Shown piece by piece: positions 1 through 64,000 of a DNA stretch of 64,000 bases; position 1 is the first letter of the stretch, and each line of letters begins with the position of its first letter. The notes under the pieces were generated by a model. It worked only from the letters and a program-made list of their open reading frames with translations, ran no database searches and was not told the DNA's origin. The stretch covers positions 62,001 through 126,000 of the forward strand of contig NW_003314391.1 in NCBI RefSeq assembly GCF_000143415.4, in the 5' to 3' direction. The translations under genes were made by a program, and so were the position numbers. Origin of the DNA: Selaginella moellendorffii (lineage: Eukaryota > Plantae > Lycopodiophyta).

Positions 1-2930
1 ACTCTAATATTTCCTTTGGTATAGGATCAACCCTATCACTAATTCGAACCGAGTCACTATCACCCTCAGCTTCTATCACTTGAACCCAAAAGGTCTAACA
101 TCCCTTCTTAGTTGTTTTTTGAGTGGCTTTTGTAGTCAGGAACTAAGCATTCTAATCCTTTGAGGAGTGCTTTTACAATTGAAAGGACACATCAAAACTT
201 TCTTTTGACCTCAATGTGATATGACTTTGTCCAACACCATAAATCCCTTTGATATATTTGTCGAAAAAATCTATACTAAACACCATATGAAAATCTGGTA
301 TCTTTAACACTACCAAGTCTAATCTCTCTTTCCACTTGGATATCTTTATTAGAATATCACTCACAAACCTTTTACCTACTTGCTCACCTTTCACAAACCA
401 GAAGTGTATAGGCAACATCTACTCAGCTTTCAATCCTAACAACTTTATTAAGTCTTTGGATATCACATTGTGCGTAGCTCTTGTGTCAATCATCACTTAG
501 ATTCAGTGTTTGTAGACAAAGCCTACCAAATACATTAATAGGTCAATGCTTGCATTGACTGTGAGAAAAACTTGAGGAAAGTAATGAAAGTAACTCAACT
601 CCTTTTATTCATAATCTACATTGACCAACTCATCAATCCTTTTAGCTTCACCACCATTGTCTTCCCTCATAACATTAACACAAGATCTTATTTTATGATT
701 GTTGGGACATTCCAATAACCTATGTTCTATCTCTCCACAATAGAAATAATGACCCACACTATCCATTCCACTAGGAGTAGGTTTCATAAGTTGTTGCTAC
801 TTGTACCCATTAGGAAGAGGAACAGAGGGTTTAAGACTAGAAAAAGCTACTAGTGGTCACCAACCACCACCTTTGTTAACTATTGCTTGTGAGCCTCTAG
901 GGTAGAATTTTCTTTCCACCCTCTATTTCTCACCTTATTTATTCCTGGATATTTTTATTTATTTTTTTCCGAGATACCAGCATATGGCTGCTGATACTAT
1001 TCCATGAGCAAGTGACTGAAGGCAATTTATTGTGCTACCTCTTTACACTTTTGGTACGTCTTCAGATTAAACTTCAAAATCCCATTGCGAAAAAGTGAAC
1101 TCAAACTTTTTAGGAAATAACTTTGAGCATCTTCGTCACTCATATTTGCAATCATAATGTTGTGAGACATAAAATCCTTAGGCCCCAAAGAGGAGTTGAA
1201 AGGGTGTAATGTGGTAGTGGCTGAGGCGGAAACCAAATGAGTGTAACACATATGGACTAAAAGCTCTGACTCGAAAAGTCGAGAGCGGGAGTGGAACTCC
1301 CAATGAAGGGCTCGAAGAACAAGCACGAAGTGAGCAATAAATGAGTCTCTAAGAAAAAGACACAAAAGGACCAACACATGATATGTAGAAGGATCTGAGA
1401 TGGACCCAAGATGGACTCCGAGATGGACCTGAGATGGAGTCCAAGATGGACCCAAGATGGAGTCCGAGATGGACCCAAGATGGAGCCCGAGATGGAGTCC
1501 GAGATGGAGACTAAGATGGACCCGAGATGGAGTCCAAGATAGAGTCCGAGATAGAGTTTGAGATGGATCTGAGATGGAGTCCGAAATGGAGTCCAAGAAA
1601 CCAAGACCGAGATTGAGTCCCATGGTCACATGGTGAGGAAGTCCCAAAGGACAGTGGGACTTACTGGTCAGGCCGGTGGGCCTTGATCAGTGGCAATGTT
1701 GGTGAACATGGCCATGGATAGAAAAGGACTTGGTGCGGATTGGAAAAGGGATATTAGGGAAAGATGTTCCCTATGTCTACAGGCATCCTAAGGATGCTAA
1801 AGAGTGGATCTGAAATGATCACTCATGGACGGATGGCCCAATCTTTGAGAGACAAGACTGTGATGCAAGTGGTGTTGGACCACCGGTGTGACCAAGGTGA
1901 ATGGGCATGGCCTTAGCATAACGGGCTGATATGTCGGTGGTATGTTGGGGTGTCGGTCATAGGATTGGACACGTGGAGCACTTGGACCAAATGCAAAAGT
2001 TGAGAAACTAAAAACTATGCACAAAAATAACTTTTGTCTGCCATTCTTGGGGCTAGGAAGCCCCAAGTCCGAAATAAGACTTATGGAGGTTGTGAGTGAA
2101 ATTCCTCCAAGTGGTTGAAAGTGTGGTTAAGTGATTAAAGTAGAATAGAAAATTTAGTCGCTTACAAATACATTTCTGAGTAAGCACATTAACATAATGC
2201 ATAAGGTCTCCATGCTACTTTAACTGCCACAGCTCTGCGCAAAGTCTCAAACCAAGATCATCCGACAAGTATTCTTTATAGATACGAGACTGCATCTTAA
2301 TTCAACTTCTAGTCTACCCTCTTTCAGCACATACTTGGCCACCAAGTTTTGGCATGATTAGTGAGAAAAGACTGTTTACATGCAATTTTCATACAATCAT
2401 CTACGTCTGCCAATATGAAATAATTTTCCATATCATAGACACAGTCTTCCAAAACTTAATAGTCCCGTATGCCTCTGAAATTGGGTGGTTTTAGAGGCTT
2501 GAACTTTGAAACTTGTGCAACTGGGGGCAATTGCAAAACTTCATCATCCTCAGAATTTGAAGAAGAGTCCAGTTGCTTAAGTTTAGTTGGTTTAGCTGCC
2601 TCAGCATCGTTCTTCCTTTTGTTGTTCTCCTTTTTCAATTTGTGAACTTTCTTTCACAAATTTTCAATCTCAATATCTTGAGTCATATGTTGCAGTGAGG
2701 CTCTTCCGCTTCAGACTCAACCTTAGCCTCTTCCACAACATCTCTAGCAGGAGTTTCCACCTCTCAATTCCCTTGTCTAGAAGTTTCAACGTCATCAGTA
2801 CGGTTCCTTTTCACCATCTTGCTAGTTGGATGCATGCCTCTATCAATAACTGAACATGCATACAACATTTTTACCGAATGGTGTAATCCAATTAATCCTA
2901 CACATGTCGCTTCAAATCTACTAAAAAAGT
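1..2930 (-). mobile_element. Old degenerate Ty3/Gypsy gag-protease region (host element)
   Basis: Minus-strand remnants: gag-like KPLKPPNFRGIRDY (2456-2638), zinc knuckle CGEIEHRLLEC (~710-745), aspartic protease MIDTRATHNVIS (~460-495). Many stops. Interrupted by the solo LTR at 1161-2166. Confidence 0.8.
1161..2166 (+). mobile_element. Diverged solo LTR of the same family as 2931-10728, in opposite orientation
   Basis: Begins TGTGAGACA and ends GTCGCTTACA, the reverse complement of the LTRs at 2931-4819 and 8977-10728. Contains a decayed GAGATGGAGTCC array. Flanks AATGT/AATAC are an imperfect TSD. Host gag-like sequence lies on both sides. Confidence 0.85.
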
Positions 2931-4819
2931 TGTAAGTGACTAATTTTTCCATTTTACTTTAGTCACTTAACCACACCTCCGACCACTTGGAGGAGTCTCA
3001 TTCACAACCTCCATAAGTCCAACTCAGGACTTGGGGCTTGCTAGCCCCGAGAACGGCATCCATGCCACTCAACCTTAGCACTTTGTCCAAGTGCTCCACG
3101 TGTCCGATCCCATGACCAACACCCCAAGGCACCACCAACACATCAGCCCGTTACGCTAAGGCCATGCCCATTCACCTTGGTCACACCGGTGGTCTAACAC
3201 CACCTACACCACAGTCCTATCTCTCAAAGGCTAGGGCATCTGTGCATGAGGGATCATCCCCGATCCACTCCTTAGCATCCTTAGGATGCCCACAGACATG
3301 GGGAATAGCCCTCCCCAATATCCCCTTTCTGGTCCCTACCAAGCCCCTTTCTGGCCATGACCGTATTTGCCAACACTGCCACTGGATCAAGGCCCATAGG
3401 CCTGACCACTAAGTCCCACGGTCCTCTGGGACTTCCTCACCACACGATCGTATCCTTAGTCACTACACCAGAGGACTACTCCTTTGCCTTTCCACAGTCT
3501 GGGCCTTCGNNNNNNNNNNNNNNNNNNNNNNNNNNNNNNNNNNNNNNNNNNNNNNNNNNNNNNNNNNNNNNNNNNNNNNNNNNNNNNNNNNNNNNNNNNN
3601 NNNNNNNNNNNNNNNNNNNNNNNNNNNNNNNNNNNNNNNNNNNNNNNNNNNACTTGGACTGGGAGCATCGGCCAGTCGATCTCCCGGGGGAACTAGAGCC
3701 GGCTCTTGAACACTTCACCAAGCTACCCGCTTGTCGGTCTGTGTCACTCTAGTCTTGGACTTCCTAGTGGGCAGCTCATCACCCAACACTGGGTCCGGCC
3801 TTCCTGGGCCAAACTGGCCTTTCCTGGCCAAACTGGCTCCACTGCAGTCCTCCCCCTTACTATACTTTTGGAGCTCACCAAACCCCCCAGGGTTTGGGAG
3901 ACGAACGCTTTGGGCTTTCACCCTCTCAGACTTGAACTCGGACTCGGACTCGAACTTGAACTCGGACTCGGACTCGGACTCGGGCTCGGTCTCGGCCTCG
4001 GCCTCAGTCTCAGTCTCGGTCCCGATCTCGGTCTTGGTCCCGGTCTCGGTCTCGACTTCGGACTCCATCTCGGGTCCATCTCGGACTTCCATCTCGGACT
4101 CCATCTCGGACTCCATCTCGAACTCCATCTCGGGTCCATCTCGGACTCCATCTCGGGTCCATCTCGGACTCCATCTCGGGTCCATCTCGGACTCTATTTC
4201 GGGTCCATCTCGGACTCCATCTTGGGTCCATCTTGGACTCCACCTCAGACTCCATTTCGGGTCCATCTCGGACTCCATCTCGGGTCCATCTTGGACTCCA
4301 CCTCGGACTCCATTTCGGGTCCATCTCGGGTCCACCTCGGACTCCATCTCGGACTCCATCTCGTGCCCATCTCGGGTCCATCTCGGACTCCATCTCGGAC
4401 TCCATCTCGGGTCCACCTCGGGTCCACCTCGGACTCCACCTCGGACTCCATCTCGGGTCCATCTCGGACTCCATCTCGGGTCCACCTCGGACTCCACCTC
4501 GGGGTCCATCTCGGACTCCACTTCGGACTCCATCTCGGGGTCCATCTCGGACTCCACTTCGGACTCCAACTCGGGTCCATCTCGAACACTTCCACGTGTC
4601 ATGTGTTGGTCCTTTTTGGGTCCCTTTTTGGAGCCTCGCCTATGGCTCGCTTCGTGCTCATTCCTTGAGCACTTCTTTGGGAGTTCCACTCCCGCTCTTA
4701 TCTTTTCAAGTCGGAGCTTTTGGTCCAAACGTGTTACGCTCGTTTGGCTCTCGCTTCGGCCAGTACCACGTGGCGCCCTTCCGGCTCCACTTTGGGGCCT
4801 AGGGATTTTGTGTCTCACA
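2931..4819 (-). repeat. 3' LTR (contains assembly gap 3510-3651)
   Basis: Matches 8977-10728. The 142 N correspond exactly to 9556-9697. Confidence 0.95.
3928..4585. repeat. Intra-LTR minisatellite: 6-bp CTCGGA/CTCGGT run followed by 11/12-bp units (CTCGGACTCCAT / CTCGGGTCCAT)
   Basis: Visible tandem array that produces low-complexity ORFs in several frames. Confidence 0.95.
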
Positions 4820-4929
4820 ACTCCACCACCCATAGACGAAGTTTGATGTCCTCATCGAACGGTAAACCATTTTATAAAGTAACACCCGCATGTGTTACCA
4901 TTTCCATCCTTGGCACCTAGCCAATATTT

Positions 4930-5062
4930 GTGAATGGTTTGACATTGAAGGCTCACCATGCCTTCTCCATATTCGTCAATGGTTTGACATTGAAGGCTCA
5001 CCATGCCTTTTGCATATTCTTCAATGGTTTGACACCAAAAGCTCACCATGCTTTGCCTATCC
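4930..5062. repeat. Three ~45-bp tandem repeats
   Basis: AATGGTTTGACA..GCTCACCATGC recurs at ~4933, ~4978 and ~5023. Confidence 0.85.
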
Positions 5063-8000
5063 TCTAAGGAGGGTAGTCTCTCCAACTTAGAGACTGATTG
5101 GACCACATGTAGTGGTTCTCTCCTTTTATTGATTTAGTTCTCGCTAAACCTCTTAGAGACCTTTCTCTAAGTCAATTCCGCTACTCTTTCTCGAGTAGTC
5201 TCAATTTCCATTTATTGAACGTTTGCACCTTGGAACTTTTACTCTTTTGACTTTTGGAAGTCAATTTCCTAGGTGTCTCCAACACCTTGCATTGCACAGA
5301 TTGTGCAACTCCACTTCCCCATCCTAGAAAGTTCATTACTTGAGGGCACCATCATCCTCTCTTCTATTTCGTGCCACCTTGGGCACTAAGTTCCATTTAT
5401 CATACTTTGTGCTAGGGCTGTCCATGGCCCTATCATTTGGCTACCTTACCGCTCCCTCCCTTGGAGCTTCCACTTTCGCCAAATCGGAGCAATTCGGAAT
5501 CCATCCTTGGAAACACACTTCCTTTCCCGCAATTTGTTAGCGTCCAACACATTAGTGTTCCTCGCCTAACTTTGTCACTTGGATTCCTTCCAAGGGATTC
5601 CACGGCTCTATCTTGGCTACTCATCTTTTGCTCCTATCCGTTGATTGTTGCATCAAGCAACATCGAATCTCTACCTCCCCCCTTGAGGTATTCTTTTGAT
5701 TCCATGGCAAAGGCTCGGCTTTGCCAAGACTAGGGTGTTCACCCCTAGTAAGTCTCTTTAGCACCTTCTGCTATGGGCTCTATCCACGGCCCAACTTTGT
5801 GACCCTCCCATGGGTCTCTTTAGAGACTACTTTCCTTGGACACACTATGCCATCGCAATGACATAGCTCATTTCCCTAAGGTGCTTTTCCCACTTGGTTA
5901 CCTTGACCAAGCTACACTATCATCAATAGTTCAAATCAACACTTTGAACTAGGAACCTTATTCCTTAGCCCAAACAAGGACCTTGTCCTTATTTAGCCAC
6001 AAGATCACCTAGTGATCTCACCTCGGCACCTTAACAGGTTTGCCAATAAGTACTAGGTCTTTCAGACCTTTAATTTGTTAACTACGACCCCGGGGCATCC
6101 CCCACACTTGGCGGTGCGCCCAAGCCAGCCCTTCCGGCCAAGGGTCCATAGCAACTGAGATTAGGTGTCCCCATCTCACTCACCACGTCCTTGGTGCCAC
6201 TTGCACCAAAGCGTTCAAGTTAGATATGCCAAGCTTTCACACTAAGCAATCTAACCGTGCATCACGACTCCGAGGCATCCCTCGCTTGGCGGTGTGCCCA
6301 AACCAGTCTCCACACTAAGAGTCTATGACCACCGAAATATGAGTGTCCTCATATTCCAAACCATCACCACGCCCTAGTGATTTGGGACTCGAACCCAAGC
6401 ACTAGAGGGTCGGGACTCGAACCCAACCTCCGTATATGCATCTACGGACGGCATCACACCAGATGCCTGGCGTGACTCCCCACGCCGGTGCACCAACCTT
6501 GATTTAAAGCGTGCTACAGATCACAGCTTAGGAACCTAGTTCCTTCGCACTGCCAAGTCCTCTCACTTGACAAGCCTGTGATCATGCATGGACTCCTCCA
6601 TGCTCGGCCCCATGGGCCACCCCTTTGAAGTTGGCTCCTTCAACTAGGGTATTCGTTCCCCCCGACTTGCCAATATCACTTAGCAAGTCATCCGGCCACT
6701 GTAATATGGTTCATGCGCAAGCGTGAAAGCCCTTGATCCTCGACTTTCATTCAAAGCCTTCTCTTTGAACACTCGGGAACTACTTCCCTAACCTTGATAG
6801 CCTTGCCTCATGGCAAGTTTCAAGACCACGCTTCTATTGCGCCACTCTGATTTCGCGCGTTCCTTGAACCATTTATGTTTGGCCTTTTTAGGTATTAAGC
6901 TACCTAGAATCCTCTTTGGGAACCTTGAAGGAACTCTGTCCCTTAGCTTGCTAAGGCCCCCCTTTTTGCAAGCTTTCCAATTACCATATAGCCTAACATG
7001 GACAATTCCATATTTTAGACTCTCCATGGCATCACGGTTGCTAGCGGCAACACCCTTGAGCCCCCACTTGATTCTCCACTCCTAGCTGGCATAACCAACC
7101 TTGGTTATGCCCTTCAATTCCTATGGTTCGGTTTTATCCCCTTACTTTTTGCTTTTGGCTTCACACCTTTCCTTCGGTCATTCTCCTCCAGACCAAGAGG
7201 ATAGCTTTGCACTTTCTATCATGCCTTAGCAAGTATTCTTAGGGATGAACCTACCCGATAGCCTAGGGAGTGGTTCCTCAATCCAGGTATGCTCACCCTA
7301 TAATCCCACACGCCGGGATTACGTTGTTGCTTACTGGCCTTTGCATGCCCATCGCTAGCCTTGCCAAAATTCCATTTTTGGCTTTATCCAATTCGAGTAG
7401 ACAGTCTTCTCCTATCTCCGCCACCTTGGACATTTGGATAGCACCTACTATCCATCATTCGCTAGGGACTTAGTCCCTTGGGCCTTATCTACTGCCCTCG
7501 CGACATCAAACACCACCTCCTGGTGTTATAGAGTGTTCGGGTGTCCCAATGACGGCTTCCTTGACAATGAGTATTTCCTTTTATAACATTGACTTACTAT
7601 ATTGCAACATAAGCAACTTATCCCCCGTAAGGGTATATCCAACTTCCCTATGCCATCAAGAAGGTTTGGGTAGCTACCTTCTACCCGTTTAACCAATTAT
7701 TTTGCACCTCTTGCTTAGTTGCCCTCGTAGTTGTCAAGTCCTACAACTCATTGCTGGTGCTTCCACACCTCCATCATCATCTGGGTCACCACACTCCAAC
7801 TGCATGCTCTGCAGCTTAGGCTATGCCATTCCCATTTCTATTGGGATTCCTTTGGCAAGGGGTTCTCATGAACCCACCAACATAGCCTCAAGGTATCACA
7901 CCTTGGCACATTTGGTGTCTCCACACCATCGGCTCCACGAGCCTACCTCTATGACACTTCTTCTTTGTGTTTAAGTCTTTGCCAAGACCAATACCACTCT

Positions 8001-8961
8001 TTCTCATGCCAACCATCTGTTAGCACTGCATCATAGAGGTCACACACAACTTTGTGTTAAAATTGTTTTCTTTTTGGGAACACCTTTCCCACGACTTTAG
8101 CATGGCACATTTTGCCATCGATGAGATACCCTCTGTTCTCATCCTTGGATCCTATGATCCCCCCCCCCATCCTTTGTGGGGTACAACACACCTCAGTCCA
8201 AATGCTTCCATCAGTCCTTTTAGGACCATCCCTTGACTCTACTTGAGTCATCTAGCAGTTTTGGACTTGGTTAATCCACAGACCCGTAAGGTCCTACTTG
8301 TGAGGCACTAGCTCACTGGAATACACTTCTTGCATTCCTGTCCTACCCAAAAGGACTATTTTCACAAGTGTTACTCTGACACTTGATTTTGTTCTCTGGG
8401 GGCAACCTTTGCCCCTTAGGACTACTTGTCCATGTGATGAGAGTACCAACTCATCCACTTAATACACCCCCAACTCCTTGGGCTGTTCCAGCATTTATTA
8501 GAGGTAGCCCTGGCTACCATTTCGAGGACTCGTGTCCTCATCCATACTTGACCTCTCACGGTCATCCATTCCGGTCTCACCTTCATGAGCACCAGCCTCA
8601 ACCATGTGAGGATAAACTTGTGACTCCTTTATTGTTTTTGGAGTCTCTATCTTCCCCGTGATCCCAACTATAGTTGTTTACCCCAACTACATTAGCCCAT
8701 TTGCTGAGTCAAACGCTCATCTGGATCACCTCCTCAACTCAATGAGGAAAACCTTGCACTGTTCCCAAGATCCCAAAGTCGTTCCATTATTGGCCCCTTT
8801 TTTATCCACCACCTTGTCTACAAGTTCACACATGAACTGTAATGGAGAGCCATGTCTTCCCGACCTGCTACTCCTCAAGGATAGGCCCACTTCTCGGACC
8901 TTCCGTTGCCAACACTAGTGGTGATATACTTGAGCACCAATAAAAGTCGGACTAAGGAACA

Positions 8962-8973
8962 GCTCCGATACCA
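8962..8973 (-). promoter_or_regulatory. Primer-binding site (tRNA-iMet)
   Basis: Minus strand reads TGGTATCGGAGC, 3 nt after the 5' LTR end. Confidence 0.9.
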
Positions 8974-8976
8974 AGT

Positions 8977-10728
8977 TGTAAGCGACTAATTTTTCCATTT
9001 TACTTTAGTCACTTAACCACACCTCCGACCACTTGGAGGAGTCTCATTCACAACCTCCATAAGTCCAACTCAGGACTTGGGGCTTGCTAGCCCCGAGAAC
9101 GGCATCCATGCCACTCAACCTTAGCACTTTGTCCAAGTGCTCCACGTGTCCGATCCCATGACCAACACCCCAAGGCACCACCAACACATCAGCCCGTTAC
9201 GCTAAGGCCATGCCCATTCACCTTAGTCACACCGGTGGTCTAACACCACCTACACCACAGTCCTATCTCTCAAAGGCTAGGGCATCTGTGCATGAGGGAT
9301 CATCCCCGATCCACTCCTTAGCATCCTTAGGATGCCCACAGACATGGGGAATAGCCCTCCCCAATATCCCCTTTCTGGTCCCTACCAAGCCCCTTTCTGG
9401 CCATGACCGTATTTGCCAACACTGCCACTGGATCAAGGCCCATAGGCCCGACCACTAAGTCCCACGGTCCTCTGGGACTTCCTCACCACACGATCGTATC
9501 CTTAGTCACTACACCAGAGGACTACTCCTTTGCCTTTCCACAGTCTGGGCCTTCGGGACAACATTTCGGAACACCGTGGCCTTACGCAAGCCTCATGGGT
9601 ACTCTCCCCGCCTTTCGCCTTTAGGTGCTCTAGCCATGGGCTTAGAGCGAGGTTCCGTTGAGCCACGACAGGTATCCAAGTAGGTAGTGCCACCCACACT
9701 TGGACTAGGAGCATCGGCCAGTCGATCTCCCGGGGGAACTAGAGCCGGCTCTTGAACACTTCACCAAGCTACCCCGCTTGTCGGTCTGTGTTCACTCTAG
9801 TCTTGGACTTCCTAGTGGGCAGCTCATCACCCAACACTGGGTCCGGCCTTCCTGGGCCAAACTGGCCTTTCCTGGCCAAACTGGCTCCACTGCAGTCCTC
9901 CCCCTTACTATACTTTTGGAGCTCACCAAACCCCCCAGGGTCTGGGAAACGAACGCTTTGGGCTTTCACCCTCTCAGACTCGAACTCGGACTCGGACTCG
10001 GACTCGGACTCCGACTCGGGCTCGGTCTCGGCCTCGGCCTCGGTCTCGGTCTCGGTCCCGATCTCGGTCTCGGTCCCGGTCTCGGTCTAGACTTCGGACT
10101 CCATCTCAGGTCCATCTCGGACTTCCATCTCGGACTCCATCTCGGACTCCATCTCGGACTCCATCTCGGGTCCATCTCGGACTCCATCTCGGGTCCATCT
10201 CGGACTCCATTTCGGGTCCATCTCGAACTCCATCTCGGGTCCATCTCGGACTCCACCTCGGACTCCATTTCGGGTCCATCTCGGGTCCATCTCGGACTCC
10301 ATCTCGGACTCCATCTCGTGCCCATCTCGGGTCCACCTCGGACTCCACCTCGGACTCCATCTCGGGTCCATCTCGGACTCCATCTCGGGTCCACCTCGGA
10401 TTCCACCTCGGGGTCCATCTCGGACTCCACTTCGGACTCCATCTCGGGGTCCATCTCGGACTCCACTTCGGACTCCAACTCGGGTCCATCTCGGACACTT
10501 CCACATGTCATGTGTTGGTCCTTTTTGGGTCCCTTTTTGGAGCCTCGCCTATGGCTCGCTTCGTGCTCATTCCTCGAGCACTTCTTTGGGAGTTCCACTC
10601 CCGCTCTTATCTTTTCAAGTCGGAGCTTTTGGTCCAAACGTGTTATGCTCGTTTGGCTCTCGCTTCGGCCACTACCACGTGGCGCCCTTCCGGCTCCACT
10701 TTGGGGCCTAGGGATTTTGTGTCTCACA
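8977..10728 (-). repeat. 5' LTR
   Basis: TGTAAGCGAC...GTCTCACA. Its minisatellite (~9975-10495) is shorter than in the other LTR. Confidence 0.95.
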
Positions 10729-10797
10729 AAAGTCTTTGCATATGCAACTTGAGTCAAAAATTCTAACAAAAGTTCAACAGGAATCGCTAAAATAATT

Positions 10798-10809
10798 GCT
10801 TTGATACCA
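10798..10809 (-). promoter_or_regulatory. PBS of the old host Gypsy element; its 5' LTR probably starts at ~10812 and runs rightwards
   Basis: Minus strand reads TGGTATCAAAGC, in the same orientation as the gag at 1-2930. Confidence 0.7.
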
Positions 10810-11786
10810 AACGTAATGCACCTGAATTTGGAGCTAAACTCCAAGTCTGCTGCGTTATGAAATGAGGGTCCCATACACTCTTAATCTTACAAGCACCAAC
10901 TCCTTGTATCTAACACTTACATGCAAAACAGTGTCAGATGGTGTCTGGCACGATTTTGACATACTAGTGGCCTAACGCGAGGAGAAGGGTACCCCACCGA
11001 CTAGAACAACATGGAACTTATTAGGATTTTGAAATCACAATCAAAACGGTATAAAGTTTGGATTAAATGAAACCAAGTCTAATAATGAGTCTTAGAACAA
11101 CTTTAAGATTGAGTCCAAAACCAAATCTAAAACCATTCATCCCTTAGAGCTCTAACCTTCATTTTATCCTTGGCAATACAAAATGGGTAATGCAATTGTG
11201 TGAATTTTATTGGAGATAGAAGCCCAAGCCCTTCGAATAGACATGATGTATACACTTGTGACCACTACATGAACCATTACCCAAAGGGCAACAGTGAGTC
11301 ACAGGCTGAAAGCACAAGAGACTAAGTGGGTGACTCTAGGCACATTAAAGGTGGAGACAACAAAAAACATCCACTATGGAGACAATCATTTATGCAGCTT
11401 ATTTAAATCCCTTGGGCTTCTTGGGGGTTGCCATAAGGCCATGTAAACAGAATATGAATGAATGCTACTTTCCAGTACTGACTAGCACATAAATTGTTAA
11501 GCAGAGCAAAACCATACTAAAGTACATTCTCCCACTAGGATGAGATTAAACACAGCATAAATTTAATGGTGCTTGAACATGATAATCATGACTGTACAGT
11601 CCTCTTGTCTTCTATATGGATTTGGGAAGACATGGACTACATTGGCAATCTTCTTCAAAATGGCATTTCTAAATCTTTTGATTTCATGTTTCATGGTGGG
11701 CATATATAAATGAATGAATGATTCAACATCAAAATTTAAAAACAATTTCATTGTGTTACGTTGACAGCCAAAAGTGACCTGTTTTG

Positions 11787-12926
11787 CTACTTGTGAAACT
11801 CCAGGATTGCTAGTCCATTGGAGACGTTGACAAGATGCACTTTGTTGAAACCAGCTTGTTCGGCGAGCGCCTGATACTCTTCAAAGGTCCGCTCCTTGCC
11901 GTTGAAATTAACCATCATGACAAGATCTAGGAGCAGTCCGATTCGCAACTCAAACTCACTGGCAGCTTGATAAGCTTCAGAAGGTAGTAAAACTTCCACG
12001 ACAATGACTTTCCCTCCCTGAGCAGGAAGGGATTTGTAGCAGTTTTGCAGGATCTTCAGGCACTGTTCGTCGTTCCAGTTGTGGAGAATCCACTAGAAAG
12101 GAATGAAACACCAGATTGGCAAGGAGAATTTGACTCTGGATCCTTTACCTTCAACATGATTGAATCTCCTTGGGGAATTGATCCGAACATGTCGCCACCA
12201 GCATGCTCCACTCCTGGAAGAAGTAAACAAAGAGTGCTTGAATGATCGAGCATGAAAAATCTGTGAGAGGATACCTTCAGATGCAATTCCCTGAGAAACA
12301 ACATGGGGCTGATCGAAATTTATGCCTTTGATATGCGGATAGCGAGTTCGAATGTCACACAGCAATGCTCCATTGCCGCCACCAACATCGACCAGAGTTT
12401 TGATGCTTGCAAATCCCTTGTAGCAATCCAGCAGCACAGCACTGGACCTCTTGGAATGATCGGCCATGCAGAGGTTGAAGCTGTTGTTGAATTCCGGCTC
12501 CTCAGCCACAAGCTCGTATGCGGTTTTGCCGTGGGCTTTGCGGAATGGCTCGCCACCATCAAGAATGCCTTCGGCAAGATGCTCGAAAGGCTTGAGGAAG
12601 ATCCGGTGATTGCACATGACACTCAAACCACGCGCTGCCAATTTCGTTCCTGGAGAAAAACGCTTGCCTATCTCGGAGAGCCCATACTTGCGCTGCCCCT
12701 GCACAACGGTCTCGTTCACAACCCCGTAAGTTGCCAGAACTCGGAGAGTTCTGTCCAGAAATGCAACATTCGCAGATGGGTTGTTTGTAATCCGGGAAAC
12801 AATCTCAGAAGCAGAGAGGACCGAATCTGCTATCTCGTCGAAGGCTCCCAGCTTCACCACCGCATTGAGAGCGAGGGGGATAGTAGCATAGAGGACGAGC
12901 TCCTCACCAGGAGCAAACGCAGCCAT
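11787..12926 (-). CDS. Class II (COMT-like) SAM-dependent O-methyltransferase, 340 aa; exons 12926-12275, 12213-12149, 12092-11787
   Basis: Motifs LVDVGGGNG, INFDQPHV, GGDMFGSIP, WILHNWND and GKERT. GT-AG introns of 61 and 56 bp give an intact frame. Confidence 0.93.
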
Positions 12927-13378
12927 GAAATCCGAGGTGAATGGTGAAGATGAAACAGCGTGCCACAGGTGGATTGTGAAACTTTGAGGGAGCACTATAA
13001 ACTAAAATGGAGCTCTACAAACAAGTGAGCAAATTCTACGCTTTTTATATCGACAGAGACCTAGATTTTGACTAGTGGTTGGTCACATTGAGTGCCTGCT
13101 GCGTGCAACCATGGGACTCTTCCATCACAGAAGGTGACATACCACACATTGTTTGCATTTCCAGACAATTGTTGAATCTTCTGTTTCCGTTTTGGAAGTT
13201 CTACTTTGAAATCGATCCATGGACAAGTCCAAATCCAAAGCCTCTACTGACTTAAGTATGAATCATGAGACAACTTTTTGTAACTGAATTTATTTGTAGT
13301 CTATTTTTTTTCAATAACTTGTTTCAAATTCATTGAATTAAAACATTTATTTTATATTATTATTTAATTGCTTACATG

Positions 13379-14368
13379 CTACAGAAATCCCTTCTCTTTG
13401 AAGCTCTCCACTGAATCAAACAGACACTTCCCAATGTTTATCAGCTCTGATTCCAGCAATTGACGGGCTTTGGCATTGCATATCTTGTATGGAACGGCTT
13501 CAGGATTTTTGGTGTCTGAGCAGATTTTAGGAACTGGGAGCTGCGGGTACAGCTCTGCCAGCATTTCCACAAGCCTCGCCCTGTGGATCGATCTCTCTGC
13601 CAGAAAATACCTCCCAAATGCTTTTGGATCTTCGAAAGCCGCAACATGAGCCAGTGCCACATCCCTCACGTCCACATATGCCTGGCAGCGATTTGCGTAG
13701 CTCTTCACGCATCCGGTCAGATACTTGAGAATGTGGGTGCTGCTCGCATTCAGCTTGGGCTGAAGAACTGGACCCATCACGACTGCTGGGTTGATCACAA
13801 TCAGTTTGAAACCATTGCCTTGGGCAGCAGCGAACTCCCATGCGGATTTTTCAGCCAGAGTCTTCGCCAGGCAGTACCACTCCTTGATCTGGACAAGGTA
13901 CTCCACATCGCTCCAGCATGATTCATCCACTGGCTGCTCCAGAGGCCGAGTTGGATCCAAATACATGGCACCCACCGAGGACGTCATCACAACAGTGGAA
14001 ACTCCAGAACTGAAGCTGGCTTTCAGGACGTTGAGTGTGCCTTTCACTGAAGGCTCGATCAGCTCGGTCTGCGGATTAGTAATTCGGAAATTCGCCTCTG
14101 GACAGGGGCATGCCGTGTGGATCACAACTTGGCAACCTGCAGTTGCCGCGACTAGGCTATTGTCGAGCAAATCAGCTTTTACGAGCTCCAGCCTCTGGTT
14201 GGCCCCCTTGAGATTTTTGAGGTGTTCCACCTTGCGCAAATCCTCTGGATCTCGGACTGCTCCACGTACAGTATAGCCTTTGTCAAGGAGGTATTTGACA
14301 ATCCAGGATCCAATGAAACCCGATGCTCCAGTGACACAAACCATCATCCCTCGCAACTGAGCCATCAT
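13379..14368 (-). CDS. Cinnamoyl-CoA reductase-like NADPH-dependent reductase (CCR/DFR extended SDR family), intronless
   Basis: VCVTGASGFIGSW Rossmann motif, TSSVGA, EWYCLAKTLAEK (canonical CCR has NWYCY), YVDVRDVA. TATA ~35 bp upstream. Confidence 0.93.
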   Translation of the reverse strand: MMAQLRGMMVCVTGASGFIGSWIVKYLLDKGYTVRGAVRDPEDLRKVEHLKNLKGANQRLELVKADLLDNSLVAATAGCQVVIHTACPCPEANFRITNPQTELIEPSVKGTLNVLKASFSSGVSTVVMTSSVGAMYLDPTRPLEQPVDESCWSDVEYLVQIKEWYCLAKTLAEKSAWEFAAAQGNGFKLIVINPAVVMGPVLQPKLNASSTHILKYLTGCVKSYANRCQAYVDVRDVALAHVAAFEDPKAFGRYFLAERSIHRARLVEMLAELYPQLPVPKICSDTKNPEAVPYKICNAKARQLLESELINIGKCLFDSVESFKEKGFL

Positions 14369-14979
14369 CCCTCACGTCTGGTGTTTACTCTCAACATTTC
14401 TATTTATAAGACCTGAAAAATTGGATCATTGTAAGTAATCCAAAACTTGGAAGGTCAAATAAAAGAGGCGCAAGAAGATCTTTTATTCGCAAGAAAGTTC
14501 AAATTTTTGGGTGGGTGGGAGAGATTCCGGGTCCTCCCATGTTATAGGATTCGTGCTGTGAGGGCTGAATGTTGCGAGATCTACTGAAACGAACATCCGG
14601 GTCGTCCATCATAGTGTTTGGGCCGTCCTGCCCAGGAAGGACATCAAGAATGTTTCTTGAAGGAGGTAGATGTAAGGTCAAATAAAGGAGTGATTTTCTC
14701 CCATGCTATACATATGTAGCTTTTGCCTGGGATCCGCCCTGAGCCACAGCATGCCATCCCCCACCGCTCTTATTATCACTCTGGAGGACAGAATGAGGCA
14801 TAAGAACACTGCCTGTAAAAGACTTCACTTGTAAAACTACCACCTGTAGTCATTCGGCCCTTGTCAAGCACAAAGATCTCAGGCTCGTGCTTTCAAGGTC
14901 CGTCACATGGGCAGCTCTGTGAATACTTGCTGGTGTATAAATTCTCTACGGCCCTCGTCTCAGCTCTGCCTCACCAATA

Positions 14980-16766
14980 ATGGATGTCATCTCGGTTCTT
15001 CTTGTCGCACTCGTGCTTGCATTTTCTGTTCTATGGATGGTGTGCAGCTTCCTCATGCGCTACTATTGGGTGGCCAGTGCTCTCCGTCCAGTGATGGAGA
15101 AGCAAGGCATACGAGGCTCACCCAATCCTCCGAATCCCATCTTTGATGTTTTCTATGGGAAGCCTGACATGAAGGAGATCAGCCACGATATTCTGCCTCA
15201 TGTTCTTCCCTGGGCCGCACAGCACATCAAATTCTATGGTGGGATTCAATTTAATTTCACAACATTATTAGTGTACTTTCAAATTCACTTTGACTTTCAG
15301 GGAACGTACACTTGAACTGGTGGCTGCGGGAGCCCCGGATTGTGATCTCAGAGCCCAAGATAATATGGGATCTGTTGATGAAGAAGCACAAGGATTTCGT
15401 CAAGTCCCACTTCATCAAAGTCTTTTCTGATGATATCTTTCATAAGGGTCTCTTCCATGCAAATGGAGAAGATTGGGCCCGGCAGAGACAGATTGTAGCG
15501 CCCAGATACTACATTGACGAAGTCAAGGTGATACTCCATTAACAAAGTCAAAGTCTAAGGTTGACTGAACTCTATTGCACAGGCAATGGTTGGAGCTGTG
15601 AACAATGCAACAAGCCAAGTCATGGCAAAATGGGAAGCCTTTGTGAAGGACAGTGGAGACGTGGAGAGGGAGCTGGATGTTCAAGTTGAGTTCATGAACT
15701 TGAATGTGGATGTTGTAGCGAGGACAACACTGGGGTTGGAAAACAGTGACTTTCAGAACATTCTCAAGTATAGCATCACATTGCTCAACCTGCAAGATGG
15801 TCAAGAGACCTGGAGCTGGTTACCATTTGCCAGGTACAGGTGGCTTAAGGAAAAAGCATATGAACTGTACTGACTTACGGAAGATATTGTGGTGCAGGCT
15901 GATCCCCTTCGGTATAAACGTTGAACGGTGGAAAGTACGGAAACAGTTTAATGACCTTGTTCGTAAGCAAGTGAGAGAGAGAAGAAAGAGGACGACAGGC
16001 AATAACGTTGATTTTATTGGGATGCTCTTGGATAATCCAGATGTTAGAGAAGACGTGATTGTCGCCGAGTTGAAAACACTCTATGCTACAGGGTTTATCA
16101 GCTTGGCCCCACTTCTCTCATTCACAATGTTGATGCTGGCTCTCTATCCCGATTGGCAAGAGAAGGCAAGACAAGAAGTTGACCAAGTTCTGGATGGAGA
16201 AGTTGACCAAGTTCTGGATGGAGAAGTTGTTAGTCCCAAAGATGTCAGCAAGCTAACCACGGTAACCAGTTAATCAGATTTGTCCTTTGATCCACATAAC
16301 TGAGCTTGCTGTATGGTTCTTGTTTGTGCAGATTGAGATGATTCTGCGAGAGACATTGAGGCTGTATCCCACAATGCCGCTCATCGCCAGGGTGTGCATT
16401 AAAGACACTATGCTGGGGGACGTGTTCATTCCCAAAGGACTGGGGGTGAGCGTTAATGTCGTTGCGCTGCATCATGACCGAGATCTGTGGGGAGATGATG
16501 TAAATGAATTCAACCCATCCCGCTTCAAGAATGGTACTGCAACTGCAGCCAAGCATCCCATGGCGTTCATGCCATTTGCCTATGGAGTTCGAACCTGCAT
16601 TGGAAGGGCCTTCTCTGAGATGCAGTGCAAAATAATCATTGCTAACATCCTTCAGAGATTCGAGGTTAAATTGTCTCCAAATTACCGGCACCACCCAGTC
16701 ATTACAGGACCCCTGATCCCAAAGCATGGCATGCCTGTCATACTCAAGCCAAGGCGGAACTTCTAA
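14980..16766 (+). CDS. Cytochrome P450, CYP72-clan-like, 511 aa; exons 14980-15238, 15301-15527, 15583-15833, 15898-16261, 16332-16766
   Basis: N-terminal membrane anchor, WARQR, WQEKARQEV, ETLR, FNPSRF, heme motif FAYGVRTCIG. Four phase-consistent GT-AG introns. TATAAA at ~14936. Confidence 0.93.
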
Positions 16767-16809
16767 GACAAAAAGATTTTAAAATAAATCTGTTTAGATA
16801 TAAAAACCT

Positions 16810-17570
16810 TTATTCATGTCCAGAAAATAACACTCGGCATTTGCTCTGAGAATCGTGTTCCACGGACGGAGGGGCAACAACATCGATCTGACCTACCCTT
16901 CCATGTACATGTTGGCCAGGAGAATGTAGCCAGCTGAATCCATAGTGGCACAGATAGCAGCCCGCGAGAGAAACCAGCACGAAGGGCGTTGAACAGATCC
17001 TCGGCAAAACAAGAAACTTCCCCAACTCATTCGTCTCACCTACCTGTCACTGAAATCTGTCCAGCCTTCTCGTAAGGATCATAAGGCAGCAGCTTGTGAA
17101 CATCCGGCCACCCATTGTCGATGCAGTCGACGATGTGGGATCTTCTTGTACACCGGAATTGCCTGCAGAAGCTCCTTGCTCTTGTCTCCTCCTGGTGATG
17201 GTGCTCCACACCCTTGATAGTCAAGGGATACTGATCTCGCAAGCCGAACATGCTCGGCCAGAAATTGAGAACTTGCGAAGCCGCCGTAAACCCTGCTCGA
17301 TCCAGATGCCCGTAGCCTGATCGTCCGGGCGATTTCATCCCACTGCGGCATCAGACTCAGCAGATATAGCTTGATATTCCCAGCGGATACGTTTTGCCAC
17401 ACAGTCTAGGAGACTACATCCTTCTTCGAAGCAATCGCAAAGAACAGGGATTCAGTCCCCTTCTCCGCAAATGCCAGAAGCCTCGTGGTGAATAAGACCA
17501 GGCTTTGGCAGGGCATCGAATCGAACACACCGTCCCAGATTGCAGGTAGCCAATTAGAAGCAAGCTTTTT
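16810..17570 (-). pseudogene. Degraded PPR gene remnants
   Basis: Frameshifted motifs VFDSMPCQSLVLFTT, KDVVS*T and EQMPSVIFWT. Confidence 0.55.
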
Positions 17571-17616
17571 GTAGGATCAAAAGTCAGCGCTTTGAACAAT
17601 ATACTACTCGGGACTT

Positions 17617-19235
17617 GCCTGTTGCAATTGGAAGAGTTGAAGTGCTTGCCTCACATCCATCTGCTGGGGATTCTGCTCATACTATGATCTCCAAAGCTTT
17701 TGGATTGCCAGATGCTGCTATCCAAGAATCCAATAATAATCCTTCCCAGCTCCAGCATACATTTAAATGTTAGATGGTAATGAATAAATTTAGAATATAC
17801 TTTGATATTTTGGGATATTTTATCAACTAATGGTTGTTATTTATTTAGATTAATTCTGTATTTATAATATATAAATAACTTTATAATTTATAAACTTTCA
17901 TAAACACTTTTAAGTATATTCTAGTTTATTCTACCTTCTAATAGTTGATATATAATAAGATTAATCTTGTGTTATAAATTATAAATATGTTAATTAATTA
18001 TAAACTTCCATTTGATCAATTGGATAATAAATAGAATAACACAACTATTAACTTAAGCAAACAAAGCATTTCTATGCGATGACTAGTATGTTTATTTGTA
18101 TAAGATTATTATTGCAATTTAAATGACTTGTATTATAACAAGTTTTTATGCTTAAGAAAATATAGATAATATTTATCTCACATGTTTTCATTGAAACAAA
18201 AGTTGTTGTTATTTTCAAATATTATATAAGTTATTAGTGTCAGGAGCATGTCATTGAAAGAAGGGAAAAAAATAAACTACCAATAAAATATTAAAGAAAA
18301 AATAGATTTGTGCTAAATGGATCAGTCCAACCTCAAACTAATCCAAAAACCTAATTTAAATTTAGAATCAATATATGATAACAGTTCTTGAGTTCAAATC
18401 CCATCAACAAATGTTTAAATTAAAAACGCACTTCATACCAAGCACTAATAAGCAATTTAAGTGGTGTAAGACTTAGTTTGCATAGATATTGCTAATAAAA
18501 ATTTATAATCAACTCAAAAAAATAAAAGTGAGAATTAGACTCCTTTAGCACATATGAATTTGGAGTCAAAGTACAATCCTATTGCATTACGAAATAAAGA
18601 TTAAATATACACTCAAAATCCCCTCCCTGCATTAGATAGTATTTGCTAAGATTATTCCCTATATTACTAAATGCACCACATGTGGTTTTGACTTTATACT
18701 TTATAATAAATCATCATAATTATCATAAGATAACCAAGGTGCAAAGCCTAACTCTTCAATATATGTGCCAAAAGTAATAAAGTGAGATCCGAGTTTCAAG
18801 GTTAACTAACTCTCAATATACAACCAATGAGCGAAGTAATAAGAGTACAGAATAACAGAGGATCAATATTAGAGTTAAACACCAAAAACAATATGGCCAA
18901 AAGTGGAATTTGACATTATTTTATAAATACTCCATATGGCAAGTCAAACTCAAAACAAAGATAAACATGCCCAGTAAGAAATTAGATAATATCTCAAGTT
19001 GGGTCAACCATGCCAAAAACCTCTTATTATACATTTAAAACCATTCCAAAAAACTCTTTCAGCCCTTAACTGAAGAGAAGATTGTGGTTTTCCCATCTTG
19101 CTTCCCAAGTATGTTGAAGAGGTTTCCACTCTCATAATCCTTGATGACATTGAACCAAAGGTGGTACACCAGATTGCAATCTTTTTTCAAGTTTTCTTTG
19201 CAATCTCCTCAAAGTCCTGCAGTAAAAAACAATTT
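17617..19235. repeat. Left arm of a ~1.6 kb inverted repeat
   Basis: Near-perfect reverse complement of 20963-22523; AT-rich. Confidence 0.95.
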
Positions 19236-19352
19236 CAAATGTAAAACTATATAGCCAATACTACAAGAAACAGCCTTTGGGATGTTCTCACAGGTTAGCA
19301 ATTCGTTGATAACGTTTGTTTTGTTGGCTCACATTGTTTTTCTTTCTCTCAG

Positions 19353-19950
19353 GTGTCTACTTGTACAAACTGTGGTGGTGAGGGTGAAGTGATTTTCGAT
19401 CACTGCAGAAAATGTGGAGGCAAAGGAGGTATTCGACCAAAAAAAACAATCAAACTAAGTGTTCCATGTGGAGTTGACAGCGGGAGCACTCTCCGTGTTG
19501 CTGGTGGAGGAGATGCTGGAGAAAGAGGGTGAGCTTAAATCTTGTGCTTGTTCTATATAGTTTCTTTCTGATTGACTGTACCCTTTCTCAGTGGTCCATC
19601 CGGGGATCTCTACGTCAATCTTAAAATCAGAGACATGCCTGGAATTCGAAGAGACGGCATCAATCTTTACTCCGAGATCTCTGTGAGCTATACGGAATGT
19701 ATACTCGGGACAACAAAAAAGGTATGTTTCGCTGTTCTCTCGTATCTTAGTTGTATAAAACACAACTCTAACAGGTGAAGACGCTGGAAGGATTCTCGGA
19801 TCTTCGTATTCCTGCGGGAACTCAACTAGGGGCATGTATAACTCTTCCGAAGATTGGTGTTCCAAGGCTTCGAAAGACCTTATCTTTTTCTTCTTCTACA
19901 GTGCCGCTGAGAAAGAACTCGTGGAAGAACTGGCTCGTCTCGAGAAAACA
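19353..19950 (+). pseudogene. Type I DnaJ (Hsp40) gene fragment with introns, lacking the J-domain
   Basis: CTNCGGEG..CRKCGGKG zinc finger, VPCGVDSGSTLRVAGGGD, GPSGDLYV, RRDGINLYS. GT-AG introns retained. Confidence 0.85.
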
Positions 19951-20962
19951 TTGGCAAGTGTAAGCGTGTGTCATCCCCCATGTAAAAGCCAACAGTGGAG
20001 ATTGAATCGAGTTCTACCATCCTATCCACTGAAAGAGCTGTGTAAGGATTCCTTTGTTCGTCTGGCAATGGCTTTGACGAAACAATCTTGGTACTTTTGG
20101 CTACATTCCTAGGATCTCACAAATTTGGCGATGTCCTTATTAGAAGTTTTTAGTGCTTTAGAAAAATAACATGTTAACAATATATAAGGCATAGCTTCAT
20201 CAAATCTTAGGCATTGAGGAGACATGGTTGTTGGAAATTTTTTGTGGATGTTGCTCTCAGCCAATGGGAGAGCCTCACAGCTTGGGTCTTCAGTTAGACA
20301 AGATATTTAACACATGTCCAGTTGAGTTTAAAGGTGAACTTTGTGGGCCGCTAGATAGTGCCATCTGATGGGGGTGGGTTATAGATGAGAGGATAGTTGA
20401 AGCTGCTGGTGAGCTATTGGAAGACTTGAAGGATTGATACATCGAGATGCCTCTTGTGGCTATAAAGGTTTCCCATTGTGTCATATTCAACACGTTCAAC
20501 CACAGGAAGGTGAATGAAGATTGGGTTCAACAGTTGATGCAGTCCGTGCTCAAGAATCCACAAGTCCCGGACATTGGTGTTGTAATACCATATAAAAAAA
20601 AGGGGGGGGGGGGGCAATGCAATCCACATTACTCACTCGTTTCAAAGATGAGTACTTGGAGCGCTCCAACGTGAAGTTTCTCATAGTCTCCAGGCAACAC
20701 TTACGCCTCCCAACATGCCATAGAGTATCAAGGACAAGTTTCAGTTCCACATCGACTTCTTTTGAGAAGGTCATCACAATATCGTCTACAGCAAACACCA
20801 ACAAAAAGGAGTGGTTCAAGTCTTACATCTGGGAGATGCTTGAACACACTTGTTTCCATTGGAAGAAGTTGGATTGTCCAAGGAAGCTGGGCACTGGAAA
20901 AGCAAAGAAGGGGATTTCCTTTCAGGTTAGTCCAATCATGATAACAGGAGATCTCTTGTACT

Positions 20963-22523
20963 AAATTGTTTTTTACTGCAGGACTTTGAGGAGATTGCAA
21001 AGAAAACTTGAAAAAAGATTGCAATCTGGTGTACCACCCTTGGTTCAATGTCATCAAGGATTATGAGAGTGGAAACCTCTTCAACATACTTGGGAAGCAA
21101 GATGGGAAAACCACAATCTTCTCTTCAGTTAAGGGCTGAAAGAGTTTTTTGGAATGGTTTTAAATGTATAATAAGAGGTTTTTGGCATGGTTGACCCAAC
21201 TTGAGATATTATCTAATTTCTTACTGGGCATGTTTATCTTTGTTTTGAGTTTGACTTGCCATATGGAGTATTTATAAAATAATGTCAAATTCCACTTTTG
21301 GCCATATTGTTTTTGGTGTTTAACTCTAATATTGATCCTCTGTTATTCTGTACTCTTATTACTTCGCTCATTGGTTGTATATTGAGAGTTAGTTAACCTT
21401 GAAACTCGGATCTCACTTTATTACTTTTGGCACATATATTGAAGAGTTAGGCTTTGCACCTTGGTTATCTTATGATAATTATGAGATTTATTATAAAGTA
21501 TAAAGTCAAAACCACATGTGGTGCATTTAGTAATATAGGGAATAATCTTAGCAAATACTATCTAATGCAGGGAGGGGATTTTGAGTGTATATTTAATCTT
21601 TATTTCGTAATGCAATAGGATTGTACTTTGACTCCAAATTCATATGTGCTAAAGGAGTCTAATTCTCACTTTTATTTTTTTGAGTTGATTATAAATTTTT
21701 ATTAGCAATATCTATGCAAACTAAGTCTTACACCACTTAAATTGCTTCTTAGTGCTTAGTATGAAGTGTGTTTTTAATTTAAACATTTGTTGATGGGATT
21801 TGAACTCAAGAACTGTTATCATATATTGATTCTAAATTTAAATTAGGTTTTTGGATTTATTGGTAGTTTTTTTTTTCCCATCTTTCAATGACATGCTCCT
21901 GACACTAATAACTTATATAATATTTGAAAATAACAACAACTTTTGTTTCAATGAAAACATGTGAGATAAATATTATCTATATTTTCTTAAGCATAAAAAC
22001 TTGTTATAATACAAGTCATTTAAATTGCAATAATAATCTTATACAAATAAACATACTAGTCATCGCATAGAAATGCTTTGTTTGCTTAAGTTAATAGTTG
22101 TGTTATTCTATTTATTATCCAATTGATCAAATGGAAGTTTATAATTAATTAACATATTTATAATTTATAACACAAGATTAATCTTATTATATATCAACTA
22201 TTAGAAGGTAGAATAAACTAGAATATACTTAAAAGTGTTTATGAAAGTTTATAAATTATAAAGTTATTTATATATTATAAATACAGAATTAATCTAAATA
22301 AATAACAACCATTAGTTGATAAAATATCCCAAAATATCAAAGTATATTCTAAATTTATTCATTACCATCTAACATTTAAATGTATGCTGGAGCTGGGAAG
22401 GATTATTTGGATAGCAGCATCTGGCAATCCAAAAGCTTTGGAGATCATAGTATGAGCAGAATCCCCAGTAGATGGAATGCAACCTGTGAGGCAAGCACTT
22501 CAACTCTTCCAATTGCAACAGGC
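20963..22523. repeat. Right arm of the inverted repeat
   Basis: Reverse complement of 17617-19235, with a ~55 bp deletion near 21857. Confidence 0.95.
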
Positions 22524-22529
22524 GATGCA

Positions 22530-23313
22530 AGATTGTCCCGGTCCACAATACCAAAGAGAAAGCTTGGGATTTCCAACACCCTTCAAAGACTTCTGTGCAT
22601 CTGTCAGGAGGAACACCTTGTCACCCACCTTGAACTCCCAGTGCTGGCGATGTTCATTAGCCAATCACTTGTCTCGCTCCTAAGCTCGTCACATATTTAA
22701 CTTGGCCAACTCCAAGGTCTCTTGCATATGACCTAGAAACTGCTGAGCATGATGCACCTTGACCAATGACAAGCTGAGGTCCACTGGAGACTTTGGTTCA
22801 TAACCATACATCGCCATGAATGGAGACATCCCAATAATTGAATTCTAACCACTGTTGCATGTGAACTCAACCAACCACAACTACTGTTCCCAAACAGCAT
22901 GCTTCTTGAGATTCCTCACGAATGATCTCAACATGTCCTCTAACACCACTTGTTCCGTATGCCCATCAGATTGTGGATGCTCACCATTACTCATGCTTAG
23001 CTTCATCTCTAACTTCATGAATACTGCCTGCCAAAACTTTGAAGTAAACTCTGGATCACAATCACTGATAATATCGGCTGAGGCAAGCCATATAGACGGA
23101 AGAGCTCTCTCACAAACACTTGAGCAAGATCAAAAGCCTTTAACATCATCTTTACAAAGAAGAAGTGTGCCATCTTCACTAACCAATCCACAATAACCCA
23201 GATAACATCATTTCCACGTTGAGTGGTGGGCAATCCAATTACAAAATCCATGGAGATACTATCCCACTTCTACTGAGCTACTTCAAAAGGATGGTAGAGA
23301 CCAAGACTCCTTC
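22530..23313 (-). mobile_element. Ty3/Gypsy integrase fragment
   Basis: WDSISMDFVIGLPTTQRGNDVIWVIVD and HPQSDGHTEQ-like motifs; frameshifted. Confidence 0.88.
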
Positions 23314-23742
23314 ATGGCATTTCGCGAGGTTTTCTTCCTGTGTATGCTGGTCTCGACCCTCTCCATCACCCAGGTAAGAAACTCTCATTCAATTGTCCCG
23401 CAAGAAGCTCACAATTTGGATATCTTACTCTTACAGGCTTGCCAGTTTTCTCGATCCTGCACTGATATCACCTTCGACAGGAATTCGACCGTGATGAGAG
23501 CCATTTGCAGCACATCCAATATGGAAAGGAGGAACGCCTCCATCGATGTGAACAATTGCGTGGGCAGCAGCAATGGTGTCCTCGACTGCTCATCCAACTT
23601 TGCCTCACGATGCACCAACATCAGCTTCAATGGGCTCAACGTGGCTGCCCGTTGCAACCGCGGGGATGGCATTCTCGTCTCTTCCACTCGCAACCTCGAC
23701 GATTGCATCCAGAACGTCGAGGGAGTTCTCCAGTGCTGCTAG
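23314..23742 (+). CDS. Secreted cyanovirin-N homolog (CVNH) lectin, copy A; exons 23314-23373, 23437-23742; upstream region replaced by Gypsy DNA
   Basis: Signal peptide, then two repeats FSRSC..IDVNNCVGSSNGVL and FASRC..NLDDCIQNVEGVL. 63-bp GT-AG intron. Confidence 0.88.
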   Translation: MAFREVFFLCMLVSTLSITQVRNSHSIVPQEAHNLDILLLQACQFSRSCTDITFDRNSTVMRAICSTSNMERRNASIDVNNCVGSSNGVLDCSSNFASRCTNISFNGLNVAARCNRGDGILVSSTRNLDDCIQNVEGVLQCC

Positions 23743-24042
23743 ATCCTTTTGGATGATCAAACTATATCCATATGATGAATAACTGAGTGATCTCCCACAT
23801 GATCTCTCCTTGTTTGGCACGTATGTGTCGCTGTTCTGATCAAATAAAACTTACTCATGGAAGTTGTGGGTCTTTTAAGACAGACTGGAAAGTATTACTT
23901 GTACAACTTTTTTTCAATTTGCATAATGAAAATACTACAAAGACAAATCGATTTATATTAAATTAAGGTATATTATTTCTAATAAATGACAATTTCTTTC
24001 ACTTTAAAGCCTATGATCCCTCCTTATTAATGTGCCATTTCA

Positions 24043-24482
24043 TCAAGGATTAAAATCATAAATGTAGTCGACATGGGCTTGCTGCTCCTGATCACCAAAG
24101 ATGATTGACAACACACGATCATACATGTCAAGAATATTGTCTTCAAATACAGGATTATTTTACCTCTGGTTCGGCAATTTTTGGGGTGGAATTGGACAAT
24201 GGCGACCAATCCAGCTGATTAGCAATCCTAGCCATCACTGTAAAAGACAAAAAGTTTAAATCACGTATGAATCAGGTTACGTGCTTGGACAGACACACAT
24301 GCAAGCGAGTGCAGACATGGACCATGATGTTTCAAAAGAAACACAGAGATCATCAAATCCAAGCGAGGCATATTCAATCGAGATTGAAGAACAGGCGTAC
24401 CTGTTTCATTCTTCACTGGCCGAGAGGTCACAGTAGCAGCCACCAAGAGGACGAAGAAGAAAAAACTTAGTGCGCGAGACAT
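24043..24482 (-). CDS. Phytosulfokine-like secreted peptide precursor, 66 aa; exons 24482-24401, 24237-24164, 24087-24043
   Basis: Spliced product MSRALSFFFFVLLVAATVTSRPVKNETVMARIANQLDWSPLSNSTPKIAEPEEQQAHVDYIYDFNP*. Both introns are GT-AG and phase-compatible. Confidence 0.75.
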
Positions 24483-24739
24483 GATCTAGAGTTCCTCTTG
24501 CAAAGAAAATCTATCAAAGAGAGATCGATGATATGATCAGCGTTTGTGTTGATATCGTATATATGCTGCCGAGAAAAGGTCAAGCGCTGAAGAACCGCCA
24601 CGTCGACATGCAAAGCGGCAGTTTTGACTGGATGGCTGGAAACCAGACTTCCAGTTAGCTTTTCCCTCTCCAATTTTACTGGAATTCACTTGCGATAATT
24701 CTTTTCATATGCTAATGTTTATTAACTTCTGCACTTTCA

Positions 24740-25830
24740 AAATTCTAGAAGCGATGCCATCAAAATGGCTAGAGCTCCCAAGATCCTGGAGGGACTTCCA
24801 CTGTTTCCACCCGATCTTTCGTCAGCTTGGAAAGCAGGATAGTTCCGGCACTGCGGTGATTTCACAATGTCTCCAAGGCGACTATCACCATACACATCTT
24901 GGTTGCGGTACCACGTCCACAGGGCATGGGTATTGTTCTTCACCTAAAGAGAAAAAGAGCAAAATCAAGAGGTTGAACTCTCGGGGTTACCTCCAATAGG
25001 CCGTGACCAAAGCTTCCATCTCGCAGCGCGCTCCATTCCGGCTGCCTGTCCCAGCAGAATTGATTCGCCGCTGGCCCGGAGCCGAAGTTTTGAGCACAAA
25101 CTCCACCGACTTAGGGGACGTTGTCCTCAGGCTTGGGGCACTTCCCCGGATCGTCAGCGTGCTCCGTGTCCACTGTCTTTGTATTGCCGCCATCGCCCAC
25201 CACGATGTAGAGCGCGGGTCCAGCTCGTAAGTGTAACTCTGTTCTCATAGGCATGGACCTGGAAGAACACCGAGGATTCCTGTCGAGATCGAGAAGAGAG
25301 AGGGATTTTCATGGCCATTGGACAATGTCGACGCCGGCATTGTAGAGAAGCTCCTCCATTTCGAGACGCATGCACTCGACCTCGCGGTAGTTGTAGCTGT
25401 TGTACCACGGCGGATGCCACGATCCAGGGCGTGAGGAGCCTGTTGACGCGATCCTCCCAGCATCAGGAAGTGGATGCCGCCGACATCGAACGAGTACTAA
25501 AGGCTGGAATTCGATCCAGGAGGCACCGAGAACCTGGCCTTGTATGTTTTGCCCAATGCTTGGGGCTCGATCTCGTGGTTGGCACCTCCTCCATGAATCT
25601 GGGAGCAAGGAAATCAGGGATTGGATTGCGGATTTATAGTCTTGCTCTCTCTTACCTCCCCTAGTGATCCCAGTGGGGATGATAAGTCTCCCGGATTGGC
25701 GCGTCTGGAAATGCACAGCTAAAGCAGGGCGATCCAGTGCCATTGGTGATGTATTGATCCGAGTATGTGAGATCGCCCACCATGAGGAGGAGCGAGGGAT
25801 CGTTTCGGATGACGTGATCGACCGTGGCGC
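24740..25830 (-). pseudogene. Purple acid phosphatase (PAP15/PAP23-like) pseudogene fragment
   Basis: LLMVGDLTYSDQY, WHPPWYNSY, VGDGGN..HADDPGKCP, FCWDRQPEWS, SFGHGLLEV. Frameshifts; 5' half missing. Confidence 0.85.
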
Positions 25831-26229
25831 TCGCTTCTCACCTGGAACAGCACAAACAAGGAATGTCAAGTTCTCTCGCTCGAGCTCTGGAAGAGTTACC
25901 TCCTCTGCGCTGCTCCGGCTTTCAAACTCTTGAATGTAAGTTGGAGAGCCCTTCGAATAGCACAGTGCCTGATTGCCCGACTTGGGCGATGCATTTGATG
26001 ACCGAGCCGCAAAAATTTCCCTCCTCCTCGTCTTGTTGGTCATCGAGATCTCGCCTCCCAGAGCAGCAGCAGCAGCAGTAGCAGCCATGGCTTTCCATCC
26101 CAGCAACTAAGTGGCTGATTTCTCGATGCCACAAAAGGAAGCTTTAAAATAATCCTCCTCGAAGAAAGAAGAAACTCGTCACCTCACTGGAGGTGTCGCT
26201 TGATCAAGCTCATCATGTCCCAGTCCCTC

Positions 26230-26420
26230 TCTCGAGAGCTCCAAGCATGAGGATGGACTGCGCGCCGGCTCGAGCTCACCCACCATCTCCGCGGCGCGCT
26301 CCGCCCGCTCCACGTCGCCATGCATCCGGCACCCGCTCAGCAGCGTCATCCAGCCCGTGACGCACTGCTCGAACGGCATCCTCTCCACGAGCTCCTCGGC
26401 GTCCTGGAGCCAGCCGCAGC
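26230..26420 (-). pseudogene. PPR E-domain fragment
   Basis: DAEELVERMPF..WMTLLSGCRMHGDVERAERAAE. Confidence 0.8.
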
Positions 26421-26559
26421 GTCCCCAGCCAGCAGATCCACCAGGCACATATAATGCTCCCACAGCAACTCCACCTCGCTTTCGCAAACAACACGCAATA
26501 TTGTATTATGAACTTCCATTTCTTGTCCGCATGTCTCTGAGATCGTTGCACTGCTCAAG

Positions 26560-26970
26560 GCATACCGTCCCGAATGGAGTCCAGCCGCTATCAATTCGGC
26601 AATCGTAACTACAGGTAACACTATGTGCTTTCCAGAAGAAAACAATCGATTATTTTCTCTTGTCACTGATAACTCTGGGGAGCCGATGAAAGACGCAGCA
26701 TTGCTCTCCGGCACCTTCGGTGGAGACCACATCAACCCAAACGCGGCTGCTCATCCGGGCCTCGTCTACAATGCCAAGGCACCCAAATTCACGAACTTTC
26801 TGTGTGAATTGAGGCAGGAAATACGAAACGTCTCCACTTTCACGAACTTGAAACCATCTGTTTCACTAGACGACAAATGGCTTCCAGCAATCTCAACTAT
26901 CCCTCCATCGCGATCTCTTCGCTCAAAGGAAAGAGAATCATCCACCGGTGAGTGACAAACGTAGACGAGC
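26560..26970 (+). pseudogene. Subtilisin-like protease C-terminal fragment
   Basis: WSPAAINSAIVTT, GDHINPNAAAHPGLVY, NLNYPSIAIS, VTNVD. Confidence 0.8.
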
Positions 26971-27344
26971 AAGCGTGGAGGCTCTGGACGGTGTTTCGGT
27001 ATCGGTGCGCTAACACCCGCCACTTTTGGAATTCCTGCCTGAACCGTTGCCTTCTCGTAGAATTGGAAAGCAGTCGAAACACTCCATGAGGATGTCGTTG
27101 TAACCCTTGCAACTGCCTTCGTACTTCTTCCAGTTTGTTTGGCCTGGGTTTATGTAGGACTTCGTACTTGTCAACCGGCGGTGTCGAAATCCAACGTCGG
27201 GTACCGTACATAGATATTTAACTTCTGATTTGAGAAGAGGGAGGGGAGGGTTCAGAAACTTCAGAAACTGAAACCCAAGCGCATCAATTTCCGTTCCACA
27301 TCTTACCCACAGTCCTCCAACAAATGCAGGATGCGACCTCTGTG

Positions 27345-29330
27345 TGCAAGTTGACTTCGCTGCTCTCAAGTTCCGGAAGATGGCGAGTCGGTGGTTTGAT
27401 ACGCGAGTTCGTCGCAAAGAACATGAACCGGTTACGACTTGGTTGCAGTTGAAGAAGCTACTACTCGCTCGGTTCTTACCTCAGCAATACGAAGAGCAGC
27501 TGTACATGAAGTGGCAGGATCTTTGTCAGGGACCAGAGGAGTCTGTTACTAATTTCACCGAGCGCTTCCATGAACTTCAAATTCGGTTGGGTGTACACGA
27601 AGAAGAGAAATGGCTTGGGACTTCGACCTGGTATTCGAAAGGAGTTAGAGACGAAAGTTTTCAAGTCATTCGTCATGAATCACAACTGAAGGAGTTTCGA
27701 TAGCGAGTGAATCAAGTGCACACAGCTTCCGGTGCTTCTGGCGGTCGTGCTCCCGTAGCTACGCGTTTGCAGTATGACCAGGAACGTCGTCCAGCACCTC
27801 ACACGGGATCCGGAAGTGGCGATGCGGCGAAATTCAATGGCCGGTGCAACTATTGTCAAAAGTTTGGCCACAAAGCGTCAGATTGTCGTACTCGGATTGC
27901 CAACGTTGCTGCAGGACGCACCATCATAATATGGGGGATGACGATGAAGTGATCTCTGTTGCTCCATAACAACAGATTCGACCATCTGTGGGCGTAGCCG
28001 TCTTGAATAACCATGCGAGTGCTTCTGAGGCTTTGTTCACAGCGGTAGCTCAAGTGTGCAATAAATTGTTATCGGTCACATTTGACAATGGCTTCCAGCG
28101 TGATCTTATTTCTGCCGATGTTGTGCCACGCTTACGTTTGAAGCTGCTACCACACCCTCAACCGTACGAAGTCGAATGGTTGCAGAAGAGCCATGTTCTT
28201 CGAGTCACACAACAGTGCCGTGTTTGGTTTTCAATCAACAGTTCTCCGATGAAGCGCTTCTGGACGTGTGTGAGATGGACGTCGCGGGAATCATTCTCAG
28301 CAAACCATATCAATGGCTGAGGCGACCTCAGTACGACGCATTTGCAAATACATACTTTTTGAGGAAGGACGATAAGAGGTGGCTACTGCGGGCGTCGTCA
28401 CCTACAAACAAAACTCCACAATCGTTATTGATTTCTGCAAAAGAACCGGTCGTTAACATCGGAGAATGGTGGCATTGCTTTTGTGGCGTACCTCAGAGAA
28501 TCAAGCCAAAGTTCTGAACATGTTCAAACTGCTGCACATGGATTATCAGCTGTTGATCGTCAGCGTATCCAGGCAGTCGTTAATCAATTTCGAGATGTTT
28601 TACCTGAGGAACTTCCATTCGTGCTATCGATCTGAACAAGATTGAGTTTGTTCCTGGAGCGAGACTTCCAAATCACCGACCTTACAGAATGTCGCAAACA
28701 GAAGTGACTGAGATGATATGACAGGTACGAGAGTTGCTGAGTCCCAAAGGTTTGATTCAGCGCAGTGTTTCACCCTGCTCAAGTCCGCTGTTATTTGTTC
28801 CAAAGCCCGACGTTCTTTGAGGATGTGCAATGATTTTCGTCTCATCAATGATATATTGATCCGCAAGTGCCATCCTATTCCGACCTCTTCGACCTCTTCG
28901 ATCTTGCTGCGGGCGCTTCTGTGTTCAACAAATTGGATCTCCGTAGTGGATATCAAGTGCGCATTGCTCAAGACAATACTTGGAAGACTGCATTCTCAAC
29001 ACCTGAAGGCCTGTGCGAGTGGTTAGTCATGCCTTTTGGTTTGTGCAACTGCGACATTTGTGAGGATGATGAACGATGTATTTCGCGACGAGATTGGTAA
29101 GTTCGTCGCCATTTACTTCGACGATATTTGGTATATAGAAAGTTTTTGGAGGAGCATTTTCGTCATCTGGAGACTGTTCTCGACAAGCTTCGGAATGCAA
29201 CATTATTTCTACATCCTAAGAAAAGCGACTTTGGGCTGTCGGAGGTAACTTGGGATTTAGACTTGCTGCAACAGGAACCACAATTGATCCGGATAAAGTT
29301 CACGCAGTGTTGAGATGCTCCAATCTCCAT
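27345..29330 (+). mobile_element. Degenerate Ty3/Gypsy gag-protease-RT remnant
   Basis: TTWLQLKKLLLARFLP, CNYCQKFGHKASDC knuckle, [26 protein letters not shown]. Confidence 0.88.
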
Positions 29331-29599
29331 GAGTTGCGCAGTTTCTTGTGCAGTTTCTTGTATCAAGATGCTTTTGCAAACAATCTTTTCGATCTGTATT
29401 ACAGAAAACTGTGATTAATTTGTTTATTAAAAAGCCTTGCAAAGCTTACTTTGCCGCCTTTGCCAGAATTTCAATGTACAAAGTTTGCTGATGATCATGA
29501 GAGTCGGATGTCCGCGATAAGTCAGCTCCTGAACCTCCTTTCTTATCAGAGAAGAATCGAAGCCTTACTTGGGAGGCTGCGGCCCCTGGAAGCAGCTGA

Positions 29600-29820
29600 A
29601 TCTGGCTCCGGAAGGGCTTTCTGCTCTGGAGTGGTAAATGCGATTCTGCTGCTGAGTCAAGATCGATCATCGATCTTTGTTTGGCTTTGGTGCAGGAATT
29701 GACCGCCGTGCAAGAAGTTTTCAAAGGGGATGTGAAGGATGAATCTGCCGATCCGGTGATTCAGATGGAGAAGTGATCACAGCCGATCATCGGGGCCATC
29801 AACGGGCTGGAAATCACCGT
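29600..29820 (+). pseudogene. Enoyl-CoA hydratase/crotonase fragment
   Basis: GSGRAFCSGV, intron, then LTAVQEVFKGDVKD..PIIGAING. Confidence 0.7.
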
Positions 29821-31646
29821 AAGAGGCTCATGCAGATGGTCACTTCCTGAAAAAGATATGCATCTGGAGGGTTAAATTGTGCCGGTTCGTGCAGCTCTTC
29901 TAGCAATTTAGTGTGGACGATTGGATCGACGTAAAGGTGTATGGTAACAATGATGCAGTTCCCAGCTCGACGTCCCAGGACGGCGAGAGGATCAACTAGC
30001 TCTCTTTATGAGGAGATGGCGAAGGTAACGTTAACGTATTAGCTTCTTTGCAAAGACTTTCAATTGGTGTTTTACTCTTTGATGGCATTTGTAGGAATTG
30101 TCCAGACAAAGCATCGAGATCAACTGTGGAATGTGTGGGCGTCGTCCGATGAGAATAGAGTACGAGATCGAGGTCGCGTCCTGCATTTGTTGGAGGACTG
30201 TGGGTAAGATGTGGAACGGAAATTGATGCGCTTGGTCTGAAGTTTCTGAACCTCTTCTCAAATCAGAACTTAAATATCTATGTACGGTACCCGACGTTGG
30301 ATTTCGGTTGACAAGTACGAAGTCCTACATAAACCCAAGCCAAACAAACTGGAAGAAGTACGAGGGTTACAACGACATCCTTATGACTGTTTTCCAATTC
30401 TACGTGAAAGCAACGGTTCAGGCAGGAATTCCAAAGGTGGCAGATGTTAGCGGGGAGTATGGATGTGTATGAAGTCATGAAATTCTGTATACCCTAAACT
30501 TCAATCCTGGTTTTGCTTGTCTGATCTTTCTCTTCTTTCTAATGTGGACACCTCAGATGCAGGAAAAATCCGAAGGTAGATCAAAGGCGGCCAAATGAAA
30601 TCTCTGCTGGTCAGGTGATGCCTTGGGAGTTTCTGCGTCCAGAGAGCAGCACCGCACGACTGATGTGGCAACCCTGTTCACTGTCCCATTGTTGAAGAGG
30701 GGGATGTTGAGACAGACCAGCTCTATCCGGTAAAGATTGGCAACGTCCAGCTTCCTTGAAAGTTGACGACCGGGAGCGATGTGCGATCCAGTCGACTTCA
30801 AAAAAGTCATGGGGTGTGAACTACAACGACAAACGTGAACATGGACGGTAAAGTTATTTGCTTTATGGAGTTGTATTCTTAACTCCTTATACCAGACTGC
30901 CAAAGGTAGAGAGCCAGGGAAGTGCAAAGACATCAGTGCAAACGAGCTTCAGATGACTCAGTAGTGATTGTGAATGAAGAAACAGATGGATTGGAACATG
31001 ACCACCCGTGATCAACTGATGGCCGTGGAAGAGCATGCGAGTGGACACCGGCTGCCAGGGATGACTTAGAGGATTCAGGACTGAATCTTCAATGGTCATC
31101 TCCATGCACGTTCAGGTAGAAACTCATCTGCAACATTGACTAGTCACTTTGGCTGATCATGGCAAAGAAGTTACAGGCCATGGTGTGGGACATGCAAGAG
31201 CAGGGAGTGGGCTGCAAAAGATGGTGGCTGGAAAGACACAAGCTCCTGTTGCAAAGCAGGACTGCTCGCGATCAAAGAGACGAGGTAATTTTGTTATTTG
31301 GCCTGGAAGGACATGATGCTTAATGAAAGCCAGCACTAATGCTGTGTATGCTTCCACAGTCATATTTTCAGCCTCACGTTGGCCCTTCTTCGTTCCTTCT
31401 TTTTCGTTGGTCTTCTTCTACTTCAGTCTGGGCATAGTCCAGCAGTTAGATGATGATATGTGTAAACGCATCAAGACAGGCATACCTCAGCTATGAATCC
31501 TTCTCTTGCTTCGGCAGCTTCTCCCCAACCCTTCAGAAAGAAAAGCGGAGCAAGAACAATGGATTTCATTTCAACACACCCCTTGATTCATATATGGCTG
31601 TATATATATACAACTTCAATCAAATCAGAAATCACTAGAGATTTGA

Positions 31647-33188
31647 TCACGATTCGGACTGCTTGTCATGTTCATCATTATTCCTACACTCCCCCTTCAA
31701 GCTGAGGGTGCTTGACACTCCAAGTTGATTCCTCAGCTTGATGAATGTGAGCTCTGAAAGTGGCTTGGTTAGAAGGTCCGCCAACTGATATTGTGAAGGA
31801 ACGTATTCCAGGTGAAGATCTCCGGCTGCTACATGTTCGCGAATGAAGTGATGCTGCACGTCTATATGTTTCGTATGAGCATGAAACACAGGATTCTTTG
31901 ACATGGCGATTGCACTTCTGCTGTCGCAATGCAGAATGGTCACATCTGATTGCTGTTGATTGAGTTCTCCAAGTAATCGACGAAGCCAGATGATCTCCCT
32001 TGCTGCTGTACTGGCAGCTACATATTCTGCTTCTGCACTAGAAAGAGCAACCGTCGTTTGCTTCTTGCTTCCCCATGAAACCGGAGCACCAGCAATTATG
32101 CAGCAAATTCCGGAGGTTGAATGTTGTGTATCCAAGTTGCCAGCCCAATCTGCATCGCAGTAAGCTTGAAGAACAAATTTGGATTGACCTGAGCATTTGT
32201 AAACCAGTCCATGAGCAGCCGTTCCTTTCAAATACCTCAAAACTCTCTTCGCCATCTGCCAATGATAACAACTCGGAGACTGTATGTATCGGCTGAGGAA
32301 ACCAACGGCAAAGGAGATGTCGGGGCGAGTCATGTTGGCGAGGTAGAGTAGTCCTCCAACAAGCGATCGGTAGACCGAGGGCTGATCAAATAAATCATCC
32401 ATCTTGCTTGTGAACTTGATGCCAGTGACGACTGGTGTAGCCACGGATTTGCAACTTGTCATGTTGAACTGGTTGAGAAGCTTCTTCACATATTGGCGCT
32501 GTGTGAGGGTGATTGTCCTGTCTGCTTCATCCCTGTCAACTTCCATCCCTAACAGCTGCTGCACAGCTCCTAAGTCCTTCATCACAAACTTGTTCATAAG
32601 CTTGATCTTCACATCCTTCAAAACAGTGTCATTGTTGCTGACAATCAAACAGTTGTCCACATAAACTACTATCACAACAAAGTGATCACCCTGCTGAAGA
32701 AGATATAGATTTCCATCGCTGTTCAACCTCTGCATAAGAAAAGAATCCAAACATTCATACCACTGATGGGAAGCCTGCTTAAGGCCATAAAGAGCCTTGC
32801 GAAGCTTGCAGACGAGTTCGGAGCACTGTGATCCAAAAAGCTCAAAGCCTGGGGGTTGCCGCATAAATATCTCCTCCTTCAAGTTCCCATTAAGGAAGGC
32901 TGTTTTTACGTCCATGTGATGTGCGCACAAACCAAACTCCGCTGTAAAAGCCAGAAGCATTCTGATACTTGTCTGCTTCACAATTGGTGAGAATGTCTCA
33001 TCAAAATCCACTCCAGGAACTTGTGAATATCCTTGAGCAACAAGTCTTGCTTTGTAATGTTGTACCGATCCATCAGGATTTCTGTGAAGCTTGAACACCC
33101 AGCGTGATCCAACAACTTCACGTCCTTCAGGAGCTTCCACCAAGTCATAAGTCTGGTTCTCATCAAGAGAATTCAACTCATCTTGCAT
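31647..33188 (-). CDS. Copia RT-RNaseH reading frame
   Basis: YKARLVAQG, HMDVKTAFLNG, LYGLKQ, YVDN (second catalytic Asp of YVDD mutated), YCDADWAG, KHIDVQHHFIRE. Confidence 0.9.
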   Translation of the reverse strand: MQDELNSLDENQTYDLVEAPEGREVVGSRWVFKLHRNPDGSVQHYKARLVAQGYSQVPGVDFDETFSPIVKQTSIRMLLAFTAEFGLCAHHMDVKTAFLNGNLKEEIFMRQPPGFELFGSQCSELVCKLRKALYGLKQASHQWYECLDSFLMQRLNSDGNLYLLQQGDHFVVIVVYVDNCLIVSNNDTVLKDVKIKLMNKFVMKDLGAVQQLLGMEVDRDEADRTITLTQRQYVKKLLNQFNMTSCKSVATPVVTGIKFTSKMDDLFDQPSVYRSLVGGLLYLANMTRPDISFAVGFLSRYIQSPSCYHWQMAKRVLRYLKGTAAHGLVYKCSGQSKFVLQAYCDADWAGNLDTQHSTSGICCIIAGAPVSWGSKKQTTVALSSAEAEYVAASTAAREIIWLRRLLGELNQQQSDVTILHCDSRSAIAMSKNPVFHAHTKHIDVQHHFIREHVAAGDLHLEYVPSQYQLADLLTKPLSELTFIKLRNQLGVSSTLSLKGECRNNDEHDKQSES

Positions 33189-34224
33189 TACTGAAATCCA
33201 CTTATCTGCATCAGGAGCTTGAATCGCTTGCTCAAAGTTGACTGGTTCAGAAGCTATTTCTGTTGTTGCAAAAGACCATTGCTTGGGATGAGGTGCTCTG
33301 CTTGATCATCCAGATGCTGTCCGCCCATAGTTCTCCACATTGAATGGTAGATCACGTGTGAGCCTGTCGACTTCTCCAGTTCGTGCACGATGAGCAGCAT
33401 CGCCCTGTTCTTCAGGAAGAAAAGATCCAGAGACTGGTGTTGGATGATCGTCTGCTAAAGGAGATGAGGGATAGATGATTGTCAGATCATTGTCATCTTC
33501 ATCACCGTCTTCAACACCATCCCAACTCCATTCTTCCGGAGTCCAGTTCATGTTTTGATCTGAGCTTCCTTTTTCTTGAACATGATCTTTGTAGAGTGTT
33601 CCTTCATCAAAACGAACATCAGTGCTTACAAAAATTTGATGATTACCAGGCTGGTACAGGCGATATCCTTTTGAATTGGAATCATATCCAACAAGAAAGG
33701 CCAACTTGCTTTTGCTCTCCAACTTGCCGAGATGCTCATCCACCCTTTTTGCAAAGCTTAAACAACCAAAACGCTTGAGATGCACCACCAATTGTCTTTG
33801 ACCAGTCCAAAGCTCTTCTGGGATCTTGTTGGGATTGCGAGAATGAGGGAGAAGGTTTTGAACATGCACAGCTGATCTGACTGCTTCAGCCCAGAGGAAT
33901 TTTGGTAGTCCTGATTCTTGAAGGAAGCACTGAACTGCATTCATGATTGTCCTATTCTTGCGCTCAGAGACTCCATTCTGTTGAGGGGTATGAGAGCAAG
34001 AGCACTGATGAAGAATTCCTTATTCAGCACAGAATTGCTGAAAGGACTTGTTGACGTATTCCCCTCTTGAATCAGTACGTAAACAACCAACCCTCTGACC
34101 AGTTTTCACTTCAGCTTCTGCTACAAATTGCTTGAATTTGCTGAAGACTTCATCTTTGTGACGAAGAAAGAAGACGTCCGTGTGCCCGGAAAAATCATCT
34201 GTAAATGTCACAAAATACTTTGTG

Positions 34225-34410
34225 CTCGGGCATCTGATCAAACAGGCATTCCGCCCCAGAATGGTCACCTTCCTGGACATACGCCGTGAGCATGCAATTC
34301 CAAGATACCACGTTCCTCTCCAGCATCGAATCAAATATTCTCTTAGATTCCTTTATTTCCCCATTCTGGAAGTACACTGTGACCAAAGAGTTCCATGAGA
34401 TTACTGAGCA
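34225..34410 (-). pseudogene. PPR fragment inside the Copia integrase
   Basis: VISWNSLVTVYFQNGEIKESKRIFDSMLERNVVSWNCMLTAYVQEG..LFDQMPE. Confidence 0.88.
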
Positions 34411-35813
34411 AACAGTCGCATGGGTCCACAAACATCTGAGTGAATGAGCTGCAAGGGACGAGTGCTTCTAATCACAGCAGGTTTGAAAGTACGACAGGTT
34501 TGCTTGCCAAGAATGCAAGTGTGACATTTTGCTGAACTTTGAAGAACGTGGTCGTTGAAGCCATCCACAAGCTCCTGCTTCTGCATACGCCTGATGAGAG
34601 GGGGATTTGCATGTGCAAGTCGAGAATGCCAGAGAGAACTATCTGCAGTCATGCATATCTCAGGAGCATTTGATTTTTCTCTAGAAGCTATCTCCTTCTC
34701 AAACAGGTTACCACATCTAGGAAAATGCAGTAATGGACGGCCATTTGCAAGAACTTGACATTGATGTTTGGAGAAATTCACATCCAGACCTTCATCCGTA
34801 AGCCTAGCTACAGAAACCAGATTCTTCACTATCTTTGGAACATACCACGCATTCTTCAAGAGCAGAGACTTTCTTCCCAGTGGAACTCGCACATCCCCAG
34901 TTGCGCGAACAGGTAAAATGCTTCCATCTCCCACACGAATGCACTTCCCTTTTGCAGCACGCAACTGCACAAAGTTCGACCTGCTTTGCATCAGGTGTCT
35001 CTCTGAACCTGAATCGATGGTCAGTTTTTCAGAAACGTTTGGAACTGCTACCTCAAATGATGCCACAAGTTCTTGTGTTTCCCCTTCCTGAGCATTTGCT
35101 GCGAGCCCTATGTTCATGCGCTGCAGCCAAGCTGCAACTAGGCAATCCTTGGAGTAGTGTCCTGGCATCCCACAGGTCCAGCATTCCTGTTTGTTCTTGC
35201 CCACAAAACAATCCCGAACTACTGCTTCTTTACCAGAATTCCCTGAATTCTGCTGCTGCTGCGGATTTCCCCTAAACCCGCGACCTCTGCCTCGTCCTCC
35301 TCTTCTGCAGCCTCCTCTGCCTCGATGATTTCCAGTCCATAGAGCTGAATCAGTCCCTGACTGATTGATTGATGCAGAAGCATTTGATGTAGACTGTGAG
35401 ATCAAAACATGGGAAGGCCTCTGATCAAAGTCCACAATCAAACCTCTCGCAGCCAGCTCCGAGCGTAAAGTTTGCTCAGCTTGTTCAAAGTTGAGCGACA
35501 TCATGCCAACGGTAGGGACGAAAGAACTAAAAGAAGAATCTTGCATGGCCTCACAAAGTGCCAGAACTTTCTTGCTTTCGTTGAACGCTGCTGGACTGCC
35601 TTCAAGCTCCATCCACAGATCTTGCATCTTGGCGAGGAACTCTTCAAAGTTCTCGCCTGGATGAAAACGGGTCTCACGAATGCAAGTCTGAACCATGCTA
35701 ATCTTGGAGAGGGAAAGAATAGCATACTTGTTGTGGAGATGAGCCCAGATCTCACAAGCACACTTATGACGCAAACACATCATAAGGGCATCTGCAAGCT
35801 TAGAAAGAATCAA
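34401..35813 (-). CDS. Copia gag-protease-integrase N-terminal frame, truncated by the PPR insert
   Basis: CWTCGMPGHYSKDC, IDSGSERH, WHSRLAH, LIHSDVCGPM. Confidence 0.88.
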   Translation of the reverse strand: MILSKLADALMMCLRHKCACEIWAHLHNKYAILSLSKISMVQTCIRETRFHPGENFEEFLAKMQDLWMELEGSPAAFNESKKVLALCEAMQDSSFSSFVPTVGMMSLNFEQAEQTLRSELAARGLIVDFDQRPSHVLISQSTSNASASINQSGTDSALWTGNHRGRGGCRRGGRGRGRGFRGNPQQQQNSGNSGKEAVVRDCFVGKNKQECWTCGMPGHYSKDCLVAAWLQRMNIGLAANAQEGETQELVASFEVAVPNVSEKLTIDSGSERHLMQSRSNFVQLRAAKGKCIRVGDGSILPVRATGDVRVPLGRKSLLLKNAWYVPKIVKNLVSVARLTDEGLDVNFSKHQCQVLANGRPLLHFPRCGNLFEKEIASREKSNAPEICMTADSSLWHSRLAHANPPLIRRMQKQELVDGFNDHVLQSSAKCHTCILGKQTCRTFKPAVIRSTRPLQLIHSDVCGPMRLFAQ

Positions 35814-36343
35814 TCCTTTTGCTCAAGACTCCTTCTTCTCCAGCGCAGCTTGTTCCCCTGGATCAAGCTGCTGTCAAGCTGCTGCAACAGAGGCACGAAT
35901 TGCCTCTTCATCCACGACTTCTCCTTCCACCGAAGTTGAAGCTCCCAACGCAGCAGGGGCTCACCACATACGAGCATCTGCAGCGATTGTCGGTGGTGAA
36001 ACGATTTCCCAGAGTTCTTCCATCTGCAGCACACACATCATTTTCTCAGACCAGGTGTTGAACCCTCTCCTCCCATCAAAGGCAGTGACTCCCTGAAGCA
36101 AGATCAATCCAACTTTGCTGCAGCTCATGATGTGAGGCACAAAGAAAGGAGAAGAAAGAGTTCAGAAACTAAGCTCCGATACCAAGAAAGAAAAGCGGAG
36201 CAAGAACAACAGATTTCACTTCAACACACCCCTTGATTCATATATGGCTGTATATATATACAACTTCAATCAAATCGGAAATCACCAGAGATCTTATCAC
36301 GATTCAGACTGCTTGTCGTGTTCATTATTATTCCTACACCTTC

Positions 36344-37575
36344 TTGCTTAAAAAGAGTGAACACAACAAAGACATCATGCCTCTCCCTTGTCCTGACGCA
36401 TTATTGTCTTTATTCGATATGTCAGCAGGAATTGTCACGTCCAATGATGCAAGTTGGTTTTCAGTCATGAACCTCATGATTGGCGCCTTGAAGCGGTTGC
36501 CCAAGACGGTTGCAGGAGAAGTTTTTGCTGTCCTGCAGCTCCAGCGACTTAGTCGTGTTGGGCTACGTGTCGGTGTCTCTTTGGGTGTCCAACGAGGATG
36601 GCAGGTGCCCCACGAACCAGAACCACCACGAATTACCGGGTGTTTTTTCAGGTTGACGTGCAATACGCGCAATACGCCTCCTGTTGCGACTCAGTGAGTT
36701 TGGGCTACACAATCAGGGGCTACAGCCGGGCAAGGGACGCATGGGCGTTTTGGCATTTCAAGTCGTTGCCCCCACTTCCGCCGGAAGGAGGTTCGGATGA
36801 TGCAGGATCGGTGTATGGCAGGCTGGACCCGTTCATGTACCGGTCCAAGCTGATGGCAGCAGGCATTGTGGTTGTGGGGAAACACGCTGGTGGTGTGCCC
36901 TTCGCAAGGCCTTGCTTCGCTCCAAAGTGGATGGTCATCGTGGAGGCGGCCGATGAAGAAGCTGATGAGCAGCAGCTGGAGTGGACGATTGTGTCCAGCA
37001 TCGATGTGAGAGGCTTGTGCAGGAACGTGGAGCCCCATCACCTGCTTCCTTGCAAACGGGCTAACAACATGCTCTTTCTCCACTTGTTGGACCGACCGGT
37101 GGCCTTCAATCTGGACACTCGTGCTTGGCATTTGCACGTCCCTCGTTGGAACGTGAACCGAGAAGAGTCCGTATGGAACGTTGCCTACGTTCCCAGTTTA
37201 ACTGCTCCGCCTGACAACGACGGCCGAGTAGAGAGTTTGCGGCAAACTGGAACCTGGCCGCCTGGATGCTTTTGGATATGCCCGGAATGGGCATCTGGAC
37301 AGAGCCAAGGAGATGTTTCGTTTCAAATTGCCGGTGAGGGATCTGGTTTCTTGGAATGTCATGCTTTCCGGATGATGAATTGCGTGGAGGAGGCGAGGGC
37401 AGTGTTCGAGGAATCCCCGCAGCGGGATCTGGTGTCGTGGAACTCGATGCTGATGTTGTATGCCCGGAACGGTCACGCAGACGAGGCTAGTCAGATTTTC
37501 GGTGTGATGCCTCAGCAGGACGTATTTCGTGTGTTCTGCGAGATCTCAAAGGCGTCTTTGAAACGATGCCCTTAA
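36344..37575 (+). pseudogene. F-box-associated-like fragment fused to a PPR fragment
   Basis: AGIV..VMNxMTGALKRLP resembles F-box-associated repeats (weak match). EARAVFEESPQRDLVSWNSMLMLYARNG is a PPR motif. Confidence 0.5.
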
Positions 37576-38196
37576 ATTTTCATGCCTCTTGCCCTAAATT
37601 AATATTGATAAACTATACGATTTTAAAGCGTATTTTAGAATGCAAGTCAGCTAAACTAAACTAAAACAAAAAATTAGGGGGTTGCCAGGATTCGAACCTG
37701 GGGATAGGTTTATTCCTACCTGGTGACATAATTATTTGGAGATTATTCCAAGTATAGAAAATACAGGGTATTAGGGCAAGCGATTTTCTGACATAAATCA
37801 TTATTAAGTAGGCCCTAATTTTAGAAGCCTGGCTATGGCGGTGCATTTGTATTCGTGCTTAGAGGAGGCGTCGATCGATCATCCAGGTGAGTTGAGGAAT
37901 TAGTGAGCAGTCTTCAGCTATCAACAATCAAGAATGTCTCCTCTCATTCTGGTGGAGAAGAGTGCGGCCAAAAAGGCACTGAATGCGCTCACCAAGTCGA
38001 TGCTAGAAGGTGCGGCAGGATTTTTCCTGTTGCACAGCTGGTGCGGCCGGAAAAATCCTGCCGCCATTTTGGTGCGACCAAAAACTTAAATGTTTTTTAA
38101 GTAACATTCAGGACAATTTGAGCTTGTTTCTAAATCGATTTTTAGAAAAATGTATTTTCAGAGTTTGTCGAAGATTTGTCTGAAAGTTCCCGACTA

Positions 38197-38270
38197 TTAC
38201 GCAAGAACGTTGTAAGGGTTGAGAATGCCTTTAGGATCCAAGAGCTTCTTCATGTTCTTCATCAATTGCA
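38197..38270 (-). pseudogene. Last exon of an FAD-linked oxidase (D-2-hydroxyglutarate dehydrogenase-like)
   Basis: VQLMKNMKKLLDPKGILNPYNVLA*. Confidence 0.65.
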
Positions 38271-39436
38271 CCAAGGGAAAGCTTATCAGAAAAAAACCAA
38301 GGAAGTGCTGATTATTTACGGATTTAGGGCTTCTGCTGTAATGAATTGCGTGAGCTTTCGTCTGCACCTTTGTGATCTCGATGAGGAGATAGAACAGTTC
38401 ATTTACAGTAGGCAATGGATGACAATACTGATCTATTATGAGTGACTGAAGATCAACTAATAACAAAAAACTAAAGAACGAAGAAGGTTTACCTCATCAA
38501 AAGCAAAGGGTTGAGTTCATGGCACCGAGATTCAGTATAATCTGCTTGATTATATATCAAATTGCAACATTCTTGGAAAATTAAAAGATATCCAATTACC
38601 TCATCAAACAGAGGAACACTTCCTCCAATTAGTCCAGTGTGACCAACTTGAGAAACCTAATTTACTACTGTAGCAAAGTATTTCCGAAACCTTCATCCAC
38701 AATTTACAAACTAAATCTAGTTCACACCTGATTCGTGGTATGTGGACGAAGCAGTAGGCGACTAGAACCCTTAGACTTGCGCATCTAGTCGGTGTCCAGT
38801 TCATCCTGATCACAACCTTGTATGATTGAACAGAAGAGGAACTCGCATTTATGAGCTCTCACTCAATCCACCTTGAACTGTACCAAAAACGAAGAAAAAT
38901 GATCAGAAAAGAACCGGACGAATCCAACGATTATTGGATACGTACCAATTCATTGCAGAAGCCTTCCAGCCGGATCTTGAGCGCATTTTCACTGAAGAAC
39001 CCTAAAGTAGAAGACATTTTATATAATTTTTTAAAATAATTGCATGTTGTTTGAGGGATATTCTTCCTGCTTGAACCGATCACACCCGCTTACTGAGACT
39101 CCAGTGGGTCATTCAGCTCGTGAATTTTTTGCTTCTTTTTGTCAAAATTCAAATTTGACTTACCTAGAGTAGTCGTTTGCTGTTTGGGAAGTAATCTCTA
39201 AACCTGCATTGCTTGGACCTCGGATTCTGTCGAATCCTCACTCTCATACATTTGAACAAGCAAATTACACGGTGTTTTCGCTGAGGCGAAAAGCATCAGA
39301 AATTGCGGGTGAATTCCTGTTCCTTTGGAAGGAATGATAAAATATAAATAATATAGTATTTATTAGATATATTTAATATTCAATACATTTAATATATATT
39401 CAAAATATATCACAATACATAGCATATATATGGTAT

Positions 39437-41998
39437 TTATGCTGATGCCAGGAGCATGGTGTTACGCTCGGCCTCAAAGTTGGGTGCCACAGCCTGGTTA
39501 TAAATCTTGACACCTTTCAAGGAACCTGTGAAGAAGGAATTGCCCGAGCGAGAATCCCAACCCAGAAACACAGGGATAGATGCATCCAAGCTCCTCACCA
39601 CAGTGCCACTTTTAGAAGCTGACAGCTCGCCATCAATGTAGATCCGCCCCACACCGTTATCACGCACGGCCACAATGTGGTGCCACTCGCCGTCGTTGAT
39701 GGCAGAAGACGCAGAGAAGTCGAACTGAGTCGCAGAATTCCCATACACAAAGAAGTGAGGCTTGCCATGGACCAAGTAGAGCAAGTATTCGCCATTGAAA
39801 CCGTTTGTTGTGCTGCTTTGCGGGCTCCTTTGCTGGATGATGATCGCTCGTGAAATTTTACCAGCACTTGGGGGCACCTTCACCCACGCATGGATGGAGA
39901 AGGATGTCTTGCCAGACAGAGAGGGTTTTGTTCCTAGCACCACCTTGCCAGCGCCGTCGAAGGTAAGTCCGCCGTCGGGATTCCACGTCGTTGATCCCTC
40001 GATGCTCCCGGTTGCTCCGTTCCAGGACGAATCCTTTGCAGAGACTCCACTCTTGTCATCCAGCTTCCACCATGCCACGAGAGCTTCTGGCCAGGTGCTG
40101 AGATACCTGATCTCTTCCTGTTCTAGAGCTCGGCTGTAGATCTTTGCCCCCATCAAGGAACCCGTGAGGAATGAGGTGTTGTCGCGCGCATCAGCACCCA
40201 TGAACACGGGGATAGTTACATCCAAATACTTGATGTCGCCGCTTGCAGAGGCCGATAGCTTGCCATCAATGTAGATCTGGCCCTCGGCCTGATCACGAAC
40301 GGCTACGATGTGGTGCCATCCACCGTCGTTGATGGCAGCTGAGGCAGAGAATCTGAATTGATCTCCGGAGTCCGAAAACACCCAGAACCGGGGCTTGCCT
40401 TCAAACAGACTGAGCTGATATCCTCCGTCGGAGCCACTTGTGATGCTGCTCAGTGGACTCCTTTGCTGGATGATGACTTGTTCTGAAGTACTGGTAACAT
40501 ATATCCACAAGGCGATGGAGAAGGATGTCTTGCCTCTGATGGAGGGACTTGCGCCGAGTGACACCGTCCCTGCACCTCCAAAGGAAAGCCCATTGCCGTT
40601 GTTCCAGGATCCTCCTTTGAGTACCCCATTCGCTGCATGCCCAGACGAATCTTGCACTTTCGAGCCGCTCGCCTCATCCATCTTCCACCAGCCCAGGAGA
40701 GCAGCGGGACGGAGGGTTACGTATCCTGTGGAGCTTCTCAAGAGGGAATTCTGGATAGTGTACTTGAGATGGTCGAGAAACAATCCTGCTGCCAAAGACG
40801 GCGTGTAAGTAATCTGGTTCCAGCTAGAGTTTGAGATGCTAGTGGCACTGCCCAAAGCCGAAGGAGACTGGACCGAGGCGATCGTGAGTGATTTGACGTC
40901 GGCATCCAGATCGTTGGCCAGAACGTCCAGGCTCTTGAAGCAAGTGCAACAGGTGCAATTCTGCGGGATGTCGATCGCATCCATATTCGCACGGGGTGGA
41001 CGGGCAACCGTAATGTTGCTTGCAAGGCGAGGAACACCAGACTTGTAGCGCAGGATCTTGGCAAGCTCGGAAGACGAGAAACGGGAGAGCTGGTTGTCGG
41101 ACATGATAGTCGGTCCCTCGGGCCGTCCACCACCTTCGTAGTGGCTAGATCCCCAGTTGTGACCAGCCTCGTGCCGCCAGATGACCGTGAAATCTCCGTT
41201 TGCAGTAGCGCTGATGGCCGAGTATCCCACCGGCTTAGCCGCCGTTGCTACCCATGCCAAGCCTCCGTTAGCCCGAGGATGGGCAACCAAGCAGAGCTTG
41301 TGAGTGTTGCCTACCACGGAAGCAATGGCACCTCTCCATTGTTTCTCCACCCTGTCGAGCAGGACTCCGGTCTTGGGGTTTCCATATGGATCTTGGGACT
41401 GACTTGCACGGATCACCACTTTCCCAATCGTGTGAAGAATGGAAGCATCTCGGAGGAAGGGCATATTCGCAGACAGGATGGAGAACTCTGCCATGTTCAC
41501 TGTGTTCTCGACGCTAGAACCTGTTGAAAGGTAGTACAAGTAAGTAGCATCCACTCCGACTTCCGCTACGAAGAGTACAGCGTCGGATTTGGAAGCAGGA
41601 ACGAGGCTGGTTGGCCACTGGGGATTCGAGTTCCAACCCGTGGTTCCCCTCACCGAGGCCTCGCCTCCGGTGCTGCTCCACTCCACCCCGTTCTCGAAGC
41701 TGATTCGACAAAGCAGAGTTCCGTTGACGTTGAGCAAGGCCGTGGCCATGGCACCGGGGTGGTCTCTTACTGAACCCAGGTACGTACGAGAAGGCGGGAT
41801 GTTGTCGTATGAGAGAAAGCTGCCACTGTCATTCTGCACTAGCACGCCAAAGTTGGGACTGCGGATTGAGAAGGGCTTCAAGTCCACCGTCACTTTGTCC
41901 CCGCCACTGCTGATGGTTCGAACCAGATCATCCTGCTGCTCGGCACTTCTTGCGACTAGGAAGAGCAGAAGAAGAGTGATGAGAACAAGGCGAAACAT
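39437..41998 (-). CDS. Secreted metzincin (reprolysin/M12-like) metalloprotease with cadherin/Ig-like and two LamG domains, 853 aa, intronless, copy A
   Basis: Signal peptide MFRLVLITLLLLFLVARSA. Zinc motif HEAGHNWGSSH (41141-41173) with Met-turn TIMS. LDVLANDLDAD..LTI repeat. Two WWKxD..DSS..NG...DGxWHHIVAVRD..IYIDG LamG repeats. TATAAAA at 42035-42041. Confidence 0.9.
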   Translation of the reverse strand: MFRLVLITLLLLFLVARSAEQQDDLVRTISSGGDKVTVDLKPFSIRSPNFGVLVQNDSGSFLSYDNIPPSRTYLGSVRDHPGAMATALLNVNGTLLCRISFENGVEWSSTGGEASVRGTTGWNSNPQWPTSLVPASKSDAVLFVAEVGVDATYLYYLSTGSSVENTVNMAEFSILSANMPFLRDASILHTIGKVVIRASQSQDPYGNPKTGVLLDRVEKQWRGAIASVVGNTHKLCLVAHPRANGGLAWVATAAKPVGYSAISATANGDFTVIWRHEAGHNWGSSHYEGGGRPEGPTIMSDNQLSRFSSSELAKILRYKSGVPRLASNITVARPPRANMDAIDIPQNCTCCTCFKSLDVLANDLDADVKSLTIASVQSPSALGSATSISNSSWNQITYTPSLAAGLFLDHLKYTIQNSLLRSSTGYVTLRPAALLGWWKMDEASGSKVQDSSGHAANGVLKGGSWNNGNGLSFGGAGTVSLGASPSIRGKTSFSIALWIYVTSTSEQVIIQQRSPLSSITSGSDGGYQLSLFEGKPRFWVFSDSGDQFRFSASAAINDGGWHHIVAVRDQAEGQIYIDGKLSASASGDIKYLDVTIPVFMGADARDNTSFLTGSLMGAKIYSRALEQEEIRYLSTWPEALVAWWKLDDKSGVSAKDSSWNGATGSIEGSTTWNPDGGLTFDGAGKVVLGTKPSLSGKTSFSIHAWVKVPPSAGKISRAIIIQQRSPQSSTTNGFNGEYLLYLVHGKPHFFVYGNSATQFDFSASSAINDGEWHHIVAVRDNGVGRIYIDGELSASKSGTVVRSLDASIPVFLGWDSRSGNSFFTGSLKGVKIYNQAVAPNFEAERNTMLLASA

Positions 41999-43257
41999 TT
42001 TCTTGGATCTGCAGAGAAACGAATGCAAAGTGGGTTTTATAGTCGCTAGTTTGGCTGTAGTGACACTGGGCCCAAGCGAAGGCTGTGCGCCACATATATT
42101 GATATACGCTCACAGCCAAAGGCTCGCATATCTGATATATGTCACCATATGTCACAGACTCGAGTCGCGACATGCCCGATGGTACACTGGTCCCAAACCA
42201 AGAGATGACTATGGTACGGGTACGTCTATATTCGATTCTCTAGATATTTTACAGCTAAACATAACTTGACAACAAAAGTACTGACTACTCTTTGAGACGT
42301 GTTTGTGAGTTTGGTGTGGATGGACGGGTAGGTGGCACATATATCCAGGTCAGCGCTGCTTATCATCTAGATCTGTGGTGAGAGCTTGGGATCTTTAGGT
42401 ACTTAGATACGAATATCTTGCATTGCTCCAGTGCCGCTTTCAAAATGACCAGCACTGATCTTCAAATCCAGCAAACCAGCGGAGAAATAAACACTTGACA
42501 AGAAATCACAAGTTCCTTTTTAAGTTGGGAGGCTTGATTCGCTGGGCAAGACGTCCAACATGAACTTGGCCATGATTGGCTTAAACACACAAGGCCCATC
42601 AAGTTTGAATGTGCAAGCGCCGGGATTGACAGATGATTGACGTAAACCATCCAAGCAAAACAAACAAGTTCATGTCAGGTGCTTAATCCCACTAATATAC
42701 ACCCATGCCAGTGTGTAATCAACCTGGTACAATCCTCAGCTCTTGTAGCGCTGGTGAGCCAAACGTGCATCTTACCGTGCTTTGGCAACGTGTTTAACCC
42801 GGGGCAGCAAAACTCTCTCCATTCGAAATGAGCCACGTGGCATAAAGGCCGCATCTCGCCACGTGGCCGGGTCACGGTTGATGAGATTGACGATGATGGG
42901 TGAATGCAAAAAATATTTCTGAATATTTAAAAGATGCTTTTAGAATCTTTTCATTTTTTTAGGTTTTTTAAGTTTGAAGCTGACAAACGCGTTTGGAGCA
43001 TAATTTGGCGTTTGCAAACGCGTTTGCGTCTATGCGTTTGCAACGTTTGTGCGTCTGCCTGGTAAGTATGTATCAAACCCTACCCGGTGTGGCTTCAGTC
43101 GTGATTGCTGCAAGATCGTTCACCTTCTTCATGCTTGGTGTTTGGCTTCAGCTTTCGGAGAGCAGAAAAAAGACTGTTAGAAGCTTGGAACTTGGAAGTG
43201 GTTTTCTGATAAAAATTAAATCTTTCTTGGCTGTGAACAATGGTAACTGACTACTAC

Positions 43258-43566
43258 ACAGAAAAGTTTTGGCTGTTTTTGAAAAATAATATTTTTCCGA
43301 TGTAAAAAAATAAACAATATAGTCTAGAGTATCATTTACATCGTTTAGACATGATATATCGTGTATATAATTTTTGTTTATATCGTTTTCATTTGGAAAT
43401 TCTATGTGCCCAAACGAAGTTGCCAGAAATTCCCAATAAGGTTTTTTGATGTCGTTCCTGGTTCTCAACAACAGTAGATCACATACAGAAAATTTCTGAC
43501 AGTTTTGAAAAATGATATTTTTCCGATGTAAAAGAAATTAAAAATACAGTCTATAGTATCATTTAC
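43258..43566. repeat. Two ~80-bp AT-rich direct repeats
   Basis: ACAGAAAA..TTTTCCGATGTAAAA..AGTATCATTTAC at ~43258 and ~43486. Confidence 0.7.
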
Positions 43567-43749
43567 TCCCGACATTGCGATTCCTCGTGTTACTTTGCGA
43601 AGAGGATGACCTAAAGGAAGATCTTCGGAATTTTAGGGTTCTTCGACAAAGATTCTTTTGGCGCTCGACGGATGGATGCATTTCCTTCGACCCGCGCTCC
43701 ACAGGTACTGCCACAGATTGGGACAATGCCGGGGTCACAGCACAGGGTG

Positions 43750-44110
43750 CTCAGCGGAGCTCCTTTCGGGGTTGAAATCCTGCGGGAGCTCCAAGGATTT
43801 AGAGAAGGGAAGGGTGCTCCACGATCGCGCCATCCAGAGCGGGGTTTGCTCCAATCTCTACGTTTCTTGCAGCTTGATCGGCATGTATGGGAGGTGTGGC
43901 AGCCTGGTTGAGGCGAGGAGGGTGTTTGACAGGATGCCTTGCCACAATGTAGTGGCCTGGAACACTTTCATCTTGGGACACGCAGAGAATGGCGAAGAAT
44001 CTCGTGCTCTGGAAGCCTTCTCATGGATGGAAAGCCAGGGTTGCGCACCGGATTCCGGGACATTCTTTGCAGCGATCAAGGCTTGCTCAAGTTTTGGAAG
44101 CGACTGCAAA
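43750..44110 (+). pseudogene. PPR fragment
   Basis: LKSCGSSKDLEKGRVLH..LIGMYGRCGSLVEARRVFDRMPCHNVVAWN. Confidence 0.85.
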
Positions 44111-44117
44111 AGAAAAA

Positions 44118-44556
44118 GGAAGATCTCGAGCCACGAAACCATGAATTCCAACCAGCGATGTGACCTTATCGGACCGGGAAACGGCAGTGCGTACTCGAGT
44201 AGCAACTTTACTTGTCCCTGGGACAGCATCCATTGAGCAAGACCTCGCGGTGGACAAGAGGCATTCCACCTGGTTGCGCGCGGCCCGTGAAGAGAAACTT
44301 TTCCGCGAAAGATGCCCAATGCGGGCATATGCGATCACCATCGTAGTCCAGGTCACCACGTCCCTCTCCTACAGAGAATCAATGGTTTTTCTCTCCTCAG
44401 AAACGCGATTGTCATCGAAAAAGGCCCCTAACAGGATTTTCAAGGAGAAGACATTGGAATTCTGGATCGAGTAAAACACCTTGATCGCCTCGCCAATATG
44501 CCCAAATCGGGCATATAGTGATAGCAAGAGGTTACACAAGAATGTGCATTCCCGGT
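44118..44556 (-). pseudogene. PPR fragment, with a paralogous copy at 46062-46487
   Basis: LCNLLLSLYARFGHIGEAIKVF and VVTWTTMVIAYARIGH. Confidence 0.8.
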
Positions 44557-45879
44557 CGATCCGGCACGCTTCCCTGTGATTGCCACATCCGCGCAGGCTT
44601 TGTCCAGTTCGTTGAACAAACATTTTGGTTAGAACAAACAGTTCACGAACTTGTTAAACTTCGATGTCCATCTCGTTGAACAGCAAACATCTTAGTTAGA
44701 GCAAACAGTATACGACTTGATCTGAGCGTCTTTTCTTGTAAATTCACGCTATGATCACTGTGCTTCCTGTACACATTGCATGCCTTCAGAGTTTCAATGA
44801 TCGTTGTTTTCATTGAGGTTGGACCATTGTCATGTACGTCTTCAGCTGGATTGAAGTTCTGAAGATCAACAGGCAATGTTGTTTCTCAGCTCGCAGGTCT
44901 TTGTTGAGCGCAGCAACAACACATCTCTCCAAAACGTGGACACAAAATCTCTCCAATCTCGTAGCATTTTCATCTTGGCACACTGTGACACGGCATTTGA
45001 GTTCTTATCGTCGTTGAGCAGCTTTCTTAATGACAAGAAATTAGAACAAATTGAAACACACTCAAACCTGAAGCTAAGTATCGTCACTTTCAATGATCAT
45101 TAAGTTTGTTTGTATTCACACAGCGTTGTCCACATCAGTGAGTTTCCCTTCACGTTGAGAGTTCCTTGGCCCGTTGTTTAGGACTTTGAATTTTTGAATT
45201 GTTTGAACATATTGACTATCACTGGCTTCTTTTATTGTTGATTAGCTCGTTGCAAGCAGCTTCGCTTTCTTGTCCCCAGCAAATCTACTCTCTTATTGCT
45301 AACGCAAAGAAAAACCCTACCTAAACAAACTTACCTTGCGAGGGTGGAGAGAGGTGCGAAGCGTTCTACCTGGGCAGAGTGGACCGGACCGGCCAAGGGG
45401 CCAACCCAGTTATGTCTTTCAACGATGAACCCTAAACATGACCTAAATACCACTTTAAAAAAAAGGGGAAAAAAGGGGAAAACGGAGAGTTTTCTCAATT
45501 AGTCCAAAACGAAGCATCTTACCAGCTACTTAATTGGACGGATGACAGCCTGCTGGATGGCTCTTCCGTATGGACGGACTTGAGTTGCAGTTTGTGGTCC
45601 TAAGCGAATTGAAAGAGCAATGTTCTTCACAATACAAAAAGAATGCCCGTGATCATGAATTTGATGCTTGTAGCATTGTGTTCATGAGATTTGATCCTAT
45701 TTAGCAATCAAACATTAATTTGGCTTCTTCTCGTGCTGTGCTGCAGTTTCATCCACGCCACCATGAATCTGCACGAAGCTCGCCAGCCCTTGTCCACTGC
45801 CGAACAGGAATTAAGCAATTCGTAAACTTCTTTAACGAGTAGACGCTTCTTGCCATGCCTGTGAGATAGCATTCGCTTC

Positions 45880-46060
45880 TTACTTCGGTTAGTTCGTCTG
45901 GCAGTCCGGATCTCTTTCGGTGTCTTTCCTTTGATCGAGCTAGAGTCAACTGGTCAAGTCCACCAGTGGTTTCATGTCAAGACTTTCAGTCGCCAACGTG
46001 AGCTCACACAACGTCTTGGGGTTTAGCAAAATGAACTTTTCATCGAAAAACTTCCTCTCC
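45880..46060 (-). pseudogene. SKP1-like (ASK20/21-type) exon fragment
   Basis: FDEKFILLNPKTLCELTLATESLDMKPLVDLTS..LPDELTE followed by a GTAAG donor. Confidence 0.7.
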
Positions 46061-46693
46061 AAGGAAGATCTCGAGGCACGAAACCATGAATTCCAACCAG
46101 CGATGTGACCTATGCGGCAGTACGTACTCGAATAGCAACTGAGATTAATTTGACTTGTCCTTGGGACAGCATCCGTTGAACAAGACCTCGCGGTGGACGA
46201 GAGGCATTTCACCTGGTTGCGCCGTGGCCCGTGAAGAGAAACGTTGCCGCAAAATATGCCCAATGCGGGCATATGCGATCACCATCGTAGTCCACCCTCT
46301 CCTGTAGAGAATCAAAGGTTTTTCCCTCCCCAGAAACGCAATTGTCATCGCAAAAGGCCCGTAACAGGATTTTCGAAGAGAAGACATTGGGATCCTGAAT
46401 CGAGTGAAAGACCTTGATCGCCTCGTCAATGTGCCCAAACCGGGCATGTAGTGATAGCAAGAGGTTACACAAGAATGTGCACTGCCGGAGCTTAGCTCGT
46501 CTTTGGTTCTTGAGAATAATCTCTGGCTGCCATGGAGAGAAGAAAGACTTGGTTGACGTGAGACCTGAAGAGTTCGTGTATAAAACGCACCAAGAAGAGC
46601 CACATCAAATTCCCATGGACTCAAAGCCTTGTCTCCCACCAAGGAATGGGAGTGACAATACGCATTATGGTTTTCTTTTCTTGGTGGGAGATC

Positions 46694-47190
46694 TTTCGCA
46701 AACAATACGCAATATTATGAACTTCCATGTCTTGTCTGCATGTCTCTGAGAAGGCATACCTGAGTCCAGCCGCTATCAATTCGGCAATCATAACGACAGG
46801 TAACACTACGTGTTTTCCAGAAGAAAACAATCAATTCTTTTCTCTTGTTTTGCAGCAGGTTTTGTCACTGATAACTCTGTGGAGCCGATCAAAGACGCAG
46901 GATTGCTCTCCGGCACCTTCGGTGGAGACCACATCAATCCAAACGTGGCTGCTCATCCGGGCCTCGTCTACAATGCCAAGGCGCCCGAATTCACGGACTT
47001 TCTGTGTGGATTGAGGCAGGAAATACGAAACGTCTCCACTTTCGCAAACTTGAAACCATCTATTCCACACGACAACGCAGCAATCTCAACTATCCCTCCA
47101 TCGGGATCTCTTTGCTCAAAGGAAAGAGGATCATCCACCGGCGAGTGACAAACGTAGACGACGACGCTACCACGTACCGAGCAACAAGCG
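46694..47190 (+). pseudogene. Second subtilase C-terminal fragment (paralog of 26480-26985)
   Basis: SPAAINSAIITT, GDHINPNVAAHPGLVY, RRVTNVD. Confidence 0.8.
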
Positions 47191-47692
47191 TGGAGGCTCC
47201 GATATCTTCCAAATGGCTCGCAAAGATAAAGTATCCTTCATCTTGAGGAATTTATGTGCTTTTCGATTTTACGTCTACCAGCAGTGTGGACATACTGGAT
47301 AATCTTCGCGATTCTATCTATGGGCACGTAGAAATCGATGTCTCCTGGAGTCTCTTCGTAGCGGTCTTGCCCCAAAAAGGGTGTCTAAGTTTCGATCCCA
47401 TTTATAATCTAGCAAATCAAAAGAAACACGCAAACTCCTAAAAATGTCACCGTGTTGGAACGTTGAAAAATCATAAACTGAGCTAAATTTCAATATTTAC
47501 GTGTATAGTAGTGTAGTCGATGTAGTAGAAATTTTGCATTCTAGCCGCAATGTGGAGTCATGTACTAGCTGAGTAGTCAAGATAAGCGTCGCTCCCAGGA
47601 CTATATAAACAAGGCCTTTCCAGAGCTCAACTCATCTCTAGTTAAAGTTGTTTACTCATTTTCTTCTTGGTTATTTCTTGTTCTATCTCATT

Positions 47693-48121
47693 ATGGCATT
47701 TCGCGAGGTTTTCTTCCTGTGTATGCTGGTCTCGACCCTCTCCATCACCCAGGTAAGAAACTCTCATTCACTTGTCCCGCAAGAAGCTCACAATTTGGAT
47801 ATCTTACTCTTACAGGCTTGCCAGTTTTCTCGATCCTGCACTGATATCACCTTCGACAGGAATTCGACCGTGATGAGAGCCATTTGTAGCACATCCAATT
47901 TGGAAAGGAGGAACGCCTCCATCGATGTGAACAATTGCGTGGGCAGCAGCAATGGTGTCCTCGACTGCTCATCCAACTTTGCCTCACGATGCATCAACAT
48001 CAGCTTCAATGGGCTCAACGTGGCTGCCCGTTGCAACCGCGGGGATGGCGTTCTCGTCTCTTCCACTCGCAACCTCGACGATTGCATCCAGAACGTCGAG
48101 GGAGTTCTCCAGTGCTGCTAG
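47693..48121 (+). CDS. Secreted CVNH lectin, copy B; exons 47693-47752, 47816-48121
   Basis: As copy A, but retains a TATATAAA box at 47602-47609 and a pyrimidine-rich leader. Confidence 0.9.
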   Translation: MAFREVFFLCMLVSTLSITQVRNSHSLVPQEAHNLDILLLQACQFSRSCTDITFDRNSTVMRAICSTSNLERRNASIDVNNCVGSSNGVLDCSSNFASRCINISFNGLNVAARCNRGDGVLVSSTRNLDDCIQNVEGVLQCC

Positions 48122-48406
48122 ATCCTTTTGGATGATCAAATTATATCCATATGATGAAAGATGAATAACTGAGTGATCTCCCACATGATCTCTCCTTGTT
48201 TGGCACGTATGTGTCGCTGTTCTAATCAAATAAAACTTACTCACGGAAGTTGTGGGGCTTTTAAGACAGACTTACTTGTACAACTTTTTTTCAATTTGTA
48301 TAATGAAAATACTACAAAGACAAATCGATTTATATTAAAGGTATATTATTTCTAATAAATGACAATTTTAAAGTCTATGGTCCCTCCTTATTAATGTGCC
48401 GTTTCA

Positions 48407-48836
48407 TCAAGGATTAAAATCATAAATGTAGTCGACATGGGCTTGCTGCTCCTGATCACCAAAGATGATTGACAACACACGATCATACATGTCAAGAATA
48501 TTGTCTTCAAATACAGGATTATTTTACCTCTGGTTCGGCAATTTTTGGGGTGGAATTGGACAATGGCGACCAATCCAGCAGATTAGCAATCGTAAAAAAG
48601 ACAAAAAGATTAAATCACGTACGAATCAGGTTACACGCTTGGACAGACACACATGCAAGCGAGTGCAGACATGGACCATGATGTTTCAAAAGAAACACAG
48701 AGATCATCAAATCCAATCGACGCATATTCAATCGAGATTGAAGAACAGGCGTACCTGTTTCATTCTTCACTGGCCGAGAGGTCACAGTAGCAGCCACCAA
48801 GAGGACGAAAAAGAAAAAACTTAGTGTGCGAGACAT
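48407..48836 (-). pseudogene. Phytosulfokine-like precursor, copy B; exon-2 acceptor deleted
   Basis: A ~12-bp deletion at ~48591 removes the AG acceptor and the first codons of exon 2. Confidence 0.65.
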
Positions 48837-49099
48837 GATCTAGAGTTCCTCTTGCAAAGAAAATATATCAAAGAGAGACCGATGATATGATCAGCGTTTG
48901 TGTTGATATCGTATATATGCTGCCGAGAAAAGGTCAAGCACTGAAGAACCGCCACGTCGACATGCAAAGCGGCAGTTTTGACTGGATGGCTGGAAACCAG
49001 ACTTCCAGTTAGCTTTTCCCTCTCCAATTTTACTGGAATTCACTCGCGATAATTCTTTTCATATGCTAATGTTTATTAACTTCTGCACTTTCAAAATTC

Positions 49100-50175
49100 T
49101 AGAAGCGTTGCCATCAAAATGGCTAGAGCTCCCAAGATCCTGGAGGGACTTCCACTGTTTCCACCCGATCTTTCGTCAGCTTGGAAAGCAGGATAGTTCC
49201 GGCACTCCAGTGATTTCACAATGTCTCCAAGGTGACTATCACCATACACATCTTGGTTGCGGTACCAGTTCTTCACCTAAAGAGAAAAAGAGCAAAATCA
49301 AGAGGTTGAGCTCTCGGGGTTACCTCCAATAGGCCGTGACCAAAGCTTCCATCTCGCAGCGTGCTCCATTCCGGCTGCCTGTCCCAGCAGAATTGATTCG
49401 CCGCTGGCCCAGAGCCGAAGTTTTGAGCACAAACTCCACCGGATTGGGGGACGTTGTCCTCAGGCTTGGGGCACTTCCCCGGATCGTCAGCGTGCTCCGT
49501 GTCCACTCTCGTTCTATTGCCGCCATCTCCCACCATGATGTAGAGCGCGGGTCCAGCTCGTAAGTGTAACTCTGTTCATCCTCTCATAGGCATGGACCTG
49601 GAAGAACACCAAGGATTCCTGTCGAGATCGAGAAGAGAGAGGGATTTACATGGCCATTGGACAATGTCGACGCCGGCATTGTAGAGAAGCTCCTCCATTT
49701 CGAGACGCATGCACTCGACCTCGCGGTAGTGGGAGCTGTAGCTATTGTACCACGGCGGATGCCACGATCCAGGGCGTGAGGAGCCTGTTGACGCGATCCT
49801 CCCAGCATCAGGAAGTGGATGCCGCCGACATCGAACGAGTACTAAAGGCTGGAACCTGGCCTTGTATGTTTTGCCCGGGGCTCGATCTCGTGGTTGGCAC
49901 CTCCTCCATGAATCTGGGAGCAAGGAAATCAGGGATTGGATTGCGGATTTATAGTCTTGCTCTCTCTCACCTCCCCTGGGGATGATAAGTCTCCCGGATT
50001 GGCGCGTCTGGAAATGCACAGCTAAAGCAGGGCGATCCAGTGCCATTGGTGATGTATTGATCCGAGTATGTGAGATCGCCCACCATGAGGAGGAGCGAGG
50101 GATCGTTTCGGATGACGTGATCGACCGTGGCGCTCGAGTTGTAAGTGAGTCCCAGATCGTACCAGCTCAAGATCT
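49100..50175 (-). pseudogene. Purple acid phosphatase pseudogene, copy B
   Basis: DLGLTYNSSATVDH and WHPPWYNSYSSHYREVEC. Confidence 0.85.
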
Positions 50176-50856
50176 CCCTCCTCACCTGGAACAGCACAAA
50201 CAAGGAATGTCAAGCTCTCTCGCTCGAGCTCTGGAAGAGTTACCTCGTCTGCACTGCTCCGGCTCTCAAACTCTTGAATGTAAGTTGGAGAGCCCTTCGA
50301 ACAGCACAGTGCCTGATTGCCCGACTTGGGCGATGCATTTGATGACCGAGCCGCAAAAACTTCCCTCCTCCTCGTCTTGTTGGTCATCGAGATCTCGCCT
50401 CCTAGAGCAGCAGCAGCAGTAGTAGCAGCCATGGCTTCCATCCCAGCAACTAAGTGGCTGATTTCTCGATGCCACAAAAGGAAGCTTTAAAATAATCCTC
50501 CTCGAAGAAAGAAGAAACTCGTCACCTCACTGGAGGTGTCGCTTGATCTTCATCATGTCCCAGTCCTTCTCTGCGAGAGCTCCAAGCATGAGGATGGACT
50601 GCGCGCCGGCTCGAGCTCGCCCACCATCTCCGCGGCGCGCTCCGCCCGCTCCACGTCGCCATGTATCCGGCACCCGCTCAGCAACGTCATCCAGCCCGTG
50701 ACGCACTGCTCGAACGGCATCGTCTCCACGAGCTCCTCGGCGTCCTGGAGCCAGCCGCAGCGTCCCCAGCCAGCAGATCCACCAGGCACATATAATGCTC
50801 CCACAGCAACTCCACCTCGCTTTCGCAAACAACACGCAATATTGTATTATGAACTT

Positions 50857-52200
50857 TGCTCCATAACAACAGATTCGACCATCTGTGGGCGTAGCCGTCT
50901 TGAATAACCATGCGAGTGCTTCTGAGGCTTTGTTCACAGCGGTAGCTCAAGTGTGCAATAAATTGGTATCGGTCACATTTGACAATGGCTTCTAGCGTGA
51001 TCTTATTTCTGCCGATGTTGTGCCACGCTTACGTTTGAAGCTGCTACCACACCCTCAACCGTACGAGGTCAAATGGTTGCAGAAGAGCCATGTTCTTCGA
51101 GTCACACAACAGTCCCGTGTTTGGTTTTCAATCAACAGTTCTCCGATGAAGCGCTTCTGGATGGACGTCGCGGGAATCATCCTCAGCAAACCATATCAAT
51201 GGATGAGGCGACCTCAGTACGACGCATTTGCAAATACATACTTTTTGAGGAAGGACGATAAGAGGTGGCTACTGCGGGCGTCGTCACCTACAAACAAAAC
51301 TCCACAATCGTTATTGATTTCTGCAAAAGAACCGGTCGTTAACATCGGAGAATGGTGGCATTGCTTTTGTGGCGTATCTCAGAGAATGAAGCGAAAGTTC
51401 TGAACACGTTCAAACTGCTGCACATGGATTATCAGCTGTTGATCGTCAGCGTATCCAGGCAGTCGTTAATCGCTTTCGAGATGTTTTACCTGAGGAACTT
51501 CCATTCGTGCTATCGATCTGAACAAGATTGAGTTTGTTCCTGGAGCGAGACTTCCAAATCATCGACCTTACAGAATGTCGCAAACAGAAGCGACTGAGAT
51601 GATATGACAGGTACGAGAGTTGCTGAGTCCCAAAGGTTTGATTCAGCGCAGTGTTTCACCCTGCTCAAGTCCGCTGTTATTTGTTCCAAAGCCCGACGTT
51701 CTTTGAGGATGTGCAATGATTTTCGTCTCATCAATGATATATTGATCCGCAAGTGCCATCCTATTCCGACCTCTTCGACCTCTTCGATCTTGCTGCGGGC
51801 GCTTCTGTGTTCAACAAATTGGATCTCCGTAGTGGATATCATCAAGTGTGCATTGCTCAAAACAATACTGGGAAGACTGCATTCTCAACACCTGAAGGCC
51901 TGTGTGAGTGGTTAGTCATGCCTTTTGGTTTGTGCAACGCACCTGCGACATTTGTGAGGATGATGAACGATGTATTTCGCAACGAGATTGGTAAGTTCGT
52001 CGCCATTTACTTCGACGATATTTGGTATATAGCAAGTTTGTGGAGGAGCATTTTCGTCATCTGGAGACTGTTCTCGACAAGCTTCGGAATGAAACATTAT
52101 TTCTACATCCTAAGAAAAGCGACTTTGGGCTGTCGGAGGTAACTTGGGATTTAGACTTGCTGCAACAGGAACCACAGTTGATCCGGATAAAGTTCACGCA
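50857..52200 (+). mobile_element. Gypsy protease-RT remnant, copy B
   Basis: LDLRSGYHQ, MPFGLCNAPATF, YFDDI. Confidence 0.85.
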
Positions 52201-55200
52201 GTGTTGAGATGCTCCAATCTCCATGAGTTGCGCAGTTTCTTGTGCAGTTTCTTGTATCGCGATGCTTTTGCAAACTATTACAAAAAACTGTGATTAATTT
52301 GTTTACTAAAAAACCTTGCAAAGCTTACCTTGCGGCCTTTGCCAGAATTTCAATGTACAAAGTTTGCTGATGATCATGAGAGTCGGATGTCCGCGATAAG
52401 TCAGCTCCTGAACCTCCTTTCTTATCAGAGAAGAATCGAGGCAGCTGAATCTGGCTCCGGAAGGGCTTTCGGCTCTGGAGTGGTAAATGCAATTCTGCTG
52501 CTGAGTCAAGATCGATCATCGATCTTTGTTTGGCTTTGGTGCAGGATTTGACCGCCGTGCAGGAAGTTTCAAAGGGGATGTGAAGGATGAATCTGCCGAT
52601 CCGGTGATTCAGATGGAGAAGTGATCACAGCCGATCATCGGGGCCATCAACGGGCTGGAAATCACCGTAAGAGGCTCATGCAGATGGTCACTTCCTGAAA
52701 AAGATATGCATCTGGAGGGTTAAATTGTGCCGGTTCGTGCAGCTCTTCTAGCAATTTAGTGTGGACGATTGGATCGACGTAAAGGTGTATGGTAACAATG
52801 ATGCAGTTCCCAGCTCGACGTCCCAGGACGGCGAGAGGATCAACTAGCTCTCTTTATGAGGAGATGGCGAAGGTAACGTTAACGTATTAGCTTCTTTGCA
52901 AAGACTTTCAATTGGTGTTTTACTCTTTGATGGCATTTGTAGGAATTGTCCAGACAAAGCATCGAGATCAACTGTGGAATGTGTGGGCGTCGTCCGACGA
53001 GAATAGAGTACGAGATCGAGGTCGCGTCCTGCATTTGTTGGAGGACTGTGGGTAAGATGTGGAACGGAAATTGATGCGCTTGGTCTGAAGTTTCTGAACC
53101 TCTTCTCAAATCAGAACTTAAATATCTATGTACGGTACCCGACGTTGGATTTCGGTTGACAAGTACGAAGTCCTACATAAACCCAAGCCAAACAAACTGG
53201 AAGAAGTACGAGGGTAGCGTTTCGACTGCTTTCCAATTCTACGTGAAAGCAACGATTCAGGCAGGAATTCCAAAGGTGGCGGATGTTAGCAGGGAGTATG
53301 GATGTGTATGAGATAGTATTGAGAAGTCATGAAATTAACTGCGCCTGCCAGGACCCTAAACTTCAGTCCTGGTTTTGCTTGTCTGATCTTTCTCTTCTTT
53401 CTAATGTGGACACCTCAGATGCAGGAAACATCCGAAGGTAGATCAAAGGCGGCCAAATGAAATCTCTGCTGGTCAGGTGATGCCTTGGGAGTTTCTGCGT
53501 CCAGAGAGCAGCACCGCACGACTGATGTGGCAACCCTGCTCACTGTCCAATTGTTGAAGAGGAGGATGTTGAGACAGACCAGCTCTATTCGGTAAAGATT
53601 GGCAACGTCCAGTTTCCTTGAAAGTTGACGACCGGGAGCGATGTGCGATCCAGTCAACTTCAAAAAAGTCATGGGGTGTGAACTACAACGACAAACGTGA
53701 ACATGGACGGTAAAGTTATTTGCTTTATGGAGTTGTATTCTTAACTCCTTATACCAGACTGCCAAAGGTAGAGAGCCAGGGAAGTGCAAAGACATCAGTG
53801 CAAACGAAATTCCCAGCACTGACTCACAGAGAAGCTGGCAGCATCTTCAGATGACTCAGTAGTGATTGTGAATGAAGAAACAGATGGATTGGAACAAGTT
53901 CAGATGACCACCCGTGATCAACTGATGGCCGTGGAAGAGCATGTGAGTGGACACCGGCTGCCAGGGATGACTTAGAGGATTCAGGACTGAATCTTCAATG
54001 CAATGGTCATCTCCATGCACGTTCAGGTAGAAACTCATCTGCAACATTGACTAGTCACTTTGGCTGATCATGGCAAAGAAGTTACAGGCCATGGTGTGGG
54101 ACATGCAAGAGCAGGGAGTGGGCTGCAAAAGATGGTGGCTGGAAAGACACAAGCTCCTGTTGCAAAGCAGGACTGCTCGCGATCAAAGAGACGAGGTAAT
54201 TTTGTTATTTGGCCTGGAAGGACATAATGCTTAATGAAAGCCAGCACTAATGCTGTGTATGCTTCCACAGTCATATTTTCAGCCTCACGTTGGCCCTTCT
54301 TCGTTCCTTCTTTTTCGTTGGTCTTCTTCTACTTCAGTCTGGGCATAGTCCAGCAGTTAGATGATGATATGTGTAAACGCATCAAGACAGGCATACCTCA
54401 GCTATGAATCCTTCCCTTGCTTCGGCAGCTTCCCCCCAACCCTTCTTGCTTAAAAAGAGTGAACACAACAAAGATATCATGCCTCTCCCTTGTCCTGACG
54501 CATTATTGTCTTTATTCGATATGTCAGCAGGAATTGTCACGTCCAATGATGCAAGTTGGTTTTCAGTCATGAACCCCATGACTGGCGCCTTGAAGCGGTT
54601 GCCCAAGACGGTTGCAGGGGAAGTTTTTGCTGTTCTGCGGCTCCTGCAACTTAGTCGTGTTGGGCTATGTGTCGGTGTCTCTTTGGGTGTCCGACGAGGA
54701 TGGCAGGTGCCCCACGAACCAGAACCACCACGAATTACCGGGTGTTTTTTCAGGTGGACGTGCAATACGCGCCTCCTGTTGCGACTCAGTGAGTTTGGGC
54801 TCCACAATCAGGGGCTACAGCCGGGCAAGGGACGCATGGGCGTTTTGGCATTTCAAGTCGTTGCCCCCACTGCCGGCGGAAGGAGGTTCGGATGATGCCG
54901 GATCGGTGTATGGCAGGCTGGACCCGTTCATGTACCGGTCCAAGCTGATGGCAGCAGGCATTGTGGTTGTGGGAAAACACGCTGGTGGTGTGCCCTTCGC
55001 AAGGCCTTGCTTCGCTCCAAAGTGGATGGTCATCGTGGAGGCGGCCGATGAAGAAGCTGATGAGCAGCGGCTGGAGTGGACGATTGTGTCCAGCATCGAT
55101 GTGAGAGGCTTGTGCAGGAACGTGGAGCCCCATCACCTGCTTCCTTGCAAACGGGCTAACAACATGCTCTTTCTCCACTTGTTGGACCGACCGGTGGCCT

Positions 55201-57673
55201 TCAATCTGGACACTCGTGCTTGGCATTTGCACGTCCCTCGTTGGAACGTGAACCGAGAAGAGTCCGTATGGAACGTTGCCTACGTTCCCAGTTTAACTGC
55301 TCCGCCTGACAACGACGGCCGAGTAGAGAGTTCGCCGCAAACTGGAACCTGGCCGCCTGGATGCTTTCTGGATATGCCCGGAATGGGCATCTGGACAGAG
55401 CCAAGGAGATGTTTCGTTTCGAATTGCCGGTGAGGGATCTGGTTTCGTGGAATGTCATGCTTTCCGCGTAGAACACCAGGATGATGAATTGCGTGGAGGA
55501 GGAGAGGGCGGTGTTCGAGGAATCCCCGCAGCGGGATCTGGTGTCGTGGAACTCGATGCTGATGTTGTATGCCCGGAACGGTCACGCAGACGAGGCTAGT
55601 CAGATTTTCGGTGTGATGCCTCAGCGGGACGTATTTCGTGTGTTCTGCTTCTGTAGAGATCTCAAAGGATCGGAGGAAATGATGCCCGAGTGGAGCTCTG
55701 TGTCGTGGACGGCGATGCTGGCCACTTATGTCCAAGTCGGAGATATGACTCAAGCATCGGCATTTCAGCTGCAGATGACCCGGAAAGCCATTGCTTCTTG
55801 GAACACAATGCTGGCTGGGTATGCCCAGAACGGGTATCCCAGGCACGCCATGGAAACCTTTAGCAAGTTGCCGGACGAGACATGTTTTCTGTTTTCTTTG
55901 GCCGGATCGGTCTTGCTTTGTGAGTCTGAAAGTCAAATTTTGATGCCTCTTGCCCTAAGTTAATATTGATAAACTATACGATTTTAAAGCGTATTTTAGT
56001 ACAAGTCAGCTAAACTAAACTAAAACAAAAAAATTATGCCAGGATTCGAACCTGGGGATAGGTTTACCTAATTATTTGGAGATTATTCCAAGTATAGAAC
56101 CGTAAAACCTATTAAGTAGGCCCTAGCCTGGCTATGGCGGTGCATTTGTATTCGCGGCGTCGATCGATCATCCAGGTGAGTTGAGGAATTAGTGAGCAGT
56201 CTTCAACTATGGATCAACAATCAAGAATGTCTCCTCTCATTCTGGTGGAGACGAGTGCGGCCCAAGGCACTGAATGCGCTCACCAAGTCGATGCTAGAAG
56301 GTGCGGCAGGATTTTTCCTGTTGCAGGTACGGCCGGAAAAATCCTGCCGCCATTTTGGTGCGACCAAAAACGTAAATGTTTTTTAAGTAACATTCAGGAC
56401 AATTTGAGCTTGTTTTGAAATCGATTTTTAGAAAAATGTATTTTCAGAATTTGTCGAAGATTTTCTGAAAGTTCTCGACTATTACGCAAGAACGTTGTAA
56501 GGGTTGAGAATGCCTTTAGGATCCAAGAGCTTCTTCATGTTCTTCATCAATTGCACTTAGTAAGGGAAAGCTTATCAGAAAAAAACCAAGGAAGTGCTGA
56601 TTATTTACGGATTTAGGGCTTCTGCTGTGAGCTTTTGTCTGCACCAAACGCTGCCTTTGTGATCTCGATGAGGAGATAGAACAGTTCATTTAGGCAATGG
56701 ATGACAATACTGATCTATTATGAGTGACTGAAGATCAACTAATAACAAAAAACTAAAGAACGGAAGAAGGTTTACCTCATCAAAAGCAAAGGGTTGAGTT
56801 CATGGCACCGAGATTCAGTATAATCTGCTTGATTATATATCAAATTGCAACATTCTTGGAAAATTAAAAGATATCCAATTACCTCATCAAACGTCCAGTG
56901 TGACCAACTTGAGAAACCTGATTTACTACTGTAGCAAATTTCCGAAACCTTCATCCACAATTTACAAACTAAATCTAGTTCACACCTGATTCGTGGTATG
57001 TGGACGAAGCAGTAGGCGACTAGAACCCTTAGACTTGCGCATCTAGTCGGTGTCCAGTTCATCCTGATCACAACCTTGTATGATTGAACAGAAAAGGAAC
57101 TCGCATTTATGAGCTCTCACTCAATCCACCTTGAACTGTACCAAAAACGAAGAAAAATGATCAGAAAAGAACCGGACGAATCCAACGATTATCGGATACG
57201 TACCAATTCATTGCAGAAGCCTTCCAGCCGGATTTTCACTGAAGAACTCTAAAGTAGAAGACATTTTATATAATTTTTAAAAATAATTGCACGTTGTTTG
57301 AGGGATATTCTTCCTGCTTGAACCGATCACGCCCGCTTACTGAGACTCCAGTGGGTCATTCAGCTCGTGAATTTTTTGCTTCTTTTTGTCAAAATTCAAA
57401 TTTGACTTTACTAGAGTAGTCGTTTGCGTTTGGGAAGTAATCTCTAAACCTGCATTGCTTGGACCTCGGACTCTGTCGAATCTTCGCTCCCATACATTCG
57501 AACAAGCAGATTACATGGTGTTTTCGCTGAGGCGAAAAGCATCAGAAATTGCGGGCAAATTCCTGTTCCTTTGGAAGGAAATAAATATTATAGTATTTAT
57601 TAGATATATTTAATATTCAATATATTTAATATATATTCAAAATATATCACAATACATAGCATATATATGGTAT

Positions 57674-60235
57674 TTATGCTGATGCCAAGAGCATGGTGTT
57701 ACGCTCGGCCTCAAAGTTGGGTGCCACAGCCTGGTTATAAATCTTGACACCTTTCAAGGAACCTGTGAAGAAGGAATTGCCCGAGCGAGAATCCCAACCC
57801 AGAAACACCGGGATAGATGCATCCAAGCTCCTCACCACAGTGCCACTTTTAGAAGCTGACAGCTCGCCATCAATGTAGATCTGCCCCACACCGTTATCAC
57901 GCACGGCCACAATGTGGTGCCACTCGCCGTCGTTGATGGCAGAAGACGCAGAGAAGTCGAACTGAGTCGCAGAATTCCCATACACAAAGAAGTGAGGCTT
58001 GCCATGGACCAAGTAGAGCAAGTATTCGCCATTGAAACCGTTTGTTGTGCTGCTTTGCGGGCTCCTTTGCTGGATGATGATCGCTCGTGAAATTTTACCA
58101 GCACTTGGGGGCACCTTCACCCACGCATGGATGGAGAAGGATGTCTTGCCAGACAGAGAGGGTTTTGTTCCTAGCGCCACCTTGCCAGCGCCGTCGAAGG
58201 TAAGTCCGCCGTCGGGATTCCACGTCGTTGATCCCTCGATGCTCCCGGTTGCTCCGTTCCAGGACGAATCCTTTGCAGAGACTCCACTCTTGTCATCCAG
58301 CTTCCACCATGCCACGAGAGCTTCTGGCCAGGTGCTGAGATACCTGATCTCTTCCTGTTCTAGAGCTCGGCTGTAGATCTTTGCCCCCATCAAGGAACCC
58401 GTGAGGAATGAGGTGTTGTCGCGCGCATCAGCACCCATGAACACGGGGATAGTTACATCCAAATACTTGATGTCGCCGCTTGCAGAGGCCGATAGCTTGC
58501 CATCAATGTAGATCTGGCCCTCGGCCTGATCACGAACGGCTACGATGTGGTGCCATCCACCGTCGTTGATGGCAGCTGAGGCAGAGAATCTGAATTGATC
58601 TCCGGAGTCCGAACACACCCAGAACCGGGGCTTGCCTTCAAACAGACTGAGCTGATATCCTCCGTCGGAGCCACTTGTGATGCTGCTCGGTGGACTCCTT
58701 TGCTGGATGATGACTTGTTCTGAAGTACTGGTAACATATATCCACAAGGCGATGGAGAAGGATGTCTTGCCTCTGATGGAGGGACTTGCACCGAGTGACA
58801 CCGTCCCTGCACCTCCAAAGGAAAGCCCATTGCCGTTGTTCCAGGATCCTCCTTTGAGTTCCCCATTCGCTGCATGCCCAGACGAATCTTGCACTTTGGA
58901 GCCGCTCGTCTCATCCATCTTCCACCAGCCCAGGAGAGAAGCGGGACGGAGGGTTACATATCCTGTGGAGCTTCTCAAGAGGGAATTCTGGATAGTGTAC
59001 TTGAGATGGTCGAGGAACAATCCTGCTGCCAAAGACGGCGTGTAAGTAATCTGGTTCCTGCTAGAGTTTGAGATGCTAGTGGCACTGCCCAAAGCCGAAG
59101 GAGACTGGACCAAGGCGATCGTGAGTGATTTGACGTCGGCATCCAGATCGTTGGCCAGAACGTCCAGGCTCTTGAAGCAAGAGCAACAGGTGCAATTCTG
59201 CGGGATGTCGATCGCATCCATATTCGCACGGGGTGGACGGGCAACCGTAATGTTGCTTGCAAGGCGAGGAACACCAGACTTGTAGCGCAGGATCTTGGCA
59301 AGCTCGGAAGACGAGAAACGGGAGAGCTGGTTGTCGGACATGATAGTCGGTCCCTCGGGCCGTCCACCACCTTCGTAGTGGCTAGATCCCCAGTTGTGAC
59401 CAGCCTCGTGCCGCCAGATGACCGTGAAATCTCCGTTTGCAGTAGCGCTGATGGCCGAGTATCCCACCGGCTTAGCCGCCGTTGCTACCCATGCCAGGCC
59501 TCCGTTAGCCCGAGGATGGGCAACCAAGCAGAGCTTGTGAGTGTTCCCTACCACGGAAGCAATGGCACCTCTCCATTGTTTCTCCACCCTGTCGAGCAAG
59601 ACTCCGGTCTTGGGGTTTTCATATGGATCTTGGGACTGACTTGCACGGATCACCACTTTCCCAATCGTGTGAAGAATGGAAGCATCTCGGAGGAAGGGCA
59701 TATTCGCAGACAGGATGGAGAACTCTGCCATGTTCACTGTGTTCTCGACGCTGGAACCTGTTGAAAGGTAGTACAAGTAAGTAGCATCCACTCCGACTTC
59801 CGCTACGAAGAGTACAGCGTCGGATTTAGAAGCAGGAACGAGGCTGGTTGGCCACTGGGGATTCGAGTTCCAACCCGTGGTTCCCCTCACCGAGGCCTCG
59901 CCTCCGGTGCTGCTCCACTCCACCCCGTTCTCGAAGCTGATTCGACAAAGCAGAGTTCCGTTGACGTTGAGCAAGGCCGTGGCCATGGCACCGGGGTGGT
60001 CTCTTACTGAACCCAGGTACGTACGAGAAGGTGGGATGTTGTCGTATGAGAGAAAGCTGCCAGTGTCATTCTGCACTAGCACGCCAAAGTTGGGACTGCG
60101 GATTGAGAAGGGCTTCAAGTCCACCGTCACTTTGTCCCCGCCACTGCTGATGGTTCGAACCAGATCATCCTGCTGCTCGGCGCTTCTTGCGACTAGGAAG
60201 AGCAGAAGAAGAGTGATGAGAACAAGGCGAAACAT
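57674..60235 (-). CDS. Secreted metzincin-cadherin-like-2xLamG protein, copy B, 853 aa
   Basis: Same length as copy A, 12 amino-acid differences, zinc motif intact. Confidence 0.9.
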   Translation of the reverse strand: MFRLVLITLLLLFLVARSAEQQDDLVRTISSGGDKVTVDLKPFSIRSPNFGVLVQNDTGSFLSYDNIPPSRTYLGSVRDHPGAMATALLNVNGTLLCRISFENGVEWSSTGGEASVRGTTGWNSNPQWPTSLVPASKSDAVLFVAEVGVDATYLYYLSTGSSVENTVNMAEFSILSANMPFLRDASILHTIGKVVIRASQSQDPYENPKTGVLLDRVEKQWRGAIASVVGNTHKLCLVAHPRANGGLAWVATAAKPVGYSAISATANGDFTVIWRHEAGHNWGSSHYEGGGRPEGPTIMSDNQLSRFSSSELAKILRYKSGVPRLASNITVARPPRANMDAIDIPQNCTCCSCFKSLDVLANDLDADVKSLTIALVQSPSALGSATSISNSSRNQITYTPSLAAGLFLDHLKYTIQNSLLRSSTGYVTLRPASLLGWWKMDETSGSKVQDSSGHAANGELKGGSWNNGNGLSFGGAGTVSLGASPSIRGKTSFSIALWIYVTSTSEQVIIQQRSPPSSITSGSDGGYQLSLFEGKPRFWVCSDSGDQFRFSASAAINDGGWHHIVAVRDQAEGQIYIDGKLSASASGDIKYLDVTIPVFMGADARDNTSFLTGSLMGAKIYSRALEQEEIRYLSTWPEALVAWWKLDDKSGVSAKDSSWNGATGSIEGSTTWNPDGGLTFDGAGKVALGTKPSLSGKTSFSIHAWVKVPPSAGKISRAIIIQQRSPQSSTTNGFNGEYLLYLVHGKPHFFVYGNSATQFDFSASSAINDGEWHHIVAVRDNGVGQIYIDGELSASKSGTVVRSLDASIPVFLGWDSRSGNSFFTGSLKGVKIYNQAVAPNFEAERNTMLLASA

Positions 60236-62218
60236 TTTCTTGGATCTGCAGAGAAACGAATGCAAAGTGGGTTTTATAGTCGCTAGCTTGGCTGGCCTTA
60301 TAGTGACACTGGGCCCAAGCGAAGGCTGTGCGCCACATATATTGATATACGCTCACAGCCGCATATCTGATATATGTCACCATATGTCACAGACTCGAGT
60401 CGCGACATGCCCGATGGTATACTGGTCCCAAACCAAGACATGACTATGGTACGGTCTATATTCGATTCTCTAGATATTTTCCAGCTGTAAAGCTTGGAAT
60501 CCGTAGACCTAATAAACATAACTTGACAACAAAAGTACTGACTACTTTTTGAGACGTGTTTGTGAGTTTCGTGTGGATGGACGGGTACCAAGGTAGGTGG
60601 CACATATATCCAGGCCAGCGCTGCTTATCATCTAGATCTGGTGAGAGCTTGGGATCTTTAGGTATTTAGATACGAATATCTTGCATTGCTCCAGTACCGC
60701 TTTCAAAATGACCAGCACTGATCTTCAAATCCAGCAAACCAGCGGAGAAATAAACACTTGACAAGAAATCACAAGTTCCTTTTTAAGTTGGGAGGCTTGA
60801 TTCGCTGGGCAAGACGTCCAACATGAACTTGGCCATGATTGGCTTAAACACACAAGGCCCATCAAGTTTGAATGTGTAAGTGCCGGGATTGACAGATGAT
60901 TGACGTAAACCATCCAAGCAAAACAAACAAGTTCACGTCAGGTGCTTAATCCCACTAATATACACCCATGCCAGTGTGTAATCAACCTGGTACAATCCTC
61001 AGCTCTTGTAGCGCTGGTGCTTCCACAAAGAATCTTGTTGCTGAGCCAAACGCGCATCTTACCGTGCTTTGGCAACGTGTTTAACCCCATGCTTAATGAA
61101 TCTGGAGCTGGTTAACTGTCATGGTTTAAAGGAGTTAAATGTCAAAAACAAAGTTTCCAGGGTGCAAGTAGCTGGGCGCGCAATGGTTTGTAGATGGCAA
61201 AGAATGAGTAGGGTCCCATTGTTGTCTCAAATATACGAATAAACAATCTCAAATGGGTTTACGGTTATAATTTAGTCTAAGAATATTCCTAGTAGACCAT
61301 TGAAATAAATTGATTGATTGATTAACATGAATTAATTAATATTAGTTTTGTGTCTATTAATTTTTATCTTATGTTTTGTCTATAAACACCTGTTTAATCT
61401 CTCTAAAACAAAGGGCTTTTCTGTTTCACCACCTGTCTCCAAGTTAGTTTTCATTTAATGAAATCACTTGTCTTTTGTTATAAGTAACCTGTTTATACTT
61501 TTTATACTTTTTATAAGTAACCTGGAATACTTTTTATCTGTCACAAAAATTTCTGAATTCATTGAGGCCACATCAGGTTTTTTATTCACTCATGAAGCTC
61601 TGGGATTCATAGCAGTCACGTAAGGAAGACCATCTTTTGATGTTTGTGAATGGCTCTTTTTGATGATTGTGAATAAGATCAGATTTCATGGAAGCAGAGC
61701 TAGGCAGACTTCTGGATCAAGCCCATAAGGTAATTTGAATTACCCCAAGCTCCAAGTTGGACCCCTCCAGTAAAAATGGCCAATCATCATATATATTAAT
61801 GTTTTCTGCATTTTTTAACATAATTTATCAGCTAAAATGCTGTAAGCCGCAAGCAAAGCTAGCTCAGATCCAGTCAGTTTTGAGAATGCCGAGCTGTTCT
61901 TCCGCTCGTTCCGTCGTCTTCTCTTAAAGATCCATCACTGTTCTTTTCATGATGGAGAATTTAAAAGGAACCCTCGAAAATGCTTGATTGCGATGAAGCA
62001 AATGTGAAATGAACACGCGGGAGGAGCATATGGCCCCAAACCACCCTACATCTTTAGGGCTGGACTCATTGAATCAGCAAATATTCATATGGAATATTCT
62101 ATATTCCACCACCACCTTTAGCACATAAAGGTTATGTCATTCTCCCTCATACAAATGTGGAAATCAAACGGATTTCCAAAGCTAAACGGGCTTCATGTTT
62201 TGAGTCCTAAGAACAATG

Positions 62219-64000
62219 GGGGACTTAGTCCCTTGGGCCTTATCTAATGCCCTTGCGACACCAAACACCACTTCCTGGTGTTTTAGAGTGTTTGTCTAAT
62301 GATGGCCTTCTTTGGCAATGAACACTCCTTTTATGACATTGATTTACTATATCGCAACATAAGTAATTTCTCCCTTATAAAGGTATATTTAACTTCCTTA
62401 TCCCAATAATAAGTCTTAAGTAGTTACTTTCTACCAATTTAACCAATTATTTTGCACCTTTTGCTTAGTTGCCTCATAATTGTTAAGTCCTACAACTCAT
62501 TGCTAGTGCTTCCACACCTCCATCATTATTTGGGTTGCCACACTCTAACCACATGCTTTCCAGCTTATGCTATGCCATTCCCATTTTCATTGGGATTCCT
62601 TTAGAAGGGGTTCTCATGAATTCGCCAACTTGACCTCAAGGTAACACACCTTGGCACATTCGGTGTTTCCACGCCATCGGCTCTACGAGCCTACTTCTAT
62701 AACACTTTTTACTGGTGTCTAGGTCTTTTGCCAAGACTAATATGGTTGTTTCTTATGCCAACTATCTTTTAGCACTGCATTATAGAGTTTACGCACTACT
62801 TTGTGTCAAAGTTGTTTTCTTCCGGGAAACTCTTTCCCACGATTTTAGCATAGCACATTTTGCCACCAATGAAATACCTCTTGTTCTCATATTTAGATTT
62901 TAAAATCCTCCCCATCCTTCATGGGGCACAATACACCTCAGTCCAAATGCTTTTTCCAATCCCTTAAGACCATTTCTTGACTCTACTTGAGTCATCTAGC
63001 ATTTTTGAACTTTTGCCAAATCAATGACCCGTAAAATCCCATTTCAAGGTGCCAACTCGTTGGAATACAACTTCATGTATTCATGTCCTATTTATAAGGA
63101 CCATCTTTGCAAGTGTTACTCCAACACTTGAGTATTTTCCGTTCCTGTGGGCTACTGTTACCCCTTAGGACTATCAGTCCATATAATGAGAATACCGACT
63201 CATCCTTTGAGCACACCCCCAACTCCTTGGGTTTATTTCAGCATTTATAAAAGGTAGCCCCGACTACCATTTCAAGGACTCATGTCCTCATCCATACTTG
63301 ACCTCTTATGGTTGTCAATTCCAGTCTCAAATTCATGAGCACAAACCTCAATTATATGAGGATAATTTTGTGACTCCTTTATTATTTTGGAGTCTCTATC
63401 TTTCTTGTGATCCCAGCTATAGTTGTTTACCACAACTATATTAGTCAGTTTGCTAAATCAAACACTCATCTGGATCACACCCTCAACTCTCTGAGTAAAA
63501 CCTTATACTATTCCCAAGATCCCAAAGTCATTCCCTTATTAGCCTTTTTTTATCGACCACATTGCATACAAATTCACACATAAATTATAGTGGGGAGCCA
63601 TGTCCTTCTGACATGTTATTCTTCTAGGATAGGCCCGATCCTAGGACCTTCCGATGCCAATACAAGTGGTGATATACTTGGCCACCAATAAAAGTCGGAC
63701 TAAGGAACAGCTTCAATACCAAATTGTAAACGACTAATTTTTCTATTCTACTTTAATCACTTAACCACCTCTTCGACCATTAGGAGGAGTCTCACTCACA
63801 ACCTCCGTAAGTCCTATTCTGGACTTAAGGACTTGTTAGCCCCAAGAATAGCATCCATGCCACTCAACCATTGCACTTGGTCCAAGTGCTCCACGTGTCA
63901 AATCCCAAGATCGACACCCCAAGGTACCACCGACATATCAGCCCGTTACGCTAAGGCCATGCTTATTCACCTTGGTCACACCGGTGGTCTAACACCACCT
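62219..64000 (-). mobile_element. Truncated, diverged member of the 2931-10728 LTR family (PBS 63710-63721, LTR from 63725)
   Basis: Colinear with ~7465-9250 and runs off the window end. Confidence 0.9.

What the first reader, a model, noticed from the sequence alone, without database searches (positions are those of the whole stretch)
11787..16766. Compact candidate biosynthetic gene cluster: OMT + CCR-like reductase + P450
Seen: three intact, non-homologous tailoring enzymes within 5 kb, separated by only ~450 and ~610 bp and bounded by retroelement and pseudogene debris. The reductase and P450 are head-to-head, each with its own TATA. Known: Selaginella's independently evolved syringyl-lignin genes (SmF5H and SmCOMT) are also physically linked. 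This P450 looks CYP72-clan-like, so it is probably a different pathway. Inference: a reduce/oxidise/methylate module for an unknown phenolic or other specialised metabolite. No scaffold-forming enzyme lies in the window.
Basis: partly seen in the sequence, partly recalled or inferred. Interest (0 to 1): 0.75.

Follow-up and report, generated by a model that had tools for sequence, protein, structure and literature searches.

The report
Spikemoss P450–CCR–methyltransferase gene trio
Three intact enzyme genes (a known lignin-pathway reductase, an unusual methyltransferase and an orphan P450) sit within 5 kb in the spikemoss Selaginella moellendorffii and were copied together several times, but nothing yet shows that they work in one pathway.

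Summary
Window 11787-16766 of Selaginella moellendorffii scaffold GL377695.1 carries three intact genes. They are a 3-exon COMT-family O-methyltransferase (340 aa), an intronless reductase (329 aa) and a 5-exon CYP72-clan P450, with spacers of 452 and 611 bp.

- **Reductase.** It is not merely CCR-like. It differs at 1 of 328 residues from SmCCR2-1, which two papers cite as a genuine cinnamoyl-CoA reductase in vitro.
- **P450.** It has no relative above about 41% identity outside its own paralogs. It sits on a long branch in the cytokinin-hydroxylase (CYP735-like) lineage. It has lost the I-helix acid-alcohol pair.
- **Not the known cluster.** This is not the SmF5H-SmCOMT locus.
- **Copies.** A near-identical twin of the block lies 21.4 kb upstream. 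A diverged copy (dS about 0.04) lies on another scaffold. There are also decayed pieces and a solo P450 paralog.
- **Expression.** All three genes have reads or contigs in RNA-labelled runs, but at unequal levels.
- **Synteny.** Linkage is absent in Diphasiastrum.

A shared pathway is plausible (about 30%) but unproven. The scan had already found this trio on other DNA of this genome (s1-380553). Interest is moderate.

The parts
11787..12092 (-). OMT exon 3 (101 codons plus the stop). It carries WILHNW with the catalytic His, and GKERT.
   Evidence: The spliced joint 12092/12149 is seen in 2 raw RNA-seq runs and 2 contig sets. Pfam PF00891.
12149..12213 (-). OMT exon 2 (65 nt), encoding GVEHAGGDMFGSIPQGDSIMLK.
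   Evidence: Both flanking joints are seen.
12275..12926 (-). OMT exon 1, from the start ATG at 12926. It encodes the dimerisation domain and the SAM-binding motif VDVGGGNG.
   Evidence: PF08100, PF00891; 100% identical to P0122, 340 aa, named 'caffeic acid 3-O-methyltransferase [S. moellendorffii]'.
12927..13378 (.). 452-bp spacer between the OMT start codon and the reductase stop codon. The two genes lie in tandem on the minus strand.
   Evidence: The spacer is 99.6% identical to the twin copy but only about 82% identical to the GL377572.1 copy.
13379..14368 (-). Intronless cinnamoyl-CoA reductase gene, SmCCR2-1 or its near-identical copy. The product is 329 aa, or 328 aa from the second Met.
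   Evidence: 327 of 328 residues identical to ARC76938.1, 'cinnamoyl-CoA reductase2-1'. In one search the PDB CCR structures 4R1S, 4R1U and 5TQM score E 1e-101 to 1e-97, against 1e-76 for the best DFR-type entry.
14369..14979 (.). 611-bp head-to-head spacer between the reductase and the P450. TATA-like motifs lie at 14402-14409 (minus strand) and 14936-14942 (plus strand).
   Evidence: Only the promoter-proximal parts are conserved in the diverged paralog: 14369-14428 at 97.7% and 14798-14979 at 91.7%. The centre is rearranged.
14980..15238 (+). P450 exon 1, encoding the membrane anchor.
   Evidence: tblastn with paralog P0426. A few RNA-seq reads are seen.
15301..15527 (+). P450 exon 2.
15583..15833 (+). 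P450 exon 3, long form. The NCBI model of the window copy (P0391) omits the 22 codons that end this exon; from the sequence I infer a donor within CTCAAGTATAG near 15767.
   Evidence: The 22 extra codons are conserved in frame in paralog P0426 and align to the F-G region of all relatives. No junction reads were found.
15898..16261 (+). P450 exon 4, long form. It holds the I-helix, which reads LKTLYATGFISLAP in place of the consensus AGxETT.
16175..16222 (+). Two tandem 24-bp units inside exon 4. They add eight residues in frame (EVDQVLDG repeated). Only the window copy has the second unit.
   Evidence: The annotated proteins differ accordingly, P0391 (483 aa) against P0241 (475 aa). The second unit is absent from L002, L003 and L005.
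16332..16766 (+). P450 exon 5. It carries ETLR, PSRF and the haem-binding motif FAYGVRTCIG, and ends with the stop codon.
   Evidence: (PF00067, E 5e-39).
3652..10729 (.). Flank, not part of the trio. A non-coding LTR retroelement, with repeat-rich LTRs of about 1.1 kb, inserted about 1 kb beyond the OMT 3' end.
   Evidence: The twin copy L002 joins window position 10728 directly to 2930. The LTR pair 3652-4820 and 9698-10729 is about 91% identical.
19263..21762 (.). Flank. A truncated and decayed DnaJ copy, carried along with the duplicated block.
   Evidence: 168-aa DnaJ_C model; intact 461-aa DnaJ beside the trio on GL377572.1; 87-97% identity.

Best explanation
What is shown:
- The block holds three real, individually functional-looking genes of Selaginella moellendorffii.
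- The reductase is SmCCR2-1. Published work says it reduces hydroxycinnamoyl-CoA esters to aldehydes.
- The OMT is a diverged COMT-family, SAM-dependent phenolic O-methyltransferase.
- The P450 is an orphan offshoot of the cytokinin-hydroxylase-like lineage of the CYP72 clan.
- The P450-CCR-OMT unit was copied as a block, together with a piece of the neighbouring DnaJ gene. The ancestral-looking site is on scaffold GL377572.1. The window's scaffold then gained a tandem twin.

What is inferred, and is my most likely reading:
- The adjacency arose in a gene-dense genome and was spread by segmental duplication.
- It is not a dedicated, co-regulated three-step pathway.
- The CCR serves hydroxycinnamaldehyde and monolignol supply. 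The OMT and the P450 each serve their own specialised-metabolite reactions.
- The trio therefore remains a candidate cluster, not a demonstrated one.
For: Gene integrity and identity:
- Gene models and integrity.
- The OMT introns are confirmed by spliced reads.
- The reductase is 327/328 identical to ARC76938.1, 'cinnamoyl-CoA reductase2-1'. It has the EWYCL and H-x-x-K motifs that the literature ascribes to the active SmCCR2-1.

Copies:
- The twin 21.4 kb upstream has identical coding sequence, apart from one synonymous site and the 24-bp repeat.
- The copy on GL377572.1 sits between MCM/DnaJ and Bap31/C48 genes. The window copies carry only a DnaJ fragment. This gives the direction of duplication.

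Against a dedicated pathway:
- Contig depth is unequal in one run: OMT 202.6, CCR 14.8, P450 none. Raw RNA-seq coverage is low for all three.
- The P450 has an intact solo paralog with unrelated neighbours. Against the window copy it has dS 0.088 and dN/dS 0.36.
- In Diphasiastrum the closest CCR and P450 relatives lie 1.48 Mb apart, with no OMT nearby.
- The P450 falls in the CYP735-like group, support 95/85. From general knowledge, no phenylpropanoid ring hydroxylase is known in the CYP72 clan.
- The central part of the head-to-head spacer is not conserved between paralogs.
Against: - The three enzyme classes are exactly those of the aldehyde node of syringyl-monolignol synthesis: CCR, then a P450 hydroxylase, then COMT.
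- The same genome has a proven P450-OMT phenylpropanoid cluster, SmF5H-SmCOMT.
- The OMT and the P450 stay intact in every full copy. Between the diverged copies, dN/dS is 0.08 for the OMT and 0.57 for the P450.
- Both are lineage-specific orphans, as is typical of specialised metabolism.
- All three genes have reads or contigs in the same RNA-labelled runs.
- The expression evidence against co-regulation is thin. It rests on four runs, contig depths and a 12% sample of the raw reads.
Confidence: 0.5

Rival explanations
1. A true three-enzyme module at the hydroxycinnamaldehyde level. SmCCR2-1 makes the aldehyde from a hydroxycinnamoyl-CoA. The orphan P450 oxidises it, on the ring or the side chain. 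The OMT methylates the new or a neighbouring hydroxyl. The product would be a Selaginella-specific phenylpropanoid, lignan or lignin-like monomer. The unit was amplified because it works as a unit.
For: - The enzyme classes match the CCR, F5H, COMT order of the syringyl pathway.
- A phenylpropanoid P450-OMT cluster already exists in this species.
- The reductase is a genuine CCR, so the substrate class is fixed.
- The closest solved relative of the OMT is the S. moellendorffii OMT that methylates caffeic acid and luteolin.
- The block stays intact in three copies, with purifying selection on the OMT (dN/dS 0.08) and a constrained P450 (dN/dS 0.57).
- All three genes have reads or contigs in RNA-labelled runs.
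Against: - The P450 belongs to the CYP735-like lineage, not to an A-type phenylpropanoid P450 family.
- Its I-helix lacks the acid-alcohol pair.
- A solo P450 paralog exists.
- Expression levels are discordant in the few data.
- There is no linkage in Diphasiastrum.
- Segmental duplication copies whatever is adjacent, so co-amplification is not evidence of selection for linkage.
Confidence: 0.3
2. A two-gene partnership. SmCCR2-1 and the COMT-family OMT co-operate in phenylpropanoid aldehyde metabolism. They are tandem, on the same strand, 452 bp apart. The P450 is an unrelated neighbour.
For: - Both families are established phenylpropanoid enzymes.
- A decayed copy elsewhere fuses CCR and OMT fragments into one gene model, P0123 (SELMODRAFT_432354). 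The pair was therefore adjacent in that copy too.
- CCR and OMT both give contigs in runs X1 and X2, where the P450 gives little or nothing.
Against: - The chimera only reflects the same duplicated block.
- OMT and CCR depths differ more than ten-fold in X2.
- The OMT pocket differs from COMT at substrate-contact positions. MsCOMT N131 aligns to Cys, and the MSN motif reads MAD. Hydroxycinnamaldehydes are therefore not an assured substrate.
Confidence: 0.15
3. The tandem twin on scaffold GL377695.1 is an assembly artefact: two haplotypes laid end to end. The copy number of the trio would then be lower than it appears.
For: - The two copies are 99.25% identical over 8.2 kb and their coding sequences are identical.
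- From general knowledge, the reference assembly holds both haplotypes.
- Assembly gaps lie nearby.
Against: - The copies differ by a 7.1-kb LTR insertion and by a 24-bp repeat.
- They are embedded in a longer repeated pattern, with a third partial unit.
- The same window holds another duplicated gene pair, at 39437-42028 and 57674-60265.
- This rival does not affect the existence of the trio itself.
Confidence: 0.25

Closest known systems
SmF5H (CYP788A1) - SmCOMT syringyl-lignin gene cluster of Selaginella moellendorffii (Weng et al. 2008, 2011, as summarised in PMC8416159)
   Same: - It is in the same species.
- A P450 and a COMT-family OMT are physically linked.
- Its chemistry acts on hydroxycinnamaldehydes and alcohols, which are the products of a CCR.
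- Other first-reader notes of this scan also report CCR-like genes near that locus. I did not check this.
   Different: - It is a different locus and has different genes.
- Four published SmF5H primers have no match in the window.
- The P450 here is non-A-type, from the CYP72 clan and the CYP735-like lineage.
- The OMT here carries MAD where SmCOMT is reported to carry MTN.
- No biochemical or genetic evidence ties the three genes here together.
SmCCR2-1 (Chao et al. 2017, Planta 246:33; GenBank ARC76938.1)
   Same: - The window's reductase is identical at 327 of 328 residues.
- It has the same EWYCL variant of the NWYCY signature and the same H-x-x-K substrate-binding motif.
   Different: - There is one substitution, V125A.
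- I could not read the primary paper. The activity claim rests on two later papers that cite it.
- In the papers I could search, I found nothing that describes the gene's genomic neighbours.
SmOMT (XP_002963872.1; PDB 9WAM), a promiscuous S. moellendorffii O-methyltransferase
   Same: - It is the best solved-structure match to the OMT (E 1.2e-83).
- It has the same fold family, catalytic His and Glu, and SAM-binding motifs.
- It is even similar at the C-terminal end...EFHK.
   Different: - It is a diverged relative: 284 bits, against 256 bits for the best angiosperm COMT.
- Pocket residues differ.
- Its substrates are caffeic acid, luteolin, coumarins and others. They cannot be transferred to this OMT.
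Cytokinin trans-hydroxylase CYP735A and other CYP72-clan families (CYP72A, CYP734A, CYP709, CYP749)
   Same: - The P450 groups with the lycophyte, fern and angiosperm 'cytokinin hydroxylase' sequences (support 95/85).
- It keeps the haem-binding, ExxR and PxRF motifs.
   Different: - Identity to any named family member is 35% or less, and 41% to its one S. moellendorffii sister.
- It sits on a long branch.
- Its I-helix reads TGFISL in place of AGHETT.
- The NCBI name 'P450 734A1' is not supported by the tree.
Plant metabolic gene clusters in general (for example avenacin, thalianol, noscapine), as predicted by plantiSMASH-type rules
   Same: Three or more non-homologous enzyme genes lie side by side. 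The members are lineage-specific and fast-evolving.
   Different: - There is no scaffold-forming enzyme.
- Co-expression is not shown.
- There is no product and no genetics.

Membership tests
Plant biosynthetic gene cluster | Three or more non-homologous enzyme genes physically adjacent. | tested here: met
   OMT, CCR and P450 lie within 4,980 bp.
Plant biosynthetic gene cluster | The genes are co-expressed. | tested here: inconclusive
   All three have reads or contigs in RNA-labelled runs. Contig depth in X2 is 202.6, 14.8 and 0 for OMT, CCR and P450. Raw reads are few for all three. Four runs are too few to judge.
Plant biosynthetic gene cluster | The gene products act in one pathway. | not testable with these tools
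   This needs enzyme assays or genetics.
Plant biosynthetic gene cluster | A scaffold-forming or signature enzyme is present. | tested here: not met
   No such gene is in the window or in the flanks of the paralogous copies. CCR is the entry step of the monolignol branch but does not build a scaffold.
Plant biosynthetic gene cluster | Linkage is conserved in related species. | tested here: not met
   In Diphasiastrum complanatum the nearest CCR and P450 relatives are 1.48 Mb apart, and neither has the others within 10 kb. Within S. moellendorffii the block recurs only through duplication.
Genuine cinnamoyl-CoA reductase (EC 1.2.1.44) | A Rossmann NAD(P)-binding GxxGxxG motif and the SDR Ser-Tyr-Lys catalytic residues. 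| tested here: met
   VTGASGFIGSW and the YxxxK within WYCLAK both align to Petunia CCR1, PDB 4R1S. Pfam PF01370.
Genuine cinnamoyl-CoA reductase (EC 1.2.1.44) | The NWYCY signature motif. | tested here: not met
   The motif reads EWYCL. The literature reports that the active SmCCR2-1 carries exactly this variant.
Genuine cinnamoyl-CoA reductase (EC 1.2.1.44) | The H202-x-x-K205 substrate-binding motif. | tested here: met
   THILKY aligns to HILKY of Petunia CCR1. The motif is defined.
Genuine cinnamoyl-CoA reductase (EC 1.2.1.44) | Reduces hydroxycinnamoyl-CoA esters in vitro. | not testable with these tools
   PMC12044727 and PMC12693918, citing Chao et al. 2017, report this for SmCCR2-1. 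SmCCR2-1 is 327/328 identical to the window's protein. The primary paper is not held.
COMT-type (Methyltransf_2) plant O-methyltransferase | An N-terminal dimerisation domain plus the C-terminal SAM-dependent O-methyltransferase domain. | tested here: met
   PF08100 and PF00891. The match to COMT structures runs the full length.
COMT-type (Methyltransf_2) plant O-methyltransferase | The catalytic His and Glu, and the SAM-binding motifs. | tested here: met
   WILHNW, GKERT, VDVGGGNG, INFDQPHV and GGDMF are aligned. The H259/E319 dyad of SmOMT is described.
COMT-type (Methyltransf_2) plant O-methyltransferase | The caffeate / 5-hydroxyconiferaldehyde pocket: M130-N131 and the MSN motif. | tested here: not met
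   The position of N131 aligns to Cys, and MSN reads MAD. The family is right, but COMT substrate specificity is not assured.
SmF5H-SmCOMT cluster | Contains CYP788A1 (SmF5H). | tested here: not met
   Four published SmF5H primers have no match with up to 3 mismatches anywhere in the 64-kb window. This assumes the primers target the native sequence. Other scan notes place the COMT-F5H pair on other pieces of the genome.
Cytochrome P450, CYP72 clan | The haem-binding FxxGxRxCxG, ExxR and PxRF motifs. | tested here: met
   FAYGVRTCIG, ETLR and PSRF. PF00067.
Cytochrome P450, CYP72 clan | The I-helix (A/G)Gx(D/E)T(T/S) oxygen-activation motif. | tested here: not met
   TGFISL aligns to the consensus AGHETT. 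The sister protein P0431 has TGHMSL. The Gly is kept and Ser replaces the Thr.
Cytochrome P450, CYP72 clan | At least 40% identity to a named CYP family, which is the nomenclature rule for family membership. | tested here: not met
   The best relative that is not a paralog is at 38-41% (P0431, itself unnamed). All named relatives are at 35% or less. The protein groups with CYP735-like sequences in the tree.

The most novel reading that the evidence does not exclude
The trio is a second, independently assembled hydroxycinnamaldehyde-level pathway unit in Selaginella. A CYP735-derived, non-A-type P450 with a remodelled I-helix oxidises the product of SmCCR2-1, and the divergent COMT-family enzyme methylates it. 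That would be a further independent origin of phenylpropanoid hydroxylation, in a P450 clan not known for it, and a second phenylpropanoid gene cluster in an early vascular plant.
Probability: 0.08. Interest if true: 0.8.

Novelty: new member of a known kind. Interest (0 to 1): 0.4.

Why it matters
Selaginella is the textbook case of independently evolved syringyl-lignin genes that are physically clustered. A second linked set with the same three enzyme classes (CCR, P450, COMT-type OMT), built around a biochemically validated CCR, is a ready-made test. It can show whether gene clustering of phenylpropanoid steps recurs in early vascular plants, or whether such trios are by-products of a compact, duplication-prone genome.

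Either answer is useful:
- A positive result would give a new pathway and a new catalytic role for a CYP72-clan P450.
- A negative result would be a concrete caution against reading function from adjacency in this genome.

As it stands the finding is a reasonable candidate, not a discovery. The same trio was already flagged by this scan on another piece of the genome.

Tried and rejected
1. **Is this the known SmF5H-SmCOMT locus?** Rejected.
   - SmF5H primers are absent from the window.
   - The OMT matches the characterised SmOMT only as a diverged relative.
   - The P450 is non-A-type.
2. **Is the intronless CCR a retrocopy inserted between the other two genes?**
   - The only support is the lack of introns, whereas the Diphasiastrum relative has introns.
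   - No target-site duplication was found. The longest words shared by the two flanks are 8-mers.
   - Only an A8 run lies downstream. The idea is unsupported.
3. **Do reads settle the two alternative P450 donor sites?** No junction reads were recovered. The long model rests on homology only.
4. **Is the laccase near the upstream copy part of a lignin-type cluster?**
   - It is a single first-exon fragment next to an assembly gap, and the next gene is a Kelch protein.
   - This is not evidence for a cluster.
5. **Primary papers.** Weng 2008, Weng 2011 and Chao 2017 are not held. Their content is cited only through later papers.
6. **Papers naming these genes.** A search by locus tags found none. 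The Selaginella expression-atlas preprint text does not mention CCR, COMT or F5H by name.
7. **Joined spliced model.** I searched exon by exon by reference and used the database proteins P0391, P0241 and P0426 instead.

Full report
**Where we are**

The window is Selaginella moellendorffii reference scaffold GL377695.1 (GCA_000143415.2), at about positions 62001-126000. The annotated OMT protein P0122 is encoded at record positions 73787-74926. That corresponds to window 11787-12926. An earlier follow-up on the same window had also named the species.

**The three genes**

*OMT, minus strand*
- It has three exons: 12926-12275, 12213-12149 and 12092-11787. The two introns are 61 and 56 nt.
- The product is 340 aa and identical to P0122.
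- Both introns are removed exactly as modelled in two raw RNA-seq runs and in two sets of assembled contigs.
- It has the dimerisation and Methyltransf_2 domains.
- The catalytic His (WILHNW), the Glu (GKERT) and the SAM-binding motifs align to COMT structures.
- Two COMT pocket positions are changed. The residue aligned to N131 is Cys. The MSN motif, which a preprint uses to define the COMT pocket, reads MAD.
- Its N-terminal 217 residues find nothing above about 41% identity outside this species.
- The best solved-structure match is SmOMT of the same species (PDB 9WAM, E 1.2e-83). SmOMT is a promiscuous enzyme that methylates caffeic acid, luteolin and coumarins. The match is only modestly better than to angiosperm COMTs.

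*Reductase, minus strand*
- It is a single ORF, 14368-13379.
- Its 90% cluster contains ARC76938.1, 'cinnamoyl-CoA reductase2-1 [Selaginella moellendorffii]'. The window's protein differs from it at one residue of 328.
- Two later papers state that SmCCR2-1 carries EWYCL in place of the NWYCY signature, yet is a genuine CCR in vitro. They also describe H-x-x-K as the more reliable CCR motif.
- The window's protein has both EWYCL and HILK. It scores far better against CCR structures (E 1e-101 to 1e-97) than against DFR-type enzymes (1e-76 and weaker).
- It is 50-56% identical to CCR1 proteins of seed plants and Diphasiastrum.
- So 'CCR-like' should read 'CCR'.

*P450, plus strand*
- It has five exons. 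My model gives 511 aa.
- The 504-aa model of a paralog (P0426) uses the same exon ends.
- The NCBI models for the window copy and its twin (P0391 with 483 aa, P0241 with 475 aa) use two earlier donor sites. These drop 22 and 6 codons.
- Those codons are conserved in frame in the paralog. They align to conserved parts of every relative. I therefore prefer the long form, but no junction read settled it.
- The haem-binding, ExxR and PxRF motifs are intact.
- The I-helix reads TGFISL where relatives have AGHETT. The only sister protein (P0431, 41% identical) has TGHMSL.
- Outside its own paralogs nothing exceeds 38-41% identity.
- Its nearest solved structures are CYP4B1, CYP3A, CYP97A3 and P450 BM3. 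That marks it as non-A-type.
- In a maximum-likelihood tree of 33 CYP72-clan proteins it joins P0431 (support 100/99) on a long branch. The pair lies inside a group (95/85) that holds the lycophyte, fern and angiosperm 'cytokinin hydroxylase' sequences. It does not join CYP72A, CYP734A, CYP709 or CYP749.
The NCBI name '734A1' is not supported.
- The window copy alone has a 24-bp in-frame tandem repeat at 16175-16222.

**Not the known cluster**

[quoted passage not shown] Several results separate this locus from it:
- Four SmF5H primers printed in a paper's supplement have no match in the 64-kb window, even allowing three mismatches.
- The OMT is a different protein from the characterised SmOMT.
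- SmCOMT is reported to carry MTN where this OMT has MAD.
- First-reader notes place the COMT-F5H pair on other pieces of the genome.

**Copies**

| Copy | Location | Content | Divergence from the window copy |
|---|---|---|---|
| Twin | 21.4 kb upstream on the same scaffold, outside the window | P450-CCR-OMT | 99.25% identical over 8.2 kb. Coding identical except one synonymous site in the OMT and the 24-bp repeat |
| Diverged copy | GL377572.1 at 1.56 Mb | P450-CCR-OMT, with intact MCM and DnaJ genes on one side and Bap31 and a C48 peptidase on the other | OMT dS 0.034, dN/dS 0.08. P450 dS 0.041, dN/dS 0.57. CCR 2 synonymous and 7 non-synonymous changes. Spacers much more diverged |
| OMT at scaffold edge | Start of GL377572.1 | OMT only; the scaffold begins inside the OMT-CCR spacer | 95.8% DNA identity over 1.9 kb |
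| Chimera | 15.5-kb contig | One gene model (P0123) that fuses CCR and OMT fragments | Decayed |
| Solo P450 | GL377569.1 | P450 among unrelated genes | dS 0.088, dN/dS 0.36 |

- The window copy has in addition an LTR element (3652-10729) inserted just beyond the OMT.
- The window copies carry only a DnaJ fragment. GL377572.1 therefore looks like the source site, and the block was copied as a unit.
- Whether the tandem twin is real or two haplotypes laid end to end cannot be decided here.

**Beyond this species**

In Diphasiastrum complanatum the nearest CCR relative and the nearest P450 relative lie on one chromosome but 1.48 Mb apart. Neither has a partner within 10 kb. These are distant relatives (35-56% identity), so the test is weak. 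No other Selaginella genome was reachable.

**Expression**

| Run | OMT | CCR | P450 |
|---|---|---|---|
| X2 (contig depth) | 202.6 | 14.8 | none |
| X1 (contig depth) | about 11 | 3-6 | only the first exon, at 2.9 |
| Two raw RNA-seq runs (12% sampled) | a few reads | a few reads | a few reads |

- All three genes have reads or contigs in RNA-labelled runs, the P450 weakly.
- Nothing here argues for tight co-regulation, but the data are too thin to exclude it.
- Between the diverged paralogs, only the promoter-proximal 60 and 180 bp of the head-to-head spacer are conserved. The middle is rearranged.

**Reading**

The facts fit two stories.
- *For a module.* The three enzyme classes are exactly those of the aldehyde node of syringyl-monolignol synthesis. 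The species has a precedent. The substrate class is anchored by a validated CCR. The OMT and the P450 are lineage-specific and under constraint in every full copy.
- *Against a module.* The P450 comes from a lineage with no known phenylpropanoid role (general knowledge of the CYP72 clan). It has a solo paralog. Expression is unequal. Linkage is not seen outside the species. Segmental duplication copies neighbours whether or not they co-operate. Sub-kilobase spacers are ordinary here.

My estimates are:
- about 50% that the three are neighbours without a common pathway;
- about 30% for a true three-step module;
- about 15% for a CCR-OMT partnership with an unrelated P450.

**Standing**

This is a new candidate member of a known kind of feature, a plant metabolic gene cluster. 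It is not yet a demonstrated one. One of its genes is already characterised. In the papers I could search, none names these genes by locus tag or describes the trio. The scan had flagged the same trio on another piece of this genome, with a similar verdict (s1-380553). I reached the SmCCR2 identification from that lead and verified it independently.

Noticed in passing
window 3652-10729: A non-coding LTR retroelement with about 1.1-kb LTRs full of short tandem repeats. It is inserted about 1 kb beyond the OMT. It is absent from the otherwise 99%-identical twin copy, so the insertion is very recent.
   Followed up: partly
window 16175-16222: A 24-bp in-frame tandem repeat in P450 exon 4. It adds EVDQVLDG between the J and K helices. 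It is present only in the window copy. Its effect on the enzyme is unknown.
   Followed up: partly
window 15767-15833 and 16244-16261: The NCBI models of this P450 (483 and 475 aa) skip 22 and 6 codons. The paralog's 504-aa model and all relatives keep them. This is either a likely mis-annotation or alternative splicing. Reads did not decide.
   Followed up: partly
window 14544-14837: A 294-nt contig (depth 7.4) from a run guessed to be RNA lies in the middle of the CCR-P450 spacer. This part of the spacer is not conserved in the diverged paralog. It could be a 5' UTR, a small transposon transcript or DNA carry-over.
   Followed up: no
L002 20593-20874 (GL377695.1, about 19.6 kb upstream of the window start): The first exon of a laccase-like multicopper oxidase, with a signal peptide and the start of Cu-oxidase_3. 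It lies 9.4 kb beyond the upstream OMT copy. An assembly gap follows, and then a Kelch gene. It is a fragment or a gene broken by the gap.
   Followed up: partly
15.5-kb contig of the same assembly (protein P0123, SELMODRAFT_432354): A gene model that fuses a CCR fragment to OMT fragments. It is a decayed further copy of the block. An earlier scan note (s1-361340) flagged it as a chimera.
   Followed up: partly
L005 10001-11754 (GL377569.1:240753-262506): An intact solo paralog of the P450 (504 aa, 84-93% identical exon by exon). It lies among unrelated genes (Tmemb_14, SUV3 helicase, PPR).
   Followed up: yes
window 13379-14368: SmCCR2-1 has no introns, whereas its Diphasiastrum relative spans 2.1 kb for 314 aa. 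No retroposition hallmarks were found.
   Followed up: partly
window 47648-48121: An ORF with a clear CVNH (cyanovirin-N homology) domain, Pfam E 8.5e-20.
   Followed up: no
window 39437-42028 and 57674-60265: Two equal-sized 863-aa ORFs. They are the bacterial-type metalloprotease already followed up by this scan. They show that this stretch of the scaffold is rich in recent segmental duplication.
   Followed up: no

Follow-up and report, generated by a model that had tools for sequence, protein, structure and literature searches.

Selaginella moellendorffii has an unannotated gene that is transcribed, spliced and real, and that we read, on balance and from its sequence, as a member of a small family encoding precursors of phytosulfokine (PSK)-like, probably sulfated secreted peptides that are plausibly kin to PSK. 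This gene, referred to here as copy A, occupies three exons on the minus strand at 24043-24482 of the window (the whole 64,000-nucleotide stretch of DNA that was analysed), which carries no annotation for it; the model was read from the sequence and rebuilt in a script.

Starting at the ATG at 24482, exon 1 (24401-24482, 82 nt) encodes a predicted signal peptide and the start of the propeptide and ends in phase 1. It is followed on the same strand by intron 1 (24238-24400, 163 nt, GT..AG), by exon 2 (24164-24237, 74 nt), which specifies a variable propeptide with an NST sequon, by intron 2 (24088-24163, 76 nt, GT..AG) and by the coding part of exon 3 (24043-24087, 45 nt including the TGA), which reads EQQAHVDYIYDFNP and stop. 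The joined coding sequence of 201 nt is open and yields a 66-residue protein with the C-terminus EEQQAHVDYIYDFNP, in agreement, to the base, with the two GT-AG introns and 66-aa product of the original prediction. The PSK-like module AHVDYIYDFNP, at 24046-24078 on the minus strand, comprises the putative sulfation and processing site and the candidate peptide. GC content is 0.41 and 0.33 in the two introns versus 0.49 in exons 1 and 2. As had also been claimed, the gene is invisible in the mechanical list of open reading frames (ORFs), because each exon is a mere fragment of a longer or shorter ORF. The pattern DY[IVL]Y occurs twice in the six frames of the window, both times in copies of this gene, compared with 0.95 occurrences in shuffled windows. 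An Rfam search of the whole window gave no match.

Splicing of copy A is directly visible in contigs of X1, a contig-type run that was taken as RNA by its type and evidently is RNA. A single 129-nt contig (k-mer depth 19) joins 24430-24401, 24237-24164 and 24087-24063, so that both junctions put forward for checking, 24401/24237 and 24164/24087, are present in one contig exactly as predicted, with CT..AC borders on the plus strand that correspond to GT..AG on the minus strand. Another X1 contig, of 265 nt, covers 24401-24665, its edge at 24401 coinciding exactly with the exon-1 donor. Neither intron of copy A is covered by any X1 contig, and the X1 material thus behaves as spliced RNA; in the genomic run X3 the introns are covered. 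Coverage by the X1 contigs breaks off at 24063, where the Ile codon begins, and leaves out the last 20 nt of the coding sequence (IYDFNP and stop), so that the frame of copy A has RNA support through ...AHVDY only. At the other end, a 5' leader of at least 183 nt (24483-24665, minus strand) lies under an X1 contig. This leader contains a nine-codon upstream ORF (MSTWRFFSA and stop; 24583-24609 on the minus strand, start at 24609), and a TATATA motif at ~24560-24566 (minus strand) lies downstream of the 5' end of the X1 contig, which makes the true transcription start uncertain.

Two raw RNA-seq runs from 2026 were sampled to ~12% each: X11 contributed no reads on copy A, and X12 placed zero reads anywhere and hence constitutes no test of the gene. 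Because spliced RNA is present in X1 and the raw runs have no reads on the gene, expression of copy A looks condition- or tissue-restricted. X1 also includes a 57-nt RNA-type contig (depth 5.5) in which the end of exon 1 is joined directly to 24089 and exon 2 is skipped. It enters 2 nt upstream of exon 3 through a non-canonical GT..TC intron, yet remains in frame (...KNET-E-EQQAHVDY...), and could come from copy A, copy B (see below) or an unseen paralog; that both the 129-nt and the 57-nt contigs end at 24063 suggests that expressed paralogs branch there.

At the protein level, the N-terminus of the copy A product consists of a positive n-region (MSR) followed by a hydrophobic core at residues 4-17, with Kyte-Doolittle means for 11-residue windows of 2.2-2.9 over residues 4-20 and a hydrophilic remainder. 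V and S occupy positions -3 and -1 before Arg21, and the signal is likely cleaved after Ser20. The secretory signal peptide expected of PSK precursors, which the original prediction had also assigned to this protein, is thus supported by hydropathy, used here in place of a dedicated predictor, and by the small residues at -3/-1. The 46-residue hydrophilic remainder contains two N-x-S/T sequons, and the product has neither cysteines nor adjacent basic pairs, the stated lack of an upstream Cys and of a dibasic RR site being correct. These features support copy A as encoding a small secretory-type precursor in which a predicted signal peptide is followed by a fast-evolving propeptide and then, at the C-terminus, by the conserved acidic module EEQQ-AHVD-YIY-DFNP.

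The PSK-like gene is not a singleton and belongs to a small multigene family, of which the window alone holds two copies, neither of them annotated. Copy B (48407-48836, minus strand, ATG at 48836) comprises an exon 1 (48755-48836) that differs from that of copy A by A4T and one synonymous change, an exon-2 remnant (48528-48595) and an exon 3 (48407-48451) identical to that of copy A, again encoding EQQAHVDYIYDFNP and stop. Immediately upstream of this remnant, between 48595 and 48596, a net 10 nt have been deleted, at the cost of the intron-1 acceptor and of the initial 6 nt of exon 2; among the alternative acceptors checked, no canonical AG gives an in-frame open reading, and copy B is likely a pseudogene unless a non-canonical junction is used. 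It is located inside a segmental duplication of ~8 kb (23307-31534 versus 47687-54445, 94-97% identity).

This duplication, which is interrupted by indels, carries the PSK-like gene together with its flanks and a gene for a cyanovirin-N homology (CVNH) protein, a family best known from cyanobacteria, fungi and ferns. The CVNH gene is intronless, encodes a secreted protein of 142 aa (Pfam E 1e-20) and lies at 23314-23742 on the plus strand, convergent to the PSK-like gene; its second copy is found near 47690-48120. Reads from X11 cover the 3' end of the CVNH gene (23800-23890) with 95-99% identity and, because they show 3 SNPs and a 1-nt deletion, derive from another allele, paralog or accession. 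Just past the duplicated block, ORFs of Ty1/copia type occupy 31647-33944 on the minus strand, with matches to RVT_2 (E 2e-75) and to a retroviral polymerase SH3-like domain (E 6e-21). The window also contains two intronless 863-aa ORFs placed 18.2 kb apart (39437-42028 and 57674-60265, minus strand).

Copy C resides elsewhere in S. moellendorffii, at locus L001 on GL377576.1, where it is annotated as SELMODRAFT_409681; its product, P0001, was the sole protein matched by the exon-1 frame in a search for homologous proteins. Similarity between this locus and the window is limited to ~2.4 kb (84-94% identity), and the flanks differ, which makes the locus paralogous. In the annotated model (L001 6001-6968, 113 aa), exons 1 and 2 are joined exactly as in the model of copy A, after which the DYIY exon is skipped and the reading continues in an ORF antisense to a CVNH remnant (~6690-6820 of L001). 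As this third exon is read antisense to what is left of a CVNH-domain gene, it is probably wrong. One source attaches a 'Pectinesterase inhib...' name to SELMODRAFT_409681, which nothing in the analysis supports. The intron-2 acceptor of copy C is mutated from AG to AC, and an in-frame AG located 3 nt downstream preserves a product ending in QQAHVDYIYDFNP and stop. With one acceptor lost in copy B and another mutated in copy C, the gene family is turning over.

Such lesions would also be at home in a young ORF family that is transcribed but functionless or decaying, giving rise to spliced RNA and to no stable bioactive peptide. This reading, which we judge to be quite improbable, draws on the loss of the copy B acceptor without in-frame rescue, on the AG-to-AC change in copy C, on the zero reads over the gene in the two raw runs (X12 being uninformative) and on the fact that neither the exon-1 frame search nor a phmmer search with the exon-3 frame found a homologue outside S. 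moellendorffii. The spliced RNA at depth 19 in X1 and the alternative in-frame acceptor kept by copy C speak against it, as does the pattern of divergence between the copies.

Between copies A and C, divergence amounts to 4.2% in the 5' leader, 9.2% in intron 1, 5.3% in intron 2, 6.7% in the 3' UTR and 6.5%, plus an in-frame 12-nt indel, in exon 2; the corresponding values for exons 1 and 3 are 1.2% and 0%. When all three copies are considered, the 45-nt peptide exon is identical at 45/45 nt, and exon 2, introns and UTRs diverge by ~6%. Taking the noncoding divergence of copies A and C (6.3%) as the neutral rate, the single change found in the 127 nt of exons 1 and 3 has a binomial P of 0.0024, and the conservation of these exons relative to flanking DNA, together with the in-frame nature of the sole indel in exon 2, argues against decay. 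Exon 2 itself is indistinguishable from neutral, and the 45 identical nucleotides are weak evidence when taken alone (P=0.05); gene conversion could contribute to the identity of exon 3. Conservation of exon 3 through overlap with the convergent CVNH transcript was considered and rejected, plus-strand RNA ending at ~23890, short of 24043. A conserved leader and an unchanged C-terminal module on either side of a freely varying propeptide form the pattern usual for peptide-hormone precursors.

The C-terminal module closely resembles that of the PSK precursors of seed plants (Pfam PF06404), including AtPSK1, which is processed as AHTD/YIYTQ/DLNL (PMC13157962), soybean GmPSK4a, which contains TAHIDYIYTQK (PMC13444108), and maize ZmPSK1, which contains AHTDYIYTQ. 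All have in common with copy A the heptad A-H-x-D-Y-I-Y, and copy A presents, in its AHVD-Y, the Asp before the first Tyr that is a conserved sulfation determinant in PSK (PMC10796568), as well as the D/Y processing site and the near-C-terminal position of the module. In both groups, moreover, the precursors are encoded by a multigene family and have a propeptide of variable sequence between the signal peptide and the conserved C-terminal module. Only the first three residues of the core agree, YIYDF followed by NP and stop facing Y[IV]YT[QN] in PSK; the replacements at core positions 4 and 5 (T to D and Q to F) are not conservative, and, unlike in seed-plant PSK, the module ends the protein two residues past the core. 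Lorbiecke and Sauter are said to have described, in 2002, an upstream Cys pair and a dibasic (RR) site in PSK precursors, both of which the Selaginella precursor lacks. Its 66 residues also compare with a length of 80-120 aa for PSK precursors, which share little similarity outside the module (PMC10796568).

Profile searches were run on pieces of the family. At E<=10, Pfam PSK matched neither the frames of exons 1, 2 and 3 nor P0001 (exons 1+2), pieces in which a 7-residue match is too short for the HMMER filters; the only Pfam match of these queries, Zn_ribbon_10 at E 0.21, is due to chance. With the 38-aa exon-3 frame as query, an exhaustive phmmer search returned two matches among 1.84 billion representatives, both spurious (one repeat protein, and one saposin-like segment aligning intron-derived residues); it is silent on orthologues, since a signal of 14 residues cannot reach significance at this scale. 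Of the PSK-like precursor that had been proposed, the AH-x-DYIY context near the C-terminus therefore stands, whereas formal PSK membership does not, copy A departing from the family in core pentapeptide, length and Cys pair/RR and its pieces having no Pfam match.

These departures could be explained if the peptide, secreted and possibly sulfated, were specific to this lineage and had merely converged on PSK. On this view, recognition by the tyrosylprotein sulfotransferase TPST favours Asp-Tyr in an acidic context, and the remaining likeness would be coincidental, with a receptor unrelated to PSKR or a non-hormonal role. Besides the non-conservative core positions, the missing Cys/RR architecture and the lack of a Pfam match, this explanation can invoke several reviews and surveys in which no PSK is identified outside seed plants (PMC10796568; PMC13074997). 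We nevertheless consider it unlikely: TPST recognition alone does not explain a match of A-H-x-D-Y-I-Y at the same near-C-terminal position, and the missing Pfam match counts for little given how little PSK precursors share beyond the module. TPST recognition by itself would dictate no more than the DY, and the likeness goes considerably further; common descent with seed-plant PSK therefore appears more likely than convergence, homology being plausible rather than proven. The gene is thus best read, from sequence comparison, as a PSK-like variant and not as a canonical PSK.

Other non-seed-plant candidates depart from PSK in a different way. In Furumizu et al. 2021 (PMC8462819), MpPSK-type candidates with a YIYTSQ motif are reported from Marchantia and Physcomitrium; like the Selaginella gene, these have YIY cores recognised by motif-level searches only. 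The bryophyte candidates retain T..Q and have no Asp before the Tyr, whereas the Selaginella gene retains AH-x-D and has lost both T and Q. The Thr-to-Asp replacement at core position 4 also occurs in root-knot nematodes, whose PSK mimics of the theta class (DYIYDN) are the only DYIYD peptides in the literature searched and likewise have a secreted precursor and a C-terminal motif; the preprint describing them calls this replacement absent from plants (PMC13081851). The mimics are, however, animal effector genes, and their next residue is N, in place of the F of the Selaginella peptide.

The original prediction had further suggested a natural antagonist of canonical PSK, which would occupy PSKR without activating it. 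The change from TQ to DF, in the second half of the core, would fit this role, which otherwise finds no support and which we hold to be very improbable. A canonical YIYTQ gene that could be its target in S. moellendorffii was found neither here nor in the literature searched (PMC10796568, PMC13074997 and PMC8462819), a multi-copy family suits a family of agonist ligands better, and the nematode peptides, in which T is likewise replaced by D, are described as mimicking PSK function and not as opposing it (PMC13081851). Families of longer sulfated peptides were also considered. In PSY, RGF/GLV/CLEL, CIF and TWS1, too, the precursor is secreted and the C-terminal peptide contains a DY sulfation motif, but peptides of the PSY/RGF/CIF type (PMC8462819) have 13-21+ residues, are Pro-rich and end, for example, in PPIHN. 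In the Selaginella protein six residues (IYDFNP) follow the DY and a second Tyr is found at +2, as in PSK and unlike in PSY/RGF/CIF; peptide length and family motifs exclude membership in PSY, RGF or CIF.

Under the favoured reading of copy A as a PSK-like precursor, the protein would enter the secretory pathway and lose its signal peptide after Ser20, Golgi TPST, genes for which are reported in S. moellendorffii (PMC8462819), would sulfate the Tyr following the Asp and probably also the second Tyr, and subtilases would cut at AHVD/Y, by analogy with PSK precursors, so that a short YIY-core sulfopeptide would reach the apoplast and act there as an extracellular signal. The mature peptide could be YIYDFNP, in line with the conserved terminal Pro, which hints that peptide and precursor may share their C-terminus, or it could be shorter, should an Asp-directed protease make a further cut ahead of DFNP. 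In AtPSK1, an Asp-directed subtilase of the SBT3.8 type cuts before Asp (PMC13157962), and an enzyme of this type could do the same before DFNP in the Selaginella precursor; in a sharper variant of this proposal, an Asp-directed subtilase would cut on both sides (V/DYIY/DFNP) and leave a minimal sulfated (D)YIY peptide.

In the literature searched, there is no description of a lycophyte PSK, no full-text description of a YIYDF/YIYDV family or SmPSK and no explicit statement on a PSKR orthologue in S. moellendorffii, and no Selaginella PSK candidate is named in the passages of Furumizu et al. 2021 (PMC8462819) consulted; PSK has been described as specific to vascular plants (PMC13091385). The only non-seed candidates put forward earlier are without the Asp that directs sulfation (PMC8462819). 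As SELMODRAFT_409681 exemplifies, the S. moellendorffii annotation overlooks or mis-models short peptide genes with several exons. With a transcribed lycophyte AH-x-DYIY family, the origin of a recognisable PSK-type module would move to the early vascular plants, and in the Selaginella core nature would have provided a test of which positions are important for binding to the receptor. We propose, tentatively, that the YIYD[FV] family descends, on the lycophyte side, from the gene that also gave rise to seed-plant PSK. If so, the PSK/TPST module, presumably together with PSKR, would predate the lycophyte-euphyllophyte split, and only the AH-x-D-Y-I-Y half would be ancestral, positions 4 and 5 having been free to co-evolve with the receptor.

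Follow-up and report, generated by a model that had tools for sequence, protein, structure and literature searches.

The 64,000-nucleotide stretch of the Selaginella moellendorffii genome analysed here (the window) contains a gene that probably derives from an old transfer of a bacterial gene of verrucomicrobial type into the Selaginella lineage, where it was remodelled, amplified, transcribed and kept under selection, and whose product would act as a secreted metalloprotease zymogen. An earlier note on this DNA had suggested horizontal transfer followed by domestication, and this suggestion is upheld by the bacterial identity of the labelled homologues, the phylogenetic tree, the plant setting of the gene, its unspliced transcription and the selection acting on it. 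The 853-residue open reading frame described in that note, with a signal peptide, an HExxHxxGxxH motif, a Met-turn, a DVLAND repeat and two LamG domains, was also recovered, with the strand corrected to minus: the ATG lies at 41998 and the stop codon at 39437–39439. This frame, termed copy A, has the following features.

39437–41998, minus strand: copy A coding sequence of the putative secreted metalloprotease, 853 codons plus stop, uninterrupted
41942–41998, minus strand: signal peptide, about residues 1–19 (read by eye; model helix 2–15)
41594–41941, minus strand: β-rich prodomain, about residues 20–135 (model strands 25–117; alignable with its counterparts in zymogen ADAM17 and profragilysin)
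41009–41593, minus strand: catalytic domain with predicted adamalysin fold, about residues 136–330 (Pfam, model and structure matches)
41141–41173, minus strand: zinc-binding motif HEAGHNWGSSH, residues 276–286 (from sequence; present in five of five copies)
41102–41104, minus strand: Met-turn M299 in PEGPTIMS (family pattern PEG[PSA]TI[MN]S)
40703–40996, minus strand: Big_9 Ig/cadherin-like domain with DVLANDLDAD, residues 335–432 (Pfam and model)
40091–40693, minus strand: LamG_3 domain 1, residues 436–636 (Pfam, model and bacterial comparison)
39464–40090, minus strand: LamG_3 domain 2, residues 637–845 (55% identical to LamG_3 domain 1)

The n-, h- and c-regions of the signal peptide are all present in copy A when read by eye (MFRLVLITLLLLFLVARS/AEQ). 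The protein carries six N-glycosylation sequons. Residues 276–286 fit the metzincin pattern HExxHxxGxxH; across 30 aligned family members, H276, E277 and H280 never vary, and conservation of H286 reaches at least 90%. At the Met-turn position, a minority of relatives carry Asn instead of Met. DVLAND itself spans residues 358–363, and N362, D363 and D365 are invariant in the family, giving the motif DxLANDxD. In canonical adamalysins, the third zinc histidine is immediately followed by Asp (HExxHxxGxxHD signature). This hallmark of M12B is absent from the plant protein, where the position is occupied by Tyr287 (HYEGGG), which is also the consensus residue of the bacterial family.

Comparison with Pfam identified two stretches of Laminin_G_3 (E 6.2e-50, 169.7 bits; cut-off 27.6) and a Big_9 domain at residues 356–429 (34.1 bits; cut-off 23.6). 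Reprolysin_3 passed narrowly (22.7 bits versus a cut-off of 22.4), and Reprolysin_5 (24.1 versus 27), Reprolysin_2 and Reprolysin_4 fell under theirs. Pfam detected neither Peptidase_M10 (E values up to 0.1) nor a disintegrin domain, and the PRCGxPD motif is absent from the sequence. No conserved Cys was found in the prodomain columns of the 30 homologues (C97 is not conserved), and a cysteine switch is thus unlikely. In structure comparison, the AF2 model of residues 1–435 (pLDDT 89.6) resembles zymogen ADAM17 (E 2.7e-13) as well as profragilysin-3 and snake-venom metalloproteinases. Its catalytic domain has the predicted metzincin fold, comprising a β-sheet upper subdomain and an active-site helix, and as a predicted fold compares with snake-venom and ADAM catalytic domains at TM 0.75–0.79 and rmsd 3.0–3.5 Å. 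The model of the LamG pair resembles the LG pairs of neurexin, laminin and Gas6.

With the M12B proteases (ADAM, reprolysin and snake-venom enzymes) it shares the predicted catalytic fold, the HExxHxxGxxH motif, the Met-turn and an N-terminal prodomain; however, sequence identity is 13–17%, disintegrin and cysteine-rich domains are absent, and Tyr replaces Asp. Profragilysin-3/metalloproteinase II of Bacteroides fragilis likewise joins a secreted bacterial-type prodomain to an adamalysin-like catalytic domain (Foldseek E 2.6e-10 to 6e-09), but it is 10–13% identical, has no Ig or LamG domains and belongs to a different sequence family. Plant M10 matrix metalloproteinases of the At1-5-MMP type are also secreted metzincin zinc endopeptidases, but their catalytic domain is of another family, with homology to the Selaginella protease only at clan level. 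Could the product instead be a binding or adhesion protein that works through its LamG and Ig domains and retains a catalytically silent fold? The marginal Pfam peptidase scores and the Tyr in place of the adamalysin Asp would be consistent with this, but Tyr is the family consensus and not a plant-specific loss, the first three catalytic residues are invariant with H286 and the Met-turn context nearly so, and all five plant copies retain them intact. Furthermore, replacements between copies A and B (see below) are found in both the protease module and the LamG part, and leave the zinc motif and Met-turn untouched. We consider an inactive product quite unlikely and retain the assignment as a candidate active metalloprotease.

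Turning to the origin of the gene, homologues outside S. moellendorffii among 5.8 billion sequences searched reach at most 51% identity; those with a label are all bacterial, and those without one derive from metagenomes. Word-indexed searches, run with the full-length protein, with its N-terminal module and with the LamG half, found no other eukaryotic homologue, and none appeared among the labelled matches of the exhaustive search, a result bounded by the collections searched, which may not cover other Selaginella or lycophyte genomes. Searches for fragmentary orthologues in other plants with the N-terminal module alone or the LamG half alone also found none. Both halves of the protein have their best matches in the same bacterial proteins (P0002–P0004), and the closest labelled sequences for both are all Verrucomicrobiota. 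Two further matches proved to be bacterial: P0224 (320 residues, a single LamG domain, 56% identical to LamG_3 domain 2), which had been a candidate plant relative and lies on a contig with tightly packed same-strand genes, and P0081 (49% identical), from a setting of packed genes with 60% GC.

A maximum-likelihood tree (LG+C20+F+G4 PMSF), the check proposed in the earlier note, recovers the plant clade with support of 100/100 and nests it in a bacterial clade of 56 rows with support of 91/95. The other 52 rows of this clade comprise 33 Verrucomicrobiota, one member of Abditibacteriota and 18 rows without a tree label; Planctomycetota, Pseudomonadota and Actinomycetota lie outside it. For several of the 18 tree-unlabelled proteins, the source of the sequence gives the name Luteolibacter or Haloferula. 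When the tree is rooted on Actinomycetota, the plant clade falls deep within bacterial diversity, closer to Verrucomicrobiota than those other phyla are. Placement within the 56-row clade is weak: inner nodes have low support, and an AU test did not reject the plant clade as sister to the verrucomicrobial clade (delta lnL 1.65, p = 0.46). The plant stem is long (1.0–1.5 substitutions per site), and long-branch effects are therefore possible. Together, the sequence comparisons support a plant clade lying within, or sister to, a Verrucomicrobiota-dominated subfamily; the naming of a donor genus was dropped in view of the weak inner nodes and the sister position left by the AU test.

This latitude bears on two other accounts of origin. 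Transfer from a donor outside Verrucomicrobiota, such as an unsampled bacterial phylum, or by an indirect route with a viral, fungal or other eukaryotic intermediate, would be compatible with the weak inner nodes, with an AU test that permits a position outside the sampled clade, and with a family that crosses phyla, members of Abditibacteriota and of bins labelled Bifidobacterium and Gemmatimonadota being nested in other clades. However, the nearest labelled sequences for both halves are verrucomicrobial, no relative emerged when 2.9 million viral contigs were scanned with the family alignment, and no eukaryotic intermediate was found, and we regard such a route as unlikely. Ancient vertical inheritance from early eukaryotes or from the ancestor of plants, with loss everywhere but in this lineage, is very improbable. 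The long stem and host-like composition speak for long residence in the lineage, and the AU test permits a position outside the sampled verrucomicrobial clade, but no labelled match to the whole protein or to either part comes from another eukaryote, the Actinomycetota-rooted tree places the plant clade deep within bacteria, the gene has no introns, and very many independent losses would be required. Transfer of a verrucomicrobial-type gene remains our preferred reading.

The verrucomicrobial relatives are uncharacterised proteins annotated as 'LamG-like jellyroll fold domain-containing' or 'zinc-dependent metalloprotease family', such as Luteolibacter ambystomatis WP_211630775 and proteins of Haloferula sp. 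BvORR071 and the Haloferula MAG JBBCJF01. Their N-terminal module (signal peptide, prodomain, M12-like domain and Big_9) is colinear with that of the plant protein and 44–51% identical, the zinc motif and Met-turn are as in the plant, and the LamG_3 domains are 44–53% identical. They differ in being longer (1300–2400 residues), in having three distinct LamG domains, and in adding He_PIG, DUF1349, PA14 or autotransporter-associated repeats; in the plant protein, by contrast, the second bacterial LamG is duplicated and the other LamGs and the C-terminal region are lost. The earlier description of the domain string as typical of bacteria thus holds in part: all relatives are bacterial or metagenomic, but the exact plant string is atypical of the closest bacterial proteins, which have 1300–1500 residues with three LamG and further domains. 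The plant gene further departs from its verrucomicrobial relatives in host-like codon composition and a eukaryotic promoter.

Copy A lies in the first of two duplicated units, with copy B in the second.

57674–60235, minus strand: copy B coding sequence, 853 codons, 99.0% identical to copy A; the basis of SELMODRAFT_448687 (954 residues)
23307–42756, no strand assigned: first unit of a segmental duplication, from a CVNH gene to a PPR fragment, the FAD-oxidase remnant and the protease gene
47687–61019, no strand assigned: second unit of the segmental duplication
31535–36338, minus strand: Ty1/copia retrotransposon in the first unit only (RVT_2, gag-pre-integrase)
38197–39083, minus strand: decayed, exon-like remnant of an FAD-linked oxidase C-terminus, just downstream of copy A

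The neighbours in the window are plant DNA: OMT, CCR-like, P450 and PPR genes and the copia insertion. Three further intact copies lie on two other scaffolds, two of them about 30 kb apart on GL377617.1 and one on a third scaffold, which brings the total to five intact copies of 853 codons, spread over three scaffolds; each of the five retains the zinc motif and Met-turn and sits within several kilobases of shared plant flank. There are no assembly gaps (N runs) within or between the two duplicated units in the window. The ORF has a GC content of 0.55 versus about 0.42 in its immediate flanks, and its GC3 of 0.62 falls in the range of native neighbours (0.53–0.62) and below that of bacterial relatives (0.69–0.90); this host-like GC3 indicates that the transfer is old. 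The FAD-oxidase_C piece was considered as co-transferred bacterial DNA and rejected, as it is a decayed, exon-split remnant resembling plant-type pseudogene debris.

These data establish that the gene is physically integrated in the S. moellendorffii genome. An ORF from an endophyte or surface bacterium, misjoined to plant scaffolds, might be suspected from the absence of introns, the bacterial domain string, the bacterial nearest relatives and the GC step at the ORF edges. Contamination or misassembly of this kind is effectively refuted by the five copies in shared plant flank, by the copia insertion and the PPR and FAD-oxidase remnants within a duplicated unit free of N gaps near the gene, by the low identity to any bacterial protein, by the host-like GC3, plant-type TATA box and AT-rich 3′ end, and by the occurrence of the sequence in at least eight independent studies of S. 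moellendorffii. A separate question is whether copies A and B are two haplotypes of a heterozygous assembly set side by side. The units diverge by about 2%, which is similar to the haplotype divergence of this assembly. However, GL377617.1 also carries two copies and a third scaffold another, about 5 kb of unique sequence without an N run separates the units, and the copies fall into four clearly distinct sequence types, exceeding what two haplotypes of one locus can give. The haplotype explanation is accordingly improbable, and we treat the arrangement as a tandem segmental duplication.

The promoter and transcript were delimited as follows.

42035–42041, minus strand: TATAAAA box of copy A, starting 43 nt upstream of the ATG with 36 nt between; identical in copy B
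60272–60278, minus strand: TATAAAA box of copy B, conserved with copy A
39383–42005, minus strand: minimum extent of the transcript, unspliced, with a 5′UTR of at least 7 nt and a 3′UTR of at least 54 nt (X1, X4 and X8 contigs)

The box-to-ATG distance matches the roughly 36 bp read earlier from the sequence, and the comparison then made with a native gene also holds, the CCR-like gene having TATAAA 40 nt upstream of its ATG versus 43 nt for the protease gene. Expression, put forward as a check, is evident as RNA-type contig coverage over the ORF in three independent studies (X1, X4 and X8; runs presumed to be RNA), whose contigs match copy A or its allele type, reach a depth of up to 1226 over 39383–42005 only, and have zero flank depth and no splice joints. 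In a DNA-like run, by contrast, flanks and ORF were covered equally at 3–4x. Deep coverage of the ORF and short UTRs without a joint thus points to an abundant unspliced mRNA, with its bounds taken from assembled contigs that carry neither strand nor exact ends; the contig end at 42005 is about 30–36 nt downstream of the TATAAAA box. The annotated 954-residue model with a 3′ intron (SELMODRAFT_448687) was rejected in favour of the 853-residue ORF, as the RNA contigs contain no such joint; the annotated model wrongly splices the protease ORF to the exon-like FAD-oxidase remnant.

Copies A and B differ at exactly 25 nucleotides; 12 of these changes are replacements and 13 are silent, and the ORF is free of indels, in agreement with the 12 replacements and similar number of silent changes first counted by eye. 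Their dN/dS is 0.29 (binomial p = 0.0023), which bears out the purifying selection proposed from those counts; other pairs give 0.21–0.37, except the near-identical A/L001 pair, with 0.79 on seven differences. The duplicated flanks, previously described as full of indels, carry 3–16 indel events per segment and 1.6–3.1% substitutions. The protease gene is kept by purifying selection.

We propose that an ancestor of S. moellendorffii took up, from a bacterium, the gene of a large, secreted zinc metalloprotease with several domains. The donor protein would have belonged to, or branched next to, a subfamily that today is almost confined to Verrucomicrobiota (Luteolibacter, Haloferula, Akkermansiaceae). 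Once in the plant nucleus, the gene would have acquired a TATA promoter together with an AT-rich 3′ end, drifted toward host codon composition, been trimmed to the prodomain, catalytic domain, Ig domain and one LamG domain present twice, and multiplied through segmental duplication, with at least five intact copies now present in the diploid assembly. It is retained by purifying selection and abundantly transcribed as an intronless mRNA. The signal peptide may direct the product into the secretory pathway as a latent zymogen, in which the N-terminal β-rich prodomain would mask the active site in the manner of ADAM17 and profragilysin; speculatively, the conserved F101–E102 motif could be what blocks the zinc. 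Upon removal of the prodomain, zinc held by H276, H280 and H286, with E277 as general base, could support peptide-bond cleavage. The Ig domain may serve as a spacer. The two LamG jelly-rolls in tandem could bind a glycan or protein ligand, directing the enzyme to a substrate in the cell wall or apoplast, or on microbes. This domain content suggests secretion, proteolysis, glycan binding and possibly a role in defence.

To our knowledge, the adamalysin-fold, M12-like protease class is otherwise missing from plants. Bacterium-to-plant transfers that have been well documented and in which the gene is intact, amplified, under selection and highly expressed remain few in number. Full-text literature searches turned up no publication that mentions these genes or this protease family in Selaginella by name, and large horizontal-transfer screens of land plants may list the family without a name. 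The phenomenon itself is not of a new kind, as bacterium-to-plant transfer in Selaginella has published precedent: a bacterial GH25 muramidase was transferred to Selaginella and then vertically inherited within the genus, being detected in five of six species (Metcalf et al. 2014, eLife, PMC4241558). Both are secreted bacterial hydrolases gained by the Selaginella lineage, but the enzyme classes differ.

For public annotation, the result corrects models of 954, 959, 874 and 861 residues, which add exons that are unsupported by RNA (SELMODRAFT_448687) or, with the 853-codon ORF being intact, unneeded. More broadly, the case illustrates the trimming and rebuilding of a large bacterial surface protein after transfer, and five near-identical copies with an obvious catalytic knock-out residue make it tractable for testing. 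A further-reaching account is possible, and we offer it tentatively: land plants may possess no other adamalysin-fold protease family, and this one would derive from a soil or aquatic verrucomicrobium, having been rebuilt by LamG duplication and loss of the bacterial anchoring part, amplified, and abundantly expressed as an extracellular enzyme that Selaginella uses on microbial surfaces or on its own wall glycoproteins, a second 'borrowed weapon' beside the GH25 lysozyme. If this is true, the spread of the gene within the genus could date the transfer.

The protease ORF described earlier at 39437–41998 is real and uninterrupted over its 853 codons, with its strand corrected to minus (ATG at 41998, stop at 39437–39439); a second copy (copy B) lies at 57674–60235. 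The translation of the first (copy A) starts MFRLVLITLLLLFLVARSAEQ, a typical signal peptide as judged by eye, and contains the zinc motif HEAGHNWGSSH (residues 276–286), the Met-turn PTIMS (M299) and the segment LDVLANDLDAD (residues 357–367). Pfam identifies two Laminin_G_3 domains (E 6e-50) and Big_9 (34.1 bits; cut-off 23.6), together with marginal Reprolysin matches (Reprolysin_3 22.7 versus a cut-off of 22.4); the domains and motifs named in the earlier note are thus all present. Its TATAAAA box is also in place, at 42035–42041, 36 nt ahead of the copy A ATG and the same in both copies, and the spacing in the CCR-like neighbor is comparable (TATAAA 40 nt 5' of the ATG, versus 43 nt for the protease gene). 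The protein has six N-glycosylation sequons. A cysteine cluster, N-C-T-C-C-T/S-C (residues 347–353; window ~40940–40960, minus strand), lies in the linker that joins the catalytic to the Ig domain, in a region unconserved in the bacterial family alignment; judged from the alignment, the cluster may be a plant-side addition.

The protease gene lies inside a segmental duplication, in a window with the following features:

23307–42756 and 47687–61019: segmental duplication units, protease gene inside
23314–23742, plus strand: small gene for a CVNH (cyanovirin-N homologue) lectin (Pfam E 1e-20); further copies near 47690 and at 19370–19798 of L002, another locus of the assembly
31535–36338: Ty1/copia element (gag-pre-integrase, SH3-like, RVT_2), its ORFs broken into three pieces
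38197–39083, minus strand: decayed, exon-split remnant of an FAD-linked oxidase C-terminus, also at 13850–14639 of L001 and 13654–14261 of L003 (further loci of the assembly)
in the window: plant-type O-methyltransferase with dimerisation domain
in the window: NAD-epimerase/CCR-like gene
in the window: P450
in the window: PPR fragment

The copia element is present in the first duplicated unit only and therefore inserted later than the segmental duplication. Three further protease copies occur in the assembly, one on GL377572.1 and a pair ~30 kb apart on GL377617.1. Each is an unbroken 853-codon ORF whose protein is 98.4–99.4% identical to that of copy A, and they have several kb of flank in common with the window copies. 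The zinc motif and Met-turn are intact in all five. That the ORF is contamination is very unlikely, given the plant genes, copia element and duplicated flanks that surround it and its occurrence at five loci on three scaffolds; that the copies are an artefact of haplotype collapse is also very unlikely, because the extra copies sit on GL377617.1 and GL377572.1 with several kb of shared flank. The sole N run of the window is at 3510–3651. The best database match is SELMODRAFT_448687 of S. moellendorffii, which is annotated copy B: identical to the ORF up to residue 845, it is then spliced to downstream pieces to give 954 aa.

Several other features of the window were recorded. One CVNH lectin gene stands at the start of each duplicated unit; among plants, this domain too is patchily distributed. 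At several paralogous loci, the FAD-linked oxidase remnant (…LLDPKGILNPYNVLA) lies just 3' of the protease gene. An inverted repeat (17617–19235 versus 22523–20963; arms of ~1.6 kb, 97–99% identical) encloses ~1.7 kb of AT-rich DNA (GC 0.35–0.36). Two related, imperfect tandem-repeat arrays (4045–4584 and 9972–10496) lie within a duplicated block of ~6 kb (with segment 2927–3509 matching 8973–9555) of strongly negative GC skew, where ORFs in several frames are probably repeat artefacts.

Between copies A and B there are exactly 25 nucleotide changes (12 replacement, 13 silent) and no indels, while their duplicated flanks diverge by 1.6–3.1% with 3–16 indel events per segment; the counts and the indel-rich flanks noted earlier both hold. 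The dN/dS of 0.29 (Nei–Gojobori; dS 0.0215, dN 0.0062) and a binomial test with the neutral proportion of replacement sites as its expectation (p=0.0023) bear out the purifying selection then suggested. Pairwise values among the five copies are 0.21–0.37, except for copy A versus the L001 copy, a pair with just 7 differences that probably represents alleles. Copy dS (~2%) is the same as the substitution divergence in the flanking DNA, and the copies are therefore young duplicates kept intact while the flanks gained indels.

Turning to the origin of the gene, all 63 matches outside S. moellendorffii in a word-indexed search of 5.8 billion proteins were bacterial or metagenomic (25–46% whole-protein identity), those named being Luteolibacter, Haloferula, Akkermansiaceae and Abditibacteriota. 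With residues 1–435 as query, exhaustive phmmer of 1.84 billion representatives recovered 627 relatives (E<=1e-10); apart from self matches, the top ones reach 50–51% identity and, where labelled, are all Verrucomicrobiota. In the ESM Atlas, the closest cluster consists 100% of bacterial proteins. Queries limited to the N-terminal module or the LamG half, short fragments admitted, returned no intermediate-identity or eukaryotic relatives, and a scan of 2.9 million viral contigs gave no viral ones. Two short high-identity matches were rejected as plant relatives, both lying on gene-dense bacterial contigs. A scan of GTDB species genomes yielded 80 labelled loci, mostly Verrucomicrobiota, with Planctomycetota, Actinomycetota, Pseudomonadota and others among the remainder.

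A quick ML tree (82 rows) placed the plant copies in a 39-row clade (SH-aLRT 95) with 33 Verrucomicrobiota. In a more careful tree of 68 rows (LG+C20+F+G4 PMSF), the plant sequences form a clade (support 100/100) inside a 56-row clade (91/95) whose other 52 rows comprise 33 Verrucomicrobiota, 1 Abditibacteriota and 18 proteins unlabelled there; outside it are Planctomycetota, Pseudomonadota, Rhodothermota and Actinomycetota. As inner nodes are weak and an AU test did not reject a sister relationship between the 52 bacterial rows and the plant clade (delta lnL 1.65, p=0.46), our claim from these alignments is kept to a placement within or sister to a Verrucomicrobiota-dominated subfamily, with no donor genus. 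The long plant stem (1.0–1.5 substitutions per site) and host-like GC3 (0.62 for the ORF, 0.53–0.62 for native neighbors, 0.69–0.90 for bacterial relatives) suggest that the transfer was old and the duplications came recently. With all labelled outside relatives bacterial, the horizontal transfer proposed in the earlier note stands: it is well supported that the gene for a putatively secreted adamalysin-fold protease really did pass from a bacterium to the plant and was domesticated there.

Whichever half of the plant protein is compared, its best matches are the bacterial proteins P0002–P0004, and the gene therefore arrived as one unit. Each of these is ~1490 aa long, with LamG_3 domains at three positions, one He_PIG Ig domain and a DUF1349 at the C-terminus. 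When the LamG domains were placed in one tree, each bacterial position formed its own clade; plant LamG1 and LamG2 came out as sisters (SH-aLRT 97), joined to bacterial position 2 (SH-aLRT 95). The plant protein therefore carries LamG#2 in duplicate and is missing LamG#1, LamG#3 and the C-terminal region. This remodelling took place either after transfer or already in an unsampled donor.

By sequence search, the protease stretch is present in at least 8 studies, and contigs of four sequencing runs (X1, X4, X8, X20) were mapped onto window 38200–43200. In X1, X4 and X8, from three studies, contigs are confined to 39383–42005 (maximum k-mer depths 1226, 455 and 6.5), with zero flank depth and no joints, and match copy A or its allele type (0–2 differences). 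This transcriptome-like coverage indicates abundant unspliced mRNA from copy A or its allele type, the runs being presumed RNA and the contigs strandless. The minimum 5'UTR is 7 nt and the 3'UTR 54 nt, contig-based values from which exact ends are not resolvable; the contig 5' end lies ~30–36 nt 3' of the TATA box. The 3' intron of SELMODRAFT_448687, a splice onto the FAD-oxidase remnant, was rejected, as the RNA-type contigs lack the joint. X20, labelled as a different organism (D), covers ORF and flanks alike at 3–4x, as a DNA run would, with 1–3% differences and loose ends at 40577, 42500 and 42756; it may have come from a diverged accession or from a close relative that also has the gene.

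An AF2 model of residues 1–435 (pLDDT 89.6, pTM 0.90) comprises:

residues 25–117: beta-rich N-terminal domain
residues ~140–325: alpha/beta catalytic domain
residues 335–432: Ig-like domain

Its top Foldseek match is zymogen ADAM17, prodomain plus catalytic domain (E 2.7e-13), followed by B. fragilis metalloproteinase II, profragilysin-3 and many snake-venom and ADAM catalytic domains (TM 0.75–0.79, target-normalised; rmsd 3.0–3.5 Å). The LamG-pair model (pLDDT 85) matches LG pairs of neurexin, laminin LG4–5 and Gas6. The motif, Met-turn and predicted fold mark the protein as a metzincin; it shares the predicted adamalysin fold with canonical M12B proteases but is not a canonical member, having Tyr after the third histidine, no cysteine switch, no disintegrin domain and marginal Pfam scores. 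With plant M10 MMPs it has only the clan in common. From these folds and motifs we infer a secreted, latent zymogen that would be activated by prodomain loss; H276, H280 and H286 would hold the zinc used to cut peptide bonds and E277 would act as base, while the LamG pair would direct it to a glycan or protein ligand. Apoplast location, glycan targeting and a role in defence are hypotheses.

Full-text literature searches turned up nothing published on this gene. As a phenomenon, its closest parallel is the GH25 muramidase that Selaginella gained from bacteria, detected in five of six species of the genus (PMC4241558). The protease transfer adds to the known bacterium-to-plant transfers, an event of a kind already known.
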